Shown here: piece by piece, positions 1 through 64,000 of the stretch
Numbering within the stretch: position 1 is the stretch's first letter
Layout of the letters: each line of letters begins with the position of its first letter
Source: Candidatus Rifleibacteriota bacterium
GTDB taxonomy: Bacteria; Muiribacteriota; Ozemobacteria; Ozemobacterales; Ozemobacteraceae
Assembly (NCBI GenBank): GCA_012517355.1
Contig: JAAYVD010000050.1
Location: 23,350-87,349, forward strand
Direction of reading: 5' to 3'
DNA: 64,000 bases
Notes under the pieces: model-generated
The model's input: the letters and a program-made list of their open reading frames with translations, nothing else
Told to the model about the DNA's origin: nothing
Database searches by the model: none
Translations under genes and position numbers: made by a program

Positions 1-220
1 ACCATGTTCCTGTCATCTCCAGCCGCCGGCCGGGAGGGCCGGCGGCATGCGCGGTCCGGGCGGGAAGCCCGGGCCGGCCACGGAACCGGGGGGCCGGCCC
101 GGAACGGGGGGGCCGGGCGGGGCCGGTCCGGAGCCTTCCCGGGGGGCCGGCCGCGACGCGGGGGAAACCCCGCGGTGGCGGCCGGCCCCGCCGCGAAGGC
201 CGGGGGGCCGGCCCGACCGG

Positions 221-2410
221 CTACTTCCCTGACCGGCCTTCGGGCTTGGGCAGCGAGGGGGCGGGCAGGACGGCGGCGGCGATCTTTTCCGACAACCCGA
301 GGGAACCGGCGTTGTCGAGCAGGTTGCGCACCATGTCCTGGGCCTCCTTGTCGGGGGCGTTGACCAGCATCTTGCCGAGCAGGGCGGCCACCGACAGGTT
401 CTTGACGTCCTCGGTGGAGGCCCCGAACAGCGAGACGGCCTTCTTCAGCCGCAGCTTGAAGGTCTCGGGGTCGCCGGTCAGGAAGGTGTCGCGCAGGGCG
501 GACAGGGTCTGGCTGTTGTCGACCATGCGGTCGAGGGCCTTGCCGGCCGCCACCGAGCTGGTGATCTTGTCGAAGAAGCTCTGGTCGCCGCCCACGATGT
601 CGATGCGGGCCGACTGCAGGGCGGCCGACATGACGTCGCGCTGGTATTCGGCGATGTGCTGGTTGGCCGTGATCTGGGCCAGTTCGATCTCCTTGTCCTT
701 GGCCAGCCGGAGCTTGAACTCCTCGTGGCCGCGGCCGGCGACGTCGAGCAGTTTCATCGAGTTGGCCTTCTCCTCGATGCCCTTCGCCTCGGCCGAATAC
801 TTCATCTCGAGAACCTTGGCGTCGATGGTGCCCTGCTTCTCGAGGGCTTCGGCCTTCACCTGGATGGCCTTCGCCTCGGCGATGGCCTTCACTTCGAGGA
901 CCCGGGCCTCGACCCCGCCCTGCTTCTCGAGGGCGCCGGCCTTGGCTTCGATGCCCTTCGCCTCGGCGAGGGCCTTGCGTTCGAGCACCACCGCCTCGGC
1001 CGTGCCCTGCTTCTCGAGGGCGACCGCCTTGGTCTCCATCACCTGCGCCTCGGCCAGGCCCTGGGCGGCGACTTCGGCCTGTTTGGCCAGAGCCAGCATC
1101 TTCTTCACTTCCATTTCCTTCTCGGCGGCCTTGCGCTGCGCTTCCCACTCGATCTCGGTCTGCTGGGCGGCGAACTCGGACGACCGGCGGTTGGCCTCGG
1201 CCTTCTTGACGTCGGCGATCAGCACCTGCTCGGCTTCCATCTCGGCCTTGACGATCTGCACTTTCTTCTCGCGCTCGGCCTTGGCGAACTCCTGCACGTC
1301 GTAGATGCGCTGCTCCTCCTCGGCGGTGGCCCGCTGCACGCTCATGCGCTGCCGGATCACTTCCTGGATGCTCTTCTGCTCGACCTCGATGACCTTGGTC
1401 TTCTCGATCTGCGCGAGGGCAACGATCCGCTCGCGTTCGGTCTGCTCGAGGGCGCGGTCCTTCTCGACCCGCTCGGTCTCGACCTGCTGCGCCCGATCCC
1501 TGTTCTTGGCGGCCACGATGATCTGGCGGTTCTTGTTCTCCTCGGCCACCGCGATCTCCTCGTCGGCCTGGATGCGCGCCCGCTCGGCCTTGAGGCGCTC
1601 CTCGGCCTGCACCTTGTGCGCCTCGGCCTCCTCGCGGGCCTTGGTGGCGGCGATCTCGCGCCGCTGCCGCTGCTCGGCTTCGGCCTGCTGACGCTGCAGC
1701 TCGAGGATGGTCTCGCGGGCCTTCACGTTCTGCTGCTCGATCGTCATTTCCTTCTCGCGCTGGATCTGGTTGGCCAGCGTCAACTGTTCGGCGGTGATCT
1801 GGCTGATCTTCTTGATGCCTTCGCAGTCGAGGATGTTGTTCGGGTTCAGCTTCTCGAGCGGGGTCTGCTCGAGGTAGTCGATGGCGGCATCTTCGAGCAC
1901 GTAACCGTTGAGGTCGGTGCCGATGGTGTCGATGATCTCGTCCTTGAACCGCTTGCGCTCGGTGTACAGCTCGATGAAATTGAACGCCTTGCCCACCGTC
2001 TTCAGGGCTTCCGAGAACTTGGCGTCGAACAGCTCGACCAGGGCATTCATGTCGGAGGCCCGCCGGCAGCCCAGCGACTGGGCGACCTTCAGCACGTCCT
2101 TGTCGGTGTTGTTGACCCGCACGAAGAACCGCACCTTGACGTCGGCGCGCAGGTTGTCCTTGCAGATCAGCCCTTCGGCGCCGTGCCGGTCGATCTCCAC
2201 GGTCTTGACCGACAGGTCCATCAGCTCGACCCGATGGACGACCGGCACCACCACCAGACCGCCGAAGGACACCTTCTGGCCGCCCATCCCGTTGCGGATG
2301 AGGGCGGTGCCCTGGGAGACCTGGTGGTAGCACTTGAACACCAGGCCTATGATCCCCAAGATGACGATGGCTACGAACCCGACACCGGTAAAGGCAATGT
2401 ACTCGAACAT
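221..2410 (-). CDS. Flotillin-family (SPFH/Band-7) membrane-scaffold protein, 729 aa. N-terminal TM segment plus SPFH domain, followed by a very long E/A/K/Q-rich coiled coil.
   Basis: N-terminal hydrophobic segment MFEYIAFTGVGFVAIVILGIIGLVF followed by the SPFH-like block (ALIRNGMGG...VKTVEID...ADVKVRF). After that comes about 400 aa of EA/EK/EQ heptad-like repeats, typical of YqiK/flotillin. Third-codon positions are GC-rich. It sits next to an NfeD/YqiJ-like gene. Confidence 0.85.
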   Translation of the reverse strand: MFEYIAFTGVGFVAIVILGIIGLVFKCYHQVSQGTALIRNGMGGQKVSFGGLVVVPVVHRVELMDLSVKTVEIDRHGAEGLICKDNLRADVKVRFFVRVNNTDKDVLKVAQSLGCRRASDMNALVELFDAKFSEALKTVGKAFNFIELYTERKRFKDEIIDTIGTDLNGYVLEDAAIDYLEQTPLEKLNPNNILDCEGIKKISQITAEQLTLANQIQREKEMTIEQQNVKARETILELQRQQAEAEQRQRREIAATKAREEAEAHKVQAEERLKAERARIQADEEIAVAEENKNRQIIVAAKNRDRAQQVETERVEKDRALEQTERERIVALAQIEKTKVIEVEQKSIQEVIRQRMSVQRATAEEEQRIYDVQEFAKAEREKKVQIVKAEMEAEQVLIADVKKAEANRRSSEFAAQQTEIEWEAQRKAAEKEMEVKKMLALAKQAEVAAQGLAEAQVMETKAVALEKQGTAEAVVLERKALAEAKGIEAKAGALEKQGGVEARVLEVKAIAEAKAIQVKAEALEKQGTIDAKVLEMKYSAEAKGIEEKANSMKLLDVAGRGHEEFKLRLAKDKEIELAQITANQHIAEYQRDVMSAALQSARIDIVGGDQSFFDKITSSVAAGKALDRMVDNSQTLSALRDTFLTGDPETFKLRLKKAVSLFGASTEDVKNLSVAALLGKMLVNAPDKEAQDMVRNLLDNAGSLGLSEKIAAAVLPAPSLPKPEGRSGK

Positions 2411-2475
2411 ATCCTCGGCCTCCGATCTGGTTTGGTCTGCGAACGCCGGCGACCGCCGCGGGGGCGGCCGGCCGG

Positions 2476-3270
2476 TCAGGACTTCCCGGTCTTGTCCTCC
2501 AGCTCGGGCTGCTGGAAGGCATAGGGTTTGACGATGTACAGATGCTTCTGGGCATCGTAGCGGATGATGAGGGCCTGTTCCCCCTTCTTCATGGAAACCC
2601 CCTCGACGGTGCGGACGGTGAGCAGCAGCGGGGCTCCGGAAGTCTCGACCTCGGCCTGGCCGAAGCCCCCGTCGGCCCGGCTGGTGGAGATGACGCAGGT
2701 CTTGCCGACGACCTTCTCGTGCTGTTCGTATTCCTTGCCCAGCACCCGGAACAGGCTGCCGAAGGGGGCGGAGGCCACCCGGGCCGCCAGGAAGCTGACC
2801 ACGAAGATGGGAATGGCCAGCGCGAGGGCGATCAGGATCGAGGTGTTGCCGAGGGTGTAGTTGATCCCCATCGACAGGGCCCAGGCGGCCAGGGCGAAGA
2901 AACTGAAGAACACGGTGACGGGGACACCGCCCAGCGACAGCAGCTTGGGGACCCCGCTGAGGAACCCGGCTTCCGCCCCCACGTCGGCGTCGGCCCCGCC
3001 ATCGGCGTCCGCCCCCGCATCGGCATCACCACCCGCATCGGCGTCGCCGCCGGCATCCACGTCGCCACCGGCATCGACGTCACCGCCCACGTCACCGCCG
3101 TCCAGCCCGAGGTCGCCGCCGGCGTCGGGGGCGGCCTCTCCGCCATGACCGAACAGGTCGAGGTCGAACACCCCCAGGATGACGGACAGCCAGTACAGGC
3201 CGGCGACCGCCAGCATGATGGTGTACGGCAGGTTCACCCAGGCAACACAGGCCTTCAGGAACAGATCCAT
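2476..3270 (-). CDS. NfeD/YqiJ-like membrane protein (flotillin partner): TM helices plus a C-terminal OB-fold beta-barrel. It carries an internal acidic (D-A-G-G)n low-complexity loop.
   Basis: Start ATG at 3270 (MDLFLKACVAWVNLPYTIMLAVAGLYWLSVILG). Several TM helices. C-terminal block GKTCVISTSRADGGFGQAEVETSGAPLLLTVRTVEGVSMKKGEQALIIRYDAQKHLYIVKP resembles the NfeD OB-fold. It is 65 nt upstream of, and co-oriented with, the flotillin gene, the conserved yqiJ-yqiK-type arrangement. Confidence 0.6.
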   Translation of the reverse strand: MDLFLKACVAWVNLPYTIMLAVAGLYWLSVILGVFDLDLFGHGGEAAPDAGGDLGLDGGDVGGDVDAGGDVDAGGDADAGGDADAGADADGGADADVGAEAGFLSGVPKLLSLGGVPVTVFFSFFALAAWALSMGINYTLGNTSILIALALAIPIFVVSFLAARVASAPFGSLFRVLGKEYEQHEKVVGKTCVISTSRADGGFGQAEVETSGAPLLLTVRTVEGVSMKKGEQALIIRYDAQKHLYIVKPYAFQQPELEDKTGKS

Positions 3271-3492
3271 GGTGGTCGTCTTCCCGAGCGAGGTTCCGGA
3301 CGCGCCAGGGGCGCCCGTCGTCGCCATGATACTTGCCGTACCCTGCGGGGGTCAACCGTTTTCTGCCCCTGAGGGCCAGCCGCCCCCACCTTTCCCCGTC
3401 CGGGGTACCTTACCGGCGGATCAGGAAAAACTTGACCCCGCGCCCACGGCAAAGTATGAATGGAAGAGATCGCCTGCCGGAGAGGATTGGCT

Positions 3493-4038
3493 ATGGAACC
3501 TGTCAAGGCATTCCCGGGGATCCACCCCCTGGCCCGGCCGATGTACGCCATCGGCGTGTTTTTCCTCGCCGCCGCCGCCTATACGGCCTTTCCCACCGGC
3601 ACCCCCACCGACTGGACCTGGTTCCTGGCCGGCCTGGCCGCCCTGATGGTGATCCTCGCCCTCGGCACCCGACGGACCGTCCTCGTCGATGTTTCGGGGG
3701 TCATCTCCGAGGTCAACCATATCGCCTTCGTCCCCCGCCAGACGATCCTGGCCAGGTTTCCAGAGGTGGGGTCGGTGATCGCCCGGTTCTGGCACCTGCC
3801 CGAGACCGGCGGCCACCGGGTCACCTTCGACCTGCGGGTCAAACTGAGCCACGGGCCGTCCTTCTCGATCCTCCCCCCAAAGGTCCTCGGCACCCTTCCC
3901 CCCGCCACCCACCCGGGACTGGCCAATTACCCGGACGACCTGCGGGAAGAGGCGAAGAACGCCATGGCCGAAGCCCATGCCCTCGCAGAGCGGATCGGCT
4001 GTCCGCTGTCGATCATCGAACCCCCGGACCTCTCCTGA
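3493..4038 (+). CDS. Hypothetical membrane protein, 181 aa.
   Basis: ATG at 3493 is preceded by GGAGAGG. Two predicted TM helices (AIGVFFLAAAAYTAF, WFLAGLAALMVILAL). Codon third positions are GC-rich. No recognisable family. Confidence 0.45.
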   Translation: MEPVKAFPGIHPLARPMYAIGVFFLAAAAYTAFPTGTPTDWTWFLAGLAALMVILALGTRRTVLVDVSGVISEVNHIAFVPRQTILARFPEVGSVIARFWHLPETGGHRVTFDLRVKLSHGPSFSILPPKVLGTLPPATHPGLANYPDDLREEAKNAMAEAHALAERIGCPLSIIEPPDLS

Positions 4039-4206
4039 GCCACCCGAGCTGACTTCCCCTGGATTCCCCACCGGTGACGACCGGTGGGTGACGACCGGTC
4101 GGCCGGTCGCGTCGGGAGGCATCCTTTTCCTCCCGTTGGCGAAAGCCGGAAACACCCGCCTGCAACCAGGGAGAAGGCGGTTGGACGGAGGGACCGGATC
4201 AGCGGA

Positions 4207-4650
4207 TCAGCGGGAGAGGTCGGCGGGGGGACTGGCGAGGTCGCTCTCGTCCTCGGGAATGTCGTCCACGACAGGCTCGTCTTCCGGCTGTCCTTCGGAA
4301 GGATGGTCCGTGTCGGGAGAGTCCGCTTCTTCCGCGACCAAGGGGAGGTGGCAGGCCGGGCAGGTGCCGGGGCCGTCGGCTCCGAACCCGCATTCCGGAC
4401 AGGAGTAGGGATACACCGGCCCTTCCTCGACGAGGGTGTCCTCTTCCGAAGGGGTATCGACCTCTTCCAGCGGGGTCGGCGCGGTTGCCGGAACGGCGCC
4501 GGCCGGCAGGCCAGCCGCTGCCGTGGCGGGGACCAATCCACCATGGGAACCGGCCAGACGGGCGGCCGGACTGGCCAGGGGGGCAGCCCCGGCGATCCCT
4601 CCCAGGAGAGCCAACAGAACACCCGCCACCAGAACCATCACATACCGCAT
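4207..4650 (-). CDS. Hypothetical secreted protein with a CxxC...CxxC zinc-ribbon and an acidic C-terminus, 147 aa.
   Basis: Start ATG at 4650 (MRYVMVLVAGVLLALLGGIAGAAP, signal-peptide-like) preceded by GGAGAAG. Motif YPYSCPECGF...GTCPACHLPL. Asp/Glu/Pro-rich tail. Confidence 0.45.
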   Translation of the reverse strand: MRYVMVLVAGVLLALLGGIAGAAPLASPAARLAGSHGGLVPATAAAGLPAGAVPATAPTPLEEVDTPSEEDTLVEEGPVYPYSCPECGFGADGPGTCPACHLPLVAEEADSPDTDHPSEGQPEDEPVVDDIPEDESDLASPPADLSR

Positions 4651-4750
4651 GCCACGCTTCTCCGACCCGACGAATTCCGAACGAGAATGGCCGCAGCATA
4701 CTGCAATTTCCCCGACCCGGCAACATACCCTCACTCCTCCAAGGATCCGC

Positions 4751-4861
4751 CATGGTTCCGGGAGTGGCGGTCAGCCGCTTCCCGACATGGGCTCCGGGAG
4801 TGGCGGTCAGCCGCTTCCCGACATGGGCTCCGGGAGCTGCGGTCAGCCGCTTCCCGACATG
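4751..4861. repeat. Tandem direct repeat, 36-bp unit x3 (ATGGGCTCCGGGAGTGGCGGTCAGCCGCTTCCCGAC), intergenic.
   Basis: Read directly: units at 4751-4785, 4786-4821 and 4822-4857, with 1-2 mismatches between them. Confidence 0.75.
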
Positions 4862-4898
4862 GCGAATCCCGGGGTCCGCCTCTTCCGAAGGCGCGGGG

Positions 4899-4990
4899 TT
4901 GCTGGAACCCGACCGACACGCTGTCGGAAGTGCCCCCTTGCCGCCACGGATGGCGGCGCGAAACGCCAGGGTCGCGCATCGCAAAGGGGC
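4899..4990 (+). repeat. REP-like dispersed element, copy A (two adjacent stem-loops: GCCGCCAcggaTGGCGGC and GCGCGAAACGC...GCGCATCGC).
   Basis: Near-identical core TTGCCGCCACGGATGGCGGCGCGAAACGC...GCGCATCGCaAAGGGGCC recurs at 16615-16700 (same orientation) and at 61945-62100 (inverted). The ORF-track translations ...PCRHGWRRE...SRIAKGP... recur at all three loci. Confidence 0.7.
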
Positions 4991-5501
4991 CGGACCGCGG
5001 CCCATCCGTCTGACTTCTTTCGCCTGGCTTCCTCCCGGGGCTGTGCCATCAACAGCCCTCACTATGGCTACCGGAGCTGTTCTCCGGCCTGCTTCAGCCT
5101 GACACGTCGATGGGGTCAGGGTCTGAGGAGTCCCGGTTCTCCAGAAAAGCTTCGGCCCGCTGAGTGGGATTTCCTGCTGTGCCTTCCGGCAGGTTGCTTC
5201 CGGTGCCGGGCCCGGCTATACTCCTGACCGGCCGGCACCGGGGCAGGAACCGCCCAACCGGCTCGCCCCCGATGGGCACCGTCATCCTGCCACGTTCCTT
5301 CCGGGAGGTTTTGCAGCCCAGATGACCGCCACCGTGAAACGCGCCACCATCTCCCCGCCGGAGCTCCCCCCGCACACCCCCCGCCACGCCACCCCTCTTC
5401 CCGTCCGGCAGGTGAGCCCCGGCCCCCCGCGGTGAGATGATGACAGAAGTTCCCCTGCGGCCGGGTCCTCGTTTCTTGATCCTCCTGGTTGAGACGGGGC
5501 C

Positions 5502-8258
5502 ATGAGCGACCGGACACCCGGTCTGAACACCGGAAGGCTCCAGGGACCGGACCTTCCGGCCTGGGCGGTCACCGGCCTGTGGGCGGTGCTCGTCCTGGTG
5601 CCCTTCCTGCTGACCGCCTGGCTGGCCGAGGGACTTCAACGCCAGTACCGCGCGTCGGCCGTCAGGCAGACCGGACGCCGGCTGGAACGGGCCGCCCGCC
5701 GACTGTTCCACGAATCGCATCCCCGCTTCCTGGCCGCCCGCCGGCTCGACGCCCCCACCCCGGGTGAGCTGCCCCCGCACCCGGCCCCGCAAGATATCGG
5801 CGAGGTCCTCGCCCTCCTGCGGGACTTGTTACGCACCGGCCGGCTCCCCGACCAGATCTCCCTGCTCCGGCTGAAACACCGCCTGGGCTGGACCTTCGAT
5901 CTCTTTTCGCTGCGCGGGCGGCCGGGCATTGCCACGGAGATCCTCTGGGACGGCCGGCCCGGCTGGCTTGCCTGGAAGCCTGACGGCCCCGGGGGGAACG
6001 TCCGGACGGAGGTCGTCCTGCCCCCGCCCCGCGCCCTGTCCCTGCGCGACCGGTGCCAGGAAGCCGCCGCGCGGGCGGGGGTGGCCTGGGCGGTGACCGA
6101 CCGCGCCAGCCGCCGCTGGTGGCGGAGCCCCACGTTCGCCGACCCGGTCCCCGGACTCCTCCGGGCGATCGGACCACGCGACCGGGGAACCCTGGTCCAC
6201 GGCGGCCGGCTCGTCTGGTTCGACCGGGTCGGCCGGGAAGGCCGCTTCCTGGTCTCCACCCCGCTGCCCGTCCTGGCCCGGCCCGACCTGGCCGGGTGGC
6301 TGCCGCTGGCCGGAGGGGCGGCGCTGTTGCTGGTCTCGCTGGTCTTTCCGACGTTCTGCCGCCGTTTCCTGGCCTGGTCGCTCCGGTGGAAACTGCTCGC
6401 CCTGGCCGCCTACCTGGTGAGCGTCCCGCTGGCTCTCGCCCTGCTCCTCGGCCTGGGCTTCCTGAACGGCCGCCGGGAGACCCTGGAGGGCCAGCGGCTG
6501 ACCGCCTCCCTCAGCGACCTCCAGCTCTTCGATGCCGAGTTCCTCCGGTTCCTGCAAACCGTCGAAGTCCGGCTCCACCGCCTCCACGGGCAGGTGGCCC
6601 GGAGTGCGCCCGACCCCGCCGCCCTGGCCCGGCTGGCCGAGCCCATGTTCCGGGGATTGGTCACCGACCGCCTCCTGCTGCTCGCCTCCGACGGGCAGGT
6701 GCTACTCGACCGATGCTCCGACCACCGCACCGATTCCCTGCTGAACGAAGTGGGAACGGGGTTCCTCCGGCAGGAACTGGAGCGCCAGCGCCCCATCGGC
6801 CCGCCCCCGGAGACCTCCCAGCGGTTCCGGCTGTTCCACGAATCCATCCGCAACTCGACCTGGGGCAGCCATTACCACGTCCAGGGCGTTCTGCAGAAGT
6901 TCCTGTTCGGAACGAGGATCTTCTACACCTTCTGGCGGCTGTTCGCCAGGGGCCATCCCACGCTCGGCATCATGGCCGCCGACCTGTTCCACCAGGACAC
7001 CTCGCGGGCGTTCCTGGCCCGGGGCCGGGGCGTTGCCCGGACGGGCGCCTGCCGGCTGTTCACCTGGCACGGCGAGTCGGGCACCTGGTTCCCCACCCCG
7101 CCCCCCGGACGCCCGGACCTCGAGGCCCTGGTGGAAGCCTCGCGCCGGAGCGGCGAGCCCGAGACCGGCGAGGTGGAAACGCGGGCCGGCAGGACGCTGG
7201 CGTTGGCCGTCCCCGCCCACCATCTCCTCGGCTGCGTGCTGGTGGGGGTTCTGCCGGCCGGCGAGGAGGAGCGGGTCCTGGCCGAGCGGCGCGGGTTGCT
7301 GCTGACGGGAACAGGCCTCACGCTGGCCCTGGCCCTCGCCTGCTGGGTCCTGCTGACGCAGGGGTTGCTCCTCCCCGTGCGTGAGATCCTGGCGGGGATC
7401 GCCCGCCTGCGGCGCCTGGAAACGCACCCCCCCATCCCGGTCCTCGGCGACGACGAACTGGCCCGTCTGGCGAAGGGCATCAACCGGATGATGGACATCA
7501 CCGACGAACTCGACCTGGCCCGGGTGGTCCAGCGTGCCTTCGTGCCCGAGGCCCCGCCCCCCCTGCAACGATGGCGGATCGCGTTCTGGGAGAGCCGCCG
7601 GCTGGGGGTGGAAGGCGCCTTCTTCGACTGGTATCCCTGCCCCGACGGGCAGTGGGCCGTGTTGCTGGGCACCGCCACGGGCAGCGGGGTCCGGTCGGCC
7701 CTGATCATGGCGATGGTGAAGGCGCAGGCCTTCCTCCATTTCCGCGGGAACCGGCCCCCCGAGGGGTTCCTCGACCGGGTGCGCGAGGCCCTTCCCGACC
7801 TGGGCGTCACCCGGGCCTGCATGGCCCTTTCCCTGCTGGTCATCGACGAGGCCGGAGCCCGGCTGGCCTTCGTGGGGGCGGGAAGCCCCTTCGCCCTCGT
7901 CCGGTCGGCCCCGCCGGGCCCGGGCGCCCCCGTGGCCGTCGACTTCGTTGGTTCCCCTTCGCCGCCGCTGGGCGCCAGGGCTGCCGGTTCCTTCCCCGCC
8001 GTCTCCGTGCCCCTGGGGCCGGGCAAGGCCCTGCTCCTGTTCACCACCGGGGTGGCCCACGCCGCCGGCCCCGATGGCCAACCCCTGGGTTTCGAAGCCC
8101 TGCGCGAAGCCTTCGCGGCCGCCGACCCCCGGGCCGCCGACCCGCTGCGGCCCCTGCGGGAAAGGCTTCAGCAGCACGTCCAGGGCGGTGGGCGGGGAAA
8201 GGAGGCCTTCCTCCTGGTCTGGGATCCGGGCCCGCCGGCCGAGGGAGGATCCCGGTGA
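5502..8258 (+). CDS. Membrane sensor with a HAMP domain and a degenerate PP2C/SpoIIE-like domain (predicted pseudo-phosphatase), 918 aa.
   Basis: N-terminal TM (VTGLWAVLVLVPFLLTAWLA), a periplasmic-type region, a second TM block, and a HAMP-like segment (LLPVREILAGIARLRRLETHPPIPVLGDDELARLAKGINRMMDITDEL). The C-terminal SpoIIE-like fold is present, but the metal-binding motifs are replaced: LGTATGSG instead of GDVxGHG, and LFTTGVAHAAG instead of YTDG. Confidence 0.65.
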   Translation: MSDRTPGLNTGRLQGPDLPAWAVTGLWAVLVLVPFLLTAWLAEGLQRQYRASAVRQTGRRLERAARRLFHESHPRFLAARRLDAPTPGELPPHPAPQDIGEVLALLRDLLRTGRLPDQISLLRLKHRLGWTFDLFSLRGRPGIATEILWDGRPGWLAWKPDGPGGNVRTEVVLPPPRALSLRDRCQEAAARAGVAWAVTDRASRRWWRSPTFADPVPGLLRAIGPRDRGTLVHGGRLVWFDRVGREGRFLVSTPLPVLARPDLAGWLPLAGGAALLLVSLVFPTFCRRFLAWSLRWKLLALAAYLVSVPLALALLLGLGFLNGRRETLEGQRLTASLSDLQLFDAEFLRFLQTVEVRLHRLHGQVARSAPDPAALARLAEPMFRGLVTDRLLLLASDGQVLLDRCSDHRTDSLLNEVGTGFLRQELERQRPIGPPPETSQRFRLFHESIRNSTWGSHYHVQGVLQKFLFGTRIFYTFWRLFARGHPTLGIMAADLFHQDTSRAFLARGRGVARTGACRLFTWHGESGTWFPTPPPGRPDLEALVEASRRSGEPETGEVETRAGRTLALAVPAHHLLGCVLVGVLPAGEEERVLAERRGLLLTGTGLTLALALACWVLLTQGLLLPVREILAGIARLRRLETHPPIPVLGDDELARLAKGINRMMDITDELDLARVVQRAFVPEAPPPLQRWRIAFWESRRLGVEGAFFDWYPCPDGQWAVLLGTATGSGVRSALIMAMVKAQAFLHFRGNRPPEGFLDRVREALPDLGVTRACMALSLLVIDEAGARLAFVGAGSPFALVRSAPPGPGAPVAVDFVGSPSPPLGARAAGSFPAVSVPLGPGKALLLFTTGVAHAAGPDGQPLGFEALREAFAAADPRAADPLRPLRERLQQHVQGGGRGKEAFLLVWDPGPPAEGGSR

Positions 8259-11053
8259 TCGGCGACGCCAGGCGGTTCCTGATGTTCCTGCTGATGGTCC
8301 TGGTGCCGGCCGGCTTCGTGGTCGTCGGCATCACCCAGAACCAGGAGGAGCGGCGCGTCCGCCGGGCACGGCGCACCCTGGAGGCGACCAGGGACCGGCT
8401 GCTGCGGGTCGCCTTCCGCGCCAATCCCCTGGTCCAGATGAGCCGTGGGGCCTGGGATCTGGCCTCCCGCCTGCGGGCGGCCGGGTGGCGCCCCGTGGCC
8501 GACTCGCCTCTCGCCAACGGCTTCCCGGCCGGCTACCCGGTCCAGGTCGCGGGGTTCACCCCCGAAGGAACCCTGTGGCAACCCGACTGGGGGAAGGTGA
8601 CCTCCCGCTTCCTCTGGTCCCAGCTGTGGCAGGACATCTGCCGTCGGGAGATCCCCGCCCGCAACCTCGAGCGTTACCAGAGCCTGTTCGGCGGTTGGCT
8701 GACGGGGGACGACACCCGGGTCGAGGCAACCTTCCAGGAAGTGTCAACCCCGGCCGGGCCCGGGTTCTTCTCGTTCTTCCGGGGACCGGGAAAGGCCGGC
8801 GTCATGATGTTCTGCCCCGGTCTGCCCACTCCCCTGGCCCGCTGGCGGGAACTGCTCGTCCGCGAGCCGCCCCGGGGTCTCGATGTCTGGGTGCTCGACC
8901 CCCGGACCGGCCGCCTGGCGGGCACCGCCGCCCTCCCCCCGGCAGAACGGGAACTGCTGCGGCGGGCCCGGTGGGACCCCGCGGTGGAGAGCCTTTCCAG
9001 CCGCCATTGCCACGTCACGCGGCGGACCGAGGACAACCTCATCCTGCTGGGCCGCGCCCGCATCCGGCCCCCGGCCAGGCCGGTCAACCTCTGGCCGGCG
9101 CTGGTGTTGATCGGCCTTCTCGTCCCCGTCTGGTGGATCCTGGTGGGGGGGGATCCCCTGGCCCGGATGGGCATCCAGGCCCGGCTCCTCGTCCAGTTCG
9201 CGCTGGTGGCCGCCCTGCCGGTGGCGCTGGTCTGGCAGAACGGCTGGAACCACCTCGCCGAAACCGAACAGCGGCTGATCGAAGAGGCGCACGAGGGGAA
9301 CCTGGTCGGCCTGCGCGCGGCCGACGCCGCCCTCGGCCGGATGGAGGAACGGCAGGAGCGCTATTTCCGGGCCCTGACCGCGGCGGTCGGCCGGCGCCGG
9401 CGGTCGGCGGCGATTCCCGCCGCGGGGCGGCTCCTGGAGCGGGCCCGCCGCGCCAACCGGATCTCGGCCTACACCCTCATCGACCAGGCGGGGCGGGCCC
9501 GGGCCTCGTGGTGGAGCGACCGCGACATCGGCGACCTGGGGGAGATGTTCGCCGCGGAGATGGTGCGCCGCTACCGGGACGACACCTTCCTCCGGCCGGC
9601 CGACACCCTTGCCTGGACCTTCTTCCAGTTCCTGCAGAGCACCCTGATCGGGTTCGACACCATCAGCGACTCGCGGGGGATCGCGCGGCCCCTCGAGGCG
9701 GGGGCCTCGACGGTCTGGTGGTTCTGGGATCTCTTCCCCCGGGGGACCGCCTCGGACGCGGCTTTTCTCGGACTGGTCAAGAGCACCTGGGACCTGCAGG
9801 AGGAGGCGCTGCACGAGGGTCTCCCGGCCGGGGTGCAGGCCTTCGACCTGGGTTCGGGCCAATGGTTCCCGCGGCCCCCCGCCTTCGCCGCCCCCGATGC
9901 GCTGCTGGCCTCGGCCTTCCTTGGCCGGCACCACGTCCGCGCCCGCCGGACCGCCGGGGGAAGGTCGCTGCTGGTGTCGGCGTTTCCCAGCCCCGTCCAT
10001 CCCCGGGTCTGCTTCGTGACCGCCACCGACCTGGCACCGGTGGCCCGCCGCCTGGACGCCCTCCGCTGGTCCTTCCTGCTGGCGGCCGCCTTCACCCTGG
10101 TGCTGGCGGGGTTTCTGGCCAGGGTCATCTCCGGCACCCTGCTCGTGCCGCTGGGGCGGCTGGCCGAAGGGGTGACCGCCTTCGGACGGGGCCGGCGCGA
10201 CCTGGCCCTGCCCGACCTCGGCCCCGACGAGATCGGGGTCATGGGCGAGGCATTCAACGGGATGGTACGCGAAGCCCGCGAGGTCGATGCCGCGCGCCAG
10301 GTGCAGGAGAGCCTGATTCCCGCCGTTCCCCGCACGGTTCCGGGATACCAGACCGCCCTGCGCTACCTGCCGCTCGAAGACCTGGCAGGGGATTTCTGCG
10401 ACACCCTTCCCCGGCCCGACGGCTCGCTGTTCCTGGCCATCGGCGACGTCACCGGGCACGGCATCGGCTCGGCCCTGCAGACCGCCATGGCCAAGGCGGT
10501 CTGTGCCCAGGCCTGCCGCGAGGGCTGGGCGCTGCCCGCGACGTTCGACGCCCTCAATGCGGTCCTCCATCTGGGCCGGGCGAGCGGCAAGCTCATGACC
10601 TTCTGCGGGGGGATCCTCGATCCGGCCACCCATCTCTGGCAGTGGATCTCCGCCGGCCACAACTTCCCGGTGAGGCGTGGCCCGGCCGGCGAGGCGGACT
10701 TCCTGCGCCACGTGGGGGTGCCGCTGGGGGCGAAGGCGGCCCGCAAGTGGTCGGTGTCGGAGCGCCCCCTGGAACCGGGTACCCTGCTGGTGTTCTACAC
10801 CGATGGCCTCGTCGAGGCCACCGCCCCGGACGGCGAACCGTTCGGCTACGACCGGCTGCTGGAACAGGTCCGGCTCGCCCCGGCCGACCCGGGGGCGGCG
10901 CTGGACCACCTGCTACAGGCGTTCCGCGGGTTCGTGGGGGGGACCCCGCTCAACGACGACGTGACCCTGCTGGCGGTGGCGCGCAATCCCGCCCCTGATC
11001 CCGCCTCCGATCCCGACCCCGATCCCTTCCCCCGATCCCGACCATTCCCTTGA
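8255..11053 (+). CDS. Membrane sensor with a HAMP domain and an intact PP2C-type (SpoIIE/RsbU-like) serine phosphatase domain, about 930 aa.
   Basis: GTG at 8255 is 6 nt after GGGAGG and overlaps the stop of the upstream paralogue (alternative ATG at 8282). TM segments, HAMP (LLVPLGRLAEGVTAFGRGRRDLALPDLGPDEIGVMGEAFNGMVREAREVDAARQVQESLIP) and canonical PP2C motifs (LAIGDVTGHGIGSA and VFYTDGLVEA...NDDVTLLAV). The long upstream ORF extension 7571-8254 overlaps the previous gene and was rejected. Confidence 0.7.
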   Translation: MIGDARRFLMFLLMVLVPAGFVVVGITQNQEERRVRRARRTLEATRDRLLRVAFRANPLVQMSRGAWDLASRLRAAGWRPVADSPLANGFPAGYPVQVAGFTPEGTLWQPDWGKVTSRFLWSQLWQDICRREIPARNLERYQSLFGGWLTGDDTRVEATFQEVSTPAGPGFFSFFRGPGKAGVMMFCPGLPTPLARWRELLVREPPRGLDVWVLDPRTGRLAGTAALPPAERELLRRARWDPAVESLSSRHCHVTRRTEDNLILLGRARIRPPARPVNLWPALVLIGLLVPVWWILVGGDPLARMGIQARLLVQFALVAALPVALVWQNGWNHLAETEQRLIEEAHEGNLVGLRAADAALGRMEERQERYFRALTAAVGRRRRSAAIPAAGRLLERARRANRISAYTLIDQAGRARASWWSDRDIGDLGEMFAAEMVRRYRDDTFLRPADTLAWTFFQFLQSTLIGFDTISDSRGIARPLEAGASTVWWFWDLFPRGTASDAAFLGLVKSTWDLQEEALHEGLPAGVQAFDLGSGQWFPRPPAFAAPDALLASAFLGRHHVRARRTAGGRSLLVSAFPSPVHPRVCFVTATDLAPVARRLDALRWSFLLAAAFTLVLAGFLARVISGTLLVPLGRLAEGVTAFGRGRRDLALPDLGPDEIGVMGEAFNGMVREAREVDAARQVQESLIPAVPRTVPGYQTALRYLPLEDLAGDFCDTLPRPDGSLFLAIGDVTGHGIGSALQTAMAKAVCAQACREGWALPATFDALNAVLHLGRASGKLMTFCGGILDPATHLWQWISAGHNFPVRRGPAGEADFLRHVGVPLGAKAARKWSVSERPLEPGTLLVFYTDGLVEATAPDGEPFGYDRLLEQVRLAPADPGAALDHLLQAFRGFVGGTPLNDDVTLLAVARNPAPDPASDPDPDPFPRSRPFP

Positions 11054-11104
11054 CTTTTCCGGCGCCGCCCGGTAGCTTCAGGCATCTGCTTCGGAAGGTC
11101 AGCC

Positions 11105-12541
11105 ATGACATCGCAACCAGCCCCGGCCGCCACGGCGGCGAGCCCCCGCACCTACTACTCCACCACGTCCATCTGCCCCCATTGCGGGACCCTCCTGCCC
11201 GGCAAGGTGGTCGGCCTGGACGACGGGGTCTTCGTGGTCCGCGACTGCCCGACCCACGGCCATCTCGAAGGGCTCGCCTGCTCCGATCGGGCCTGGTTCG
11301 ACCGGCTGCCCGCCTTCGACGTGGCCCCTTCCCCGCCCACCGGGCCGCGCCGACCCGTGGCCCACGGTTGTCCCGCCGACTGCGGCCTGTGCGCCGCCCA
11401 CCGCCAGCGGGCCGGCACTGCGGCCGTCGAGATTTCCAACGAGTGCGACCAGGCCTGCCCCACCTGCCTGGCCGACAACCGCAGCACCTTCCGCCTGACC
11501 CCTGCCGAGGTGGCGAAGATCGCCGACGACCTGTTGGCCAGCCAGGGCGCGGTCGACGCCTTCACGCTGTCGGGCGGCGAACCCACGATCCATCCGCAAC
11601 TGTTCGAGATCCTCGAGGTGCTCGACCGTCCGGCGATCGCGCGCATCGTGATCAACAGCAACGGTCGCCGCATCGCCACCGACGACGCCTTCCTCGACCG
11701 GTTGGCCCGACACCCCAAGGTCTACGTCTCCCTGCACTACGACGGCCCGGCCGCCCCGCGCCTGCGCGGCGTCGAGTTCGCCCGCCAGCAACTGGCCCTC
11801 GACCGCCTGATCCGCTGGAATATCAAGATGGTCCCCCTCCTCCTGGCCGCCCGCGACGTCAACGAGGCCGACCTCGGCCCGGTGACCCTCGACCTGCTCA
11901 CCCGCAGCCCGGCCGTCAAGTCGGTGATGTTGTCGATGATGGCCTACTGCGGCAGTCGCGGCTCACAGGTGCCCATCGACCCGCGGCGCCGCCTGACCAT
12001 TCCCGACGCCCTGGCGGCGATGGAAAGCGGCACCGGCGGGGTGCTGCGCCGGGCCGACTTCATCCCGCTGCCGATGCCCAACCCCCTCTGCGCCGCGATC
12101 GGCTACTTCCTCGTCCAGGACCGCGAGGTCGTCGGCCTGCTGCCCCTGGCCGACCAGGACCGGGTGATCGAGCACGTCGCCAACGCCCACTTCGTCGACC
12201 CCGGCCCGGAACTGGAAGCCCTGCTGCGGCTGGGAATCGACACCGTCTATGCGGATCCCGGCCGGTTCCGCGATCCCGAGCGCGTCCGCTCCAGCTTCAA
12301 GGCGCTCCTGGCGGAACTGTTCCCCGCCGGCCGCCGCCTGGAGGCGGCCGAACGCCGGGTGATCGCGGAAAACCGCATCAAGACCGTCTACCTGATGCAG
12401 TTCATGGACGCCTGGACCTTCGATTCGGTGCGGATGAGCAAGTGCAGCTGCCAGCACTTCCTGCCCGACGGCAAGGTGGTGCCGAGCTGCGGCTACTACA
12501 CGTTCCACCGGGGAAAGGACCCGCGGTTCGCCGACCGGTAG
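11105..12541 (+). CDS. Radical SAM protein (MJ0619/Tes-like architecture) with an N-terminal Cys4 zinc-ribbon/rubredoxin-like motif and a C-terminal Cys cluster, 478 aa.
   Basis: N-terminal CPHCG...(17 aa)...CPTHGH. Radical SAM core ISNECDQACPTC (CxxxCxxC) with TLSGGEPT. C-terminal KCSCQHF...PSCGYY. No SPASM domain. Confidence 0.75.
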   Translation: MTSQPAPAATAASPRTYYSTTSICPHCGTLLPGKVVGLDDGVFVVRDCPTHGHLEGLACSDRAWFDRLPAFDVAPSPPTGPRRPVAHGCPADCGLCAAHRQRAGTAAVEISNECDQACPTCLADNRSTFRLTPAEVAKIADDLLASQGAVDAFTLSGGEPTIHPQLFEILEVLDRPAIARIVINSNGRRIATDDAFLDRLARHPKVYVSLHYDGPAAPRLRGVEFARQQLALDRLIRWNIKMVPLLLAARDVNEADLGPVTLDLLTRSPAVKSVMLSMMAYCGSRGSQVPIDPRRRLTIPDALAAMESGTGGVLRRADFIPLPMPNPLCAAIGYFLVQDREVVGLLPLADQDRVIEHVANAHFVDPGPELEALLRLGIDTVYADPGRFRDPERVRSSFKALLAELFPAGRRLEAAERRVIAENRIKTVYLMQFMDAWTFDSVRMSKCSCQHFLPDGKVVPSCGYYTFHRGKDPRFADR

Positions 12542-12616
12542 CGCCGCCCTTCGGGGTGCCGGGGGGCGCTGCCGACATCCGGTCTCCGATCGGAAGTCGC
12601 CCCCCCGAAACCGTGA

Positions 12617-14263
12617 CTACCAGGAGCCGGCCAGCTTGTAGTAGGCGAGAGGTTCCTTGACGTTCTTCACGGTTGCATGGAAGGGGCCTTCGAACGGCCA
12701 TTTTCCGGGTTCGGCCTTCTGCACGAGGTCGCGAATCGGCGCGAAGACCAGGATCTCGTTGGCCTTGGCCACGCCCTGCAGACGGGCGGTGTTGTTCATG
12801 CCGCTACTGAAGGCGGTCAGGTCCTGGTTGGGGCCGATCATGCCGACGTCGGCCGAACAGTAGTTGAGACCGATGGCGACCCCGAAATCCGGGTAATGGG
12901 GCGACTGCTGGATGTCGGCGTTCTCGGGGGCGGCCAAAAACTCGCGGGTGAAGGCCCGGATGGCCAGGGCGGCCTGCAGGGTCCTCAGGGCGACTTCCTC
13001 GGGCAGCCGGTCGTAGAACGGGGGCCCGAACAGCACGATCACGCAGTCGCCGACCAGCTTGTCGAGCGTGCCGCCGAGGGGGAAGAAGCGGTCGGTGCAG
13101 CCGGTCGACCACCCGTCGATGAACCGGGCAATACGCGCGGGATCCTTCAGGACCTGCTCGCTCAGCTTGGTGAAACCGCTGACGTCGGCGAAGATGATGC
13201 CGATGTCGGCCTTGCGCGGGGACAGGTATTTCGCCTTGTAGTTGGGCTCGCGCAGCATGCGCCGGATGACGTCGGCCGGGAAGAACTGCCGCAGCATGTT
13301 CTTCTCGCGGTTGAAATCGACCAGCCGCTGCCGCAGCGCCTCGGCAAACACCTGCACCATCTCGCGACTGGCGATCGACAGGCCGGTCTGGCTGGGCGGC
13401 CGGATCATGATCTTGCCGACCAGGGTCTCCTCGACCAACCCGTCGAGCAGGATGGTCTCGCTCATCGAGGCCGCGGGAAAGACCTTCTCGAGGTCGCGGT
13501 TCCCGGGCACGACGATCTCCTTCCCCGCCTTGATCAGGGCTTCCAGCTCGGGCAACGGGTGGTCGACCGAGTCGTATTCCTTCGTGAACCCACGGTAGAC
13601 GTAGTATTGGACCATCTTCCCGCCGCCCAGGTCCTCGTCGAGGTAGAGCAGGACCAGTTCCTCCATCGGCACCACGTCGGCCAGGATGGTGATGGCCGTA
13701 TCGATGGCCTCGGAAAGGCTGCGGGCCTTCAGGCACCGCTGGATCTCCATGATGTTCATGTGCTTGTAGCGGCTTTCCTGGATGGAATAGAAGTAGTTGT
13801 CCAGTTCCTCCGCCACCAGGTTCATCTTCTCGAACACCCCGTCGCCCGCCTCGACGGCCCCGGAAGGGAAGGCCAGTCCGAAAGCGCCGATCGTGTCGCC
13901 AGCCATGTCGAGCGGCATGACGAACCATTCCCGGCCGCCCACCACCCGTCGCTCGGTCCGGCCGACGGCGAGCAGGTCGGGGGCTTCCGCGTTCATCTGC
14001 TCCTCGGTCACCGCGCGGCCGAAGAAGGTGGAGCGCAGATCCTCGTTCTGGGTCACCAGGAAGATGGCGGCCGGCTGCAACCGGTTCTCGAGGAAATCGA
14101 AGACGTCGGCCAGGGTGGAAGCCAGATCCTTGTGGCACTTGATGCACCCCTCGATGATCGCGTCGGCCTGGTCGCCGATGGCCAGAAGCCCCTCGAGATG
14201 AGCCACCCGTCGCCGGAGTTCCTCGTTCCCCATTTCTGCCTGCCCCGCCCGTTGGTCTGCCAT
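12617..14263 (-). CDS. Class III adenylate/guanylate cyclase with N-terminal GAF-like sensory domains, 548 aa.
   Basis: Cyclase core IGIIFADVSGFTKL...LDKLVGDCVIVLFGPP...GLNYCSADVGMIGP...FSSGMNNTARLQG, preceded by about 330 aa of GAF-like sequence. Confidence 0.75.
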   Translation of the reverse strand: MADQRAGQAEMGNEELRRRVAHLEGLLAIGDQADAIIEGCIKCHKDLASTLADVFDFLENRLQPAAIFLVTQNEDLRSTFFGRAVTEEQMNAEAPDLLAVGRTERRVVGGREWFVMPLDMAGDTIGAFGLAFPSGAVEAGDGVFEKMNLVAEELDNYFYSIQESRYKHMNIMEIQRCLKARSLSEAIDTAITILADVVPMEELVLLYLDEDLGGGKMVQYYVYRGFTKEYDSVDHPLPELEALIKAGKEIVVPGNRDLEKVFPAASMSETILLDGLVEETLVGKIMIRPPSQTGLSIASREMVQVFAEALRQRLVDFNREKNMLRQFFPADVIRRMLREPNYKAKYLSPRKADIGIIFADVSGFTKLSEQVLKDPARIARFIDGWSTGCTDRFFPLGGTLDKLVGDCVIVLFGPPFYDRLPEEVALRTLQAALAIRAFTREFLAAPENADIQQSPHYPDFGVAIGLNYCSADVGMIGPNQDLTAFSSGMNNTARLQGVAKANEILVFAPIRDLVQKAEPGKWPFEGPFHATVKNVKEPLAYYKLAGSW

Positions 14264-14699
14264 GGTTCCGTCCTCCCAGATTTTCCGCCACTATACCAGA
14301 TGGGCACCCCGGTCTCAAACCGCCCTCGCTGCTGGCACCCTCGCCCCATCCCGGACCCGCGACCGGCCGGCCGGCCGAACGCGCCCCCAGGGCCGGTCCG
14401 TCCCGCCCCCGGGCGCCCGGGTCTCCCGACCCGCTCCACGCGGCAACCGGGCCGCCGTCCACGGCGTCGACGCCGTCAGAGGGACGACTTCCGGCGGGAC
14501 CGCGGGCACCACCACCCACGCCCACCCTGTGCGAGGTTCCGCACATGCGGGGGGGGTGGCGAGGCATCCGTTTCGTTGGCACCCCTGCGGACCCGCCTGC
14601 CATGACGGTTTCCTCGCCCCGCCCGGACTGGCATGCCGCCTGCTTTGGAAAGGGAGGAACGAGCGTTCTCCCCACCAGTTCCGCACACAGGAGGCAGGT

Positions 14700-15821
14700 A
14701 TGTCGGCAGGCGTCGCCAGGTTGGCCACCCTTCGTGGCTCTCACCCCGTCTCGTTGCCCCACCCCGCTTCGCCTCTTCGCCCCACCGGGCTCCTCCGCGC
14801 CGCCCCTTCCCCGGCCGACCTGCACCTGTTCACCTGGCACCTCGAGACCCTGCTCGCTGCCGGGATTCCCCTCCCGCACGGGCTCGCCGTGGTCGGGGAG
14901 GGATTCGAGGACCCCGCCATGCGGCGGCTCGTCCGGGAGATCCGGGCGGCCGTGGCCGCTGGCCTGCCTTTGTCGGTCGCCCTCGCCCGGCATCCCGCCT
15001 GCTTTCCCGAAACCTTCCGCGCGCTGGTGCAGGCCGGCGAAGCCACCGGCCTCCTGGGCGAGATGCTGTCCCTGGCCGCCCGTTTCCAGGAAGGGTCCTG
15101 CCGGCTCCGGTCGTTCTTCGACGCCTGGCTGATCGCCCGCCCGGGATGGTGGGCGGCCCTCTGGGGCACCTTTTCCCTCGCGGGCCTGGCCATGGTGGAC
15201 GGCCTGACGCCGGAGTGGATGGAAGAGGCCACAACCACGCCCTGGACGGTGTCGGCGGTGACCGCCCTGGTGATGCTGCCGACCGTCCTGATGGTGGTCT
15301 ATCTCGTGTCGCAGTCCGTAGCCGCCGTCCTGTGGCGGGAAGGGGAAGCCGGCGGGCCCCTGCTCGATTGGATCGCGGTCCGCATCCCGCTGGTGGGGGA
15401 ATGGTACGGGAATCATCTCCTCGGCCGGGCCCTGCTCGTGATGCACCACCTCCTCGCCGCCGGGGTGCCCATGACCCAGGCCCTGGAAGCGGCCGCCGCC
15501 AGCACCCCGCATTGCCAGTGGCGCAGCGCCCTCCGCGGGGCCGCGGTCCGGGTCCGGGGCGGGGAACCCCTCGCCCTGGCGCTGGACGTGACCGCCCCCT
15601 TGCCGGAACAGGCCCGCCTGCTGATCGCCTCCGGGGAGGAGAACGGCGACCTGGCGCCGCAACTGGCTTGGCTGGGCGGTTTCTACGAACAGGAGGTGAC
15701 GCGCCGGACCGCCCTGCTGGCCACGGCCATCCTGCCCCTCAACCGGTTCCTCCACCTGCTCGTCCTGGGGAGCGCGCTGCTGGCCGTGCTCCAGCCCTTC
15801 CTGTCCATCCCAATGTTCTGA
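14700..15821 (+). CDS. Type II secretion / type IV pilus platform protein F (GspF/PilC) family, two T2SSF repeats, 373 aa. No other pilus genes nearby.
   Basis: ATG at 14700 is 5 nt after AGGAGG. Two T2SSF-like repeats (LLAAGIPLPHGLAVVGEG...GEATGLLGEML and LLAAGVPMTQALEAAA...LIASGEENGDLAPQLAWLGGFYEQEV) with TM segments between them. No pilB/pilT/pilin genes are adjacent. Confidence 0.65.
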   Translation: MSAGVARLATLRGSHPVSLPHPASPLRPTGLLRAAPSPADLHLFTWHLETLLAAGIPLPHGLAVVGEGFEDPAMRRLVREIRAAVAAGLPLSVALARHPACFPETFRALVQAGEATGLLGEMLSLAARFQEGSCRLRSFFDAWLIARPGWWAALWGTFSLAGLAMVDGLTPEWMEEATTTPWTVSAVTALVMLPTVLMVVYLVSQSVAAVLWREGEAGGPLLDWIAVRIPLVGEWYGNHLLGRALLVMHHLLAAGVPMTQALEAAAASTPHCQWRSALRGAAVRVRGGEPLALALDVTAPLPEQARLLIASGEENGDLAPQLAWLGGFYEQEVTRRTALLATAILPLNRFLHLLVLGSALLAVLQPFLSIPMF

Positions 15822-15988
15822 GGGGTCCCCGACATCCTCCCCGCGACATCGCCTCTCGGCAGGCAGGCCCCTCGACGCGCACCCCTACGACGCGCGTCTT
15901 GCGGGCCGGTTGGGTTTGGGCTATGATGGCCATCCCTTCCCGGAGGAAACCCCCGGTTCCCCCGATCGCCTGACCCGCAGGAGCGTGC

Positions 15989-16582
15989 ATGGCCTGGTTG
16001 AAACGTCTCTACGACTGGATGCTCACCTGGGCCGACCGCCCGGGCGGTCCGGTCGCGCTGTTCGTCCTGGCCTTCGCCGAGTCCAGTTTTTTCCCCATCC
16101 CCCCCGACGTTCTCCTGATCGCCCTCTGTATCTCGGCTTCCTCCCGGGCCTTCTGGTTCGCCACCATCTGCTCCGCCGGTTCCCTCATCGGCGGCATGGC
16201 CGGTTACGCGATCGGCATGTTCCTGTGGGCGGCCGTCAGTGACATTTTTTTCACCTACGTACCAGGGTTTACGCACGAAGTATTCCAGCGGGTGTGCGAC
16301 CAGTATGAGCTCTATTCGTACTGGATCGTCTTCACCGCGGCATTCACCCCCATCCCGTACAAGGTCATCACCATCAGTGCCGGGGTGACCCGCATCTCGT
16401 TCGGCCCCTTCGTGGTGGCCAGCCTGGTCGGCCGTGCCGCCCGCTTCTTCCTGGTGGCGGGCCTGCTCTGGAAATGGGGCCGGCCGATGAAGGAGTTCAT
16501 CGAGAAGTATTTCGAGATGTTGACACTCGCCCTCACCCTTCTCGGCATCCTGGGGTTCGTGGCCCTGAAATACCTGTTCTGA
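15989..16582 (+). CDS. DedA/YqaA-family (VTT/SNARE-associated domain) inner-membrane protein, 197 aa.
   Basis: FVLAFAESSFFPIPPDVLLIAL...GSLIGGMAGYAIG...FTPIPYKVITISAGVTRISFGPFVVASLVGRAARFFLVAGLL matches the YqaA/DedA pattern. Confidence 0.7.
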   Translation: MAWLKRLYDWMLTWADRPGGPVALFVLAFAESSFFPIPPDVLLIALCISASSRAFWFATICSAGSLIGGMAGYAIGMFLWAAVSDIFFTYVPGFTHEVFQRVCDQYELYSYWIVFTAAFTPIPYKVITISAGVTRISFGPFVVASLVGRAARFFLVAGLLWKWGRPMKEFIEKYFEMLTLALTLLGILGFVALKYLF

Positions 16583-16614
16583 CCCGCCGCCAGCCGGTTG
16601 CCGGCATCGCCGGG

Positions 16615-16700
16615 AAACCGACCGGAACGATGTCGGAAGGGCCCCCCTGCCGCCACGGCTGGCGGCGCGAAGCGCGCATTTCGCGCATCGCGACGGGGCC
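16615..16700 (+). repeat. REP-like dispersed element, copy B.
   Basis: CTGCCGCCACGGCTGGCGGCGCGAAGCGCGCATTTCGCGCATCGCGACGGGGCC. Both hairpins are conserved relative to copies A and C. It lies in the intergenic gap between convergent genes. Confidence 0.7.
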
Positions 16701-16717
16701 CACCTCCCGGCTTCCGC

Positions 16718-19700
16718 TCAGCCCGTGGCCGGTTTCCCTGCCCCCGCTCCCGGGGTCCCTGGGCCGTCCGGGCGACGATCCCAGTTGGTGATGGTGACAT
16801 CCTGTTGCGGGAAAGGAATCTGGATGCCGTTCTCCCCGAGCACTCGGCAGATGCGCTGGTTCATCTCGTGCTGGAAGTCGGGAAACCCGTCCATTCCTGA
16901 GATGTAGACCCTGACCTCGATGTTCAGCGAGGAGTTCCCGAACCCGGTCAGGACCACCTGCGGGGCCGGGTCGGTCAGGACTTTCGGATGGGTGCGGGCG
17001 ACGAGCATCAGGTGATGCCTGACCTTCTCGAGATCGGATCCGTAGGCCACCCCGACCGGAAAGACGATGCGCAGGATGGGGTCGGAAAGCGTCCAGTTCA
17101 TCAGGCGACCCGTGATCAGCTCCTTGTTCGGGATGACGACCTCCTTGCGGTCGGCGTTCATCAACGTGGTGGCGCGGATCTGGATGCGGGTCACCGCCCC
17201 GGTGGTGTCGCCGACGGTGACGATGTCCCCGACCCGCAGGGGTCGCTCGAACAACAGGATCAGGCCGGAGATGAAGTTGGCGAAGATCTCCTGCAGGCCG
17301 AACCCGAGGCCGACGCTGACGCCGGCGGCCAGCCACTGGATCTTGTCCCACCCGAGCCCCACCGTCTCCATCACCACCACGAACCCGATCAGGCCGATGA
17401 CATAACTCGACAGGGTGCGCACCGCGAACTTGACCCCCGCCTCCAGGTCGAGCCGCTGCAGGACGGCGAACTCGATGAACCCGGGCAGGTTGTTGGTGGC
17501 GCTGATGGTGAGGGCGATCAGACCTATCGCCACCAGCAGGTCGAACAGGGTGATGTCGACCGTCCGTTGCACCCACTCCCGCCGGACCCCGCCGTCCGGG
17601 CCGGTCACCGCCTCCAGGATCTGGGCGTCGGTGGTCCACAGCTTGACCTGGTCGAGGATGCGCAAGGCGGGGAAGACCTCGGCCCAGATCTGGAAGACGC
17701 CGATCAACATGGCGACCGCGAGCACCGCGAACAGCAGCTTCTCGGTCTGGGCGCTGATCTGGAAGATGGACGGCTCGGCGTGGGCGGCTCCCCCCGGGCC
17801 CGCCCCTGTGGCGGCCGGAGCGACCTCGGAACGGCCTTCCTCGCCCTCGGTCGGAGACGGCACCTGGACCACCGCCTTCATCGCCTGCGACTTGTGCAGG
17901 GCGAGGCTGCGGCGATGGACGTGCAGGGCGCGCCAGAAGACGGCATAGGCCAGGTTGCAGCCCAGGATCAAGACCAGCGACTGGACCGCCTTTCCCCACA
18001 GACGGTTCGCCGTGTAGACGTAGCCCATCAGGCAGGCAGGTATCATGACGACCGGCAGCACCACCGCCAGGAAGAACAGCAGATACCGCAACCGGTAGAT
18101 GAACCGCTCCCGCGATACCTGGCCCACGGCCTGCATGACCGGCCCGGCGGGACGGGTAACCGGGTCGAGCAGCCACGCCCCGGCCAGCAGCATCGCCACC
18201 AGGAGACCCCGCCCAAGGCTGACCTGGACGAGATCGGGGGCCTGCTGTTCGACCACCTGGAACAGGAAGAGCAGGGGAAGGACGACCGCCCCGAGCAGGC
18301 GGGCCTGCCGCTGCAGCAGGGGATGGACCTCGGTCACGTGCCAATGGCAATGGTGGGCGGCCAGACCATCCGGCCGGAAGACCTGGCGGAAGGTCTCCAG
18401 GCCCCAGAGCGGGAGGGCGAGCGCCGCCAGCTGGACGGCCACCGTCTCGCTGAACCCGCCCGGTCCTGGATACAGGCTGATGCCCAGGCTGAAGATCCAC
18501 ATCAACAGCGGCCAGGGCGCCGCCCAGCAGACGGTCAGCACGATCGCCTCCAGGGTCAGCCGGAACCGGTCGGTCGCGGCCCGCTGCACCAGCGCGCCGA
18601 TTTCGGCCAACCGGGCGTTGAGCCGCAGACGGCTGGCCAGGATCGCCGTCCAGAACGCCAGCAGGGCGATCATCAGGAGGGGACGGCGACGGAAGGCACG
18701 ACCCAGCGCCCACGCCACCTCCGCCCAGCGGGAGGGCGAAACCAGCCAGGAGACCCCCCGGATCGCGCGCCCGAGGTCGGCCACCCCCAGGGGCTGGCAA
18801 CTCCGCACCCAGAACACCCGCTCGTCGATGAAGGCGGCAAACTCCCGGCTCTTTTGCGAAGCCTGTCGGGACAAGGTGTCGAGATCCACCAGCCGGGTCA
18901 GCCGCGCGGACAGATCGCGCTGGGCGTTCTCCAGGATCTCCCGACGCTGGCGCAGCAGGGTCTTGACCTTGGCCTCCAGCGCGCTCCGCTGGCTTCCCGT
19001 CAGCGCCCCGGCCGAACCCGCCGCCCCGGCCACCAGGTCACGGGCCCGGGCATCCAGGTCACGATCCTGGGCGAGGGCTTCCTCGATCTCGATCAGGCGG
19101 AGCTGGGTCAGCGAGATCTCTTCCGCCCGCCGGGCCTGCCCCTCCTGGAAGGACCCCGAGGAGGGAAGTTCGGCCCGCTTGACCCGCAGCAGGAGCCCGA
19201 TCGCGTCGGAGAACCCGATGGCCTGGATCTTGTCCCGCAACGACCGGTGGTCGTCCCGCAGCCGCGCCAGCAGGTGCGTCAGGCTGGCCACCTCCCGGCT
19301 CGATCCCTCCATCCGCAGGGCCACCTCGTGCCGCTCGGCCGCCCAGGCGGCGTTCTCCTGGGCCAGATTGGCCAGGACCGGGGTGTCGATCCCGAGATCC
19401 CGCGCGGTCTCCTGGGCCTGGACCACGGCGGCGGCGGCCTCCCGTCTCCGGCGGTCGTCCACCAGGCGACGGAAGGTCTGGGCCTGGATCTCGGCCGCCT
19501 CCTTGCGGATCGTCAGCAGCTCCCGCCGCAATCGGGACAGCTCCAGGGTGGTGCCGAACTGGTCGAGTTCGAGCTGGTACAGCCGGGTTTCTTCCTGGGC
19601 CTGCCCGTTCTGCGCCTGGAGCAGGCCCAGCCCGGCGTCGTCCCCGGCTTCGGCCGGGACGAGGGCGGCGATCTTCTCGGTCAGGGCCTCGCCGCGCTGG

Positions 19701-20251
19701 CGGGCCGCCGCCAGTCGGGCGGGAAGGTCCTTCCGCCGGGCCTGGAGGCGCTCGGCCTCGGCCAACTCGGCCGCCAGCTGGTCGGCCAGTCCCTTCCCGT
19801 CGGCTTCGGCCCGGTCGAGAGTCTGCTCGAGGACAGTCAGGGGGGTTCCCGACCCGATCAGCGGGGTCACGCCGGACACCCCGGCGGCCACCAGGGCCTT
19901 CAGGCGGGCGATCTCGGCGGGCGCCGCCCGGACCTGGTCGGTGAGGGCCCGGAACCGGGCATGCGCATCGGTCATCGCCTGCAAGGCCGTCAGGGTCTGC
20001 GTGAGCGTCTCCTTCAGCGCCTGGTGCGTCTCCGAGGCGGTCCCCCCTCCTTCCAGGTCCTTGAGCCACTTCTCGACGGATTCGCGGGTGGGGACCCCGG
20101 TTCCCGCCGCGAACACGCTCCCGGGGCCCCATCCGGCTGGGAACAGGAGGACGAGGAGGCCCACCAGCACGGCAAGGACGACAGCGCCGGGAGCGCGGGG
20201 AGCGTGACTCCAGCGGCTGGAATGACGGCAGGCGGGGCGACGGGACATGGC
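16718..20251 (-). CDS. MscK/KefA-like large mechanosensitive channel (MscS family) with a long periplasmic coiled-coil N-terminal domain, about 1177 aa.
   Basis: Signal/TM at the N-terminus, then about 500 aa of coiled coil, then about 11 TM helices. C-terminal MscS signature GLILLFERPLRVGDIVTVGDTTGAVTRIQIRATTLMNADRKEVVIPNKELITGRLMNWT. Start taken at the internal Met (MSRRPACRHSS...); the exact start is uncertain. Confidence 0.8.
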   Translation of the reverse strand, partial: AMSRRPACRHSSRWSHAPRAPGAVVLAVLVGLLVLLFPAGWGPGSVFAAGTGVPTRESVEKWLKDLEGGGTASETHQALKETLTQTLTALQAMTDAHARFRALTDQVRAAPAEIARLKALVAAGVSGVTPLIGSGTPLTVLEQTLDRAEADGKGLADQLAAELAEAERLQARRKDLPARLAAARQRGEALTEKIAALVPAEAGDDAGLGLLQAQNGQAQEETRLYQLELDQFGTTLELSRLRRELLTIRKEAAEIQAQTFRRLVDDRRRREAAAAVVQAQETARDLGIDTPVLANLAQENAAWAAERHEVALRMEGSSREVASLTHLLARLRDDHRSLRDKIQAIGFSDAIGLLLRVKRAELPSSGSFQEGQARRAEEISLTQLRLIEIEEALAQDRDLDARARDLVAGAAGSAGALTGSQRSALEAKVKTLLRQRREILENAQRDLSARLTRLVDLDTLSRQASQKSREFAAFIDERVFWVRSCQPLGVADLGRAIRGVSWLVSPSRWAEVAWALGRAFRRRPLLMIALLAFWTAILASRLRLNARLAEIGALVQRAATDRFRLTLEAIVLTVCWAAPWPLLMWIFSLGISLYPGPGGFSETVAVQLAALALPLWGLETFRQVFRPDGLAAHHCHWHVTEVHPLLQRQARLLGAVVLPLLFLFQVVEQQAPDLVQVSLGRGLLVAMLLAGAWLLDPVTRPAGPVMQAVGQVSRERFIYRLRYLLFFLAVVLPVVMIPACLMGYVYTANRLWGKAVQSLVLILGCNLAYAVFWRALHVHRRSLALHKSQAMKAVVQVPSPTEGEEGRSEVAPAATGAGPGGAAHAEPSIFQISAQTEKLLFAVLAVAMLIGVFQIWAEVFPALRILDQVKLWTTDAQILEAVTGPDGGVRREWVQRTVDITLFDLLVAIGLIALTISATNNLPGFIEFAVLQRLDLEAGVKFAVRTLSSYVIGLIGFVVVMETVGLGWDKIQWLAAGVSVGLGFGLQEIFANFISGLILLFERPLRVGDIVTVGDTTGAVTRIQIRATTLMNADRKEVVIPNKELITGRLMNWTLSDPILRIVFPVGVAYGSDLEKVRHHLMLVARTHPKVLTDPAPQVVLTGFGNSSLNIEVRVYISGMDGFPDFQHEMNQRICRVLGENGIQIPFPQQDVTITNWDRRPDGPGTPGAGAGKPATG

Positions 20252-20306
20252 GGTCTCCTGGACAGACGTGTTCACCGGCCGCCGGCATGGCCGGGGGGGG
20301 GCCGGT

Positions 20307-21032
20307 TCACCACTCGAAATAGAACTTCTCCCCCGGCAAGCCCATCTGTTGGTGTGGGGAGATCGGCTTCTCGCGCGGGCTGTAGGTGGTGGGGCGGATC
20401 TGGTCGGGCAGCACCGTCCGTTCGAGCTGGATGCCTTCGAACCAGACGGCATGCGAAGCGGTGTCGGGCGAGGTGTTCTCGAGCACGAGGCTGGTGCGGC
20501 TGGCCAGGCTGGGGGAATGGGTGTATTCGAAGGTCACGTAGAGCCGGTGCCAGGGCTGTGGACCCTGCCCCGGAGCCTCGAGGGTAGCCCGTTCGCGCAC
20601 CCCGGCATACACGGGCGTCCCGTACCGGGTGGCCACGCCCTGCGCATCGACCTCCACCCCGTCGTAGCCGACCTCGTCCCCATCGTCGTCGGTCCGCAAA
20701 AACCCGATGGCGGCCGCACCGCTGCCGGGGCAAACCCAGCCCGACAGGATGTAGCGGTTCTGCCCGGGAGGCGGGGCGAACACCCCGGTGGCGATCTCCT
20801 GCCACAGGGTGCCCGCGGGCAGGACGGGATGGGCCGGGGGAACCCCCGGCTTCGGCGGCTTGGGAGGCTTGGGCGGTTTGGGAGGCTTGGGCTTGCGCGC
20901 CGCCAGAACCGGCGGTGCCGATGGCAGCAGGCCGCTGCCCGGCCACCCGGCCGGCCACCCCAGGACCATGCCCAGAAGCAGGATTCCCAGGACACGGACC
21001 GCACCGGAGGTGGGGGTGGTCACGGGTTGCAT
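20307..21032 (-). CDS. Small secreted protein: signal peptide, (K-P-P)n linker and a ~150-aa C-terminal domain shared with the 3553-aa giant protein. Ends ...FYFEW.
   Basis: Signal-like MQPVTTPTSGAVRVLGILLLGMVLGW. Linker KPKPPKPPKPPKPPKPG encoded by a 9-bp tandem DNA repeat. C-terminal block NRYILSGWVCPGSGAAAIGF...SLVLENTSPDTASHAVWFEGIQLE...RPTTYSP...FYFEW aligns with the last 150 aa of CDS 41923..52584. It is 55 nt upstream of the MscK gene and co-oriented with it. Confidence 0.5.
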   Translation of the reverse strand: MQPVTTPTSGAVRVLGILLLGMVLGWPAGWPGSGLLPSAPPVLAARKPKPPKPPKPPKPPKPGVPPAHPVLPAGTLWQEIATGVFAPPPGQNRYILSGWVCPGSGAAAIGFLRTDDDGDEVGYDGVEVDAQGVATRYGTPVYAGVRERATLEAPGQGPQPWHRLYVTFEYTHSPSLASRTSLVLENTSPDTASHAVWFEGIQLERTVLPDQIRPTTYSPREKPISPHQQMGLPGEKFYFEW

Positions 21033-21115
21033 GCGCAGTCTCCTCACGGGGATTTCCGCCATTGTGCCAGAAGCGGGGCCCACCGTCCAGTGGCCGGGGC
21101 CGGGGCCGGCCCCGT

Positions 21116-24100
21116 CTACTTCGTCTTCAGGTGGTAACTGCCGTCCCAGTCCGCGGGCGGCGGCTCCACGCGGAAGGAGGCGATGCGCTCGAGATAGGTG
21201 CGGGAAGGACCATCATCGGGCAGGAGGGCCAGCACCTGCTGCAGAGCCGCTTCGGCGGCATCCCAGTTCCGGGTCAGATACCCGGAGATCCCGTCGCTGT
21301 ACAACGGCAGGACGCGCTCCCACAGGGCGTCGTCCTCGCCTTGTTCCCCGATCAGATGGAAAACCCGGATCGGTTTCTTCTTCCCCTTCACGGCCAAAAA
21401 GTCGAGGAACCGGGTGCGCAGCCCGCTGCCGGCCAGCAGCTCGTTGGTGCTCTCGGACACCATCATCAGCGTATCGTAGGCCTTGTTGGCCCCCTCCAGG
21501 CGGGAGGCCAGGTTGACCCCGTCTCCCAGGCAGGTGAAGTTCATCTGCGCCGAACTGCCGTAAAAACCCACCATGCATTCGGCCGTGTTGATGCCCGCCC
21601 GCATGGTCACGTCGGGCAGACCCCTCGCCTTCCATCCCCGCCGCAACTCCGCCAGCCGCTTCTGCATCGCGATGGCGCATCGCGCCGCCCGGACGGCGTG
21701 GTCCTTCTGCGGCGCGGGATGGTTCCAGAAACACATCACCGCGTCGCCGATGTACTTGTCGAGAGTGCCGTCGAAGGCGAAGACGAGGTTCGTCATCTCC
21801 CCCAGGTACTCGTTCATCAACGCCCCGAGCTGCTCCGGGGAGAGCATCTCCGAGATCGTGGTGAAGCCCGCCAGGTCGGTGAACATGACGGTGAGCGTGG
21901 TCTTCGCCCCGCCCGGCCTGACCGCCGACGGGTTGGCCACGATCTCCTCGACCATCTTCGCCGACACGAACCGGCCGAACGAACTGCGCACCTGCCGTTC
22001 GCGCCGCCGGGACTCGGTGTAGGCGTGGAACCCCCGCCCCACGCCGAACGAGCCCAGCACCAGCACCGGCAGTGCCACCGGCAGCAGCCATCCGGCCAGG
22101 AAAAGGGCCAGCGAGACCGAGGTCCAGGCCGTGGTCAACAGCAGGGTCCAGGCCCCGCCCGTCATCGCGCCGCGCCGCGCGATGCGCCGGTCGAGCAGGA
22201 ACAGGAACGGCAGCAGGGCCAGAAGGTTCCAGACCGGCCAGGCCACCGGCGAGGCGTCGGGGTGCAGCACGGTCGGCCGCAGGAACTCTCGCCGCAGGAG
22301 GGCCGAGCACAAGTGGGCGTGCAGATTGACCCCGGCCATCTTCTTGAAATCGCGGTCGAGGAAGTTCACCGGGGTCACCTGGAAATCCTGGTCCTCACCG
22401 AGATGCGACCCGAAGAAGACCGTGCGCCCCGCGAACCGGCCGGCCAGCCGGTTGCCCGTGCCCCGCTGCCCGGCGGCATCACAGAACACACGCCAGGTCC
22501 CCGGCGGGAAGGCCGCCCCGCCCTCGCCCCCGGCCACCGCCCACCGCCGGGCGTCCGCCGGCGAGGGGCCTCCGTCGATGGCCCGGCCGGCCGATGACCG
22601 GAAGACCACCCGGCCCGCCACCGGGAATCCGGCGGGCAGGCGGAAGGCGACCGGAACCGGATCGAGGTCGGCCGGGGTCGGGGAAAGGGGTCCGGTCAGG
22701 CGCACCGTTTCGCCGGTCCACAGGTCGGGTTCGACCGGGGCGGCCGCCGATGGCCCCGCCGGGTCGGCGGTGGCCGGCGCGGAGGCGGGTTCCGGCCGGC
22801 CCAGGGTGACGCGCGCCCCCAGGGACGACGGCAGCCCCGACACGGTCACCCCGTCTTTCCCCGGGGCCACCCGGACCGTGACGAGGAACCGGGCGGACCA
22901 CGGGGTCCCCGTCTCGGTGAAGGCCACCGTGCGCCCGGCGGCGGGGCGGCCGTCTGCCGCCCGCACCCGGCCCCGGTCGTCGAGGGACAAGGCGGGGCCA
23001 TCGTCGAGCGCGTTCACCTCGAACCCGGCCGGGACACCCATGGCTGATTCGCCGGCCGCGGGTACACCGGCCGCGGGGACACCCGCCGCGGGGGCGTCGG
23101 CCGCCACCGCAGGCTTGGACCCGGGTTCGGACGGCCCGCCTTCCGGCAGTCGGTCCCGGACCAGGAGCCCACCGGTGGATGCCGGCGGCCCCAGGGGCTG
23201 CCCCGAAAGGCCGAGCCGCTCGATCCAGACCGGATCCCCCGTCACCACGAGGATCTGCGGCACGAGGGCGGCCGGCACGCTGGCCACCAGGGTCACGCTG
23301 CCCGCCAGGAACCGCCCGGGGGCGAGCGTGACGGCCGGCTCACCGGCGGCCACCCCGACGGTGGTGGCAAGGGTCTGCGACCGGGAGGCGACGGGATCGT
23401 CGTCGATCCAGGTCAGTTCCACCGAGTAGGAACCAGGGGGCAGGCCGCCGAGGCGGAAAACCCCGTCGGGCCCGGTCGTGGCACTGGCCCAGAACCCGCC
23501 CCCGGTCTGCCAGGCCCAGGCCTCCACTCCCGCCAGCGGCTTCCCCGCCTGGTCGAGGGCCCGACCGGCGATCGTACCCGACCCCGGGTCGGCCAGGTCG
23601 AAGGCGAGGTCGACCGGCTCGGAGGCGGCGAGCCCCGGCGCCACGGTCAGGGCATTCTGCCCGCCTTGCGAGAGGGTTCCCAGCAACAGCGCGAGAGAGA
23701 CGACCCGGATGCCGTCGCCCTTCAGCGGCCACGACTGCCGGCTGAACGGAACTCGCAGGCAGGGCGCGAGCGGGGAACCCATCCAGGGCAGACCGCCGGG
23801 CGGCAGATCCAGCCAGGTGACCGGCGCCAGCCCCGTGAGCGGCATCTGGTCGGCCACCTCTTCCCAGATCACGGCGGTCCGGCCGGTCGCACCAGTCTCC
23901 GTCGGATCGGCCCGGGAAGGGGCCTCATCAAGGCCCTCCCGGTCAGCCGGGCCGGTAGCCGACCGGCCGGGCTCCGAGGCGACCGTCCCACCGCGGTCCA
24001 GGCCCACCGGGGGATCCCCGCCCTGCCCACGGACCGCCGGCAGGGCGGAACCGGAGCCGGCCCCCGCTCCGCCGGCACCGTGCGCTGGCTCCGCCTGCGC

Positions 24101-25138
24101 AGGAGCGGGGTTCCCTGCCCCGAGGTCATCACCGGGACCGGCCACGACAGGCCGCCCTGCCCACCCCCCGGCCGCCCAGCGGGCCAGCCAGCGTAGTTCC
24201 CAGCGGCGCAGCATCCGGTCGAGCCCGGCGTGGGTGGTCCCGTGGAAAGGCCGGGGACCAGCCCCCACAGCCGCCTGCAGCCACGCGGCCGCCCGCTCCC
24301 GCAGACGGGGGCCGGGCTCGGGAACCGGCGGCAGGGCGGCCGCCCCCCGCCCGGCCTCGGCGTCGGCCAGTTGCCGGCGGATCCAGGCGGCCACGCCCAG
24401 GGTGGGCAGGTAGTCCTCCCCGGCTTCGGTCAGGAAGGCCAGCGGGATGTAGCGAACCACCCCGTCCAGATCGAGGAAGAGATTGGTCAGGCCGAAGTCC
24501 GGGGCAGCCGCTGCCACCGGGCCGTACAAGGCCAGAGGCGGCGGGGGCCGTTCCCGGAAGGTCCCGCCCAGGGACAGCTGCTCGACCCCGCCGATCGCCT
24601 GCCGCCGCAGGAACTTGCGGCCGAGCAGCGGCCCGGGGAACGCCCGCAATGCCGCCACGAATGGCCGGTCGGTCTCCTCCTGTTGGGCCTCGTCGAACAG
24701 GAAGTCGAAGGCCGCCACCCGCACCCCGGCCGAGGCGAGGATCCCGAGGGCCTGGGCAAAATCGGCCCGGTGCGGAGGCCGGCCGAACACCTGGGGAAAG
24801 GTATCGTCCTTGGCCACGACCACCACGGGGTGGTCGGGAGGCGACCGCAGGGGAAGCACGAAGAACAGGTCGAACACCTTCCCGTCCAGCCAGGCGAGAA
24901 GGTGCCGGGGCAGAGGGACGAGCGCGACCAGGCACACCAGGACCGGCACCAACAGCAGCCAGCTCCCGGAGACGCCGGGGCCGGTCCCCGACAGGGCGTC
25001 GGGGGGCGAACCGGCCGGGGGGGGAACCGGGGCGCCGCCACCGCTTTCCCGCGCCACCCCCCCGCGGCCCGTCACGGCCGTCGCCGGGGGAGCAGCGCCC
25101 GCCGTGCCTGCCCCAGGTGGCTCACCGTGACCGTTCAC
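21116..25138 (-). CDS. CHASE2-domain membrane sensor fused to a class III adenylate/guanylate cyclase, with a long periplasmic middle region containing carboxypeptidase-regulatory-like beta-sandwich repeats, about 1340 aa.
   Basis: CHASE2-like N-terminus (LLLVPVLVCLVALV...HPVVVVAKDDTF...VAAFDFLFDE). Middle region with GVFRLGGLPPGSYSVELTWIDDD-type repeats. C-terminal cyclase TLTVMFTDLAGFTTISE...LDKYIGDAVMCFWN...GINTAECMVGFYGS...GDGVNLASRLEG. The exact start is uncertain. Confidence 0.75.
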   Translation of the reverse strand: MNGHGEPPGAGTAGAAPPATAVTGRGGVARESGGGAPVPPPAGSPPDALSGTGPGVSGSWLLLVPVLVCLVALVPLPRHLLAWLDGKVFDLFFVLPLRSPPDHPVVVVAKDDTFPQVFGRPPHRADFAQALGILASAGVRVAAFDFLFDEAQQEETDRPFVAALRAFPGPLLGRKFLRRQAIGGVEQLSLGGTFRERPPPPLALYGPVAAAAPDFGLTNLFLDLDGVVRYIPLAFLTEAGEDYLPTLGVAAWIRRQLADAEAGRGAAALPPVPEPGPRLRERAAAWLQAAVGAGPRPFHGTTHAGLDRMLRRWELRWLARWAAGGWAGRPVVAGPGDDLGAGNPAPAQAEPAHGAGGAGAGSGSALPAVRGQGGDPPVGLDRGGTVASEPGRSATGPADREGLDEAPSRADPTETGATGRTAVIWEEVADQMPLTGLAPVTWLDLPPGGLPWMGSPLAPCLRVPFSRQSWPLKGDGIRVVSLALLLGTLSQGGQNALTVAPGLAASEPVDLAFDLADPGSGTIAGRALDQAGKPLAGVEAWAWQTGGGFWASATTGPDGVFRLGGLPPGSYSVELTWIDDDPVASRSQTLATTVGVAAGEPAVTLAPGRFLAGSVTLVASVPAALVPQILVVTGDPVWIERLGLSGQPLGPPASTGGLLVRDRLPEGGPSEPGSKPAVAADAPAAGVPAAGVPAAGESAMGVPAGFEVNALDDGPALSLDDRGRVRAADGRPAAGRTVAFTETGTPWSARFLVTVRVAPGKDGVTVSGLPSSLGARVTLGRPEPASAPATADPAGPSAAAPVEPDLWTGETVRLTGPLSPTPADLDPVPVAFRLPAGFPVAGRVVFRSSAGRAIDGGPSPADARRWAVAGGEGGAAFPPGTWRVFCDAAGQRGTGNRLAGRFAGRTVFFGSHLGEDQDFQVTPVNFLDRDFKKMAGVNLHAHLCSALLRREFLRPTVLHPDASPVAWPVWNLLALLPFLFLLDRRIARRGAMTGGAWTLLLTTAWTSVSLALFLAGWLLPVALPVLVLGSFGVGRGFHAYTESRRRERQVRSSFGRFVSAKMVEEIVANPSAVRPGGAKTTLTVMFTDLAGFTTISEMLSPEQLGALMNEYLGEMTNLVFAFDGTLDKYIGDAVMCFWNHPAPQKDHAVRAARCAIAMQKRLAELRRGWKARGLPDVTMRAGINTAECMVGFYGSSAQMNFTCLGDGVNLASRLEGANKAYDTLMMVSESTNELLAGSGLRTRFLDFLAVKGKKKPIRVFHLIGEQGEDDALWERVLPLYSDGISGYLTRNWDAAEAALQQVLALLPDDGPSRTYLERIASFRVEPPPADWDGSYHLKTK

Positions 25139-25300
25139 CGCGACGACTCACCGCAACCGTTCACTGCGTCGACTCAACGCAACCGCTCATGGCGACGACT
25201 CACCGCGATCGTTCACCGCGACGACTCACGTGACCATTCACCGCGATCGTTCTCCGCAACGACTCAACGCAACCGTTCACCGCGACCGCTCACCGGAGCC
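25137..25300. repeat. Tandem repeat array, about 26-bp unit x6.5 (consensus GYRACCGTTCACCGCGACGACTCACC), between the FecR-like gene and the CHASE2-cyclase gene.
   Basis: Read directly: successive units GTGACCGTTCACCGCGACGACTCACC / GCAACCGTTCACTGCGTCGACTCAAC / GCAACCGCTCATGGCGACGACTCACC / GCGATCGTTCACCGCGACGACTCAC / GTGACCATTCACCGCGATCGTTCTCC / GCAACGACTCAACGCAACCGTTCACC. Confidence 0.7.
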
Positions 25301-26849
25301 AGCCATTGAGCTTCTTGGGCAACCGGATCTTCGGCACCACGTTTTTGACCTTCTCGCCCAGCGTGCCGTTCTTCGCCGCTTCGACGGCCTGGCCGGCCGC
25401 TTCGGCCTGCCCCTTCCGCACCTTCGCCTCGTGCTGTTCGCGCTGCCGCTTGATCTCCTCCTGCGCCCGGAAGACATATCCCATCACGCTGGGGCTCGGC
25501 TCGAGCCCGGGGGCAGGTTGCACCGGCCGGGTCGCCCCGTCGGCGGTGCTGGTCACGAAGCCGGCCCGCTGGCCGGCCGCGACCGTATACACTTCGGTCT
25601 CGCCAGGCACGCGCGCGGACAGCGTCCCTTCCTTCATCTCGATCACCGTCACCACCTGGTCCGCTTCCTGGCGCACGGTGACCAGGCCGTCGATCCCGTC
25701 GATGAAGTCACGCAGGTGGAAGGTGCCTTCGCCTTCCTGCAGCACCAGACCCTGGCCCTCTTCGGGGGTAAGCTTCAGCACCTGGCAGCCAGGGCGTGGC
25801 CCGGCCGCGACGAACAGCCCCTCGCCGAGGTGGGCCTCCTTGACGGCCACTTCGGGGATGATCATCGGGTATTTCTGCACCGGGAACCGGCGCTCGTCGA
25901 TCTCCGGTTTGAAGGCATCGCCGACCAGCTTCTTTCCCCAACTCCGCAAGGCCTTGCCCGCCTGGTTGAGGTCCTGCAGGTTCCCGCCCAGTCGCTGGGC
26001 CCACTCGGAAACGCGATTGCCAAAGATCCGGCCCATCTGGCCGCCGAGATTCAGCCGCTGCAGGGGCATCGACAGCCCTCCGCCCTGGAAGCCGAGCAGC
26101 CCCTGCCGCGTCGAGGCCAGCCCGTGCAGGGCCTCGCCGATCTGGCCGAAACTCTGCCGGATCCGTTCGAGGGGCTGGAACCGGCGCACGTCGCCGAACC
26201 CGCTGGCGAAACCCTTGTCGAGACCCATCAGCACCCGGTTGAAGACCGAGATGCCCTCGCCCGCCTTCAGCCGGCGCGTGCCTTTCGAGGTCTGGTTGGT
26301 CAGTTCGACCTCGCCCTCGATCACGTCGACCATCGTGCCGCCGGCGTTGTCGATGCCGATCTCCACCCCGGGCGTCTGCAGCAGGCGCTGGAAACTGTCG
26401 GTCATCTCGACCTCGAACAGGGTTCCCTTGACGGCCGCCACCACATCGGCGGTCTGCACCTTGAAGTCGCTGCCCGAAACCACCTTGAACAGGAAATGCC
26501 CCTGCTGCGCCTTGAGCTGGGCCACCCCCTTCTCGCCGAGCACCAGGGGCACCTCGAACAGGCTGCCTTCCTTGACGGCCAGCACGCAGGTGTCCTTCAG
26601 CATCAGCTCGGCCGCGCTCTGCACCGCGGTGCGGACCTTGTCCCCCCCGTCGAGCCGCTTGAGCGCCCCGGCCAGTTTGAGGTTGGACGGCACCGGCTTG
26701 AACGCGGGCGCCTGCCCCTTCTTGACCTCGACCTTCCCCTCGACCTTGATCAGCTCGGAGGCGGAAAGGGCATCGGCGGCGCCGGCCGGAGCGCCCGCCA
26801 GGGCGAGAACGAAGGCCAGGAACAGGGTCGGAAACGAACGGCTGGTCAT
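25290..26849 (-). CDS. Secreted FecR-domain protein, 519 aa.
   Basis: Signal peptide MTSRSFPTLFLAFVLALAGAPAGAADA. FecR-like beta-rich region (GTLFEVEMTD...VIEGEVELTN). Immediately upstream of, and co-oriented with, the CHASE2-cyclase gene. Start taken at the internal Met with a signal peptide; the longer ORF extension was rejected. Confidence 0.55.
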   Translation of the reverse strand: MTSRSFPTLFLAFVLALAGAPAGAADALSASELIKVEGKVEVKKGQAPAFKPVPSNLKLAGALKRLDGGDKVRTAVQSAAELMLKDTCVLAVKEGSLFEVPLVLGEKGVAQLKAQQGHFLFKVVSGSDFKVQTADVVAAVKGTLFEVEMTDSFQRLLQTPGVEIGIDNAGGTMVDVIEGEVELTNQTSKGTRRLKAGEGISVFNRVLMGLDKGFASGFGDVRRFQPLERIRQSFGQIGEALHGLASTRQGLLGFQGGGLSMPLQRLNLGGQMGRIFGNRVSEWAQRLGGNLQDLNQAGKALRSWGKKLVGDAFKPEIDERRFPVQKYPMIIPEVAVKEAHLGEGLFVAAGPRPGCQVLKLTPEEGQGLVLQEGEGTFHLRDFIDGIDGLVTVRQEADQVVTVIEMKEGTLSARVPGETEVYTVAAGQRAGFVTSTADGATRPVQPAPGLEPSPSVMGYVFRAQEEIKRQREQHEAKVRKGQAEAAGQAVEAAKNGTLGEKVKNVVPKIRLPKKLNGWLR

Positions 26850-28120
26850 GGGGCAACCTCCATCGGATGAACGTCGGAATGCGATGATCGGGAAACCGGT
26901 CGGGCCGGGCGGACCGCGCGGGCCGCCCCGTACAGGTGCAACAAGGGTTGGGCGAAGCGGGCCCGCCAGGCCGCCTCGTTGTGCGCGGCATGCGGGATCT
27001 CGTGGTAGGCATACCCCGGCCCCGCCGACCCCGCCTGCCGCCAGGCCCGGTCGAACCGGCGGCAGAAGGCCAGCGCCTCCTCGCCTTCGGCCAACCCGAT
27101 ATCGACCCAGAGGCGCGGCCCCCCCGCGGCCGGACGATGAGCCACGGCCCAGGGGATGATCCCGCCGTCGGCCCACCAGAAGGACGGCGACATCGAGACG
27201 ACCGCCCCGAACACGTCGGGATGCGTGAGCCCCAGGTAGAGGGAAATGAGCCCGCCCAGCGACGAACCGCCGACGGCCGTGGCCGCCGCCCCACGCCGGG
27301 TGCGGAACCGGGCGTCGATGGCGGGTTTCAGCTCCTCGACCAGGAACCGGCCGTAGCGGTCACCCTTCCCCCCGCCGTGCTTCGGGTCGGGAAACGGCGT
27401 GTACTCGTCCATGCGGGCGGCCGTGTTGCCCACGCCCACCACGATGATCTCCTCGATCTGGCCGGTGCGCGACAGTTCGTCGACCGTTTCGTCGACACCC
27501 CAGTCGACTCCGCCGAACGAACTGGCCGGGTCGAACAGGTTGTTCCCGTCGTGCAGGTACAACACCGGATACCGCCGGGTCCGGGCCGCCGCCGTGTCGT
27601 AGGAGGGCGGCAGCAGCACCCAGACCGACCGCTTGTCGGGAAGGAACTTCGACGGCACGTCCTTCAGCCACACGTGCTTTCCGGTGATCTCGGGGGCAGG
27701 GGCGGCCACCTGGTCGGCCCAGGCCTCCACCGTGAACCTGGCCTCCACCGGCCCGGGGCCGGCCACCTCGCAGGTGCGATTGGGAATCTCGTGGCCGGCC
27801 GCCGACTTCTCGACGCGGGCGAAATCGCCCCGGGTGAACTTGAACTCGAGCCGCGTGCCGGCAGGAAAGGCGCCGGCGAAGCGGAACCGCCCCGGTCCCG
27901 CCGGGTCGAGCGCCACGCCGCTGCCCTTCCAGGACCCGAGCGAGGGATGGTTCCCGATCACGAAGATCCGCTCCCCGGCCGGCGTCCCGGCCGGCACCCC
28001 CACCTCGAACCGGCACGGCACCATCCCCGCGGAAGCTCCCGCGGCACCGAGGGCGAGGGCGCACAAGGCCAGGACGACCAGCCCCCGGCGCACCGGGGGA
28101 CGGAGCACGATTCCCGTCAT
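26846..28120 (-). CDS. Secreted esterase (esterase D / enterochelin-esterase-like alpha/beta hydrolase) with an N-terminal CBM20-like beta-sandwich domain, 424 aa.
   Basis: Signal peptide MTGIVLRPPVRRGLVVLALCALALGAAGA. CBM-like RFEVGVPAGTPAGERIFVIGNHPSLGSWK...LEFKFTRGDF. Esterase motifs YPVLYLHDGNN and GGSSLGGLISLYLG. Its stop overlaps the FecR-gene start by 4 nt. Confidence 0.6.
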   Translation of the reverse strand: MTGIVLRPPVRRGLVVLALCALALGAAGASAGMVPCRFEVGVPAGTPAGERIFVIGNHPSLGSWKGSGVALDPAGPGRFRFAGAFPAGTRLEFKFTRGDFARVEKSAAGHEIPNRTCEVAGPGPVEARFTVEAWADQVAAPAPEITGKHVWLKDVPSKFLPDKRSVWVLLPPSYDTAAARTRRYPVLYLHDGNNLFDPASSFGGVDWGVDETVDELSRTGQIEEIIVVGVGNTAARMDEYTPFPDPKHGGGKGDRYGRFLVEELKPAIDARFRTRRGAAATAVGGSSLGGLISLYLGLTHPDVFGAVVSMSPSFWWADGGIIPWAVAHRPAAGGPRLWVDIGLAEGEEALAFCRRFDRAWRQAGSAGPGYAYHEIPHAAHNEAAWRARFAQPLLHLYGAARAVRPARPVSRSSHSDVHPMEVAP

Positions 28121-28468
28121 AATGCCTCCTGCCGGGCAGGCCGCGAATCTTCGAGCCTTCCGGGCGGGGCCAAGTATACGCCAAACCCGTTCCGTTTGCA
28201 CCCCAACCCAAGCCCGGGCAGCGATCCCCTGCCCGGCCATCCTCGGGGTGGCCCCGGAGAGGCGGGCCGCCCACCCCTCACCCGGCGACTGCCCCCCGTC
28301 CTCCAGAACTCGCGGCATCCGGGCGGCGGCGGCCCCAGCCCCGTCAGCCCACCCCCCTCCTACCCCGGAGAAGGCCACCGGCCGGGAAGGAAATGCCCGC
28401 CGGGGACTCCGGCGGGCGAAGGTAGGGATGGAGGAATGCAGAACGGGGAACCCTGAAGGGACAAGGGA

Positions 28469-29107
28469 TCACTTGATGGGGATGCGGATGCCCTCTTCGG
28501 GCGGGGTGCTGGGATCGATCGGCAGGGTGACGGTCAGGACACCATTGTCATAGGTCGCCGCCGCCTGGGAGGCGATGACACGGCGCGGCAGCTCGAAGAC
28601 CTGCGAAAAGCTCCCGTAGGAGATCTCCTCCCGGAAGGCCTTCTGGTCCTTGTCTTCCTTCGTCACCGATTTCCGTTCGGAGGACAGGATCAGGGAACGG
28701 TCCTTCAGGCGCAGGTTGATGGCCGACTTGTCGTGGCCGGGAAGGTCGATGGTGACCACGAGATGGTCACCCGACTGGGTGATGTTGGACCGGGCGGCCG
28801 AACCGCCCGACCACAGGCCCATCGCCGGGGATCCGCGCTTGCCGCCCAAGGGGAACCCGAAGTCGTCGTCGAACCACCGGGGGAACCGTCCGAAGCGGAA
28901 CGGCGATTCCATCAGTTTGTCCATTTTTTCTTCCATGGACCGTACCATGTCCTCGATGGAGGCCGGGGGCTGGTCCGCCGTCGACTTGGGCTGCAGGGTC
29001 ACGGCCCCGGAGGCCTGATCCTGCTCCTCCGCACGGATCATCAACGGAACCAGTCCGGCCACCACCACCACCGACAACACCAGGAACCAAATCCAGGGAC
29101 GCTTCAT
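28469..29107 (-). CDS. Periplasmic small heat-shock protein (Hsp20/alpha-crystallin family) with a signal peptide, 212 aa.
   Basis: Signal peptide MKRPWIWFLVLSVVVVAGLVPLMIRA. Alpha-crystallin domain ITQSGDHLVVTIDLPGHDKSAINLRLKDRSLILSSER...FSQVFELPRRV...ATYDNGVLTVTLP. Confidence 0.7.
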   Translation of the reverse strand: MKRPWIWFLVLSVVVVAGLVPLMIRAEEQDQASGAVTLQPKSTADQPPASIEDMVRSMEEKMDKLMESPFRFGRFPRWFDDDFGFPLGGKRGSPAMGLWSGGSAARSNITQSGDHLVVTIDLPGHDKSAINLRLKDRSLILSSERKSVTKEDKDQKAFREEISYGSFSQVFELPRRVIASQAAATYDNGVLTVTLPIDPSTPPEEGIRIPIK

Positions 29108-29563
29108 TGTCAGGCCCTCCTTTCCAGAATCGTTCACCGGAATCGATCACCCCTGTTGACCGCCACATCGCGAGAAAGGTTCCCGGAAAGTTCACGGCCT
29201 GCCGGAAACCCCCGGAAACCCCCGCCGCGTCTTTTCTGGAGACTTCAGCATTTCGACGGAAACCTCGAAAGCTGCAGGGGAAAGGGAGAAAGGGGGGAAA
29301 TGGCGAAGGGAGTCGCCAGCACGATCTGCGCAATCAGCATCGATGGGTGGATGAAGAACGTGGTTTCCCAGGCCCGAAAAGGGTTCCGGGGGCTCTGCCA
29401 GCGGTGAAATGAAGGGCAAAGCCCCTTCGGCAGGCATGGTCGGGGATCGACCTCTTTTTTCCCTTCCACCCCTGTGATAGAGTGTCCTCCGTCGGTCTCC
29501 GGCAGGGCCACCCCCACCGGAACCAGCGGTCACCAACCCGCATTCCACCTGGGAGGATCACCC

Positions 29564-32500
29564 ATGGCTCGTTCCTTCGCCGGTCACCCCCTGCGCCTGT
29601 TCCTCGTCGGCCTGATCGCCGTCCTGTCCGCTTTGTCCGTGATCGTCGGCTGCGGCGGGGGCGGCGGGGGCAACACCGATGCCTTCACCACCGGCGCGAC
29701 GGTCGCCCTCACCGGCCTCGTCACCCGCGAAGGCGCGACCACGTCGGTGCGCGGATCAGGAGCCATCCGGGGTTCCCCGGTGGCCGGGGCGGAGGTCTAC
29801 ATCCAGGAGGATCCTTTGCGCCGGAGCACCACCGACAGCGAGGGCCGCTACCGGTTGCTCGACCTCCCCGTCAGTCTCGCTCGCTTCAACGTGGTGGCCA
29901 GTTGGACCGAAGGCGGCACCGTCTGGAAGAACCGCACGCCGGTAACCAATACCGGGGTCAGTTCCGAACTGACCGGGGACGTGAAGGTCGAACAGGCCAC
30001 CGCCCGCGTGGAGGGCCGCCTGCTCGACGCCAACGGCAATCCCCTGGCGGAAGGCACCATCCTGACCCTGTGGGGCGAAATCTTCCGGGTCCTCACCGAC
30101 GGGCGGTTCGTTTCCCCGCCGCTCCCACCATCGGCCGCGACCGCCGAGATCACCTTCGCCGGAGACGCCGGCCAGGCCCCGGCCACCATGACCGCCCCGC
30201 TCACCACGGGTGACCTGCCCGCCATCATCGAAGTGCAGCTGGTCAGCCGCACCGCGCCGCCCAATGCCCCGCCGTCCGCTCTGCTCACCGCCAAAGTGAG
30301 CGGTCAGGAGGTCACCAAGGTGGCCCCCAAGGCCCAGGTCAGCCTGGCCCTGCAGGTGATCGACCCCGATCCCAACCACGCCACCCTCGCCACCAACGTC
30401 TGGACGAAGACCCGCGGCGAGCTCGCCCAGACCGCGAATGTCCTCACCAACACCTGGACCGCCCCCGACCTGCCGGGGCAGGCCACCATCACCGTCCGCG
30501 TCACCGACCCGCTCGGGGCCGTCGCCACCGCCCAGCTGCGGCTGGTGATCGAAGGCGCCTTGACCGCCACGAAGGAGATCACCGCCTTCCGCTTCCCCGC
30601 CGGCACCCTGAATTCCGGCCTCGCCACCGACGCCGTGGCCATCATCGGCGGCACCGCCATCCAGCTGCAGGTGCCCAACGGCGTGTCCCGCGTCGGGCTG
30701 ATCCCCGAGATCACGCACACCGGCATCGACGTCGTGCCGCGCTCCGGCATCGGCCAGGACTTCAGCCAGCCGGTCACCTACAAGGTCACCGCCGCCGACT
30801 GGTCGACGAAGGAATTCACCGTCACCGTCAACGAGGGTCCCGACACCACCGCCCCGGCCATCGTCACCCTCACGCCCGCGAACGGCGCCACCACGGCCGC
30901 CCTCGACGCCAACCTCGTCATCACCTTCAACGAGATCATCGCCAAGGGAACCGGCAACCTGGTCATCCGCCAGGCCAGTGACGGGGCCATCCTCGAAACC
31001 ATCGACGTCTCCGCGACCGAGGTGACCGTCAACGGCACCCAGGCCACCATCAACCCCGCCGTCACCTTCTCCCCCTCGGGGACCTACTACGTCGAACTGG
31101 CCCCGGGCGCGTTCAAGGACCTCGCCGGCAACCTGTTCACCGGCATCTCCGGAGCCACCACCTGGCGCTTCTCCACCCCGGCCCCGGCCGACACCACCGC
31201 CCCCACCATCGCCGCCCTCACCCCGGCCGACGACAGCGCCACCGCCGCCCCCGATGCCGACCTGGTCATCGTCTTCAGCGAGAACGTCCTGAAGGGAACC
31301 GGCGCCATCACCGTCCGGAACGACACCGACGGCACCACCCTCGAAACCATCGACGTCACCTCGACCCGCGTCACCATCCGAGACGCCCAGGTCACCATCG
31401 ACCTCTCCCAGACCCTGCTGCCTTCGAAGGCCTTCCACGTAGAGATCGCCGCCACCTGCTTCAAGGATGCCGTCGGCAACGCCTTCGCGGGCATCGCCGA
31501 CTCCACCACCTGGAACTTCTCCACCCCCGCCCCCGCCGACACCACTGCCCCCGCCGTGGCCTCCTTCACCCCGGCCTCCGGGTCGGTCAATGTGGGCGTC
31601 GAGACCAACCTCGCCATCACCTTCACCGAGAACGTCCTGCCCGGAACCGGCAACCTGGTCATCTTCGACGGCCCCACCGGCGCCGTCTTCGAGACCATCG
31701 CCGGCAATTCCGGCCAGGTGACCATCGCCGACCGCCTGGTCACCGTCAACCCCGCGGCCGTCTTCACCTTCGGCCGCCCCTACTACGTCACCATCGCCGC
31801 AGGCTTCGTCCAGGACGCCGCCGGCAACGCCTATCCGGGATACACCGCCACCACCACCTGGTCCTTCACCGCCGCCGCGGCCCCCGACACCACCGCCCCC
31901 ACCCTCCAGTCTCTCTCCCCGGCCGACAACGCCACCACCGTCGCCACCGACGCCAACCTCGTCCTCACCTTCACCGAGAGCGTCACGAAGAAGACCGGAA
32001 CCATCGTCATCCACGACGACACGGCCGGCACCGTCTTCGAGAACATCGACGTCACTTCCGGCCTGGTGACCGTGTCCGGGAACCTGGTCACCATCAATCC
32101 CGCCGGGGTCTTCACGGCGGGCCGCTCCTACCACGTGACCGTCGCCGCCACCTGCTTCGTCGACGCCGCCAACAACGCGTTCGCCGGCATCACCGACGCC
32201 ACCACCTGGAACTTCTCGGTGCCCGTGCCCCCCGACACCACCGCCCCCGCCGTGGCCTCCTTCAGCCCGGTCAACGGCGCCACCAACGTGGCGGTCGGTT
32301 CCGACCTCGTCGTCACCTTCAACGAGACCGTCGTGAAGGGAACCGGCAACATCCTGATCAGGAACGATACGGACGGCACCACCTTCGAGACCATCGACGT
32401 GGCCGGCGGCCTGGTGACGGTCTCCGGCGCCCAGGTCACCATCAACCCCGCGGGCACGCTCACCGCCAGCAAGACCTTCCACGTCGAGATCGCCGCCACC

Positions 32501-34963
32501 TGCTTCAAGGACGCCGCCAACAACGCCTTCCCCGGCTTCACCTCGGCCGCCGTCTGGTCCTTCGCGACGCCGGCCCCCACCGACACCACCCCGCCCACCG
32601 TCTCCGTCCTTTCCCCACCCGACGGCGCCACCACCGTGGCCACCGACGCCAACCTCGTCCTCACCTTCAGCGAGAACGTGGTGAAGGGAACCGGCAATCT
32701 CGTCATCAAAAACGATTCCGACGGCACCATCTTCGAGACCATCGACGTCACCTCCGGCCTCGTGACCGTGTCCGGCAACCAGGTCACCGTCAACCCCGCC
32801 GGCACCTTCGCCCCAAGCAAGAACTGGCACGTCGAGATCGCCGCCACCTGCTTCAAGGATGCCGCCAACAACGCGTTCGCCGGCATCACCGACGCCACCA
32901 CCTGGAACTTCTCGACCCCGGCCCCCGCCGACACCACCGCCCCCACGGTGACCGCGTTCTCCCCGCTCGACGGCGCCACCAGCGTGCCCGCCGGCACCAA
33001 CCTGGTCATCACCTTCAGCGAGAACGTCGTCAAGGGAACCGGCAACCTCGTCATCAGGAACGATTCCGACGGCACCACCTTCGAGACGATCGACGTGACC
33101 GCGGCCAACGTCACCGTCTCGGCCAACCAGGTGACGATCGACCCGGCCGGCACCCTCGGCAGCCTGAAGAACTACCACGTCGAGATCGCCGCCACCTGCT
33201 TCCGCGACGCCGCCGGCAACCCCTTCGCCGGCATCGCCAACGCCACCACCTGGAACTTCTCCTCGCGCGGCGAGATCGACCAGGCCGCCGACCTGCTGAT
33301 CACCGAAGTCAGCACGCGGTTCTACTCCAACGTGCCTCTGTTCATCGAGGTCTACAACGACACCGACGGGACCCTCCAGTTGGCCGACTATTCCCTGCGG
33401 TGCTGGTCCCTCCCCTCGGGTGGAGGCGTGCCCGCCCCCAGGACCTACACCCTGCCCTCCCTGTCCATCGCCCCCCGCACCTTCGCCCTCCTGGTCACCA
33501 ACGTCACCACCAACCAGTTCGCCACCTCCCGGTCGGTGCTGATCAACCCCACCGCCGACGGCTATCTGCCCTACTGGGCGGGCGACGGATTCGTCGAACT
33601 GGTCAAGGCCGGCCAGACCACCGACTTCGTCCGGTTCGGCACCAATTCCACCCCCCCGACCACCGGCACCTGGGGAACCAACGCCCCCGCCCTCGAGTCG
33701 GGCACCGACGGCGTCTACGGCAAATCCCTCCAGCGCGCCCGCAGCCTGGCCGACACCGACACCGGCACCGACTGGACCTTCCGCCAGTATGCCACCCCGG
33801 CCGGCCCCAACGACGTGCTCTCCGACACCGACCTCGACCTCGACGGCATCCCCGATTCCTGCGAAGCGCCCGGCCAGACCTACGTCGGCCTGCCCCTCTA
33901 CGACTGGGGCGCCCGCACCAACCAGAAGGACCTGTTCATCCACGTCGCCCACATGGATTCCACCGACCCCGGCGTCACGCCCCGCAAGGAAGCCCTGGCC
34001 AAGGTCGCCGCGGCGTTCGCCCCCCACGGCTTCGTCCTGCACTTCGATGCCGGCACCCTTTACGGGTCGACCCCGGCCGACTACAACCTCGACAACACCT
34101 CCCACCGGATCCCGCTGTCGACGAAGATGACCTTGAGCACCGTCACCGGCTCGGCCAATCTCTACGAGGTCAAGGCGCAATCCATCGACCTGGCCAAGCG
34201 GCACGTCTTCTATTTCTGCGTCTTCGCCTACGAGGAATACTACGGCGCCGCGGGCAAGGGCGAGGTCAACGGCAACGACTTCCTCGTCGCCCTCGGCAAC
34301 AACGGCCTGAAAACCACCCCGGGCGAGGACCTCACCTACCTGATCAACCAGCAGGCTTCGACCCTGATGCACGAGTTCGGCCACAATCTCGGCCTGCGCC
34401 ACGGCGGCGGAGAAGAGGTCAACTACAAGCCCAACTACCGGTCGATCATGAACTACCTCTACTCGAACTACGGCCTTCCCCAGATCGGTAACGTCCGCGA
34501 AGGAGATCGCTACTACCACGAAAAGTGGTATCTCGCCGGCTTCCCCCGCCCCGGCGCCTTCTCCCAGTATTTCCCCAGCGGCACCAAGGACCTCCACAAC
34601 AACCCCTGGAGCGCCTCGTTCACCATGGACTTCTCCGAAGGGAAGGGCGGCACCCTCAACGAGGCCAGCCTGAACGAGCCGGCCGGCCTGCTCTACCCGG
34701 GCAGCACGGGCGTCGACTGGAACGGCGACATGGTCACCACCTCGACCGGCCTCGCGCTGGACGTCAACTTCAGCAGCAACTCCATCGAGTCCTACGGCGA
34801 TTACAACGACTGGGCCAACCTCGCCATCGTCTTCGCCCGCAAGACCGCCGGGGTCTCGAACGCCCCGGGCGGCTCCGAGCCGCGCCCCTATGTGTTCGCC
34901 ATCGACGACTGCCAGGAGGTGGCCACCGAGACCCCGCGCCTCCTGCCCCACCAGATGCCCTGA
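29564..34963 (+). CDS. Large surface lipoprotein, about 1800 aa: about 8 tandem Ig-like (SbsA/Big_5-type) repeats, a lamin-tail domain (LTD) and a C-terminal metzincin zinc metalloprotease domain.
   Basis: ATG at 29564 is 7 nt after GGGAGG. Lipobox-like LSALSVIVGC followed by a poly-Gly stretch. Repeats of about 100 aa: DTTAPxVxSxSPxxGATxVxxDxNLVxTFSExVVKGTGNLVIRNDxDGTxFETIDVTS...NPAGTxxxxKxYHVEIAATCFKDAAxNAFAGI. LTD: LLITEVSTRFYSNVPLFIEVYNDTDGTLQLADYSL. Protease: HEFGHNLGLRHGG (HExxHxxGxxH) with a downstream SIMNY Met-turn. Confidence 0.8.
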   Translation: MARSFAGHPLRLFLVGLIAVLSALSVIVGCGGGGGGNTDAFTTGATVALTGLVTREGATTSVRGSGAIRGSPVAGAEVYIQEDPLRRSTTDSEGRYRLLDLPVSLARFNVVASWTEGGTVWKNRTPVTNTGVSSELTGDVKVEQATARVEGRLLDANGNPLAEGTILTLWGEIFRVLTDGRFVSPPLPPSAATAEITFAGDAGQAPATMTAPLTTGDLPAIIEVQLVSRTAPPNAPPSALLTAKVSGQEVTKVAPKAQVSLALQVIDPDPNHATLATNVWTKTRGELAQTANVLTNTWTAPDLPGQATITVRVTDPLGAVATAQLRLVIEGALTATKEITAFRFPAGTLNSGLATDAVAIIGGTAIQLQVPNGVSRVGLIPEITHTGIDVVPRSGIGQDFSQPVTYKVTAADWSTKEFTVTVNEGPDTTAPAIVTLTPANGATTAALDANLVITFNEIIAKGTGNLVIRQASDGAILETIDVSATEVTVNGTQATINPAVTFSPSGTYYVELAPGAFKDLAGNLFTGISGATTWRFSTPAPADTTAPTIAALTPADDSATAAPDADLVIVFSENVLKGTGAITVRNDTDGTTLETIDVTSTRVTIRDAQVTIDLSQTLLPSKAFHVEIAATCFKDAVGNAFAGIADSTTWNFSTPAPADTTAPAVASFTPASGSVNVGVETNLAITFTENVLPGTGNLVIFDGPTGAVFETIAGNSGQVTIADRLVTVNPAAVFTFGRPYYVTIAAGFVQDAAGNAYPGYTATTTWSFTAAAAPDTTAPTLQSLSPADNATTVATDANLVLTFTESVTKKTGTIVIHDDTAGTVFENIDVTSGLVTVSGNLVTINPAGVFTAGRSYHVTVAATCFVDAANNAFAGITDATTWNFSVPVPPDTTAPAVASFSPVNGATNVAVGSDLVVTFNETVVKGTGNILIRNDTDGTTFETIDVAGGLVTVSGAQVTINPAGTLTASKTFHVEIAATCFKDAANNAFPGFTSAAVWSFATPAPTDTTPPTVSVLSPPDGATTVATDANLVLTFSENVVKGTGNLVIKNDSDGTIFETIDVTSGLVTVSGNQVTVNPAGTFAPSKNWHVEIAATCFKDAANNAFAGITDATTWNFSTPAPADTTAPTVTAFSPLDGATSVPAGTNLVITFSENVVKGTGNLVIRNDSDGTTFETIDVTAANVTVSANQVTIDPAGTLGSLKNYHVEIAATCFRDAAGNPFAGIANATTWNFSSRGEIDQAADLLITEVSTRFYSNVPLFIEVYNDTDGTLQLADYSLRCWSLPSGGGVPAPRTYTLPSLSIAPRTFALLVTNVTTNQFATSRSVLINPTADGYLPYWAGDGFVELVKAGQTTDFVRFGTNSTPPTTGTWGTNAPALESGTDGVYGKSLQRARSLADTDTGTDWTFRQYATPAGPNDVLSDTDLDLDGIPDSCEAPGQTYVGLPLYDWGARTNQKDLFIHVAHMDSTDPGVTPRKEALAKVAAAFAPHGFVLHFDAGTLYGSTPADYNLDNTSHRIPLSTKMTLSTVTGSANLYEVKAQSIDLAKRHVFYFCVFAYEEYYGAAGKGEVNGNDFLVALGNNGLKTTPGEDLTYLINQQASTLMHEFGHNLGLRHGGGEEVNYKPNYRSIMNYLYSNYGLPQIGNVREGDRYYHEKWYLAGFPRPGAFSQYFPSGTKDLHNNPWSASFTMDFSEGKGGTLNEASLNEPAGLLYPGSTGVDWNGDMVTTSTGLALDVNFSSNSIESYGDYNDWANLAIVFARKTAGVSNAPGGSEPRPYVFAIDDCQEVATETPRLLPHQMP

Positions 34964-35235
34964 CCCTGGCCGGCCCCCCAGCGACGCCCGCCTCCGACCT
35001 GGAGGCGGGCGTCGCCCTTTGCCGCTCGTCGCGATACCTGGACCCCGAAATCACGCCGCCCGGATCCTCCAGGCCGACCGGTGGTGGCCGATTCCCACCA
35101 GGGCCGACCGCCAGGATGCCCCCTCGGCTGATCCACGTCCAGCCACGCTCATTCACGGCGAGGCGGCAAAGGGGAAGCCCTTCCGACCTCGTGTCGGTCG
35201 GGTGCGGGAAAGGAAAGGAGGGACCCGGCGGCCCC

Positions 35236-36201
35236 CTACCCCTTGGCTGTGGCGGAGGCGGAAGCGGGAGCGTTCTTCAGCGTGCCCTCGACGGAGCGAA
35301 CCGCCAGGTCGAGCAGCCGCTTGATCTCCGAGGCGCTGGTCTGGTAGCCGCCGTGCTTGTTGGCGAACTGCCGGATGACCAGGATGTTGACGTCCTTGTC
35401 GGTCTTGCGTTCGACGACGTCGCGATCGCCGGCCGCTGGCTGGAAGATCGGCAGCGACGGTCGGGTGATGACCACGAAGTAGAGATACGGCCCGCCGCGG
35501 TTGATGGCCACCTGGGCCTGCACGCCCAGCAGTTCCTTGGGGGCATCGGGTGGTTTGATCATCAGCTTGAGATCGGTCGGCACCTCTCCCTTGTCGGTCT
35601 TGGCCAGTTCGAGCTGGTATTCCCGGCTCCATTTCCCCAGGCCCAATGCGGGAAAACCGGCCAGCAGGGCTTCGAACACGGGCAGTTTGAACTCGACCAG
35701 GTGCGGTTTCCAGGTGTTCGGCGCACAGATCCAGAAATACCAGATGCCCAAAAAGACCAGGTCGAGGAAGGCCGTTCCCAGCATCTCTTCTGCGAAGGAA
35801 TTGCCCAGGCCGTCGGACAGGACCCCGACCGTGCCCATCCCCACCACGAAGACCAGCAGGCTGATCCCCAGGTTGAACAGGCCCCACAGGCAGCCGGAGC
35901 CGAGGTTGTCGATGACCTCAATCTTCTTCTTGATCCGGCCGACCTCGGTGGCCGTGACCTGCACCCAGCGCTTGCCCTCCTCGGCTTTCAGCTTCGGAGA
36001 GAGGTTCAGCCGGGGATCGGCTCCCCATCCCTGCGCGTAGCCGTACCAGAACCCCCCGGCGATGACGGCGAGGCCGAGCCAGGCCGACCACTGCATCTGC
36101 ACGAACAGGCCCCCCATCACCACGAGGGTGGGGATCACCACCTCGCGCAGGATGTCGCTTTCAGCGGCGGGGGCAACGGGAGCCGTCTTCGCAGCTTCCA
36201 T
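35236..36201 (-). CDS. Hypothetical polytopic membrane protein, 321 aa. Last gene of the rSAM/SPASM operon.
   Basis: ATG at 36201 is 6 nt after AAGGAGGG. Several TM helices (IPTLVVMGGLFV, LGLAVIAGGFWYGY, LFNLGISLLVFVVGMGTVGV, FLDLVFLGIWYFWI). Overlaps the 3' end of the rSAM gene by 41 nt, suggesting translational coupling. No recognisable family. Confidence 0.5.
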   Translation of the reverse strand: MEAAKTAPVAPAAESDILREVVIPTLVVMGGLFVQMQWSAWLGLAVIAGGFWYGYAQGWGADPRLNLSPKLKAEEGKRWVQVTATEVGRIKKKIEVIDNLGSGCLWGLFNLGISLLVFVVGMGTVGVLSDGLGNSFAEEMLGTAFLDLVFLGIWYFWICAPNTWKPHLVEFKLPVFEALLAGFPALGLGKWSREYQLELAKTDKGEVPTDLKLMIKPPDAPKELLGVQAQVAINRGGPYLYFVVITRPSLPIFQPAAGDRDVVERKTDKDVNILVIRQFANKHGGYQTSASEIKRLLDLAVRSVEGTLKNAPASASATAKG

Positions 36202-37626
36202 GGTTCCCTCCTTGGGATTCTCGGGAGGAATTTCGGGGACCCAAGACCAGATTCTCCGAAATTGGTCTTGTGTTCCCGAAATTCACGTCAGTCGCAGATT
36301 CCGGCTCGGCGGCCGGCGCCACCGGAGCCAGCTCGGCACACCCCATGGCGCGCCAGTAGAGGGGGCACGCCCCCTCGCACAGGTCGAAATGCCCGCAGGT
36401 CCGGCAGGCCGCCGGGGCCTCCTGCTTCTCACGGAGCCGCGTCGCCGACACCGAGTGCCACACCTCGGTGAACGGCTGTTCCAGCAGCGACCCCTGCGGT
36501 TCGAAGAAACTCGAGCAGGGAATCACCCGCCCCCGCGGATCGACGCTCAACAGTCCGTCACAGGCCGCGCACCCCTTGTTGCCGAGATTGTGGGCGATCG
36601 GGTTGAACAGGCAGTACGGCGTCGGCGAATACCACATGAACCGGATGCCGAGATCGCGGGCGACCGCCTTCACGCGCAGGACGGTCGGGCCGATCTCGCG
36701 GTAGGTCAGCAGCAGCCCTGGCTGGGCTTCCCGCATCCAGGCCGCCGGGATGACCATGTTCATCGAGAACCGGTCGAGGCCCAGGCTCCTGGCCAGGGCC
36801 GGCAGGCGGTCGGCGGCCGCCACGTTGAACCCGGTCAGCGTGGTGTTGGTATGCACCGGCAGTCCCGCCGCCAGGCAGGCCTGCACGGCCGCCACCGTCG
36901 CCGCGAACGACCCCGGCACCCCGGTCAGGCCGTCGTGGATGGCCGCTTCCGGGCCCTCCAGGCTGATCTGCGCCGAGTCGAGGCCGGCCGCCACCAGGGC
37001 GGCCACCAGCGCGGGGGTCAGCCGCAACCCGTTGCTGATCAGGTTGACCCGCAACCCCAGCCGCACCCCCTCCGCGACCAGTTCGGGCAGGTCGTCGCGC
37101 AGGGTCGGCTCCCCGCCGGTGAACGAGACCGACGGCACCTGCGCCTCGTGCCGGATGATCTGGAGCACCCGCTTCACCTCGGCGGTGGTCATCTGGATGG
37201 CGGTGTCCCCGTCCCGGTGCTGGCCGGCGTAGCAGAACCGGCAGGCCAGGTTGCACCGGTAGGTCAGGGCCACCTCGGAAATGATCGGCAGCTTGATGTA
37301 GGGCCGTCGGTAGGGAATGGCCTCGACCTCCGGCCGGCCCCGGCCTTCCCCCAGGCATCCCTTCACCATCGCCACGATGCCGGTGAAAAACTGGAACAGG
37401 TCCCGCCGGACGTGCGGCGGCGGCTGCCGCCCGCCCAGGGCCTGGTCGAGCGTGCGACCGTCGAGCAGGGCCCGCATCAGCTTCATGCCGCTGCGATTCA
37501 GTTTGTACGATTGGTTGGGAACCAGGATCAACAATTCGTCATACTCCCGCAGGAAGACGAAAGACTTGATCTCGCCGATGAACCGGTCGACCCAGTCGAG
37601 GGGAAACTCCTGCTCAGGCGTGGGCA
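36161..37626 (-). CDS. Radical SAM/SPASM-domain maturase with an N-terminal PqqD-like RiPP-recognition element (RRE), 488 aa.
   Basis: N-terminal FVFLREYDELLILVPNQSYKLNRSGMKLMRALLDGRTLDQAL...VRRDLFQFFTGIVAMV matches the PqqD/RRE pattern. Radical SAM LTYRCNLACRFCYAG with FTGGEPTL. SPASM region CAACDGLLSVDPRGRVIPCSSFF...CRTCGHFDLCEGACP. Start ATG at 37626. Confidence 0.85.
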
Positions 37627-37816
37627 TACCCCCACCCGCCTGGCCTGGACGACCTGGCCCGGAGGCCCCGACCGCCCCGAAGTCATCGGAAAGGCCCGCT
37701 TCGGCGCCCGCGCCCGTGATGGTCGCTGCCGTCGAAGCCTCTGCGGCAGGCCGGTCAGCGGAAGCGGCGCAACCCTCCTCCATCTGTGGCCGCTCGCAGC
37801 CCGGCTTGGCTGCCGG

Positions 37817-37945
37817 GGAATTCCGGGGACATGATACCGAATTCCAGGAATTCCGGGGACATGATACCGAACTTCCTGAATTCGATATCATGTCCCCGGA
37901 ATGCTCGGAATGCCCGGAATGCTTGGGGCCCCCATCGGGCCTGTG
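37817..37945. repeat. Lower-GC intergenic repeat cluster: a 25-bp direct repeat x2 (GGAATTCCGGGGACATGATACCGAA), a 17-bp-arm inverted repeat (ATTCCGGGGACATGATA ... TATCATGTCCCCGGAAT) and a 3x GGAATGC tandem. Lies between the Cys/His-repeat coding end and the rSAM/SPASM gene.
   Basis: Read directly at 37817-37841 and 37848-37872 (direct repeats), 37850-37866 versus 37888-37904 (inverted repeat, about 21-nt loop), and 37895-37930 (GGAATGC repeats). Local GC is clearly below the window average. Confidence 0.7.
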
Positions 37946-38109
37946 CGTCACACCCGCCTGGCGGCGGGCGGGACCGGTTTCGCCGACCGGCGCCGTATCG
38001 CCCAGGCCCGGCCCTTCGCCACCGGCCGGTTCGCGGGCGAGGGATGTCGTCGGACCCCTGATCGGCTCCCCCGGCCGTTGTCCGGCAGGGATTTCCGGCG
38101 ACTGTTCGC

Positions 38110-38280
38110 TCACCGGGCCCTCCCCGACACGCAGGCGCTGTGGCACGCGCTGTGGCAGGCACTGTGACAGGCGCTGTGGCACGCGCTGTGACACGCGCTG
38201 TGACAGGCGTCGTGGCAGGCGGTGTGCACGTAGCAGGCCGCGTGGCAGGCATCCGACTTGACCAGGTCGCCCAGGCTCAT
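38110..38280 (-). other. Candidate precursor-like segment (internal Met at 38280): MSLGDLVKSD followed by ten C-H-x-A repeats (ACHAACYVHTACHDACHSACHSACHSACHSACHSACHSACVSGRAR). It is the C-terminal tail of CDS 38110..39954 in the same frame.
   Basis: 12-bp tandem DNA repeat (GCSTGYCACAGY, about 8 units) at 38140-38250 on the minus strand. 10 Cys and 9 His in 40 residues. Lies immediately upstream (in the direction of transcription) of the RRE-rSAM/SPASM gene. Whether it is translated separately is not determinable from sequence. Confidence 0.35.
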
Positions 38281-39954
38281 CGTCTGCTCGACCCCGCTCA
38301 CCTGGCCGATGGTGGGCTCGAGCTCGCCGACGCGGTCGTCGAACCGGTTCCCCGGGACGGTCGCGAGCGGGCCCGGGCCGGGCCGGCCGTGCAGATGGGA
38401 ATGCTGGTGGTGATGATACCAGGACGAAACGTACGACCGCCGGTAGTACCGCCGCCGGTAGACCGGGTAGCCCGACTCGTCGACGGTTTCGGCCGGTTCC
38501 GGCTCCTGCGCGGCCCGGGCAAACTCGGCCCGGTAGTGGGCCTTGGTGGCCTCCGCGTCGCAGTCCCACATCTTGGTCTGGATCGAGTCGACCAGCTTGT
38601 AGAAGATCGCCTTGGCCGTCTCGGGCAGGATCGACCCGTCGTCACCCACCGACTGGATCAGGAGGTTCTCGTAAGGGTCCTCGCTGGTGGGGTGGGGCGT
38701 GAGGAACTTGACGCGGACGGGCTGGGTCGAGGTGATCGACAGCACCCCGTTCTGCTCGAGGCTGGCCAGGATGCACGCCAGCAGCCGCGTGACGGGGTAG
38801 TCGAGCAGCATCATCGCCTCGAGCACCGTCAGCTCGGCCACCTTCCCGTTCTTGCGGAAGCTGGCCACCTGGATCTTCGGCGGCTCCCAGTTTTCCCCCT
38901 CCCACGACAGGTCGGGCACCTTGGCCACCTCGGCCGTCGCCGTGCGCCGTTTGAACCGCAGCAGGAGCAGGGTCAGGCCCATGAACCCGCCCATCACCAG
39001 GAACAGCAGGACCTTCTGCCCGCCGGGCCGGGCGGCCCCGGTCTCCCCGGCCTTCGCCCCATACGACCGGTCGGGCAACGGGCTCTTCTTCCCCGGAACC
39101 GGCCCCGGGCGGCTTTCTTCGGCCTTGAACGTGAAGCCGGTGAACACCTTCCGCGGAAAATACTGCTGAACGCGGATCGCCTCCTGTGAGGGGACGTTCT
39201 CGCGGTGCAGCAGCTGGGTCAGCCAGAACTTCCCGCCGTCACCGCGCTGGCCGCGGTAATCGATCTTGTACGTCGTGTTCATGAACGGCTCGGTCTGGAT
39301 GGTCTGCCGCCATTTCTCCGCATCGATCGCAGCGCCTGAGACTTCCAGAGGCAGGTGCAGGTACACGGTTCGGTGCTCGAGCGGCTCGTCCCAGGCGGGG
39401 TCGGCCCAGTTGAGATAGACCAGTTCCGACTTGTCCTTTTCGGAGCGGGTAATGCCGAGATGCCCCGAGGCCAGCAGGTTGACGGTGTAGGTCAGCACCC
39501 AGGTGGCGGTCTCGCCGGCCGGAATGCGCGCCCCGACCACGTCGACCGCCCACAGGTTGCCCTGCTGCACCACCTTGACCGGCTGGCTGTCCCGGTTCTG
39601 CCGCAGCACCAGGCACTTGTCGGCCTCGAACACCGGGGTGCCAGCCACCCCCATGTAGTCGAGCCCGCCCATGCTCTCGCTTTGAACCGACACCCGGATC
39701 TTGGTCACCACGATGGCATGCCCGTTCCCGGTCAGCGACAGGTCGGTCTCGATCCATTGGAAGTCCACGCGCGGCGCGGCCGCCAGCGACCCGCTGCCCG
39801 CCACCGCCAGGACGAGGGTGAGGGCCGCCAGGACGAGCAGACCGCGCACCCCACCCGGAGCCCGGATCGGCGGGGATGCCCATCGGGCCGAAACCGGCCC
39901 GGCAGACCGGAGCACGCGGGGATCTCCCGCGACGACGGAAACAGGGTGACCCAT
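38110..39954 (-). CDS. DUF2207-like membrane protein (signal/TM, extracytoplasmic beta-rich domain, single TM, cytoplasmic domain) with a Tyr/Arg/His-rich segment and a C-terminal (C-H-x-A)x10 repeat tail, 614 aa.
   Basis: ATG at 39954 is 7 nt after GGGAGG (...EVHMGHPVSVV). Hydrophobic leader VRGLLVLAALTLVLAVAG. Central TM VLLFLVMGGFMGLTLLLL. Tail ...YRRRYYRRSYVSSWYHHHQHSHLHG...MSLGDLVKSDACHAAC...HSACHSAC. The DUF2207 assignment rests on architecture only. Confidence 0.55.
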   Translation of the reverse strand: MGHPVSVVAGDPRVLRSAGPVSARWASPPIRAPGGVRGLLVLAALTLVLAVAGSGSLAAAPRVDFQWIETDLSLTGNGHAIVVTKIRVSVQSESMGGLDYMGVAGTPVFEADKCLVLRQNRDSQPVKVVQQGNLWAVDVVGARIPAGETATWVLTYTVNLLASGHLGITRSEKDKSELVYLNWADPAWDEPLEHRTVYLHLPLEVSGAAIDAEKWRQTIQTEPFMNTTYKIDYRGQRGDGGKFWLTQLLHRENVPSQEAIRVQQYFPRKVFTGFTFKAEESRPGPVPGKKSPLPDRSYGAKAGETGAARPGGQKVLLFLVMGGFMGLTLLLLRFKRRTATAEVAKVPDLSWEGENWEPPKIQVASFRKNGKVAELTVLEAMMLLDYPVTRLLACILASLEQNGVLSITSTQPVRVKFLTPHPTSEDPYENLLIQSVGDDGSILPETAKAIFYKLVDSIQTKMWDCDAEATKAHYRAEFARAAQEPEPAETVDESGYPVYRRRYYRRSYVSSWYHHHQHSHLHGRPGPGPLATVPGNRFDDRVGELEPTIGQVSGVEQTMSLGDLVKSDACHAACYVHTACHDACHSACHSACHSACHSACHSACHSACVSGRAR

Positions 39955-40112
39955 GTGAACCTCCCAGGCTGCGCTCCCCCCCAGTCCCGACCGCGGACCG
40001 TGGAAGGCCGATCGGTCGGGAACGGCTGCCGACCGGGACGGAACCGGCCGACGGGGAACGGTGGCGACGGGCATCGCCGCCCCCTTCACCAGGGGCGGCG
40101 GGGGCGGGAATC

Positions 40113-40505
40113 CTACTCGGCCTTGTTGCTCTCGATGCGGGCCCTGATGAGGTCGGCCTGCGAGGAGATGAACTGGGCGAAGTCGCCCTTGGCGGTGGCC
40201 CAGGCGGGTTCGGCGGGGAAGGTCAGGGCGACCGCCTCCCACAAGTGGGTGTAGACCTTCTCGAGCACCTGTCGCGAATCACCGCCACCGGTGTGCTCGA
40301 AGAACGCCTTGATGGCCACCGGCCGGAAGACCGGCGACGGGGTGTTGGGAATTTCGGTGCTGGCCCCGAGAAACTGCACCTTCATCTCCCCGAACATGTC
40401 GCACCGCTCTTTGATCGCGGTGAGCACCGTGGCGATGGAAAAATCCGCCGAACTGAAGGAGACGGTCAGCAGGTTGTCCTTGATTTCTCCAAATGGCAAA
40501 AACAT
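40113..40505 (-). CDS. Hypothetical protein, 130 aa, first gene of the 40.5-35.2 kb minus-strand gene string.
   Basis: ATG at 40505 is 7 nt after GGGGAGGA. Product MFLPFGEIKDNLLTVSFSSADFSIATVLTAIKERCDMFGEMKVQFLGAST... has no recognisable family. Its stop overlaps the preferred start region of the DUF2207-like gene. Confidence 0.4.
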   Translation of the reverse strand: MFLPFGEIKDNLLTVSFSSADFSIATVLTAIKERCDMFGEMKVQFLGASTEIPNTPSPVFRPVAIKAFFEHTGGGDSRQVLEKVYTHLWEAVALTFPAEPAWATAKGDFAQFISSQADLIRARIESNKAE

Positions 40506-41121
40506 GCGAAGTCCTCCCCGAATGGATTCCGATCGGAAGACCATGGTAGCAGATTTCCCCCAGGGACGCACCGGGCTCCACCCATCGAATTTGTGTGGTT
40601 TTCACACGGCCTTGGTTTTCCCATTGAAACGCCTGGCCACCCTCTGGGGACTTCGGAGAAAGATAGGGGAATGGGAAGGCTATAGGACTCTCTTGCTACC
40701 TCGAGAACAAGCCGGTTTGCATCGGATTATCGTGTAATTTTTGCACGGTAGTAGGCAAGGGGGAACCCCTGGTTTTGCTTTCGTCTTTCTGAAAAATGAC
40801 GCGCCATGGTCCGAACAGGGGAACTCCCACTGATCAGGATGGCGAAGAAAACCATTAGCCCATCCGGGTGATAGCCGGATTCCATGGGATGGGGAGAGGG
40901 CCTGGACATCCCCCTCACCGAACGGAACCTCGCTCGGAAAAAAGGGTCGCCGGTCTGGAAGGATAAGTTCCAACGACGAGGCGGCTCCTCGCCCCTGAGG
41001 GGGACCAGCTTCCGAGGATAGAGGGACAACCCAATCCCTTCGCATGGCCGGCATGGAACTTGCTCGCTCAAGGATAGGGTACACGCCCTTACACCATGAA
41101 ATCCTAGGGAAAGGAACCCCT

Positions 41122-41841
41122 ATGAGCCCTCAAGTCCTAAGAATTCCGTTCCCCTCAGGAAGATCCCAAGGTCCCCTGGGCAAGCTTTTCGGCCTCATCA
41201 AGGGTGTTCCTGGGGAAACCTGGGTTAGATGGCTGGACCGGCTGATTGTGGCCCTGGTTTTCCTGACCATCTGCCTCCTGGGACTCCGCGCCTGGAACAA
41301 CCGATCGGCCCCGATGCCTCCCCTCCCCCAACCTTTTGCCATCCCAGCCACCATCCAGGCCCGTCAACCGCCGCCACCCGGCCAATCGATCCATGAAGCC
41401 CTTCGATTGAGCCCTCAGACCCGATCTCTTGGAGAAGTCCTCCTGAAATCAGGATCCCTGGCCTTCAACCGGGGAGACTTTCCCGCGGCCATCCAGGCGT
41501 TCACCCAGGCCAAGGCTCTGTTGCCGGGCCACCCCGCCCCCCTGGCCGGTCTTGCCCAGATCGATCGGAAGGTTCGCAGCGCCCGGATCTGGACGGACAT
41601 CTCCCGGGATGCCGCGGAGGGAAACCTTCCCCAGGCATGGGAAAAGTTTTCCGCTGCCACCCGGCACAATCTCCCTTTCTTCCTCGACTACGCCCCCCAA
41701 TTTGCTTCGGTCCTCGAAGAACGGGGGGAAGCCGCCTCGGCCGCGGCCATCTTGATGACCTTTTGCCAGTTGCGACCTCAGGCCCAGCGGGAGCATAATC
41801 ACCTGAGGGAGCTCGGAAAGCGGTTCGCTCAGGAGAATTGA
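41122..41841 (+). CDS. Hypothetical membrane-anchored TPR-like protein, 239 aa, with lower GC than the surrounding DNA.
   Basis: ATG at 41122 (AGGAA upstream). One TM (WLDRLIVALVFLTICLLGL). TPR-like helix pairs (GDFPAAIQAFTQAKALLPGHPAPLAGLAQI). GC is visibly lower than the window average. Confidence 0.5.
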   Translation: MSPQVLRIPFPSGRSQGPLGKLFGLIKGVPGETWVRWLDRLIVALVFLTICLLGLRAWNNRSAPMPPLPQPFAIPATIQARQPPPPGQSIHEALRLSPQTRSLGEVLLKSGSLAFNRGDFPAAIQAFTQAKALLPGHPAPLAGLAQIDRKVRSARIWTDISRDAAEGNLPQAWEKFSAATRHNLPFFLDYAPQFASVLEERGEAASAAAILMTFCQLRPQAQREHNHLRELGKRFAQEN

Positions 41842-41922
41842 CCCTGATGCCGCCATGAGAGGAAAACACGTGGGGTAGCTGACACCCGGAGCCTGCCTGC
41901 GATCCACTGGTTTCTGTGGTTC

Positions 41923-44900
41923 GTGGGACTTTTCCTGTTTGTTCCCTTAGCCCCCCTGGTCGCCCTCAATCAATTGTCCCAACCCGCTTTCGACGCGAAC
42001 GGCACCTGGACCTGGGACAACAACATCACCCGGGGAGCTCTCGACACATTTACCAGGAATGCCGGAGGAGGATACTCGGACGCGATTCTCACCTCCAATA
42101 ACACCAGGCGCGATGGCATGCTCCACCAGATCTTCACGACGCCGGCCGCCGGGCCCGTCAACGCCAGGGTGAGAGCGGGTTACCAGACCACCAATACCGC
42201 CGGCTATACCAGTTTCAGCCTGTTGGGAACCGTTCGGGACACCACCTCCGGTGCCTACCCCAACGAAGGGTTGGTCCTCACTTTTCTGAACCGTTCCACC
42301 CTCAATGTCACCGGATGGCAGGCCTCCGGATGGTCCACGGAAAGCCAACTGTCCGCAGGCCGGTCCTACCGGGTCCAGATCTACCACGACATCAATGTGA
42401 CCGGTTTCAACACCAATGTCACGGCCAATATCGATAACGTCTACTGCAACACCAGCCCGGTGAACCTGCGAGCCTCCCGCAGCGGAGCCGATATCGTCCT
42501 GAACTGGGACACCAGCACCGGCGTGGGAACCCTCGCCAATTACCGGGTTTACTACAGCACCACCGGGGTGGCCGGCTCTTTCGTCTGGCTTGCCAACGTG
42601 CCCGCCGGCACCACCAACTACACCCACGTCTCCCCCGGGACGTTATACTATTACGCCGTATCCGACGTAGAAACCGTCACCGGCGACGAATCCCCCCTCT
42701 CCGTGGCGGTCCTTCCCCCCAACATCACCATGGCCGGCGCCAAGAACGTGAACGAGGACACCGACTCGGCCGCGATCACCGACTTCAACTGCACCGGCAG
42801 CGCCGTCTGCTACCCGGTGACCATCGTCCTCACCGTCAGCAACGGCACCCTGACCATGACGAACAACGGGTGCACCACGTTTTCCAACAACGGCACTTCC
42901 CAGGTCACCATCGCAGGGTCCCTGACCGCCCTCAACAATACCCTTGACACCCTCATCTACCGGGGATCCCTGAACTTCTACGGCTCGGACAACCTGAACG
43001 TGAACTTTTCGGGCATCGACATGGGGAACGTGGCCATCACCGTCACGCCGGTCAATGACGCCCCCTCGTTCACCAAGGGGGCCGACCAGACCGCCGAAGA
43101 GAACTCCGGGGCAAAAACCGTGGCCGGATGGGCCACCGCCCTGTCCACCGGGCCGGCCAACGAGTCGTCCCAGTCCATCGCCGGGTTCGTGGTGACCAAC
43201 GACAACAACGCCCTCTTCTCGACCCAGCCCGCCGTCGCCGCCGATGGCACCCTCACCTTCACCCCGGCGGCCTCCGCCAATGGAACCGCCATCGTCACCG
43301 TCCAGGTCCAGGACAACGGAGGGACGGCCAATGGCGGGGTGAACACTTCCGCCGCCCAGACGTTCAGCATCGTCATCTACCACGTGAACAGGGAGCCCTC
43401 CTTCACGAAGGGGGCCGATCAGGTGGTCGCCGAGGATGCCGGCCTCCAGACGGTGGTCGGATGGGCCACCAGCCTGAACCCCGGCCACCCCAGCGAGGGA
43501 GGCCAGGTGCTCGATTTCCTGGTGTCCAACGACAACAACGCCCTGTTCTCCAGCCAACCGGCCATCGCCGCCAACGGCACCCTCACGTTCACCCCCGCCG
43601 CCAACGCGGCCGGGGTCGCTGTCGTCACCGTCCAACTCCACGACAACGGCGGCACCGCCAACGGAGGCGATGATACCTCCCCCGCCCAGACGTTCACCAT
43701 CACCGTGACGGCGGTGAACGATGCCCCCACGATCACCGTTCCCGCCCCCCAATCCGTCTTCAAGAACGGCTCCCTGACCCTGTCCACCGGGAACGGGAAC
43801 CTCATCACCATCGCCGACCCCGATGCCGGCGGCAACCAGATCCAGGTCGGCCTGTCGGTTTCCCAGGGAAAGCTGAAACTCAACGGCACCGGGGGCCTGA
43901 CCATCACCGCGGGCGGCGATGATACCGCCGCCATGACCATCCGAGGAACTCTGGGGAACCTCCAGGCCGCCCTGGATGGCCTCGTCTACACCCCTTCCAC
44001 CGGCTTCACGGGAGCCGACACCCTCGCCGTCCTGCTCGACGACCTCGGCAGCACAGGATCCGGTGGCCCCCTGACCGACAGCGATTCGGTGAGCCTGACC
44101 GTGCTGGTGCCCCCCAACACCGCCCCTCCCACCGGCCTGGAGGCCCTGCCCTCGGGAGGAGGCATCTACCTCGGATGGAACCCCAGTCCTCCCGAGAACG
44201 GCGCTACCGTCGTCAGCTACCTGCTGTACCGCAATCTCACCCCCAACGATCCGGCCGGGGCCACCCTGATCCAGACGCTGCCCGCCGGAACCACCAGCAC
44301 CACCGACACCTGGTTCGGTGACCCCCACTACTACTTCATCCGCGACCTCGATTCGAACGGGCAGACGTCCCCCTACTCCAGCCAGGTGTCGGTCGCCCAG
44401 GCCTTTCCCGTCTACGACGGCTTGCGCGAGGACCTCGACTTTTCCTGGAACCCGGACCGGGTGGAAGTGAACTGGGTCCATCCCAACGTCGACTTCAGCG
44501 GCTACCGCGTGGCGGTGGGCACCACCCCCGGCTCCACCAACGTCCTCGACTGGACGCCGGTCGGCACCACCGACCATGCCACGTTGGCGGTCTCCCCACC
44601 CCTGGCCTCCGGTACGACGTATTTCACCTCGGTCCAGTTGATCGACCCCCTCGGCAACCTTTCGACCCTCTCGACCTCCAACGGATTCACGGTCAGGGGT
44701 GACCAGATCCTGATCGACACTTCGAACACCGGGTATTTCAAGTATGCGCGGGCCCTGGTCAACCTCGATACGACCACCGACCCTGGCTCCCTCCGGCCCA
44801 AGACCTTCGCCGGAGGAGGGCTGTGGCAGTACCGGGTCAAGGTGACCGTGAAAGAACCGGGAGTCACCGCCCGCCTCAACGCCCCCTGCCACGTGACGTT

Positions 44901-47900
44901 CACCATCCCAGCCGGGCAGCAACCAGCCAGTGTCAACGAGTTCCGGGTGACCGACGAATCGGGGACGGAGATCCCGAGATACAACCTGACCGCACCGGCA
45001 GGTGTGGTCAGCACCGTGGCCACGCCCCATCTCGTGTTCCTGGTGAACCTGGGCAAGTCCGAAATCAGGAACTACTGGATCTACTGGGGAAACACCGGGG
45101 CCCCCAACCCCGGATACGGTTTCAGCGCCACCGCCTCCCTCACCTCGCGCACGGAGTGGACCCCGTACTATTCGCGAAAGCTGATGGAGCCCGGCATGGA
45201 GCCGATCACCATTTCCGCCGGCAACAACTTCGCCCTCAACGCCGGGGTCGATTTCCAGCGTGCCGCCGCCCCCGACAACATCCGGAACGCCAACGACGAC
45301 TGCTGGAGCGACCCGTTCAACCTCCCCTGGAACTTCTTCTTCTTCGGCACGAACGTCCAGAACAACTGGAAGGTGGACTCCAACGGCAACCTGTATCAGA
45401 ACAGCGTCGACAGCGGACAATGGGTCAACACCTGGGCCCGCTTCACCGGGGCGACCTGTTTCACGGCGGGACTGATCACCCCGGCCTGGCTCGACTACCG
45501 CTACAACAACGCCCCGTATCCCCCGAACCCAGGTTGCTATGGGAAGATCGAAACCTTCACCAACCCTGACCGCAAGGCCTTCACCTGGCGGGTGAACCGG
45601 TACTCCCTGACCGACGACATCTACCTTCACCAGGCCGTGGTCTACAGTACCGGTGACATCGCCCTTCGGTATGACCTCCTGAGCTACCGCGGCTGCTGGG
45701 ACACCGCCGGAGGCACCGACAACGAGGTGAACCTGGTCAACTTCACGGTCGGCATCAGCAACAACATCGGCAACTGGCTGCGCAGCACTCCCCTGACCGA
45801 GGGTATCGGGCTCACCCCGAGCTCCTTCTTCCAGTGCATGGACGCCTTCCGCAATTCCTACACGGTGGGTCCCATCGAAGGACCCACCGGGGCCTTCGCC
45901 AACCGGGGGAGCATCGAGTCCATCGTCTTCGATTCCCGATCCACCACCCCCCTGTGGGTCAGCCTCGACTACGAAACGGCCCCCACCGCCAACGGGCAGC
46001 TGGTGTTCTCCGTTCGGACAGGGGACACGTACGACCAGGCCGCCACGGGCACCTGGACCCTCCTCACGACGGTCACCAACGCCTCCCCCAACGGTTCGGT
46101 GCCCATTCCCGCCGGCATCGCCGGCAAACGGTATCTGCAATACCAGTGCGTCTTCCAGGGGAACACCGCGGCCGCGGCGCCGGTGCTGAACGAAGTGCGC
46201 CTGGTCTGCCGGGCGTTGAGCGTCGAAACGGTCACCGCCAGCACCTCGACAGGGGTCAGCCAGGGCCAGGACGGCATCCAGGTCGGAGTGACCTTCCGTA
46301 ACCACCACAACGCCGACATCACCATTCTCCCGGCCAACGCCACCCTTACCTTCTCTCTCGGCAGCTACACGGTGAGCGCCCCGGTGCTGGAGAACGGCGG
46401 GGTCGTGCCGCCCGGGGGTTCCATCACCGGCACATTCACCGTCAACGTCCTGGACGACTCGCCCACCGGGTCGGCCACCATCGACTGCATGGCCACCGGC
46501 ACGGCCGGAGCCCTCACCTTCGGCGACCGGGACGCCCAGAATCCCCATGTCTGGCGGGTTCTCAAGAAGGCCAAGATGGTGATCAGTTCCACCGACACCT
46601 CTCCCCCCACGGTGACCAAGGGCCAGGAATCCATCCCGGTCCGGGTCGCCATCCGCAACGACGGGGAAGCCCCCTTTACCCTCGATTCTGCCTCCCTGAC
46701 TTTCCCCCTCGGTCATTATCTCATCACCTACGGGACACCCCCCTTCGGAACCGTCGTCCCAGGCGGCACCGGCATCACCGCCGAATTCTCCGTCACCATC
46801 CTGGTGACCAGCCCCTCGGGAGTCTCCCTGATCAACGCCTTCGCCTCCGGGACCAACACCTTTTCGGGAAAATCGGTCGAGGCGACCGGATCCCTGGTCC
46901 TCGATTCCTGGATCATCCAGAACGAAGCCGCGCTGATCCTGACCGAAATCCTGGCCTCGCCCACGGTCTACCGCGGCCAGGCCAATGCTCCGGTCCTGCT
47001 CAAAACCGTGAACGAGGGCGAAGCCGCAGGGGTCTGGGCGAGTTCGGTGGTCGATTTCACCCCGATCGACCTCCCGCCCCGCACGTATCTCTCGAAAACC
47101 CCCGTCAGCAGTTTCCCCGTCACCATCCAGGGCGGCGGGGGATTCCACGTCGCCCGGTATGCCATCACCGTCTCCCCTTCCTCGGCGACCGGAACCGACG
47201 ACATCGAACCCACCATCCATTACACCGACAACAACGTGAAGGTGGAGGTCACCTATTCCTCCCCCTACTCCCTGGCCAGCTGGACGGTGGTGTCGCAATT
47301 GATCGGCACATACAAGGACGCGGCCTTCCAGTTCCCCTCATCGAGTTTCAACCAGCCCCTGAGCGGCACTCGCACGGTCCATGCCCGCGGCACGAACATG
47401 GACGGATTCACCGACTACGTGGTGCGCTGGTTTGATCCCGGCAACCAGGAAGTGGCTTCGAGCCCCGTCCTGACCGGTGACGCGTCGGGAACGCTTTCCC
47501 ATTCCTACGACCTCACCCCTGTCTCCCCGCCCGGCGGGTGGGTGGTCAAGGTCACCGACCCCCTCAACACCTACACCGCCTGCCAGACCCTGTTCGACGT
47601 GGTCAGCCCGGCCAGCCTTTCGGCCCGGGTTTCCCTGCCGCCCTCGGTCTCGGTGGGGCAGCCGTTCCCCCTCCTCATGACCTTCGCCAATGCCGGCGGG
47701 GCCATCATCAACGGCGCCTATCCCAGCCCCCTGCAGATATCGGGGGCGGGTTCCGCGGTGGTGGCCTCAGGCCCCACCCCGGTCGTCCAGGCGGTGGGAG
47801 GGTATGGGCAAGCAACCTTCACCTGGGGCCTGGTGGCGGTGGCCCCGGGCACCTTCACCGCCAGCGCCACGGGCTACGGCTTCGACGCCAACTCGGACGA

Positions 47901-50900
47901 TTTCCTGACCAGCCTGTATTCCTCGGCCAGCACCAACATCCAGAATCCCCCCAACGTCGCGATCACGTTGGTGACCGCCACCCCGACCGTGGTCTACCGG
48001 AACCAGCAGAATCTCGAAGTCCAGGTACGGGTGCGCAACACGGGTTCGTCGACGGCCCTCGTGGACGCGGCCAGCCTGACCTTCACCGCCGGAAGCTTCA
48101 CGCAGGCCCTGACCGACCCACCCCTGCCCTACAGCCTGGGCGGCTCGGGAGCGGCCGCCACCTTCACCTTCTCCATCGACGTGGCGGTCGATTCCCCGAC
48201 CGGCCTCTCCGCCTTCAGCGGGTATCTGCGTTTTTCCGACAGCAACTTCCCCGCCTCCGTCACCGTCATCAGCGCCCCCACCCCGAACGACAGCTGGACG
48301 GTGGCCACCATCGGCCTGCTCCTGTCCAACAATATCGCCTACGATCCCCAAAACTACACCTTCGTTCCCGGCCAAACCATCTACAGCCGCGCTTTCGGCC
48401 TGACCCCCGGGTCGTCCTGGTACCGCATCCGTTTCTACTCCCGGGAAATCCCCAACTCCTCCCCCGCTCCGGCCGGATGGGCCTATGTCTCCTCGCAACT
48501 GGCCGCCAACGCCTCGGGCACCGCCGACTTCCTGTATCCCATCCCCGCGGGATCGACTCCGGGAAAATGGAGCGTCGAGATCGAAACGGACCCCGACCTC
48601 AATTCCGGCACCCTCGGCACCCTGCTCGCCGTCCAGTATCTCGACCTCCAGGCCCCCGGCACCTTGCAGGCCAGCCTGACCCTCTCGCCCGTCGCCCCCT
48701 TCGAGGGCGACCTGGTCACGGCCACGCTCGACGCGGGGAACTGCCTGTCGACCGCCGCCTCCCTCATCACCCCGGCCACCGCTTCGGCCCTTGTGAAGAC
48801 CGGCATCTACGGTGACCTGACCTATGTCAGCGGCCCAACCCCCGCCTCGGCCTCTGTCCCCGCCATGGCCACGGCCACCTTCGTCTGGACCTACACCGCC
48901 GCCTCCAGCACCGGCCTCACCGGCTCGCTGGCCATGACCACGCAGCTGGCGTCATCCGTGACCGGCATCGAGGTCAACCGCGGGGTGGCCGCCGCCGGGT
49001 CGGCCCAGGCCGTCTCCAACCCCATCCGGATCTACCGCCGGGCCCTGTCGATGACCGCCACCAACACCTGGTATCAGGGAACCATCGCCCCGGGCACGAC
49101 CGGCGCCCCGGTGCCGGCCACCGTCATCAACACCGGCAACGCCACCCTCTCTGCCATCATGTGGAACACCGTCGACCTGAACGGCCCCAGTGGCAACAAG
49201 ATACCTTACAGCTCGCTCTCCCTGTCCCCCTCCCCGGTCTCGACCGTCCTTTCCCCATTGTCCCCGGCCGCCACGAGGGGCCTCTCCTCGCAATTGGCCG
49301 TTCCCTTCAACAAGACCGCCGGCCATTACATCGCCACCATGACCCTGTTCGAAGACCTCTCGGGGAACGGCAGCCGCGACCCGCTCGAGCCCTATGTCCT
49401 GTTCGCCCTCGACGTCGATGTGCCCGCCACCCAGAGCCTGTTCGTGCCCTCAGCCATCGTCGACCTGGGCGACTGGCCCCCGAACTCCTTCACCGGCAGC
49501 CAGACCATCACGATCATGAGCGTCGGCAATCTCGACCTGACCGACGTGAAGTTCGAAACCCCGCCGGTCGCCACCGATACCTTCTTCCGGGCCGCCCCTC
49601 TCTCCCTTGGCGGACTGTCGGTCGTCTCCCCGACCAACCTGACGACCGCCGAGGTGTCGGCCGACATCCCCAACCTGGCGCCCGCCCTCCACAAGCGCTA
49701 CATCGCCACCTGGACGGTCTACGAAGACACGGACCACAACGGCAGCCGGTCAGCCGCCGAGCCGGTCAAGGCGACCTTCCAGGTCCGCGTCAACATCGGA
49801 GCGGTCGACTTCAGCCTGACCTCGCCCGTCGACCTCGGGGTGGGGACACCCAGCACCGTCGTGCCGAGCAAGCCCCTCCAGATCACCAACGTCCCGGGCA
49901 CCCTGGATTTGTCACGCCTGCGGACCACCTACGGCGACCTCACCGGAAGCGGGCATACCATCCCCGCCGCCAACATCAACCTCGTCCATCCCTCCTCCAT
50001 CGCGGTCGGTGCCACCGGATACGCCTCGGTGACCATGCTGGTCCCCGCCGGCACCTATGCGACCACCTATTCGGGCATCCAGTGGGTGTATGAAGATGTC
50101 AACGGGAACGGCACCTGGAACACCGGAGAGGCCTCCCGGCCGTTCACCCTCACGGTGACCGTGCCCAGTTATCCGGCCATCCAGGTCCAGACCTCCCTGG
50201 TCTCGTTCGGCGACCTGACCGAGGGAGCCGTGGCCACCGTGACCTTCAACTGCAGGAACACGGGTAACGTCGACCTGACCGCCCTGCGCTGGCAGAAGCC
50301 CAACCTGGTCTCGGGGGGGAACACCATTGGGGCAGCCCAGTACTGGTTCCCCCCGACCGCCCCCACCTCATCTTTTACCGTCCCTGCTGGAACCTTCTTC
50401 TCCCAGGCCGTGACGATCACCGTCCCCAACCCGCAGGCCTACGGCGATTACACCGCCACCCCGGTCTGGTTGTACAACGACACCGATGGCGATTACCCGG
50501 TGACCGTGGAGCCCGGCGAACCCCAGAGCGCCTTCACCCTCCACGCCAAGATCGGAACCGTCTCCCTGGACATCCTGGAAAGCCAGGTCACCACCACGGG
50601 GGTTCCCGCCGCGGTTTCCGACCCCGGCGCCTACAACGTCAAGAACACCGGCAACCTGTCCCTGATCCGTCCCATGGCCAGCGCCACCACCAACCTGGTC
50701 GGCCCCTGGACGATCTCCGCCACGGCCAGCCAGTTCACCCCCAACCCGCTGGGAGTCACCATTCCCCTGCAGACCTCGGCGGGCCAGTGGCGGGTGACCG
50801 TCCCGGCGGGGGCGCCGGCGGGCGACTACCTCGGAACCCTGACGGTCTGGAACGATGCGAACGCCGATGCCAAGATCCAGAGTACCGAGGCCCGCGACAC

Positions 50901-52584
50901 CGCGCCGTTGAAGCTGACGGTGACCGCAAAAAAGGTGATCCAGGTGGTCGAAAACCCGGTCAACCTGGGCCTGGCCACCCAAGGGATGAGCGTCACCCGG
51001 GGCATCACCATCGTCAATGCCGGCAACGTCGACCTGGGCCGGCTCCGCGGGTGGGCCGGAACCCTGGAATACCCGGGATTCGACACGATTCCCGCCGCCA
51101 ACGGCACCTTCACTTCGAACCCGATCTGTCTCAACCTGACCACCGGTGCCGCCCCCGTCCCCGCCACGTTCACGGTCACCATGAAGACCAACCAGGCCCT
51201 GGGCCCCTACGCCTCAGACACCTTCTTCATCTACGAGGATGCCAACAACTCCGGCGATTACACCAGCGGCGAGGTGTTCGCCACCTTCACCGTCTCGGTG
51301 CAGGTCGCCCGCATGGCCATCAGCGTCACCTCGCCCCCTGCCCCCTTCGGGAATCAGAACCCGGGGGCAACGGTCTCCCAGGGGTTCACCATCCGCAACT
51401 CCGGCAGTTTCCCGCTGACCGCCAACGTCAAGTGGCTCCCCCGGGCCATGGAGGGTGGCGGGAACGTCATCGCCACGGCGGCCACCACCTTCCCCCCGCC
51501 CTCGCCCGCCGTCCCTTTCACCATGCTGGTCGGGGACACGTTCGCCTGCTCGGTGCGGCTGACCATCGCCTCGACGACCCCGCCGGGGACCTACCTCGGC
51601 ACCCACACGGTCTGGGCCGACCTGGACGGGGAAGGCGACCTCGACGACACCGAAGCCTCCGCCACCTTCCAGACCTCGGTCACCGTGAACGCCGTGGCCT
51701 CGCTGACGCTGCTGCCCGACACCGCGCACCTGGGCTCGTGGGCCCCCACCCAGACCACCACGCCGGTCGAGGTCGGCTTCCAGAACACGGGCAACACCAC
51801 CCTCTCCGGGTTCACCTGGGGAACCTACCTCGACCTGCTGAACGGGCTCGGTGACAGCATTCCCGCCACCCTCTTCTCGTCGGCCGCGCCGGTCTCGGTC
51901 GCCGCAGGGGCGTTCGCCACCACCACCGTCTGGGTCGGCCCTCTGCCCGACGTCCCGGTGGGGACCTACTCCCGGACCGGGTTCACGTTCCAGGCGGGCG
52001 CCGCCGGCGATTCCTGTTCCTTCACCCTCCACCTGACCCATTCCCTGCACCCGGTCCCCGACGTGGGCTCCGGCAGCGTGTTCCAGGCGGTGGCCACCTC
52101 CACCTTCGCGGCCGTCCTCCCGCCGGAGGACAACCGGTTCATCATCTCCGGCTGGGTCTGTCCCGGTTCCGGCGCCGCCGCCCTCGGCTTGTTCCTCGCC
52201 AGGAGCGACCAGTCGGAGGCAGGATTCCTGGGTGTGAAGATCGCCTCCACCGGCGCGGTGACGCCCCTCGGGGGCGTCGTCGAGGCGGGCATCCTGGAGC
52301 GGATCGTCCTGCCCGATGCGGCCGGAGTCATGCAGACCTGGTACCGCGTCTACGCCAGCTTCGATTACACGTTCACGGAGACGGTGGCCAGTTCCACCAG
52401 CCTCGTCCTGAGCAACGAGTCGCCCACGACGGCCAGCCATTCCGTCTGGTTCGACGCGGTCCAGTTCGAACAGGCCGTCTTCCCCGAACAGACCCGGCCG
52501 ACCAGTTTCTCGCCCGGCCGCAAGGTGGTGTCCCCCAACCAGGGCCTCGACCTGGAGGGGCGTCGCATCTACTACGAGTGGTAG
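41923..52584 (+). CDS. Giant secreted adhesin-like protein, 3553 aa. Contains tandem cadherin-like/VCBS-type Ig domains (NDAP...TLTFTPAANANGTA...DNGGTANGG), FN3-like domains, a long run of ASH/choice-of-anchor-D-like beta-sandwich repeats, and a ~150-aa C-terminal domain shared with CDS 20307..21032.
   Basis: GTG start at 41923 with hydrophobic leader GLFLFVPLAPLVALNQ. Four or more NDAPSFTKGADQ...LTFTPAA(S/N)ANGTAIVTVQVQDNGGTANGG repeats. FN3-like segments (TAPPTGLEALPSGGGIYLGWNP...). Dozens of about 100-aa repeats of the form VTFxCRNTGNVDLTxLRW...xGxYxGTLTVWxDxN-type. C-terminus ...SGWVCPGSGAAALGLF...ASHSVWFDAVQFEQ...RIYYEW. Confidence 0.8.
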   Translation: MGLFLFVPLAPLVALNQLSQPAFDANGTWTWDNNITRGALDTFTRNAGGGYSDAILTSNNTRRDGMLHQIFTTPAAGPVNARVRAGYQTTNTAGYTSFSLLGTVRDTTSGAYPNEGLVLTFLNRSTLNVTGWQASGWSTESQLSAGRSYRVQIYHDINVTGFNTNVTANIDNVYCNTSPVNLRASRSGADIVLNWDTSTGVGTLANYRVYYSTTGVAGSFVWLANVPAGTTNYTHVSPGTLYYYAVSDVETVTGDESPLSVAVLPPNITMAGAKNVNEDTDSAAITDFNCTGSAVCYPVTIVLTVSNGTLTMTNNGCTTFSNNGTSQVTIAGSLTALNNTLDTLIYRGSLNFYGSDNLNVNFSGIDMGNVAITVTPVNDAPSFTKGADQTAEENSGAKTVAGWATALSTGPANESSQSIAGFVVTNDNNALFSTQPAVAADGTLTFTPAASANGTAIVTVQVQDNGGTANGGVNTSAAQTFSIVIYHVNREPSFTKGADQVVAEDAGLQTVVGWATSLNPGHPSEGGQVLDFLVSNDNNALFSSQPAIAANGTLTFTPAANAAGVAVVTVQLHDNGGTANGGDDTSPAQTFTITVTAVNDAPTITVPAPQSVFKNGSLTLSTGNGNLITIADPDAGGNQIQVGLSVSQGKLKLNGTGGLTITAGGDDTAAMTIRGTLGNLQAALDGLVYTPSTGFTGADTLAVLLDDLGSTGSGGPLTDSDSVSLTVLVPPNTAPPTGLEALPSGGGIYLGWNPSPPENGATVVSYLLYRNLTPNDPAGATLIQTLPAGTTSTTDTWFGDPHYYFIRDLDSNGQTSPYSSQVSVAQAFPVYDGLREDLDFSWNPDRVEVNWVHPNVDFSGYRVAVGTTPGSTNVLDWTPVGTTDHATLAVSPPLASGTTYFTSVQLIDPLGNLSTLSTSNGFTVRGDQILIDTSNTGYFKYARALVNLDTTTDPGSLRPKTFAGGGLWQYRVKVTVKEPGVTARLNAPCHVTFTIPAGQQPASVNEFRVTDESGTEIPRYNLTAPAGVVSTVATPHLVFLVNLGKSEIRNYWIYWGNTGAPNPGYGFSATASLTSRTEWTPYYSRKLMEPGMEPITISAGNNFALNAGVDFQRAAAPDNIRNANDDCWSDPFNLPWNFFFFGTNVQNNWKVDSNGNLYQNSVDSGQWVNTWARFTGATCFTAGLITPAWLDYRYNNAPYPPNPGCYGKIETFTNPDRKAFTWRVNRYSLTDDIYLHQAVVYSTGDIALRYDLLSYRGCWDTAGGTDNEVNLVNFTVGISNNIGNWLRSTPLTEGIGLTPSSFFQCMDAFRNSYTVGPIEGPTGAFANRGSIESIVFDSRSTTPLWVSLDYETAPTANGQLVFSVRTGDTYDQAATGTWTLLTTVTNASPNGSVPIPAGIAGKRYLQYQCVFQGNTAAAAPVLNEVRLVCRALSVETVTASTSTGVSQGQDGIQVGVTFRNHHNADITILPANATLTFSLGSYTVSAPVLENGGVVPPGGSITGTFTVNVLDDSPTGSATIDCMATGTAGALTFGDRDAQNPHVWRVLKKAKMVISSTDTSPPTVTKGQESIPVRVAIRNDGEAPFTLDSASLTFPLGHYLITYGTPPFGTVVPGGTGITAEFSVTILVTSPSGVSLINAFASGTNTFSGKSVEATGSLVLDSWIIQNEAALILTEILASPTVYRGQANAPVLLKTVNEGEAAGVWASSVVDFTPIDLPPRTYLSKTPVSSFPVTIQGGGGFHVARYAITVSPSSATGTDDIEPTIHYTDNNVKVEVTYSSPYSLASWTVVSQLIGTYKDAAFQFPSSSFNQPLSGTRTVHARGTNMDGFTDYVVRWFDPGNQEVASSPVLTGDASGTLSHSYDLTPVSPPGGWVVKVTDPLNTYTACQTLFDVVSPASLSARVSLPPSVSVGQPFPLLMTFANAGGAIINGAYPSPLQISGAGSAVVASGPTPVVQAVGGYGQATFTWGLVAVAPGTFTASATGYGFDANSDDFLTSLYSSASTNIQNPPNVAITLVTATPTVVYRNQQNLEVQVRVRNTGSSTALVDAASLTFTAGSFTQALTDPPLPYSLGGSGAAATFTFSIDVAVDSPTGLSAFSGYLRFSDSNFPASVTVISAPTPNDSWTVATIGLLLSNNIAYDPQNYTFVPGQTIYSRAFGLTPGSSWYRIRFYSREIPNSSPAPAGWAYVSSQLAANASGTADFLYPIPAGSTPGKWSVEIETDPDLNSGTLGTLLAVQYLDLQAPGTLQASLTLSPVAPFEGDLVTATLDAGNCLSTAASLITPATASALVKTGIYGDLTYVSGPTPASASVPAMATATFVWTYTAASSTGLTGSLAMTTQLASSVTGIEVNRGVAAAGSAQAVSNPIRIYRRALSMTATNTWYQGTIAPGTTGAPVPATVINTGNATLSAIMWNTVDLNGPSGNKIPYSSLSLSPSPVSTVLSPLSPAATRGLSSQLAVPFNKTAGHYIATMTLFEDLSGNGSRDPLEPYVLFALDVDVPATQSLFVPSAIVDLGDWPPNSFTGSQTITIMSVGNLDLTDVKFETPPVATDTFFRAAPLSLGGLSVVSPTNLTTAEVSADIPNLAPALHKRYIATWTVYEDTDHNGSRSAAEPVKATFQVRVNIGAVDFSLTSPVDLGVGTPSTVVPSKPLQITNVPGTLDLSRLRTTYGDLTGSGHTIPAANINLVHPSSIAVGATGYASVTMLVPAGTYATTYSGIQWVYEDVNGNGTWNTGEASRPFTLTVTVPSYPAIQVQTSLVSFGDLTEGAVATVTFNCRNTGNVDLTALRWQKPNLVSGGNTIGAAQYWFPPTAPTSSFTVPAGTFFSQAVTITVPNPQAYGDYTATPVWLYNDTDGDYPVTVEPGEPQSAFTLHAKIGTVSLDILESQVTTTGVPAAVSDPGAYNVKNTGNLSLIRPMASATTNLVGPWTISATASQFTPNPLGVTIPLQTSAGQWRVTVPAGAPAGDYLGTLTVWNDANADAKIQSTEARDTAPLKLTVTAKKVIQVVENPVNLGLATQGMSVTRGITIVNAGNVDLGRLRGWAGTLEYPGFDTIPAANGTFTSNPICLNLTTGAAPVPATFTVTMKTNQALGPYASDTFFIYEDANNSGDYTSGEVFATFTVSVQVARMAISVTSPPAPFGNQNPGATVSQGFTIRNSGSFPLTANVKWLPRAMEGGGNVIATAATTFPPPSPAVPFTMLVGDTFACSVRLTIASTTPPGTYLGTHTVWADLDGEGDLDDTEASATFQTSVTVNAVASLTLLPDTAHLGSWAPTQTTTPVEVGFQNTGNTTLSGFTWGTYLDLLNGLGDSIPATLFSSAAPVSVAAGAFATTTVWVGPLPDVPVGTYSRTGFTFQAGAAGDSCSFTLHLTHSLHPVPDVGSGSVFQAVATSTFAAVLPPEDNRFIISGWVCPGSGAAALGLFLARSDQSEAGFLGVKIASTGAVTPLGGVVEAGILERIVLPDAAGVMQTWYRVYASFDYTFTETVASSTSLVLSNESPTTASHSVWFDAVQFEQAVFPEQTRPTSFSPGRKVVSPNQGLDLEGRRIYYEW

Positions 52585-52736
52585 CGCCCGCCACGCCGCG
52601 GAAAGGCCGGCCAGGAGAAGGAATTCAGAGCGTGCGCCTGACCTAGGCCGGAAGGAGATCCGGGCCGGTCACCGTGCAGCCGCGTTCCCCCGCCCAGGGA
52701 GTTCCCGGCGCCCGGCCGTGCCCCGGTGGTCTGCCG

Positions 52737-53489
52737 CTAGACCTGCCGCATCGTGGCTTCGAGGACGCGGAAGGTGATCCAGATGGCCAGCAGGAACCAG
52801 GCGACGCCCACCACCCAGCCGGGCAGATGGAGCATCTCGGCCAGCCGGTAGGCGTCAGACTGCGGCAGGTTGCGGTCGATCAGGTCGGACTTGATGTCGA
52901 GGATCACGTAGAAGCTCGAGGTCAGCCCGATGTAGCGCAGCAGCTGGTCGCAGGCCACCTCGCCGAACTGGCTGGCGAAGGCCAGCATCGCCGCCCCGAA
53001 CCCCAGGCCGAAGGCCACGCCGGCCCAGGTCCGCACGTAGACGGCGGTGACCACGATCAACAGGCCGCCGAGAAACTGTACCAGTTCCCGGTCATACCGG
53101 GTTTTGGCGGCGGCATAGAGCAGGCCCGCGCCCCACACCAGGCTGCCCAGGTAACCGGCCGACAGGATGACCCACCAGATGCCGCCCGCCGTCCAGCACA
53201 AGCCGCCCTGGTCGGCGGTCAACTCGATGGAGTGCATGCTGCCCCCCGTCGCCACCGCCGCCAGGCCGTGCGACAGTTCGTGGAAGAAGACGGTCAACAG
53301 CTTGACGGGATAGACCACCGGGCTCTCCCAGAACCAGACCGACAGCACGAACAGGATCAGCGGCAGGCCCATGCCCCCCAGGGGCAGCCGGGGGCCACGA
53401 TCGCCTGGAGCCGCCGGCCCGCCCGGGCCGGTCACGGGACCTGGGGGGGGAACCGGAGGAAGGTCGGGGAAGGGGAACGGTTCATCCAT
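52737..53489 (-). CDS. M50B-family (SpoIVFB/site-2-protease-like) intramembrane zinc metallopeptidase, 250 aa.
   Basis: Polytopic membrane protein with HELSHGLAAVATGG (HExxH inside a TM helix) and a downstream GxxxAGYLGSLVWG pattern typical of Peptidase_M50B. Starts 9 nt after the stop of the 1879-aa gene. Confidence 0.7.
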   Translation of the reverse strand: MDEPFPFPDLPPVPPPGPVTGPGGPAAPGDRGPRLPLGGMGLPLILFVLSVWFWESPVVYPVKLLTVFFHELSHGLAAVATGGSMHSIELTADQGGLCWTAGGIWWVILSAGYLGSLVWGAGLLYAAAKTRYDRELVQFLGGLLIVVTAVYVRTWAGVAFGLGFGAAMLAFASQFGEVACDQLLRYIGLTSSFYVILDIKSDLIDRNLPQSDAYRLAEMLHLPGWVVGVAWFLLAIWITFRVLEATMRQV

Positions 53490-53498
53490 GGCCGGGCC

Positions 53499-56400
53499 TC
53501 ATTCCGCCGGGGCGGCCGGGGCCGCCTCGTCCGGGGCCGCGGCGGGCGGGGCGCCGGCGGGCTTCCAGCGATAGACGGCGGACAGCACCATCGTGACGAA
53601 GACCACCAGGAACCCCATCTTGAAGAAGTGGTCGGCCTGGTACAGCTTCATCATCAGGGTGAAAGCCAGGCCACACGACAGGACCGCCAGCACGGCGAAC
53701 CAGAAGAACCGCCGCGGCCCCGTTCCCAGGAAGACCAGCGCGGCCCCGGCCAGGCACCCCGCCAGCAGCATCACCAGCTGGAACACCCGACCCGGCCCCG
53801 CCTTGGGGCTGACCAGCACGCCGGCCACATGGGGAGGGACCCCGCGCGGGTCGATCTGCTGCATCGAGAAACTGGTCGGCCACCCGGTGGTGGGAATGCG
53901 GAACTCGACCGGCAGCAGGCCCACGATGGCGTTGCCGGCGCCCTCGCCGCCCAGGGTTGCTTGCGACCGGGTGGTCAGCAGCGACCCCAGGTCGAGCCCG
54001 GGGAACCGTTTCTGCCCCTCGAGCAGGGGCTGCGCCGGGCGGTCCATCAACCGGTCGACGTTGCCCTGGCCGCGCATCAGCTCGTAGCCCTCGGGGAGGT
54101 AGACCACCCAGTTCATCTCGCTGACGTCGAGGTGGACGCGGGGCAGCTCGAACCGCACCGGCAGGAAGGAACTGAGCCGGGTGGGCAGGCGCTGGGCGTA
54201 GATGACCTCGACGGGAAACGGCTGGGATTGCCCGTCGACCATGGGCGACCGGATGATCGGCACGTTGAACACCTGCTGCTCCGGGTCGTAGCCGGCCTTC
54301 ACGGCCTGGTCGGCGACCTCGCTGCTCCACAGCGTGGCCGACTCGGTGCCGAGCCGGGGCAGCTGGATCTTCAGGAACTGTTCGGAGTTGTTGCGCACCT
54401 CGAAGGCCATCCGGGTCAGCAGGTAGCCTTCCTCGTTGACCAGGGTCACCGCTTCAGCCTTGTCGACGACCGCGGTCGACTGCTCGATGTCCTTGGGCCG
54501 CGTCACGGCCAGCCGCAGCCGGTTCGGGTGCCGCAGGAACTTGAAGGCGAAGGGCAGCTTGTCGGGCGGCTGCCCCTGGTACTCCCGCAGGAACTCGCCG
54601 ACGTCGATGGGGCTGTAGCCCTGCGGAGCCTCGGGCACCGCCAGTTCGAGGGCCGGCAGACAGCCCACCGCCAGCAGGCCCTGGCTGCGGTCGACCATGA
54701 CGGGAACCAGCTCCGGAACCTGGTACAGCTCTTCCTTCCGTTGCTGGATGTCCTCCTCGAAATCGACCGTGAACGCGATCTGCCCCTTCACCTCGGAGGC
54801 GAAGGCGATGTTCAGCCGGCGCCAGTTCTCGTCGGGCCGCTCTTCGACCTTCCAGTCCTCGACCGGCCGGTCCTTCACCTCGAGGATGCGCACCTGGGGC
54901 GGGACCCGCAGGGTGAAGCTGGTGATGCCCTCGGAACCGCTGATCTGCAGGGCATAGCGGTTGTGGCCCCGGACGAACCCCTCCTCGCAGACGAGCAGGT
55001 TGCGTTCGGTCACCACCACCCGGGTCTCCTCCCGCAGGACGACGGGGGCGGCCGGCGCCGCCGCCGAGGCGGACTCGGGGGACGGAGCGGGGGTCTCTTC
55101 CTGGACCGTCTCCTTCGGGGCCGGCAGCCGCCGCACCAGCTCGAGGCGCACGCGCGGGGTCGGCGGCAGCAGCGCCCGGAACGTGGAGCCTTCCCTGCCC
55201 GAGGCGGTCTGCCACAGGACCCCGGGATCGACCCAGGCGTCGCACTCGGCCTCGGGAACGGTGACCTCGAGCGTCGAGCGGCAGAAGGGGATGGTCGGCA
55301 ACTCGATGCGGCGGGTGTTGAACTCGGTGGCCGCCAGGGGAAGGAAGAACTCGACCTCCAGCCGCCGGCTGCCCGTGCCGTCGATCACCAGCCCGTAGAA
55401 GCTCTCCCCGCCCCCCCCCGGCACCAGGTCGAGCGGAGTCGGGTTGCCGTCGAGGCGGGCTTGCGAGGGAACGACCGCCGAGGTCAGCAGCGGCACCTGT
55501 TTCCACCCCTCCCGCCACAGGTCGAGGTCGAAGCGGGCGCGGAACCGCACGCCGCGGTCGCCCACCGTGCCGACGTAGGAGGCCTCGCGGACCGACCAGG
55601 GGACGGGAGGCGGCGCCGGCGGGGCGGGAGGCCGTTCGCCGGTCTCGGCGAGGGCCCGGTATTCCTCTTCGGAGATCAGGACCATCTTGTCTTCCGGACC
55701 CACCACCTTCGACAGGTCGGTGAAGGGCACCAGCACCCGGATCTCCTCCTGCCGCGGAGCGGTCACCGGGACCGGGGTCGGAGCCGGAACCGGCTCCCCG
55801 GCGGCGGCCAGGGCCCCGGCCAGCACGAAGCCGAGAACCACCGCCACGGTCAGGCCGGGCGACCGGGACTCCGAACGGGCCGGTTCCCCGGCCGGGGGCG
55901 CCCCGCCGGCCGGGGTGTCGGGCAGCGGCTGCGTGGTGACGGGGTCGTCGAAGTTGATGCCGGACACGCCGGGCCCGCGGCCCCGGATCACCCGCCGGGG
56001 CGGACCGCCGGAACCCCCAGGACCGCCGGGGCCGTCGGAGCCGCCCGGGCCACGGGGCGCCGGACCGCCCTCATCGCCGGAACCGCCCAGCGACAGGTTC
56101 TGCAGGGAAATGGCCCAGCCGATCTTCCAGAGCACCCCGCCGGCCAGGGCCAGCCAGAGGCCGAGGTTGGCCGCGTCGCCGATGGCGGGGAGCAGCTGGT
56201 CCCAGGCGGAGAGGATGAGGATGATCACCGCACCGACGAACAGCTTGGGAAGATACTGGTGGTAGGTGCCCCCGATGAAATAGAACCCGGCCAGCAGCCC
56301 GAGGATGAAGGAGGCGATCTTCAGGCCCTGCAGGATCTCGCGGCGCATGAACCGGACCGTGACCTGCGGGCAGGTGGAATTGGCCAGCAGGCTGCCGTCG

Positions 56401-59138
56401 CTGGCGATGTCGGCCAGGACGAGGTCCCGCGAGACCGTCCAGAAGTTGGGGGTCAGCACGAACTTCGCCTCGAGCGGGAGGGTGCCCCGGGTGCGGCCGC
56501 CGGCCGTGAACCCGGTGGCCGAAGGCCCCCCGGGGGCGGCGCCCGCCGCCTTGTCGGCGCGCCCGGTTTCCCGCGCGGATTCCTCCTGGGAGGACCGCGG
56601 CATGCCGGCCAGGACGCGGATCTCGTCGAGGGTATGGTCGACGCCCCCGCAGTTCCGGCAGTAGACGAACCCCGACTCGGTGAGGTCGCCGCAGGACTCG
56701 TAGCCACACTCCGGCATGGGGGAGGTGATATCGCTCTTGAGATACTGGCCCCGACGCAGGGCGGGGATGTCGAGGGTGGTCATGCCGGGGGAGTGGTCCA
56801 TGTTGAACATCTCGACCGCCCCCTGCAGCACGCGCTGGTTGGCGTAGCAGGCCTTGCCCCGGGCCTGTTCGCGCGCCTTGCGGAAGTTCGGGACGGCCAT
56901 CGCCCCGAGGATGCCCAGGACCATCACCACAATCATCAGCTCGGCCAGCCGGAAACCCTTCCCCGTGAAGACGAAGGTGACCATCGCCACGACCGTGTTC
57001 CAGGCCCCGGTGAGCAGCCACCAGAGCCACTCGCGCGAGACGATCAGCAAAGCCACGATCAGGACGAACAGGGCGAGGGTGAAGGCGTGCGGGTCGAGCA
57101 GGACGGCCGTCGCCAGGTCATACAGGGTCAGGAAGCCGCGAAACAGGAAGGGGTCGCGCAGCGCGTCCGGCGGATTGATCGTTCCGGTGAATTTGTACAA
57201 GACATGGTTGACCGGCGCGAAGAAGGTCCAGGTGAAGTGCGAGACCGGAACGTCGACGAGAGGGGCCTCGAAGGGGTGATGGCCCATCCAGGACATGGTG
57301 GCGACCGCGTTCTTGACCAGGATCTTCAGTTCCATGTCCTCGGGCCGGCCCAGGTTGCGGCTCATGCGCAGGGGCACCTGGACCCGGCCGTCCCCACGGC
57401 CGGCCACCAGCTTGATCGGCTGGTTGTCGCGCAGGGCGCTGAGGACCTCGGTGCCCGAGGCCAGTTGCAGCGACAGGTACTGCTTGTTGTTGTTGCGAAG
57501 GCGCAGCGTGACCTGCGTCTGGCTGTTGCCGTTGGTGGTGAACGAGGTCTTCACGTCCATCTGGTCGGCCACCACGGTCTGCAGCGGCAGGTCCTGGTAC
57601 CGCTTGACCTGGATCTCGGGCGCGGCCGGCCGCGCCGACAGGCGGTAGGCCAGCAGGATGGGCCGGAAGGCCCGCTGTTTCAGCGTCGCCGGCAGCTCGA
57701 CGGCATCGATGCGGAAGAGGTTGGGCGGCGGGGTCTTCTCCATGGCCGCAGTGGGTTGCACCTCGACGCTGGTCAGCGCCTGCAAAGCCAACGAGCCCTG
57801 TTCGCGCTCGACGCCGATCGGGTGCACGTCGGGAATGCGGTAGGTGCCGAGCGTCTCGTCCATCTTGGCCTCGAAGGTGACCGAAAGGGGGAAGGCATCC
57901 TCGCGGGCGGCCAGGAAATCGACGACGAGCCGCTTGTGTTCCCCATCCCGGATCACCTGGTGGCTCTGCGGCCGGTCGGAGGTCACGCCCAGAACCTCGA
58001 CCGTGGCGGGCAGCAGGATCGTGAAGCTCGCCACGGGCGCCTTGGTGACCGAGTATTCGATGTCGATCCGGCCCTGCAGGGCGGCCTCGCCGAGGGTGAT
58101 CAGGGTTTCCGTGCGCGCGTAGACGAGGGGCTTGGGCGGTGCCTTGACGGGTTTGGGCGCGACCACCGGGGCCGGCCCGCTGGCCACCTGGTCGGAGCCG
58201 GAGGCGGGGGCGGCGACGGGTTCGGAAACCGGCGCCGGCGGCTCCTCATCCAGCCGACGGGCCTTGCGGCGCCAGGTCAGCCGCAGCGACGGCTCGGCCC
58301 CCAGCCACCCGACAAACGAGCATCCGCGGGCCCCGGCGGGATCGGCGCGGTCCTGGGCCTCGACGCTCCAGTCCCGGAAGGAGGTCTCCTCGACCGCCAG
58401 CACCTGGTCGGTCACCCGGATCTTGACGAAGGTCAGGGGAACCGGGGCCAGGCCGAAATCGAGACCGTACCGTTCCTCGTGCTTCTCCACCGGCACCTGG
58501 AAGATGAGCCGGCAGATGTGCGACCCGCGGCCCCGGAACGGCAGCCGGAACCGGGCCTCGCGCCACAGGTCCTGGCCCAGGATCTCGGCGCCCAGGGCGG
58601 ATCCCGGAAACACGCGGCCGGCCGCCGACCGGGGGGCCCGGCCGAATTCCAGGCGACGCGCCTCGCCGGGCGTCCAGTCGGGCAGCAGCGCCACGGGCTG
58701 GTCGCCCAGGATGGCGCTCTCGATGGCGATCGGCCCGCGCAACACCTCGACCGTCTGCCAGTCGTCGGAGAAGCTTTCGAGGCGGATCTCGGCCTCGAAC
58801 CGGACGAAGCTCCCCTCCAGCACCCCTTCCAGGCTGGCCGAAACCAGGCGGTGGGTCATCGGCGGGGGGGCCGGAACGAACGCGGTGGCCGAGGCCTGCA
58901 CCGCCTCCTTGGCCCGCCGCAGCCGCTCGATCTCGTCGAAGGGCACCATCAGGTAGCGGCCGCCCTTCTCCTGCAACGCGTCCGACAGGTCGGAGAACGG
59001 CACGAGGGTCTTGACGACCTTGATGCCGACCGGATCGGCGGCCACGGCCGGGCGCGGCTCCGTCAGGAGGACGAACAGGAGCAGACAGGCCGCCACCACC
59101 GGGAAGATCGGGGGAACCAGGGATCGGATGCGTCGCAT
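53499..59138 (-). CDS. Giant membrane-anchored protein, 1879 aa: signal peptide, two homologous modules of roughly 800 aa separated by a hydrophobic segment containing a canonical prepilin-type motif (MVTFVFTGKG|FRLAELMIVVMVLGILGAMAVP) plus a pseudopilin-like Cys-rich head, and C-terminal TM helices.
   Basis: Signal MRRIRSLVPPIFPVVAACLLLFVLL. Module 1 opens IKVVKTLVPFSDLSDALQEKGGRYLMVPFDEIERLRRAKEA; module 2 opens IRVLVPFTDLSKVVGPEDKMVLISEEEYRALAETGE. The internal motif has G|F with Glu at +5, followed by KACYANQRVLQGAVEMFNMDH...CGYESCGDL...YCRNCGG. C-terminal TM helices (FQLVMLLAGCLAGAALVFLG, FFWFAVLAVLSCGLAFTLMM, FLVVFVTMVLSAVY). Confidence 0.65.
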   Translation of the reverse strand: MRRIRSLVPPIFPVVAACLLLFVLLTEPRPAVAADPVGIKVVKTLVPFSDLSDALQEKGGRYLMVPFDEIERLRRAKEAVQASATAFVPAPPPMTHRLVSASLEGVLEGSFVRFEAEIRLESFSDDWQTVEVLRGPIAIESAILGDQPVALLPDWTPGEARRLEFGRAPRSAAGRVFPGSALGAEILGQDLWREARFRLPFRGRGSHICRLIFQVPVEKHEERYGLDFGLAPVPLTFVKIRVTDQVLAVEETSFRDWSVEAQDRADPAGARGCSFVGWLGAEPSLRLTWRRKARRLDEEPPAPVSEPVAAPASGSDQVASGPAPVVAPKPVKAPPKPLVYARTETLITLGEAALQGRIDIEYSVTKAPVASFTILLPATVEVLGVTSDRPQSHQVIRDGEHKRLVVDFLAAREDAFPLSVTFEAKMDETLGTYRIPDVHPIGVEREQGSLALQALTSVEVQPTAAMEKTPPPNLFRIDAVELPATLKQRAFRPILLAYRLSARPAAPEIQVKRYQDLPLQTVVADQMDVKTSFTTNGNSQTQVTLRLRNNNKQYLSLQLASGTEVLSALRDNQPIKLVAGRGDGRVQVPLRMSRNLGRPEDMELKILVKNAVATMSWMGHHPFEAPLVDVPVSHFTWTFFAPVNHVLYKFTGTINPPDALRDPFLFRGFLTLYDLATAVLLDPHAFTLALFVLIVALLIVSREWLWWLLTGAWNTVVAMVTFVFTGKGFRLAELMIVVMVLGILGAMAVPNFRKAREQARGKACYANQRVLQGAVEMFNMDHSPGMTTLDIPALRRGQYLKSDITSPMPECGYESCGDLTESGFVYCRNCGGVDHTLDEIRVLAGMPRSSQEESARETGRADKAAGAAPGGPSATGFTAGGRTRGTLPLEAKFVLTPNFWTVSRDLVLADIASDGSLLANSTCPQVTVRFMRREILQGLKIASFILGLLAGFYFIGGTYHQYLPKLFVGAVIILILSAWDQLLPAIGDAANLGLWLALAGGVLWKIGWAISLQNLSLGGSGDEGGPAPRGPGGSDGPGGPGGSGGPPRRVIRGRGPGVSGINFDDPVTTQPLPDTPAGGAPPAGEPARSESRSPGLTVAVVLGFVLAGALAAAGEPVPAPTPVPVTAPRQEEIRVLVPFTDLSKVVGPEDKMVLISEEEYRALAETGERPPAPPAPPPVPWSVREASYVGTVGDRGVRFRARFDLDLWREGWKQVPLLTSAVVPSQARLDGNPTPLDLVPGGGGESFYGLVIDGTGSRRLEVEFFLPLAATEFNTRRIELPTIPFCRSTLEVTVPEAECDAWVDPGVLWQTASGREGSTFRALLPPTPRVRLELVRRLPAPKETVQEETPAPSPESASAAAPAAPVVLREETRVVVTERNLLVCEEGFVRGHNRYALQISGSEGITSFTLRVPPQVRILEVKDRPVEDWKVEERPDENWRRLNIAFASEVKGQIAFTVDFEEDIQQRKEELYQVPELVPVMVDRSQGLLAVGCLPALELAVPEAPQGYSPIDVGEFLREYQGQPPDKLPFAFKFLRHPNRLRLAVTRPKDIEQSTAVVDKAEAVTLVNEEGYLLTRMAFEVRNNSEQFLKIQLPRLGTESATLWSSEVADQAVKAGYDPEQQVFNVPIIRSPMVDGQSQPFPVEVIYAQRLPTRLSSFLPVRFELPRVHLDVSEMNWVVYLPEGYELMRGQGNVDRLMDRPAQPLLEGQKRFPGLDLGSLLTTRSQATLGGEGAGNAIVGLLPVEFRIPTTGWPTSFSMQQIDPRGVPPHVAGVLVSPKAGPGRVFQLVMLLAGCLAGAALVFLGTGPRRFFWFAVLAVLSCGLAFTLMMKLYQADHFFKMGFLVVFVTMVLSAVYRWKPAGAPPAAAPDEAAPAAPAE

Positions 59139-59152
59139 GTCGTCTCTCCTCC

Positions 59153-60166
59153 TCAGGATTTCGCCGCCGGCGCGGTCGCCAGCTCGCCCATCTTGTTGAT
59201 CTGGTCGCGGTTGCCCATGACGACCAGGATGTCACCGCCCGCGAAGACGTAGGCGGGCTCGGGGTTGATCACGGTCTTGCCCTGCCGCTTGACCGACACG
59301 ATGATGGCCCCGGACCGCCGCCGCAGGTCGGCGTCCTTCAGGGCCTGGGTGTCGAGAAACGACCCGGGCTGGATGCGGAACTCGTCCATCTGCAGGTCCT
59401 GGTCGTCGCCAGACAGGGTGGCATCGAGGAAATCCACGACCGAGGGGCGCATCAGCACCGAAGCCATGCGGTTGGCGGCGGTGATGTTGGGCGACACCAC
59501 GTAATTCGCCCCCGCCCGTTTGAGCTTCGGCACCGACTCGATCTTGGTGGCCGTCGCCGCCACGAACACGTTCGGGTTGATGCCCTTGGCGGTCAGGGCG
59601 ACGAACACGTTGTCGGCATCGTGGGGCAGGGCGGCGACCAGTCCAGAGGCCATTTCCAGCCCGGCGTCGATCAACACCTCGTCGGCCGTGGCGTCGCCTT
59701 CGATGGCGATGAACCGCTGATCGAGCAGTTCCTGCACGACCTTCGGGTCGGTGTCGACCAGCACGACCGGCGTGTTCTGCCGATGGAGCCGTTCCGCCAC
59801 CACCCAGCCGGTGGAGCCTGCCCCACAGATGATGTAGTGGTGCCGCAAGGCCTTGATCCGATCCCTCATGCGCCGCCTCCCGAGATAGTCACGCAAGCCG
59901 CCCTCGACCACGAACTGGGCCAGGGTGGTCACCATGTAGGCCATCAGGCCCGCGCCCACCAGGATCAACCCGACGGTGAACAGCCGGCCTTGGTCCGTCA
60001 GGGGGTGGGTCTCGCCGTACCCCACGGTGGCGAGGGTGATGACCGTCATGAACAGCCCGTCGATCAGGCTCCAGGAGGGTCCCTCGATGAGCCGGTAGCC
60101 GAACGTCCCGATGGCCAGGACGATCAGGAATACCACCGTGGCGGAGAAGATCTTCCTCTTCTGCAT
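59153..60166 (-). CDS. Potassium channel (2-TM pore with TVGYGE selectivity filter) with a cytoplasmic RCK/TrkA-N plus TrkA-C gating domain (MthK/Kch-like), 337 aa.
   Basis: TM1 ATVVFLIVLAIGTFGY. Pore helix and filter LFMTVITLATVGYGETHP. TM2. RCK Rossmann motif HYIICGAGSTGWVVAERL. TrkA-C-like C-terminus. Its stop is 15 nt before the start of the 1879-aa gene. Confidence 0.85.
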   Translation of the reverse strand: MQKRKIFSATVVFLIVLAIGTFGYRLIEGPSWSLIDGLFMTVITLATVGYGETHPLTDQGRLFTVGLILVGAGLMAYMVTTLAQFVVEGGLRDYLGRRRMRDRIKALRHHYIICGAGSTGWVVAERLHRQNTPVVLVDTDPKVVQELLDQRFIAIEGDATADEVLIDAGLEMASGLVAALPHDADNVFVALTAKGINPNVFVAATATKIESVPKLKRAGANYVVSPNITAANRMASVLMRPSVVDFLDATLSGDDQDLQMDEFRIQPGSFLDTQALKDADLRRRSGAIIVSVKRQGKTVINPEPAYVFAGGDILVVMGNRDQINKMGELATAPAAKS

Positions 60167-60274
60167 AGAACGCCCAGAGTGTATCCCAACCCCCCGGTCT
60201 GTGCAACGGCGAACGGCGCGGGGGTCGCGGGAAGGGTCGGAGCGCGCGGACGGTCGGACCGAAGGGGGGCCCGG

Positions 60275-61645
60275 TCAGCGGACCGCCCGCAGGTCGCGCA
60301 TGGGCCCTTCGTTGCTCAACAGGCGCGACAGGACGGGATCGCCCAGGACCTCGGCGATGGGACGGTCGACGCCGTCGACGGTCACCGTGCGCGACACCAG
60401 GCGGATGCCGTGGCTGTAGTCGGCGTAGGTGTTCTCGTGGCTGAAGCCGTAGCCCTGGATGGGCTTGCCCTGGTTCCGCTTGTCGTGCCAGCCGTAGATG
60501 ACCACGTTCTTCCGGTGCGAGTCCAGGAAGTTGCTGATCAGCACGTCCTTCTTGTGGCCGGCCAGCAGGTCGCCCAGCCGGTGCCCGGTGCGGGTGCGCT
60601 GGCTCTCGACCAGCCGCTGGTGCTCGCGGTAGAACTCGTTCTTCGTCATGCGGGCCTGCCAGTTGGCATAGGCGCCCGACGACATCGGTTGCGGCAGGAG
60701 CTGCACCGCCGCCTGCCGGTAGATCTCGTCGACCATCTTCGCCGTGGGCAGGAGGCAGCCGAACCGGTCGGCCAGCACCTGGCCGGCGATCGGACTCATC
60801 GGGATGCGGACGAAATCCTCGTCGGTGCCGATGCACAGGTAGTCGGGCAGACAGCGGAAGACCGCCGTGTGCTCCTTCCCGTCGCGCAGGCGCATGGTCA
60901 CCCGGACCTCGCACAGCCGGCGCAGGAAGGGCGGCACGTTCCCCGCCAGAATCGCCTTCCGGATCTCCTCCTCGCGCGCGGCGGGGCCGAGCGGCTCGGT
61001 GCGGGCCAGGAACTGGCTGCCGGTCTCGGCTCCGGCCGGGCGGGCGGGGAAACCGGTGAAGGCCCCGCCGGCGGCGGCCTGGCCGGGCGGGCGGGAACCG
61101 TCGTCGGAACCGGTCGGGGGATGGCCTGGCCCGGGTTCCGTGTCCGGCCCGGATTCCGTGTCCGGTCCGGCCGGGGAATGGGCGGTGCCGGCGGGGGAAG
61201 TCGCGGCCGGCGGCCGCGGGCCGACCGGCGGCGGATTCCGGGCGGGCCCCTCCCCGGGCTGTCCGGAAGGTGGCGATGCCACCGGTGCGGGCTCCCCAGG
61301 AGGATGGACCACCACGGGCGGCAGGGGATCACCGCGCAGAATGGCCAGCAGCCTGGCCAGGACCCGTTCGAGGAAGGACACCAGCTGCTCGAGGGACAGG
61401 ACCCCGCGGCTGAACTCGAGATAGACGTCGGCCCCGCTCACCGGGTGCCACAGTTCCGAAGACACCGTGGCCACGCCCGGCCCGCCCGGGCCTTCGACCA
61501 CCGGCGAATCGTCGCCGGCGGGCCGGGCCAGGAAGTCGTCGAGATCCTGTGCGAGGGCCGGACCCGCGGGGGCCAGGGCGGCGAGCAGCACCAGGACCAG
61601 CAGTCCGGCCACCAGGGAAGAGATACGGAAGGGGATGATTCGCAT
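60275..61645 (-). CDS. Hypothetical secreted protein with a Pro-rich linker and a conserved-looking C-terminal globular domain, 456 aa.
   Basis: Signal peptide MRIIPFRISSLVAGLLVLVLLAALAPAGPALAQD. Pro/Gly-rich low-complexity middle. C-terminal about 250 aa (FLRRLCEVRVTMRLRDGKEHTAVFRCLPDYLCIGTDEDFVRIPMSPIAGQ...IYGWHDKRNQGKPIQGYGFSHENTYADYSHGIRLV) has no recognisable family. Start chosen at the Met with a signal peptide. Confidence 0.45.
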   Translation of the reverse strand: MRIIPFRISSLVAGLLVLVLLAALAPAGPALAQDLDDFLARPAGDDSPVVEGPGGPGVATVSSELWHPVSGADVYLEFSRGVLSLEQLVSFLERVLARLLAILRGDPLPPVVVHPPGEPAPVASPPSGQPGEGPARNPPPVGPRPPAATSPAGTAHSPAGPDTESGPDTEPGPGHPPTGSDDGSRPPGQAAAGGAFTGFPARPAGAETGSQFLARTEPLGPAAREEEIRKAILAGNVPPFLRRLCEVRVTMRLRDGKEHTAVFRCLPDYLCIGTDEDFVRIPMSPIAGQVLADRFGCLLPTAKMVDEIYRQAAVQLLPQPMSSGAYANWQARMTKNEFYREHQRLVESQRTRTGHRLGDLLAGHKKDVLISNFLDSHRKNVVIYGWHDKRNQGKPIQGYGFSHENTYADYSHGIRLVSRTVTVDGVDRPIAEVLGDPVLSRLLSNEGPMRDLRAVR

Positions 61646-61944
61646 GGTTCCTCCAGTAGCGGGGTGGCTCCCCGGAAGATGGCCGGCCATGTCGTCGGAA
61701 GCCCGATGCGGCCGGAGTGTGCAGACATCGCCCGCCAGGCCGATCGGCAGGCGGCAAGGCGCCCACGACCCCATGAAACCACGCTGGCATCCTCCTGTCA
61801 ATGTCGCCAGGGCCCGGGCCATGAACTGCCGGTCGCGCCGCCGCGCCGGGGAACACCCTGCCCGCCACTCAGCCATTGTGGGGATCCCGGGATTCCAGTA
61901 GAATGGCCTCCCATGCATCCTCCACTACCCGCCGGTCAGCCTCC

Positions 61945-62100
61945 TGGCGATGGGCGAAACGGGCGTTTCGCGCCGCCCTGCCCGCCACCTACCGCGGTGG
62001 CCACGCGACCAGAGGTCGGCCCCTTGGCGATGCGCGAAACGGGGGTTTCGCGCCGCCATCCGTGGCGGCAAAGGGGTAAGGCCGACCGCGTGTCGGTCGG
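61945..62100 (-). repeat. REP-like dispersed element, copy C: one partial and one complete unit in tandem, inverted relative to copies A and B.
   Basis: CCGACCGACACGCGGTCGGCC...TTTGCCGCCACGGATGGCGGCGCGAAACCCCCGTTTCGCGCATCGCC (reverse complement of 62019-62100) matches copy A. A partial second unit GGCGATGGGCGAAACGGGCGTTTCGCGCCGCC sits at 61945-61985. It overlaps the predicted start region of the + strand sensor gene. Confidence 0.7.
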
Positions 62101-64000
62101 GGCCCGCCGGGGGGCCGGCCTGCTGCCGCTGCTGTTGTTCATCCTGCTGCTGGGGGTGATCGGGTGGGCCCTCTCCCTCGTCGACCTGGTGGAGCGGGAG
62201 AGGCGCACCGGGGCCGAGGAGGAACTGGGCATCCTGGCCGGAACCCTGGCCCGCCGCCTCGACCCCGAGATGGCCGGGGAGGCGGCCGGCCGCCGGCTTC
62301 TCGTCTGGTGCCAGCGGCGGCCGGGAGCGGGACCCGCCCTGCACCGCCGCCTCGCCGGCTTCCGCCGGGTCTGGGGCCCCCACGCCGACCCCGGGGTGTT
62401 CGGCCCCGACGGCCGCCTGCGCACCCCGGCCAGCATGCCGCTGCACAGCCGGTTCATCATGCAGAAGCTGTGGGACATCCTGACCGGCCCCGCCAACGCG
62501 GCCGAACGCGAGGAGGCCCGACTGGCCCGCCAGTTCTCCACGCTGTTCGGCCCCGACTTCCTGCCCGGGGTCCTGCGCACCCGGCCGGGCCGGGCCCGCC
62601 GGTTCCGCTCCCGCAACCGGGAGGGGCTGGTCTGGTGGCGGCCCTCCGCGCCCGGCCAGGACCGGGCCGGCCTGTTGTGCATCTTCTGGCGGATCCCCCG
62701 CGCCACGCAGCTCCTGCGGCCACTGGTCGAGCCCCTGCGACGGCGCGGCCTCCACCTGGGCATCGCCACCGCCGACCACCGCCTCCGCCCGCTCGGCGCC
62801 CGCTGGCCCCGCGGCTGGCTGGCCGTCACCGAAGCCATGCTCCGGGCCGGGCACACCTCGGCCTGGGCGGGCCGCATGGGCGCCGTCCTGGTGCCGCCCG
62901 CCGACCGTCGGCTGGTCCTGGCCCGCGCCTTCCCCCGGGCCGACCTCGACCCTGCCCGGCGCGGGGTGTGGCTGGCCGGCGGGGTGCTCGCCCTGGGGAT
63001 GCTGCTGCTCCTCGGCCGCGGGGAACGGGCCGGCCTGCCGGGTTTCCGCCTGACCGTGGGCCGCCGTTCCCTGCTCATCTTCCTGCTGGCCGCCCTGTTC
63101 CCCCTGCTGGGACTGGCCTTCCTCGGCATGCGCACCCTGCAGGACCGCCAGACCATCCTGCAGACCCGCGCCTTCACCCGGGCCCGGCTGCTGTTGGGCG
63201 AGCTCGACCGCGAATTCCTGCACGACCAGGACCGCTTCCTGGAACGGTGCCGGGCCCTGCAGGCGATCGCCCTCGCCTCCCGCGTCCCGCCCGAACCCAC
63301 CGACATCCCGCCCCACCTCGGATACTGGGAACTCCGCTCCCTCACCGGCGAGTTCTGGGGGAAATCCCCGCCGGCCGCTTGGGCCCGGGGCACCGACCTC
63401 TTCTTCGACGCCTTCGGCAAGGCGACCATCCTGCAACATCTGGAGGACCGGCTCGCCTCCAGTGGCAGGAAGGTCCTGCGGCCCCCCGACCCGGTGACCC
63501 AGCAACTGCTCTCCAACCCGCAGCTGGGCTTCTCCCACATCCTGCTGCGCGCCGATGCCGTCCACCTGACCCAGTTCGCGAAGATGCACCTCTACTGGTT
63601 CTGGGACGTCTTCCACGACGACTCCCACCCCCTGGCCTACATGACCGTCATGCACTCCCTGGCCGAGGCCTGGGATGCCTTCCTCGACCGGCGGCTGCCC
63701 CCGGGTTCCGCACCCCTCGCCTCTCCGCCGATCTTCCTGGTGAAGAACCTCGAGTCGGGCGTCTGGTATCCCCGCCACACCGCCATCGGCGCCGACCTCG
63801 AGGAACTCGCCCACCGCTGCGCCCTGGCCGGCGACACCATCCACCGCCCGGTGACCTGGAAGGGGGAACCGGGCCTCGCCCTCGCCGCTCCCGGCCGCCA
63901 CTTCTACGGGCATGTCCTGGTGGCCATCCAGCCCACCGCGTCCATCCTCGCCCCGCTCGCCCCCTTCCGCCAGGCCCTCGCCCTCGCCTGGCTGATCGGC
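62090..64000 (+). CDS. Partial (3'-truncated by the window end) membrane sensor protein. The N-terminal architecture resembles the HAMP-PP2C sensors at 5.5-11 kb. Not present in the supplied ORF track because it has no stop in the window.
   Basis: The frame beginning at GTG 62090 (alternative GTG at 62153) appears uninterrupted to 64000, with codon third positions GC-rich and TM helices (LLPLLLFILLLGVIGWALSL; LLIFLLAALFPLLGLAFLGM). The opposite-strand ORF 61925..63913 has a Gly/Arg/Ala/Glu-rich antisense-type composition and was rejected. Confidence 0.45.
   Translation, partial: MSVGARRGAGLLPLLLFILLLGVIGWALSLVDLVERERRTGAEEELGILAGTLARRLDPEMAGEAAGRRLLVWCQRRPGAGPALHRRLAGFRRVWGPHADPGVFGPDGRLRTPASMPLHSRFIMQKLWDILTGPANAAEREEARLARQFSTLFGPDFLPGVLRTRPGRARRFRSRNREGLVWWRPSAPGQDRAGLLCIFWRIPRATQLLRPLVEPLRRRGLHLGIATADHRLRPLGARWPRGWLAVTEAMLRAGHTSAWAGRMGAVLVPPADRRLVLARAFPRADLDPARRGVWLAGGVLALGMLLLLGRGERAGLPGFRLTVGRRSLLIFLLAALFPLLGLAFLGMRTLQDRQTILQTRAFTRARLLLGELDREFLHDQDRFLERCRALQAIALASRVPPEPTDIPPHLGYWELRSLTGEFWGKSPPAAWARGTDLFFDAFGKATILQHLEDRLASSGRKVLRPPDPVTQQLLSNPQLGFSHILLRADAVHLTQFAKMHLYWFWDVFHDDSHPLAYMTVMHSLAEAWDAFLDRRLPPGSAPLASPPIFLVKNLESGVWYPRHTAIGADLEELAHRCALAGDTIHRPVTWKGEPGLALAAPGRHFYGHVLVAIQPTASILAPLAPFRQALALAWLIG

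Follow-up and report, generated by a model that had tools for sequence, protein, structure and literature searches.

The 64-kb stretch of probably riflebacterial DNA analysed here (the window) contains members of a previously undescribed family of repeats built on an 81-nt unit. We consider this family to be probably lineage-specific, interspersed, small and non-autonomous, similar in behaviour to the Rickettsia palindromic elements (RPEs), and selfish or tolerated, with most copies probably neutral. We give this reading a probability of roughly 0.6. Insertion would have carried copies to many places, intergenic as well as in frame within genes; the copies would further have been amplified locally into head-to-tail arrays with an 81-nt period, and would decay as single copies after insertion. 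Most of them would be neutral or tolerated passengers rather than working parts of the adjacent genes, and the intergenic ones would be passively co-transcribed, adding very stable structure to the mRNA. Persistence inside genes would follow from the unit being a multiple of three and stop-free in every frame.

The sequence-only reading of this DNA had reported three copies in 64 kb, at 4899-4990, 16615-16700 and 61945-62100. All three are present at about these coordinates and are clearly related. In a repeat search of the window, copy A (4904-4991) is 83% identical to copy B (16613-16700) and 87% identical to the reverse complement of copy C (62012-62101), while B and the inverted copy C (62012-62101) share 79% identity; an additional partial inverted match lies at 61929-61977. 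The 23-nt core GCCGCCANNNNTGGCGGCGCGAA has exactly 3 occurrences in the window compared to 0.13 expected from shuffles. Likewise, the pattern of the second hairpin matches 4 times with at most one mismatch, compared to 0.02 expected.

For the window census we used a covariance model (CM) built from the alignment of copies and searched with filters off; real genes were told apart by codon-position GC and Pfam. The window totals 3 full copies and 2-3 decayed ones (Table 1). The first count was thus correct but incomplete, the window holding in addition a second unit at locus C, a decayed copy D and a doubtful relic. The boundaries first proposed were roughly right and are corrected in the table. 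The CM matches themselves span 35114-35202 for copy D and 61939-62009 for the second unit at locus C. Another CM match, at 20736-20825, sits in a coding region and was taken as false.

Table 1 Full and decayed copies of the repeat in the 64-kb window, with corrected boundaries
Feature	State	Position	Strand	Evidence
Copy A	Full unit	4908-4995	+	CM 100.4 bits; repeat search; fold
Copy B	Full unit	16617-16704	+	CM 84.5 bits; fold
Copy C1	Full unit	62014-62101	-	CM 99.3 bits
Copy C2	Degenerate tandem unit	61929-62016	-	CM 27.6 bits; repeat search; pattern match with 1 mismatch
Copy D	Decayed	35114-35207	-	CM 30.7 bits; nhmmer E 9e-6; blastn
Candidate relic	Doubtful, heavily decayed	12513-12594	-	CM 17.3 bits, E 0.2; nhmmer E 0.04-0.87

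Copy A lies in a 1.46-kb gene-poor gap that extends from the gene at 3493-4038(+) to a HAMP-SpoIIE gene at 5502-8258(+). The 36-bp tandem repeat that had been pointed out beside it is real (2.9 copies, 4757-4862), unrelated to the 81-nt element and unique to its locus. Copy B begins 35 nt past the stop of a DedA/VTT gene, 15989-16582(+), and its 3′ edge is 14 nt from the stop of a convergent MscK-like gene, 16718-20452(-). Copy D begins around 30 nt after the stop of the gene at 35236-36201(-), in a gap that is convergent with a Big_5 giant gene. Its 3′ half is eroded and its 5′ half (35160-35207) is clearly recognisable: this half was found independently by blastn and nhmmer, and copy D is 87% identical to copies from another metagenome-assembled genome (MAG) over 45 nt (blastn). 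The candidate relic occupies the convergent gap between a radical-SAM gene (stop 12541) and a cyclase gene (stop 12617). It follows the 3′ end of the minus-strand gene and is in the same sense as that gene.

At locus C, the two units are arranged head-to-tail inside a divergent gap. The sequence-only reading had described an extra half-unit here. The extra DNA exists; it is a whole but degenerate second tandem unit (C2) rather than a half. The 3′ half of C2 (P3 and the 3′ arm of P1) is conserved, and in its diverged 5′ half P2 is replaced by a different hairpin, GCCACC/GGTGGC. The proposed overlap of copy C with the start of the sensor gene was also borne out. C1 is antisense to the HAMP-SpoIIE sensor gene and overlaps it by 12 nt, covering the called GTG start at 62090. 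The gene caller of the source assembly starts this 944-aa sensor at the same GTG, within the antisense 5′ hairpin of C1, and the antisense AAAGGGG of C1 lies 13 nt upstream of it. Judged by the N-termini of paralogues, the start at 62090 is plausible.

Copies are also found elsewhere on the contig, on a second contig, in another MAG and in another sample, which identifies a dispersed family rather than a local duplication and answers the objection that the sequence-only reading had itself raised, namely that the element might exist at no other place in the genome. On the same contig outside the window, one antisense unit (L075 978-1065) lies immediately upstream of a small membrane-protein gene, and around 2.5 degenerate units (L077 19287-19489) are found within a UvrA-like gene. 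The second contig of the same assembly (L079) carries around 10 units in 21 kb according to the covariance model. In MAG CAZKPI01 ('binchicken_co135_42') we found at least 12 units on at least 9 contigs. In the other sample, one near-consensus unit sits on an 863-nt contig (L080).

The distribution appears narrow. The contig scan covered one genome per species; MAG CAZKPI01 is the only true relative among the matches listed, and with a loose pattern 54 of the 63 loci among the matches listed are chance. An antiporter of this MAG shares 91% identity with a protein of a 'Candidatus Riflebacteria bacterium' and 78% with its counterpart in Ca. Ozemobacter sibiricus; the UvrA of the window organism is closest to a riflebacterial UvrA, at around 60%. 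By these best matches, the host probably belongs to the Riflebacteria. Two scans of JGI metagenomes and one of viral contigs with core patterns gave no true copy and chance matches at most. The six-frame translated consensus, compared to 5.8 billion proteins, returned 2 proteins (one from the L080 contig, the other the YdjC of L079), a search from which no census is possible. Units are absent from 22 kb of Ozemobacter and from 14.7 kb of a third genome.

Copies are around 81-83% identical whether compared inside the window genome, inside the MAG or across the two genomes, with no genome-specific clades. Because divergence is equal within and between genomes, recent bursts are not demonstrable, a difference in tandem copy number aside. 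This difference concerns locus C: the window has 2 units there, whereas the ENA assembly has 3 on its version of the contig (metagenome contig ERZ928041 k127_82725, 239,675 bp), that is one extra 81-nt unit. It reflects either population polymorphism or assembly collapse, so that this sign of recent activity could be an assembly artefact.

From an alignment of 15-19 copies from all sources, we derived the consensus CCCGACCGACACGATGTCGGAAGTGCCCCTTTGCCGCCACGGATGGCGGCGCGAAACGCCnGTTTCGCGCAcCGCAAAGGGGCCGnCC. The unit is 81 nt long, or 27 codons: CCGACCGACACGATGTCGGAAGTGCCCCTTTGCCGCCACGGATGGCGGCGCGAAACGCCnGTTTCGCGCAcCGCAAAGGGG. Adjacent units follow each other with a period of exactly 81 nt, both at MAG locus L051, which consists of 2 units, and at locus C in the ENA assembly. 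On the 5′ side the unit has a sharp boundary at (C)CCGACCG. At the other end, the final AAAGGGG is followed by CCNNCC in around 16 of 19 copies. This motif mimics the first six bases of the unit and in arrays it is the start of the following unit; no columns of the alignment vary more than the two in the middle of this motif.

The predicted fold starts with a 6-bp 5′ hairpin (CCGACA/TGTCGG), followed by a three-way junction with the closing stem GCCCCTTTGC/GCAAAGGGGC. Single-sequence folds, RNAalifold and a DNA fold agree on this structure. The junction encloses the two adjacent hairpins that the sequence-only reading had called perfect; the closing stem and the 5′ hairpin had been missed. Both arms are part of the predicted fold. 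As first written, they have a GC dinucleotide in common, which makes full simultaneous formation impossible and leaves a 5-bp arm and a 9-bp arm instead. In copy A, where the 5′ hairpin and the three-way junction are present, the second hairpin (P3) is imperfect, with 6 bp.

Folded as DNA, the consensus has a z-score of -7.1 compared to shuffles, and its complement -5.9. As the complement folds equally well, folding energy is silent on which strand matters. The predicted RNA structures of the copies range from -43 to -51 kcal/mol, and the consensus folds better than single copies. On the predicted structure 87% of the cells are paired, compared to 36-42% in controls with the partners slid. Nonetheless, the aligned copies contain no covariation of base pairs above shuffled columns (219 of 500 shuffles) and no asymmetry between G-U and A-C departures (14 versus 18). 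Changes in the stems are mostly disruptive, with no compensatory signal. The observation that loops vary and stems are conserved is weakly true, the CGGA loop being as conserved as the stems.

Selection for RNA or DNA structure, as first proposed, is therefore unsupported. High pairing together with nil covariation and balanced G-U and A-C changes indicates instead that the structure is that of the ancestral or master sequence, from which the copies depart by decay. We found no match to a known RNA class: Rfam gives 0 matches at gathering thresholds over the whole window; around copies C and A, relaxing the limit to E 10 brings up nothing beyond chance-level matches, and ARAGORN makes no tRNA-like call. 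Hammerhead and other small ribozymes, attC sites, CRISPR and DGR templates were considered and rejected, given the anatomy of the element and the lack of Rfam matches.

The main alternative is a functional cis-acting RNA, kept by selection, that blocks 3′-5′ exonucleases or attenuates or terminates transcription. REP/BIME elements act this way in E. coli, and so do conserved terminator motifs lacking a U-tract in high-GC bacteria. The very stable predicted structure fits such a role, and so does the placement of many copies. Orientations along the contig are -, +, +, -, -, + over 78 kb, and the GC skew, which is strongly influenced by giant genes, is negative across most of the window with no switch. 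The element is accordingly not tied to one replication strand; its orientation tracks the local gene. Among intergenic copies between co-directional genes, 6 of 7 are in sense orientation, a small sample (binomial p ~0.06) that makes a sense bias suggestive but not established. Furthermore, eight intergenic copies start 0-60 nt past a sense stop codon (B, D and the 12.5-kb relic in the window; L001, L002, L008, L021 and L039 elsewhere). Both features could reflect selection at the RNA level rather than neutrality.

Other results argue against this role. Besides the nil covariation and the missing G-U/A-C asymmetry, copies A, B and C have no U-tract, and neither a sigma-70-like promoter nor a U-tract terminator is predicted at any of them. 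Two loci (locus C and L051) lie in divergent promoter regions, the L075 copy is antisense to its neighbour, and intragenic copies are found both ways (sense at 3 loci, antisense at 3 loci). Overall, we consider a conserved RNA function unlikely for the family.

The sequence-only reading had assigned the element to the REP/BIME type. The likeness is substantial. Like REP, BIME and REPIN sequences, the element is abundant, short, lineage-specific, rich in palindromes and mostly intergenic, has neither terminal inverted repeats (TIRs) nor target-site duplications (TSDs), is often located just downstream of genes and can fold as single-stranded DNA or as RNA (PMC3337134, PMC3116915). In addition, its restricted distribution (two related genomes and one small contig, with absence from around 37 kb of relatives) fits the vertical, lineage-specific pattern of REPINs and their RAYT transposases (PMC3337134, PMC3116915). 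It could then be a true REP/REPIN-type element, kept and moved by a single-copy RAYT gene elsewhere in the genome.

REPINs are, however, defined as inverted REP doublets with a cognate RAYT (PMC3337134). Here, each 81-nt unit has three distinct stems rather than two inverted REPs in one hairpin, and we found no inverted doublet that would fold into a single long hairpin. Units follow each other directly in the arrays instead of alternating in orientation, units also lie within genes, and no RAYT was found among the genes scanned. Because it is arranged head-to-tail, is not only extragenic and comes with no RAYT among the genes scanned, the element is not a classical REP/REPIN, and the assignment to REP/BIME is not supported. 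A RAYT-maintained family thus appears quite improbable.

Next, we examined the ends of the unit and the traces of insertion. The ends (5′ CCCGACCG, 3′ GGGGCCNNCC) are direct, not inverted, so no terminal inverted repeats are present, and none of the 17 copies examined is flanked by locus-specific direct repeats that would represent target-site duplications. The sequence-only reading had also suggested a small MITE. In its classical form, a MITE derives by internal deletion from an insertion sequence with a DDE transposase. Size (around 85 nt), high copy number and strong secondary structure would all be compatible with such an element, but direct ends (CCGACC ... CCNNCC), nil flanking duplications and the fact that no insertion sequence with matching ends was seen leave this origin with very little credibility.

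One locus provides a comparison between filled and empty sites. At MAG locus L060, 16 nt separate a copy from the NhaC-type antiporter gene downstream of it. The same site is element-free in Ca. Ozemobacter sibiricus and in two other relatives, with the conserved ribosome-binding region kept; the antiporter shares 78% identity with its orthologue in Ca. Ozemobacter sibiricus and 76% with that of another genome. The empty sites already contain the CCATCC found directly next to the 3′ end of the L060 element (...ccCCATCCgtGGAGGGTacc ATG). This result suggests that the trailing CCNNCC is target-derived, at one locus where the automatic alignment is ambiguous on gap placement and the orthologue behind the sole comparison is just 77-79% identical between genomes. 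MAG locus L002 was rejected as an orthologous empty site for the window at around 20.4 kb, the similarity being that of a paralogous C-terminal protein domain.

The sequence-only reading placed all copies at gene ends or in intergenic DNA. This description is accurate for the copies in the window but not for the family, which has in-frame copies in uvrA and ydjC. In L079, most of the around 10 units fall inside called genes, and the translations read through them in frame. For example, PDB homologues of the YdjC protein align to residues 11-92 and 131-285, and an insert of around 30 residues, PTDTTSEVPLGRHGGRRETPVSRTARG, falls between these aligned blocks exactly at the unit. In UvrA, the around 2.5 degenerate units form an insert of around 70 aa that is missing from 6 homologues, including a 61%-identical riflebacterial protein. 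Three more genes of L079 contain units: an ATP-grasp ligase gene (three units, two of them sense and one antisense), a glycosyltransferase gene (one antisense unit) and a gene for a DUF434 protein (three units in the C-terminal tail). For these three, PDB alignments are only loosely informative.

The consensus is stop-free in all six frames. This is the case for 2% of composition-matched shuffles and for 14% of random 81-mers from the 69%-GC window; given the latter figure, six-frame openness is only mildly unusual. At least 4 reading frames and both strands are used across the host genes, which argues against a conserved peptide function. Accordingly, a spreading protein-coding module, in which a 27-residue peptide repeat is the functional entity and intergenic copies are by-products, is hardly tenable: the 27-codon period, the six open frames and the several carrier proteins would suit it, but the encoded peptides have no constant sequence, most copies are intergenic, and openness is shared by those 14% of random 81-mers.

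We then compared the family with further classes of small repeats. The closest likeness is to the RPEs, which invade both non-coding and coding regions; R. felis has 728 of them, 85 within ORFs (PMC1166351). Similarly, the 81-nt element is a short structure-forming repeat present in many copies, both in non-coding DNA and in frame in genes that it does not destroy. To our knowledge, no transposase is known for RPEs, and for the 81-nt element likewise none was found among the genes scanned. The two differ in composition and host, the 81-nt element having around 70% GC in a presumably free-living host with a large genome and RPEs an AT-rich, obligate intracellular host. The 81-nt unit is also shorter, forms exact head-to-tail arrays and folds as a hairpin plus three-way junction. 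Judging by GC content and host lineage, homology to the Rickettsia RPE families is implausible. With RPE-like behaviour in an unrelated composition and host, we file the element as a new family among small structured interspersed RPE-like repeats.

Mycobacterial interspersed repetitive units (MIRUs) provide another parallel, with units of tens of bases, variable tandem arrays, intergenic positions in high-GC genomes and an orientation mostly shared with the flanking genes. The hallmark of MIRUs is insertion at start codons, with an internal ORF that overlaps the downstream gene by 4 nt (PMC12548453). The 81-nt element, in contrast, is strongly palindromic and has no conserved internal ORF or stop: an internal ATG is found in around half of the copies, and distances to neighbouring starts and stops vary, with starts located 16 to more than 500 nt away.

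How an RPE-like family of this kind would move can be proposed only tentatively. Elements of the IS200/IS605 group, such as IS608, and the palindrome-associated elements derived from them (PATEs) have subterminal hairpins, lack TIRs and TSDs, and transpose as single strands by 'peel and paste'. The 81-nt element would resemble PATEs in its hairpins, in the lack of TIRs and TSDs and in having at one end a flank motif that resembles its other end. It is possible, with less than even odds, that a HUH/Y1-type transposase of the IS200/IS605-RAYT kind recognises the hairpins of the repeat and mobilises it in trans, the DNA being single-stranded. New copies would go in next to a CCNNCC target (GGNNGG on the other strand), a motif that flanks most copies and pre-exists in the empty sites of the single orthologous comparison. 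As the unit's own end carries CCNNCC, new units would preferentially be inserted beside resident ones, which would produce tandems without spacers.

Several results do not fit this mechanism. The mixed orientation is at odds with the strict lagging-strand bias of IS200/IS605-type insertion, and in contrast to PATEs the element does not keep to a single strand within 78 kb, a weak test given the GC skew. No TnpA was found among the genes scanned. More generally, no transposase of any kind is encoded by the 30 window ORFs scanned with Pfam, and no transposase domain occurs in the Pfam listings of the flanking and second-contig loci, which cover around 100 kb of a multi-Mb genome.

A stronger version of this proposal is doubtful but would have wide consequences. 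The family might be currently active mobile DNA of a type new for free-living bacteria, a stop-free cassette of 27 codons with a three-way junction that a structure-specific enzyme carries in single-stranded form to CCNNCC sites. If so, housekeeping proteins such as UvrA, YdjC, the ATP-grasp ligase and the glycosyltransferase would routinely gain loops of 27 residues, and 3′ and 5′ untranslated regions would gain stable RNA structures. The family would then contribute significantly to the variation of proteins and regulation in Riflebacteria, and the difference in unit number at locus C would reflect genuine polymorphism within the population.

For the RPE-like reading that we prefer, the most interesting aspect is that conserved genes are invaded in frame in a lineage of high GC that is presumably free-living. 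The RPE phenomenon thereby reaches beyond the reduced, AT-rich genomes of intracellular bacteria to a large genome of around 69% GC, so it is not peculiar to Rickettsia. The family is now defined with a consensus, boundaries, a structure and a covariance model in a barely studied uncultured lineage, and the 81-nt period together with the CCNNCC junction provides a concrete, testable hypothesis on the mechanism of insertion. Tandem arrays could in addition serve as VNTR-like strain markers. Finally, repeats of this kind break assemblies, mislead gene callers and inflate the number of 'hypothetical' ORFs; several called starts and small ORFs in the present data set run through units.

Units of the 81-nt element are found within reading frames. 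The product of a UvrA-like gene is called at 2100 aa and carries an in-frame insert of around 70 residues, which corresponds to about 2.5 degenerate units and is not present in the six homologues compared. On a second contig of the ENA assembly, the YdjC, ATP-grasp ligase, SenB-like glycosyltransferase and DUF434 genes each carry units that stay in frame and are read through. Neighbours of the first three are TusA, a cysteine-desulfurase-type aminotransferase and a SelD-like gene, and the neighbourhood looks like a selenium-sugar type cluster.

Units are also found in antisense orientation directly in front of membrane-protein genes. At both of these loci, AAAGGGG is located around 13 nt upstream of a GTG in the hairpin arm (CGTGTCGGTCGG), and at one of the two the gene caller took this GTG as the gene start. 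The antisense element may supply both ribosome-binding site and start codon to the membrane-protein gene, or the arrangement may be a coincidence.

Positions of units next to or within genes and of shared domains and paralogues (L075 and L077, flanks of the same contig in ENA assembly ERZ928041, k127_82725; L079, second contig; L002, locus of MAG CAZKPI01)
Feature	Position	Location
Antisense unit directly 5′ of membrane-protein gene	window 62070-62092	
Antisense unit directly 5′ of membrane-protein gene	L075 1030-1055	
UvrA-like gene with units	L077 19287-19489	same contig, ~6 kb ahead of window start
Genes with in-frame read-through units	L079 10001-13277 and 18513-19601	second contig, same assembly
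LENT...Y[FY]EW C-terminal domain	window 20307-20828, window 50587-52584, L002 518-2560	
HAMP-SpoIIE sensor genes	window 5502-11053; window 62090 to window end; L075 2326-7996	

The number of units differs between assemblies. Locus C (window 62014-62101, L075 7985-8153), a tandem array on the minus strand, has three units in the ENA assembly compared to two in the window, a difference of one additional 81-nt unit on the same contig. Downstream of this repeat, the alignment of window and ENA sequence covers 12.9 kb at 99.96% identity. Either the population is polymorphic for copy number at this locus, or the array collapsed during assembly.

Copy A of the element is found in a 1.46 kb stretch without a convincing gene (4039-5501), together with a unique 36-bp tandem repeat of 2.9 copies (4757-4862); the two small ORFs of the source assembly in this stretch show atypical codon-position GC. 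A second gene-poor gap spans 1.8 kb (36283-38109). At 37817-37911 it contains a comparatively AT-rich 30-nt direct repeat and an adjoining inverted repeat (ATTCCGGGGACATGATACCGAA...) that is 85-87% complementary.

At 34984-35030, 3′ of the Big_5 giant gene, a terminator-like GC hairpin is followed by CCCTTTGCCGC, similar to the GCCCCTTTGCCGCC segment of the element. The site may be a further, eroded relic of the element; it is not among the hits of the covariance model.

The window holds other tandem repeats. Seven 348-nt repeats (30840-33262) within a gene for 1829 aa (29474-34963, plus strand) code for Big_5 Ig-like domains, and GC skew is strongly negative there (minimum -0.27). About 13.6 copies of a 13/26-nt repeat (GCTCACCGCGACC-like, 25120-25295) are located at the junction of a CHASE2-cyclase gene and a FecR-domain gene. 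A 722-aa protein without Pfam match (38110-40278, minus strand) ends in a Cys/His-rich repeat (38110-38240) encoded by eight copies of the 12-nt GCAGGCGCTGTG; this C-terminus may be a metal-binding tail.

Finally, a 3579-aa giant protein, a 301-aa protein (20307-21212, minus strand) and a protein of the MAG have a C-terminal domain in common that is conserved (...LENT...W F[DE]G[VI]xLE...Y[FY]EW, with the stop directly after) and likewise has no Pfam match. The HAMP-SpoIIE (RsbU-type phosphatase) sensor genes comprise at least four paralogues of around 920-950 aa each, which form two adjacent pairs.

What the first reader, a model, noticed from the sequence alone, without database searches (positions are those of the whole stretch)
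11105..12541. Stand-alone radical SAM enzyme with N-terminal Cys4 ribbon and C-terminal KCxCxH...CGYY cluster (MJ0619/Tes-like architecture)
The domain order is:
- A CxxC...CxxH ribbon.
- A CxxxCxxC radical SAM core.
- An extra C-terminal Cys motif.

There is no SPASM twin-cluster domain and no precursor-like ORF. This resembles, from memory, the radical SAM family that includes the archaeal tetraether-lipid synthase Tes/GDGT-MAS and MJ0619-type enzymes, whose bacterial homologues are of interest for membrane-spanning lipid synthesis. This is a recollection-based resemblance, not a verified assignment. The gene sits directly downstream of the two membrane phosphatase sensors.
Basis: inference. 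Interest (0 to 1): 0.5.

Follow-up and report, generated by a model that had tools for sequence, protein, structure and literature searches.

The report
Orphan Tes-like radical SAM lipid enzyme
This gene encodes a four-metal-centre radical SAM enzyme with the same build as the archaeal tetraether-lipid synthase, but it belongs to a separate, uncharacterised bacterial branch that in many other bacteria sits at the end of a fatty-acid/polyketide-like gene cluster, so it most likely modifies a lipid chain whose identity is unknown.

Summary
The ORF at 11105-12541 (+, 478 aa) is real, complete and as described. It has the whole Tes/GDGT-MAS build:
- a rubredoxin-like C24x2C27x20C48x2H51 site;
- the radical SAM C114x3C118x2C121 motif;
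- C-terminal cluster cysteines C329, C447 and C462.

The only full-length structural match is GDGT-MAS (7TOM/7TOL, TM 0.79). The sequence E-value against it is 8e-36.

It is not Tes. It scores 188 bits against the Tes model (cut-off 450) and 200 bits against TrsS (cut-off 490). Tes's strictly conserved Tyr459 is His451 here, inside a clade-specific KCSCQH motif.

It belongs to a tight bacterial clade (50-63% identity across many phyla). In about 13 of 20 independent lineages this clade lies within 10 kb of at least one recurring partner. The full cluster holds KS/CLF, ketoreductases, a nitroreductase-like enzyme, a long ACP, a dehydratase, two further Tes-like paralogues and a Cys4 membrane protein that often carries a rhodanese domain.

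None of these partners is in the window. The neighbouring SpoIIE sensors are not a conserved association.

The most likely role is radical tailoring of a lipid chain. The substrate and product are unknown.

The parts
11105..12541 (+). Complete ORF, 478 aa: Tes/GDGT-MAS-superfamily radical SAM enzyme of the bacterial 'clade C'
   Evidence: ORF list. Pfam PF23545 + PF04055. NCBIfam TrsS/Tes are top hits but below cut-off. PDB 7TOL at 8e-36. AF2 pLDDT 92.6 and Foldseek 7TOM TM 0.79. 100% identical to a Candidatus Riflebacteria MAG protein.
11093..11098 (+). GGAAGG Shine-Dalgarno-like hexamer, 6 nt upstream of the ATG
   Evidence: Read directly from the sequence. Not tested functionally.
11153..11275 (+). 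Rubredoxin-like zinc-ribbon domain (residues 17-57) with C24x2C27x20C48x2H51, the predicted mononuclear Fe site
   Evidence: PF23545 E 9.8e-12. Spacing is identical to the MJ0619 motif C9X2C12X20C33X2H36 (PMC9433317). The Cys3His pattern is conserved in clade C and in most of the superfamily; a few paralogue-A sequences have Cys, Thr or Ala in place of the His.
11363..11401 (+). N-terminal auxiliary [4Fe-4S] motif H87-G-C89-P-A-D-C93-G-L-C96-A-A-H99
   Evidence: C89, C93, C96 and H99 are invariant in 113 orthologues and in all clades. They correspond to MJ0619 C73/C77/C80 plus His.
11444..11467 (+). Radical SAM cluster motif C114x3C118x2C121
   Evidence: Motif scan. PF04055. Invariant in the clade.
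11573..11584 (+). GGEP SAM-binding motif (residues 157-160)
   Evidence: Motif scan. Invariant in the clade.
12089..12091 (+). Cys329, the first cysteine of the predicted C-terminal auxiliary cluster
   Evidence: Cys at this column in Tes, TrsS, paralogues A and B and clade C. Invariant in 113 orthologues.
12395..12499 (+). C-terminal cluster region, residues 431-465. M431 equals MJ0619 Met439. It also holds Q432-F-M434-D435, K446-C447-S-C449-Q-H451 (H451 equals MJ0619 Tyr459) and C462-G-Y-Y
   Evidence: HMMER alignment to 7TOL. Column comparison across clades. C447 and C462 are universal. C449 plus H451 (KCSCQH) occur only in clade C.
5502..8258 (+). Upstream neighbour 1: membrane HAMP + SpoIIE (PP2C) sensor phosphatase, 918 aa. 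It provides context only and is not a conserved partner
   Evidence: Pfam. Absent next to orthologues in every other locus examined.
8255..11053 (+). Upstream neighbour 2: second HAMP + SpoIIE sensor phosphatase (start approximate). It ends 51 nt before the rSAM gene, on the same strand, so co-transcription is possible but not shown
   Evidence: Pfam. No promoter-like or terminator-like site was found in the gap.
12617..14263 (-). Convergent downstream neighbour: class III nucleotidyl-cyclase-like protein, 548 aa. It provides context only
   Evidence: Pfam PF00211.

Best explanation
**What it is.** The gene encodes a soluble or peripheral radical SAM enzyme built like the archaeal tetraether synthase GDGT-MAS/Tes, with four metal sites:
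- a rubredoxin-like Fe site (C24/C27/C48/H51);
- an N-terminal [4Fe-4S] cluster (C89/C93/C96/H99);
- the SAM-cleaving [4Fe-4S] cluster (C114/C118/C121);
- a C-terminal [4Fe-4S] cluster (C329/C447/C462), with clade-specific C449 and H451 beside it.

**Where it belongs.** It is a member of a distinct bacterial clade ('clade C') that is neither Tes nor TrsS.

**Mechanism, by analogy with Tes (inferred, not shown).** The enzyme would cleave SAM reductively. The resulting 5'-deoxyadenosyl radical would abstract a hydrogen from an unactivated carbon of a long hydrophobic chain. The C-terminal cluster would then capture the carbon radical, so that a new C-C bond, or possibly a C-S bond, can form.

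**Context in relatives.** In most related lineages the clade C gene is the last gene of a conserved cluster. The gene order is KS/CLF, KR, nitroreductase-like flavoenzyme, long ACP, KR, FabA-like dehydratase, Tes-like paralogue A, hexapeptide-repeat protein, Tes-like paralogue B, a polytopic Cys4 membrane protein (with or without rhodanese), then clade C. Its likely role is therefore the final, membrane-proximal tailoring step on a dedicated acyl- or polyketide-derived lipid.

**In this window.** The gene is separated from any such partners. It either works with a cluster encoded elsewhere in the genome or acts on ordinary membrane lipids.
For: **Shown**
- Family and fold.
- All ligand residues are conserved in 113 orthologues and map onto the MJ0619 ligands.
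- Clade C is tight. One 50%-identity representative covers it, and the next relatives are at <= 36% identity. It spans Riflebacteria, Leptospiraceae, Acidobacteria, Polyangia, Planctomycetes, Verrucomicrobia, Nitrospirales and Bacteroidota.
- In an NJ tree, clade C and paralogues A and B lie apart from Tes and TrsS, which were labelled by NCBIfam scores of 610 and >= 545 bits.
- Conserved neighbourhood: the full cluster is seen in L001, L086, L092, L100, L107, L114 and L117. Partial clusters are seen in L081, L089, L101, L108, L109, L112 and the P0089 contig.
- After dereplication at 80% identity, about 13 of 20 lineages carry a Tes-like paralogue, the membrane protein or FAS/PKS parts within 10 kb.
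- Other lipid-type neighbours occur too: a CMAS-family methyltransferase and PEMT-like proteins.

**Inferred**
- The chemistry, from the published Tes mechanism (PMC9433317; review PMC13459092).
Against: - No partner gene (KS, ACP, paralogue A or B, membrane protein) is present anywhere in the 64-kb window.
- Seven lineages, including the closest relative at 62% identity, are also solitary.
- No member of clade C, or of paralogue clades A and B, has been characterised.
- The product of the associated cluster is unknown, and gene adjacency is only indirect evidence.
- Many cluster-bearing loci come from one Verrucomicrobia-like lineage, so the raw locus counts overstate independence.
- Whether the substrate is ACP-bound, a free acid or a phospholipid cannot be told.
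- The NJ tree is approximate.
Confidence: 0.6

Rival explanations
1. It is a true bacterial counterpart of Tes. It would couple the tails of two ordinary membrane lipids (for example iso-fatty-acyl or ether lipids) to make membrane-spanning lipids such as iso-diabolic acid or brGDGT precursors.
For: - It has the same four-domain fold and the same metal ligands as GDGT-MAS.
- Bacterial Tes homologues have been proposed for exactly this role (PMC8941075).
- The gene is solitary here and in several lineages, which fits an enzyme acting on bulk lipids.
- Tes accepts ester-linked phospholipids in its pocket (PMC13274423).
Against: - It scores 188 bits against the Tes model, whose cut-off is 450.
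- It lies outside the Tes clade.
- Tyr459, strictly conserved in 1000 archaeal homologues, is His here.
- In most lineages the clade is one of three paralogues inside a dedicated KS/CLF-ACP cluster, which does not look like a bulk-lipid enzyme.
- No bacterial Tes homologue has been shown to do this. The enzyme confirmed to make bacterial membrane-spanning lipids is Mss.
Confidence: 0.17
2. It is a sulfur-inserting enzyme. The Tes-type carbon-to-cluster-sulfide intermediate would be the end point rather than a way-station, giving a thiolated or sulfur-bridged lipid. Sulfur would be resupplied through rhodanese or cysteine-desulfurase partners.
For: - The membrane protein next to clade C is fused to a rhodanese domain in L086, L089, L104, L110 and L010, all with the catalytic Cys retained. 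About a third or more of its database homologues carry the same fusion.
- A NifS-like cysteine desulfurase-rhodanese fusion lies directly downstream of the orthologue in the other Riflebacteria MAG.
- A LipA-like gene lies nearby in L087.
- Tes forms a substrate C-S(cluster) intermediate.
- Clade C uniquely has an extra Cys449 and His451 at the C-terminal cluster.
Against: - The rhodanese domain is absent from most copies of the membrane protein, and its catalytic Cys is lost in L114.
- Sulfur-transfer genes could simply serve Fe-S cluster repair.
- No rhodanese or desulfurase lies near the gene in this window.
- No sulfur-containing lipid is known from these phyla, to my knowledge.
Confidence: 0.12
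3. It is a class D radical SAM methylase of pterins (7,8-dihydro-6-hydroxymethylpterin dimethyltransferase), as JGI/KEGG-style annotation labels many orthologues.
For: Source names given for many orthologues. The Pfam domain name Zn_ribbon_HMPTM.
Against: - The name derives from the original assignment of MJ0619, which its crystallographers could not corroborate. The enzyme turned out to be the tetraether synthase (PMC9433317).
- No pterin or methanopterin genes lie nearby in the window or in any related locus.
Confidence: 0.02
4. It is a peptide or protein maturase (RiPP-type rSAM), or a cofactor maturase linked to the neighbouring signalling proteins.
For: Weak sub-threshold hits to SPASM/twitch maturases, which reflect only the shared rSAM core. 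It lies on the same strand as two SpoIIE sensors with a 51-nt gap.
Against: - It has no SPASM domain and no RRE.
- There is no room for a precursor ORF.
- Structural matches to maturases cover only the core (TM <= 0.37).
- The SpoIIE neighbourhood is not seen next to any orthologue.
Confidence: 0.03

Closest known systems
GDGT-MAS / Tes (MJ0619; PDB 7TOL, 7TOM), the archaeal tetraether lipid synthase
   Same: It has the same four-domain architecture and the same ligand pattern. The rubredoxin-like motif CX2CX20CX2H has identical spacing, and the [4Fe-4S]N CX3CX2C+His, the RS CX3CX2C and the three C-terminal cluster cysteines all match. It is the only full-length structural match (TM 0.79). The window protein also has a Met at the Met439 position.
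   Different: - Identity is about 20% in the structural alignment.
- It scores 188 bits against a cut-off of 450.
- It sits in a separate clade.
- Tyr459 becomes His451.
- It has an extra Cys449 (KCSCQH where MJ0619 has RCCIHY).
- The Met439 position is variable within the clade.
- The region 340-427 does not align by sequence.
- Genomic partners are FAS/PKS-like genes, not archaeal isoprenoid lipid genes.
TrsS (NCBIfam NF045646), a radical SAM (seleno)protein of unknown function
   Same: It is the best-scoring curated model (200 bits) and belongs to the same superfamily with the same ligands.
   Different: The score is far below the cut-off of 490. True TrsS proteins cluster with Tes rather than with clade C. 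They have Met at position 431 and Val at position 451. The window ORF has no in-frame UGA.
Bacterial 'Tes homologues' catalogued by Zeng et al. 2022 and in Black Sea MAG surveys
   Same: It belongs to the same broad set of bacterial homologues, which are found in Acidobacteria, Planctomycetes and other phyla and remain experimentally untested.
   Different: Those surveys treat the homologues as one group and as candidates for brGDGT synthesis. Here the homologues resolve into several clades. At least three of them (A, B and C) co-occur in one gene cluster with KS/CLF and ACP genes. I found no description of this arrangement in the papers searched.
Mss, the bacterial membrane-spanning lipid synthase (Thermotoga, Thermoanaerobacter)
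   Same: It is a radical SAM enzyme acting on fatty-acyl tails, and it is reported to share the catalytic architecture of Tes.
   Different: It is described as only remotely related to Tes. No Mss sequence was available to compare, so the relationship to clade C is untested.
FASII-plus-radical-SAM clusters of anammox bacteria and Desulfotalea ('ladderane-type' BGCs)
   Same: Gene content is similar: a KS plus a non-canonical KS, ACP, KR, dehydratase, two adjacent radical SAM genes and an unknown membrane protein. antiSMASH 'ladderane' calls in Verrucomicrobia remain unexplained.
   Different: The radical SAM enzyme of anammox Cluster I is cobalamin-dependent, not Tes-like. Whether kuste3342/3343 or DP1853/1855 are Tes-like could not be checked. 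This is a lead, not a result.

Membership tests
Tes/GDGT-MAS superfamily (four-metallocentre radical SAM; Pfam PF23545 + PF04055) | N-terminal rubredoxin-like site CX2CX20CX2H | tested here: met
   C24x2C27x20C48x2H51. PF23545 scores 44.7 bits against a cut-off of 27. Spacing is identical to MJ0619. Conserved in the clade.
Tes/GDGT-MAS superfamily (four-metallocentre radical SAM; Pfam PF23545 + PF04055) | N-terminal auxiliary [4Fe-4S] motif CX3CX2C plus His | tested here: met
   C89, C93, C96 and H99 are invariant in 113 orthologues and in all clades.
Tes/GDGT-MAS superfamily (four-metallocentre radical SAM; Pfam PF23545 + PF04055) | Radical SAM CX3CX2C motif and GGEP SAM-binding motif | tested here: met
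   C114, C118, C121 and G157-P160. PF04055 scores 51.2 bits against a cut-off of 29.5.
Tes/GDGT-MAS superfamily (four-metallocentre radical SAM; Pfam PF23545 + PF04055) | Three cysteines for the C-terminal auxiliary cluster | tested here: met
   C329, C447 and C462 are Cys in Tes, TrsS, paralogues A and B and clade C. Ligation itself is inferred, because no coordinates were available.
Tes/GDGT-MAS superfamily (four-metallocentre radical SAM; Pfam PF23545 + PF04055) | Full-length fold match to GDGT-MAS | tested here: met
   Foldseek against 7TOM gives E 3.5e-32 and TMq 0.79 over about 500 columns. The next structure has TM <= 0.41. The model has pLDDT 92.6.
Tes (tetraether lipid synthase equivalog, NCBIfam NF045702) | Score at or above the curated cut-off (450 bits) | tested here: not met
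   It scores 187.6 bits. A true Tes representative, P0215, scores 610 bits.
Tes (tetraether lipid synthase equivalog, NCBIfam NF045702) | Tyr459, strictly conserved in 1000 archaeal homologues | tested here: not met
   The aligned position is His451, which is His in all clade C members compared and Tyr in most Tes representatives.
Tes (tetraether lipid synthase equivalog, NCBIfam NF045702) | Labile Met439 ligand of the C-terminal cluster | tested here: inconclusive
   The window protein has Met431 at this position, but the clade varies (M/I/Y/L). The M439A variant of Tes remains active.
Tes (tetraether lipid synthase equivalog, NCBIfam NF045702) | Placement inside the Tes clade | tested here: not met
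   The NJ tree places clade C with bacterial paralogues A and B, away from MJ0619/P0215. The tree is approximate.
Tes (tetraether lipid synthase equivalog, NCBIfam NF045702) | Tail-to-tail C-C coupling of two lipid chains, and an organism that contains membrane-spanning lipids | not testable with these tools
   This requires enzymology and lipidomics. The source is an uncultured Riflebacteria MAG.
TrsS (NCBIfam NF045646) | Score at or above the curated cut-off (490 bits), and placement in the TrsS clade | tested here: not met
   It scores 200.3 bits. True TrsS representatives score 545-595 bits and cluster next to Tes.
SPASM/twitch radical SAM peptide maturases | SPASM or twitch C-terminal domain and an adjacent precursor peptide gene | tested here: not met
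   There is no SPASM hit. Intergenic gaps are 51 nt and 75 nt. Structural overlap covers the core only.
Mss (bacterial membrane-spanning lipid synthase) | Homology to Tmari_0825 or to the T. ethanolicus Mss | not tested
   No Mss sequence was obtainable with the tools. The literature calls Mss 'remotely related' to Tes.
Clade C of the three-paralogue KS/CLF-ACP cluster (defined here) | At least 45-50% identity to clade members, plus the KCSCQH motif and Q432-F-M-D | tested here: met
   Identity to 112 members is 40-63%, and is 48% or more for all but the four most distant. The motif is present and clade-specific.
Clade C of the three-paralogue KS/CLF-ACP cluster (defined here) | Cluster partners nearby (paralogues A and B, Cys4 membrane protein, KS/CLF, ACP) | tested here: not met
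   None is present in the 64-kb window. The rest of the genome could not be searched.

The most novel reading that the evidence does not exclude
Clade C, together with Tes-like paralogues A and B and a Cys4 membrane protein that often carries a rhodanese domain, would form a widespread and so far undescribed bacterial pathway. In it, three successive Tes-type radical SAM enzymes would remodel a fatty-acyl or polyene chain made by a dedicated KS/CLF-ACP system. The product would be a new class of cross-linked, cyclised or sulfur-bridged bacterial lipid. This pathway may be what genome miners see as unexplained 'ladderane-type' clusters in Verrucomicrobia and other soil phyla. The window's gene would be a detached member of that pathway.
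Probability: 0.35. Interest if true: 0.8.

Novelty: new variant of a known kind. Interest (0 to 1): 0.55.

Why it matters
Bacterial Tes homologues are the standing candidates for making branched GDGTs, the lipids behind widely used palaeoclimate proxies, yet none has been tested.

This work shows that the homologues are not one family. At least three distinct clades travel together with a KS/CLF-ACP system and a novel membrane protein. That changes how homologue presence should be read in genome surveys: a 'Tes hit' is not evidence for tetraether synthesis. It also defines a concrete gene set that can be cloned and tested.

A 2026 review states that radical SAM modification of ketoacyl (non-isoprenoid) lipids is so far proposed only for ladderanes and jawsamycin. 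A widespread three-enzyme system would extend that list.

For this window alone the gain is more modest: a well-supported family assignment and a corrected annotation. The protein is neither a pterin methylase nor Tes.

Tried and rejected
1. **Functional link to the two upstream SpoIIE sensors.** Rejected as a conserved association. No orthologue locus shows it. Co-transcription in this genome remains possible, because the gap is 51 nt with no promoter or terminator match.
2. **Genome-contig scan with the full-length alignment**. The patterns chosen were superfamily-wide, so 79 of the 80 loci were other clades. Only L001 was an orthologue.
3. **Pterin methylase annotation.** Rejected because it is a legacy of the uncorroborated MJ0619 assignment.
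4. **RiPP maturase reading.** Rejected because there is no SPASM domain and no precursor ORF.
5. **Link to anammox or Desulfotalea clusters.** The literature shows similar gene content. However, the Cluster I enzyme is B12-dependent, and I could not obtain the kuste3342/3343 or DP1853/1855 sequences. A profile search with the membrane protein returned only unnamed MAG proteins.
6. **Looking for cluster partners in the window.** Motif scans and tblastn found only an unrelated rSAM/SPASM gene near 36.2-37.5 kb.
7. **Pfam and NCBIfam on the membrane protein and small neighbours.** No family was found.
8. **Distances from C449 and H451 to the cluster site.** These could not be measured because model coordinates are not exposed.
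Full report
**Observation**

The window carries an ATG-to-stop ORF of 478 aa at exactly 11105-12541 on the + strand. A GGAAGG hexamer lies 6 nt upstream of the ATG. Third-position GC is 0.91, like the other genes of this window, whose overall G+C is about 61-75%.

- C24-x2-C27 ... C48-x2-H51. This is Cys3His, so the 'Cys4' of the title is slightly wrong.
- C114-x3-C118-x2-C121, followed by GGEP.
- K-C447-S-C449-Q-H451 ... C462-G-Y-Y.

Pfam finds only Zn_ribbon_HMPTM (PF23545) and Radical_SAM, with no SPASM domain. The flanking gaps of 51 nt and 75 nt leave no room for a precursor gene. The two upstream genes are HAMP + SpoIIE phosphatases. The downstream convergent gene is a nucleotidyl-cyclase-like protein.

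**Family assignment**

- The two best curated models are TrsS (200 bits) and Tes (188 bits). The next family scores 33 bits.
- The best PDB sequence match is GDGT-MAS/MJ0619 (7TOL, E 8e-36). It matches in two stretches, residues 19-339 and 428-471.
- An AlphaFold2 model built on 113 orthologues has mean pLDDT 92.6.
- Foldseek finds 7TOM/7TOL as the only full-length matches (TM 0.79, E 3.5e-32). Every other radical SAM structure matches the core only (TM <= 0.41).
- The published metal ligands of GDGT-MAS map one-to-one onto the window protein. These are the rubredoxin-like C9X2C12X20C33X2H36, the [4Fe-4S]N ligands C73/C77/C80 plus His, and the RS motif CX3CX2C.
- A column-by-column comparison shows that C329, C447 and C462 are cysteine in every clade of the superfamily. 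They are therefore the likely three Cys ligands of the C-terminal cluster.

**It is not Tes**

- Both curated scores are far below their cut-offs (450 for Tes, 490 for TrsS). Real Tes and TrsS representatives from the same search score 610 and 545-595 bits.
- A search of 1.84 billion cluster representatives shows one representative at 58% identity. The next full-length relatives are at <= 36%. The protein therefore belongs to a tight family.
- That family has 50-63% identity across Riflebacteria (the source: a 100% match to a MAG protein), Leptospiraceae, Acidobacteria, Polyangia, Planctomycetes, Verrucomicrobia, Nitrospirales, Spirochaetota and Bacteroidota.
- In an NJ tree this 'clade C' lies apart from the Tes and TrsS clades, alongside two other bacterial clades.
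- Tyr459 is reported as strictly conserved in 1000 archaeal homologues. It aligns with His451 here. This position is His throughout clade C, Tyr in most Tes representatives and in paralogue B, and mostly Val in TrsS and paralogue A.
- The labile Met439 position is Met in the window protein but varies within the clade.
- Cys449 is unique to clade C, giving a KCSCQH signature where MJ0619 has RCCIHY.

**Genomic context of relatives**

I examined orthologue loci from three sources: look-ups of encoding contigs, one genome locus (L001), and a metagenome scan with a clade-specific C-terminal alignment. I annotated them by tblastn and all-against-all BLAST.

A conserved cluster emerges. In L001, L086, L100, L107, L114 and L117 the gene order is:
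1. KS/CLF
2. KR
3. a nitroreductase-family protein
4. a long ACP (about 130-140 aa)
5. KR/SDR
6. a FabA-like dehydratase
7. Tes-like paralogue A (about 500 aa)
8. a 198-aa hexapeptide-repeat protein
9. Tes-like paralogue B (about 465-480 aa)
10. a polytopic membrane protein of about 310 aa
11. clade C

A convergent glmS follows the cluster in L117, the locus where I checked.

Variants occur in L092 (with a PEMT-like gene), in L089 (Polyangia), in the P0089 contig, and in L081. L081 is the other Riflebacteria MAG, where a NifS-like cysteine desulfurase-rhodanese fusion lies directly downstream. L091 instead has a paralogue, a CMAS-family methyltransferase and three other radical SAM genes. L087 has a paralogue and a LipA-like gene.

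The membrane protein has no Pfam or NCBIfam family. It carries a conserved loop, C-x5-C-x2-C-x7-8-C. It is fused to an N-terminal rhodanese domain in several loci, with the catalytic Cys usually retained, and in roughly a third or more of its database homologues.

Many metagenome loci belong to one Verrucomicrobia-like lineage, so I dereplicated at 80% identity. Of about 20 lineages with usable flanks, 13 have a paralogue, the membrane protein or FAS/PKS parts within 10 kb. Seven are solitary: the window, L082, L084, L088, L095, L121 and L131. L131 is the closest relative, at 62% identity.

The window contains none of the partners. The SpoIIE neighbourhood is unique to the window.

**Interpretation**

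The shown facts are the fold, the ligands, the clade and the conserved neighbourhood. The mechanism is inferred from Tes. The steps would be reductive SAM cleavage, H-abstraction from an unactivated carbon of a hydrophobic chain, capture of the radical by the C-terminal cluster through a C-S intermediate, and then bond formation.

The recurrent position of clade C suggests the last, membrane-proximal tailoring step on a dedicated lipid. It lies after a membrane protein, at the end of a KS/CLF-ACP cluster that has two further Tes-like enzymes.

Three rival readings were weighed:
- A genuine Tes-like tail-to-tail coupling of bulk lipids remains possible. It is somewhat favoured by the solitary state in this genome. 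However, the membership tests fail, and no bacterial Tes homologue has yet been validated.
- Net sulfur insertion is suggested by the rhodanese and desulfurase partners and by the extra Cys/His. Those partners are optional, though, and could serve cluster repair.
- The pterin methylase label on many orthologues is a legacy annotation.

**Literature position**

Zeng et al. catalogued 456 bacterial Tes homologues and proposed brGDGT synthesis. Later surveys still call the function unproven.

A 2026 review notes that radical SAM modification of ketoacyl lipids has only been proposed for ladderanes and jawsamycin.

'Ladderane' BGC calls in Verrucomicrobia are reported as unexplained. Anammox and Desulfotalea FASII clusters contain two adjacent radical SAM genes and an unknown membrane protein.

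Whether those are the same system could not be verified. I found no description of the three-paralogue cluster in the papers searched.

**Verdict**

The gene is a new variant within the Tes-like radical SAM superfamily. It most likely tailors a lipid chain, but the substrate is unknown.

The interest lies less in this solitary copy than in what its clade reveals: bacterial 'Tes homologues' comprise distinct, co-clustered paralogue families tied to a KS/CLF-ACP pathway.

Noticed in passing
L001 1-9398; L117 137-10489; L100, L107, L114, L086, L092: A conserved gene cluster recurs in Verrucomicrobia-like and other lineages. Its order is KS/CLF, KR, nitroreductase-family protein, long ACP, KR/SDR, FabA-like dehydratase, Tes-like rSAM A, hexapeptide-repeat protein, Tes-like rSAM B, Cys4 membrane protein, Tes-like rSAM C. 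It is apparently undescribed.
   Followed up: partly
L092 9075-10004; L090 9002-9934; L086 6022-7272; L089 8493-9827 (-); L001 7136-7936: A polytopic membrane protein family of about 310 aa has no Pfam or NCBIfam model. It carries a conserved C-x5-C-x2-C-x7-8-C loop and is often fused to an N-terminal rhodanese domain that retains its catalytic Cys. It almost always lies next to the clade C gene.
   Followed up: partly
window 36164-37500 (-): A second, unrelated radical SAM gene has a C-terminal SPASM domain (CNLACRFC ... CRTCGHFDLCEGACP). It lies in a long ORF whose true start is unclear. No obvious precursor gene was looked for.
   Followed up: partly
window 5502-8258 and ~8255-11053 (+): Two tandem paralogous membrane sensors each carry HAMP + SpoIIE (PP2C) domains. 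Each has an N-terminal region of about 600 aa with no Pfam match. Their reading frames abut or overlap.
   Followed up: no
window 12617-14263 (-) and 21116-25147 (-): Two class III nucleotidyl-cyclase genes lie within 13 kb. One may have a GAF-like N-terminus, judged by eye and not tested. The other is a 1343-aa CHASE2-cyclase. Together with the SpoIIE sensors they make this a signalling-rich region.
   Followed up: no
window 14262-15821 (+): A lone type II secretion/type IV pilus platform protein (T2SSF, GspF/PilC-like) has a Pro/Arg-rich N-terminal extension of about 190 aa. No other secretion or pilus genes are nearby.
   Followed up: no
window 29408-34963 (+), 41848-52584 (+), 53499-59231 (-): Three giant ORFs of 1851, 3578 and 1910 aa are present. 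The first has 7 Big_5 Ig-like repeats plus CopC. The second has only faint cadherin, fn3 and MG2 hits. The third has no Pfam hit at all. The regions 30-34 kb and 42-52 kb also show strongly negative GC skew.
   Followed up: partly
L081 9291-10811: In the other Riflebacteria MAG, a NifS-like cysteine desulfurase fused to a rhodanese domain lies directly downstream of the orthologue. An aryl-polyene-like KS-CLF/KR/ACP/FabA(ApeI-like) set follows on the opposite strand.
   Followed up: partly
L091 6528-13428: One orthologue sits in a run of five radical SAM genes (two Tes-like, one SPASM, two others) plus a CMAS-family (cyclopropane/mycolic acid synthase-like) methyltransferase.
   Followed up: no
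L087 6899-7900 (-); L089 7447-8496 (-); L121 393-1319 (-): An alpha/beta-hydrolase-like protein of about 340 aa recurs next to clade C genes in three unrelated lineages.
   Followed up: no

Follow-up and report, generated by a model that had tools for sequence, protein, structure and literature searches.

The window, by which we mean the whole 64-kb stretch of DNA analysed, encodes a small and a giant protein that end in the same module. Its G+C content is 69% and it therefore carries many shadow ORFs; third-position G+C marks both the small ORF (20307-21083, minus strand) and the giant ORF as genuine genes. The original prediction had proposed a C-terminal domain of about 150 aa common to the two proteins. 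BLASTP bears out the sharing with 84 identities over 178 positions (47%; 66% positives, E=3e-57) and an alignment that reaches the final residue of each carrier (FYFEW in the small protein, YYEW in the giant). The proposed extent was too short: the module comprises 174 aa in the small protein (20310-20831, minus strand) and 178 aa in the giant, where by hmmsearch it extends to the end of the ORF's final residue. Using both copies as query, tblastn detects no third copy in the 64-kb window, which holds exactly two. The features discussed below are collected in Table 1.

Table 1. Features of the two module carriers and of their gene neighbourhoods, in window coordinates unless a locus of a relative is named.
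Feature	Position	Strand	Basis or remark
Small-protein CDS	20307..21062	-	ORF list and translation; stop codon 20307-20309
Alternative starts of the small CDS	ATG 21062 (MAEIPVRRLRMQPV...) or ATG 21032 (start of the original prediction)	-	Translation
Predicted signal peptide/hydrophobic leader of the small protein, ending ...PPVLAA	20898..21032	-	Read from sequence
Basic K/P stretch RKPKPPKPPKPPKPPKPG, predicted mature N-terminus of the small protein	20844..20897	-	Encoded by the 9-bp repeat
Modelled jelly-roll beta-sandwich core, residues 8-138 of the small protein's module	20418..20810	-	AlphaFold2 model
Conserved C-terminal tail of 36 residues, residues 139-174 of the small protein's module, ...DQIRPTTYSPREKPISPHQQMGLPGEKFYFEW-COOH	20310..20417	-	Column conservation
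Membrane-anchored TPR-like protein directly upstream of the giant	41044..41841	+	Weak TPR matches; recurring neighbour
Giant exported protein with Ig repeats, 3,553 aa when read from its first GTG	41923..52584	+	Translation; open frame from 41848
Giant's module copy	52048..52581	+	BLASTP; jelly-roll about 52048-52473, tail 52474-52581, end IYYEW
Pilin-like gene of relatives	L005-L007, L027, L029, L032, L034, L036, L039-L042, L044, L048, L055, L057, L066-L069		Example L068:10638-11198

Export of both proteins is predicted from hydrophobic N-terminal segments and AxA-like sites, judged by eye. The basic stretch behind the leader of the small protein is encoded by a DNA repeat with a period of 9 bp (20847-20892, 5.1 copies by TRF), as had been claimed for a (KPP)n spacer at this position, and the KPP peptide itself is identical in the ortholog of Ca. 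Ozemobacter sibiricus. Small paralogues elsewhere have classical leaders with an AxA end and the K/P-rich stretch immediately after it, with analogous KKKPKKKTP-type stretches in a second clade. These proteins of about 200-220 aa consist of leader and module with no further domain, and the basic K/P run follows the AxA-like site in two clades. Both the small gene and the module of the giant evolve under purifying selection: dN/dS of the small gene is 0.15 when it is compared with a 90%-identical relative and 0.22 when it is compared with Ca. Ozemobacter sibiricus, and that of the giant's module is 0.13. The small gene lies between genes for a 1,340-aa CHASE2/carboxypeptidase-regulatory-like/adenylate-guanylate cyclase protein and a roughly 1,200-aa MscK-like mechanosensitive channel (16718-25138, minus strand). 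The same three-gene order is kept in Ca. Ozemobacter sibiricus (L002).

The Pfam content of the giant comprises fn3, cadherin-like, MG2 and HYDIN/DUF1573/NEW3-type Ig domains, together with a weak choice-of-anchor-D match. Compared with the 3,411-aa giant of a low-G+C relative it yields a single HSP of 2,750 residues at 41% identity, and it aligns with every other giant tested over more than 1,800 residues. Across the Riflebacteria the giants measure about 2,000-3,800 aa and have Sec leaders followed by a conserved ALNQ/ALEQ start. The alignments thus identify the giants as one colinear homologous family. The first canonical start of the window giant, GTG 41923, gives the leader VGLFLFVPLAPLVA|LNQ, which has no charged n-region, and upstream of this GTG the frame is open as far as 41848 and encodes ...RSLPAIHWFLWF. 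Translation may therefore begin at a non-canonical codon, or the start may be mis-called; in the database the giant (P0001) begins at an internal ATG. We also considered the conserved N-terminal domain of the giant (ALNQLxNxxF...) as a duplicate of the C-terminal module, and found no detectable homology between the two (hhalign probability 0.6%). Some Riflebacteria carry two or three module-bearing paralogous giants on one contig (L051; L036/L038; L041/L056; L026), and in L051 two giants (1319-8233 and 8900-15778) stand in tandem, each with its own TM-TPR gene before it.

Two further large exported proteins of the window lack the module, i.e. a 1,829-aa lipoprotein with seven Big_5 domains (29474-34963, plus strand) and a 1,879-aa protein (53499-59138, minus strand) that has a signal peptide and a hydrophobic segment near its C-terminus and matches no Pfam family. 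Between the first of these and the giant lies a 710-aa ORF with no Pfam match (38110-40242, minus strand), whose C-terminal end is a Cys/His repeat; the DNA behind it is a tandem repeat of 12 bp in 8 copies (38131-38226). The next gene downstream, also on the minus strand, encodes a radical SAM/SPASM enzyme (36161-38569), and on account of this arrangement the two may form a maturase-substrate pair.

The database search that had been suggested for further carriers returned 74 matching clusters among 1.84 billion representatives, 69 of them below 1e-10, when every protein was read by exhaustive HMMER, and in these the module is C-terminal. When the single domain was compared with 5.8 billion clusters by a word-indexed search, there had been no match and even the query itself had been missed, so that the exhaustive search and a profile query were needed. 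With the profile as query the word-indexed database gave 21 small proteins, all 'hypothetical' and none with a Pfam domain; where an organism is named for them, it is Candidatus Riflebacteria, Rifleibacteriota or Rifleibacterium. All named sources of module carriers are Riflebacteria. Five loci came from scanning one genome per species. Two of these come from one MAG and are 95% and 92% identical to the two copies of the window, and another belongs to Ca. Ozemobacter sibiricus BY5 and is 66% identical to the small protein. Together with the shared gene neighbours and KPP peptide, this assigns the window to a riflebacterium of the Ozemobacter lineage. A metagenome scan added 56 further loci. 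Outside the window each contig holds one to three module carriers, the copy number per genome resting on a pattern-limited scan. No Pfam or NCBIfam family matches the small protein at E<=1, and PDB sequences give no match with either the single sequence or a 61-member profile. When 61 family members were compared with Pfam and NCBIfam, BetaGal_ABD2 alone was hit, by five members with a best E of 0.0043. Likewise, tblastn against 50,697 phage records gave no sequence match. Taken together with the fold described below, the module is a phylum-restricted, uncatalogued domain family of known fold.

Its position within the carriers is strict. In essentially every complete sequence among the 74 representatives the match runs through to the protein's last residue, with the terminus G-x3-Y-[YF]-E-W. 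Based on hmmsearch of the six-frame ORFs of 65 loci and the window, the end of the module coincides with the stop codon in every intact ORF, the sole deviations being the two frameshifted loci L055 and L063 and three ORFs, in L024, L049 and L051, where it falls one or two residues short. None of these 66 sequences contains an internal copy. The original prediction had named internal, N-terminal or cytoplasmic copies as an argument against a sorting signal; none occur in the 74 clusters and about 70 loci, where all carriers are exported proteins. The last part of the module follows the motif Q-x-[RK]-P-T-x-[YF]-x4-K-[LI]-[VI]-S-P-x4-[LI]-x-G-x3-Y-Y-E-W. Column conservation shows P147 and P159 to be invariant and Q144, S158, G167, Y171 and W174 to be at least 90% conserved, and the tail matches the most conserved core strands in its degree of conservation. 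In the core, Q11, S30, R96, N119, D132, G133 and E137 are invariant or at least 90% conserved, and the conserved polar or aromatic strand residues are Q11, S30, W94, R96, N119, D132, Q135 and E137. Some divergent giants match the second half of the profile alone, i.e. the last strands and the tail. A protein with the tail and without the jelly-roll was found neither by a tail-only HMM nor by a regular expression for the terminal motif in all ORFs of the 65 loci (about 700 kb) and the window.

An AlphaFold2 model built from 61 sequences (pLDDT 92.4, pTM 0.86) predicts nine strands over module residues 8-138, followed by the 36 residues of the tail without regular secondary structure, where pLDDT drops from 89 to 61. 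This run replaced a poor model (pLDDT 62) obtained with the two window copies alone. The highest-scoring structural neighbour of the model is the phage Pa193 baseplate wedge protein gp46 (score 9.7, 134 residues aligned), followed by the EngBF CBM-like domain (8.9), an alginate-binding CBM (7.8), the phage phi812 CBM-CenC baseplate protein (7.2), CBM22, CBM16, CBM4 and CBM61 (6-7) and TNF-like ligands (about 5.5). Foldseek found no match in the PDB below E=1e-3, and in BFVD the matches that rank highest are structural proteins and tail-fibre proteins of phages (E 3e-5 to 1e-3, TM 0.4-0.53). From these neighbours and the absent sequence matches, the core of about 130 residues is assigned, as modelled, to the CenC/CBM4-9-type beta-jelly-rolls at the level of fold alone, without family membership. 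Of the assignment to a known CBM or jelly-roll family that had been envisaged, the fold part thus holds in the AlphaFold2 model, and no sequence family corresponds to it.

The gene neighbourhood links the two carriers in relatives. In L068 and L069 the stop of the giant overlaps the start of the small gene by 11 nt, and a gene for a pilin-like protein of about 186 aa overlaps the small gene likewise. Giant and small gene are also direct neighbours, in this order, in L004, L005 and L040. In L006, L066 and L067 no more than 5 kb separate the small gene from a giant, and a pilin-like gene of 187-189 aa overlaps the small gene. Of 16 loci with this gene of about 190 aa, 15 have it behind whichever module gene comes last, and in L055 it lies upstream of the giant. 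In nearly all of the loci listed for it in Table 1 it adjoins that last gene directly and overlaps it. The N-terminus of its product (RRG-ALLLMLLV...GGIVALRMLP) can be aligned with Geobacter PilA-N so that leader, helix and proline coincide, with Glu5 missing. Since the E-values are weak (Geobacter PilA-N 0.03 by PDB profile, Pilin_N 0.09, GspG 0.16), we term the protein pilin-like as an unproven designation. An HMM of this neighbour finds no such gene in the 64-kb window, where the small gene lies 21 kb from the giant and the gene set is dispersed in this lineage; linkage of small gene and giant is therefore not obligatory. Homologs of the TPR-like protein of the window adjoin giants in L026, L030, L059 and L060, and another TM-TPR family of similar type is found beside giants in L047, L049, L051, L055 and L056. 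Farther downstream in the relatives we found housekeeping genes (ffh, rimM, trmD, lepB, galT-like) and no secretion apparatus or pilus machinery. Near the operon of giant, small and pilin-like genes, L069 also encodes an 819-aa protein that matches the shoulder domain of the major vault protein (MVP_shoulder) and, faintly, Vault_3 (7170-9629, plus strand). In a neighbour-joining tree without support values the small paralogues are polyphyletic, each clade being nearest to the giants of its own lineage.

Based on these data we favour, with about an even chance of being right, a reading in which the module forms a head for binding or assembly at the C-terminus of the giant, rather than an export tag, and the small protein is the giant's matched partner. 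The concave face of the jelly-roll would bind a ligand, which could be a glycan or a partner protein, and the conserved tail with its free carboxy-terminus might form part of the ligand site or of a contact between subunits. The small protein may co-assemble with the module of the giant and tether it via the basic N-terminus; alternatively, it could provide the same binding activity free of the fibre. The fold, the conserved residues on the strands, the small number of copies, carriers that belong to one family and a domain-only paralogue coupled to the giant in relatives all speak for such a head, as do the rarity of the module, the grouping of small paralogues with the giants of their lineage and the purifying selection. 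Against it, a plain lectin would need neither the extreme C-terminus in about 70 loci nor so conserved a tail, and in the window the small gene is far from the giant and has no pilin-like gene. The original prediction had described the module as appended to otherwise unrelated secreted proteins, and this description does not hold, the giants being one colinear family and the small protein consisting of the domain only. Because the carriers are one giant family and its domain-only paralogue, the lectin-like or binding branch of the two options raised there fits better than a general sorting signal, as it also does by its fold; the strict C-terminality and the near-invariant YYEW end are left for this branch to explain.

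Sorting or anchoring nevertheless stays the main rival, since strict C-terminality and a near-invariant free -YYEW are typical of such signals. Here the module would be a dedicated C-terminal secretion or surface-anchoring signal that works on the same principle as the T9SS CTD, its fold and YYEW-COOH tail being read by an outer-membrane or pilus-like machine that moves the giant across the outer membrane and may attach it, with the small protein as a second cargo or as a regulator or competitor. We regard this as possible, at clearly lower probability than the binding head. Riflebacteria are reported to be diderm with OmpM, so that the giants must cross an outer membrane, and their N-terminal Sec leaders leave the need for an outer-membrane route. 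The extreme C-terminal position in intact ORFs with no internal copy, the near-invariant G-x3-YYEW in a tail conserved like the best core strands, the conserved overlapping downstream gene with its type-IV-pilin-like N-terminus (E 0.03-0.16) and the weak choice-of-anchor-D match in the giant are all in line with a signal. The use made of the module argues otherwise: the window has just two carriers and other contigs have one to three each, the carriers represent a single protein family plus a paralogue without cargo, and the two other large exported proteins of the window do without it. Moreover, neither T9SS CTD nor other sorting-signal models match, the predicted 130-residue CBM-type jelly-roll is not the Ig-like CTD of roughly 80-100 residues, and tail-only proteins are absent from about 700 kb of related loci.

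Less probable again is a C-terminal oligomerisation head like those of TNF/C1q or of phage receptor-binding proteins, in which the module of the giant and those of small proteins would form a hetero-oligomeric knob that caps the fibre or sets its register. The phage baseplate and tail-fibre proteins, TNF-like ligands and lectins among the structural neighbours are consistent with this, as are the translational coupling of the domain-only paralogue to the giant in relatives and the way in which small paralogues track the giants of their own lineage. Similarly doubtful is a combined proposal in which jelly-roll and YYEW tail would together serve for recognition or assembly in a surface apparatus peculiar to Riflebacteria, with giant and paralogue mounted on, or exported via, the pilin-like tip protein without Glu5. 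It is highly improbable that the small gene arose by duplication of the giant's 3' end and is now decaying, although the small protein holds the module alone, or that the module is an outer-membrane beta-barrel anchor with a BAM beta-signal, although its terminal Y-x-W resembles the C-terminal aromatic signature of outer-membrane proteins: dN/dS is 0.15-0.22, the leader is intact, synteny is kept in Ca. Ozemobacter sibiricus, small paralogues are kept across the phylum, and the model, whose structural neighbours are CBMs, shows a soluble sandwich of two sheets and not a barrel, despite the terminal W.

What is newly defined here is a phylum-restricted C-terminal module of a known fold class, without a catalogued sequence family and with a near-invariant free C-terminus, and, in relatives, a conserved gene trio of giant, domain-only paralogue and pilin-like protein. 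Riflebacteria are uncultured and have been reported to carry an unusually high load of unknown gene families (PMC10849945). For annotators the module offers a new domain model and a marker for the largest conserved surface protein of the phylum, and it is a reasonable lead for envelope biology. If the tail is a recognition signal, the family raises the question of how diderm Terrabacteria export or anchor giant proteins, and if the reading with a pilin-like apparatus is true, it represents a new route for their display or sorting in these organisms. If the module simply serves as a lectin head, the giant has an adhesin tip of the ordinary kind, and what is unusual is that a stand-alone copy exists.

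Among known C-terminal signals, those of sortase and exosortase systems (LPXTG, PEP-CTERM, GlyGly-CTERM) differ from the module, which ends in ...GEKFYFEW or ...GRRIYYEW without a hydrophobic segment. The T9SS CTDs of Bacteroidota (type A TIGR04183, type B TIGR04131) are folded beta-sandwiches that end Sec-exported, often giant, surface proteins, and type-B cargo such as SprB has dedicated adjacent partner genes. The module likewise occupies the extreme C-terminus of Sec-exported proteins, but the TIGR04183, TIGR04131 and Por_Secre_tail models do not match it at E<=1. It is larger than these CTDs, belongs to another fold class and another phylum, has a stand-alone copy without cargo and, at the scope of the window and the contigs, one to three carriers instead of tens of unrelated cargo proteins. 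A further parallel is offered by tip adhesins and modular pilins of type IV pili (PilY1 with minor pilins; S. sanguinis PilC with a lectin module), since the module genes of relatives precede an overlapping pilin-like gene. Tip pseudopilins lack Glu5, as the pilin-like protein does. This parallel differs in that the pilin-likeness stands at E 0.03-0.16, the gene is absent from the window and pilus machinery is not seen nearby in relatives. The receptor-binding jelly-rolls of phage baseplates and tail fibres (Pa193 gp46, phi812 CBM-CenC) are neighbours in fold, without sequence similarity in the phage records, and the description of Pa193 gives no ligand or function for the matched part of gp46 (PMC11456595). 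With CenC-type CBMs (CBM4/9/16/22/61, galactose-binding-domain-like clan) the module shares the predicted beta-jelly-roll sandwich, while no CBM model of Pfam or NCBIfam matches it above threshold. In contrast to these CBMs, it adds a conserved tail of 36 residues ending in YYEW-COOH, and it is carried by Ig-repeat giants instead of glycoside hydrolases, always as the last domain.
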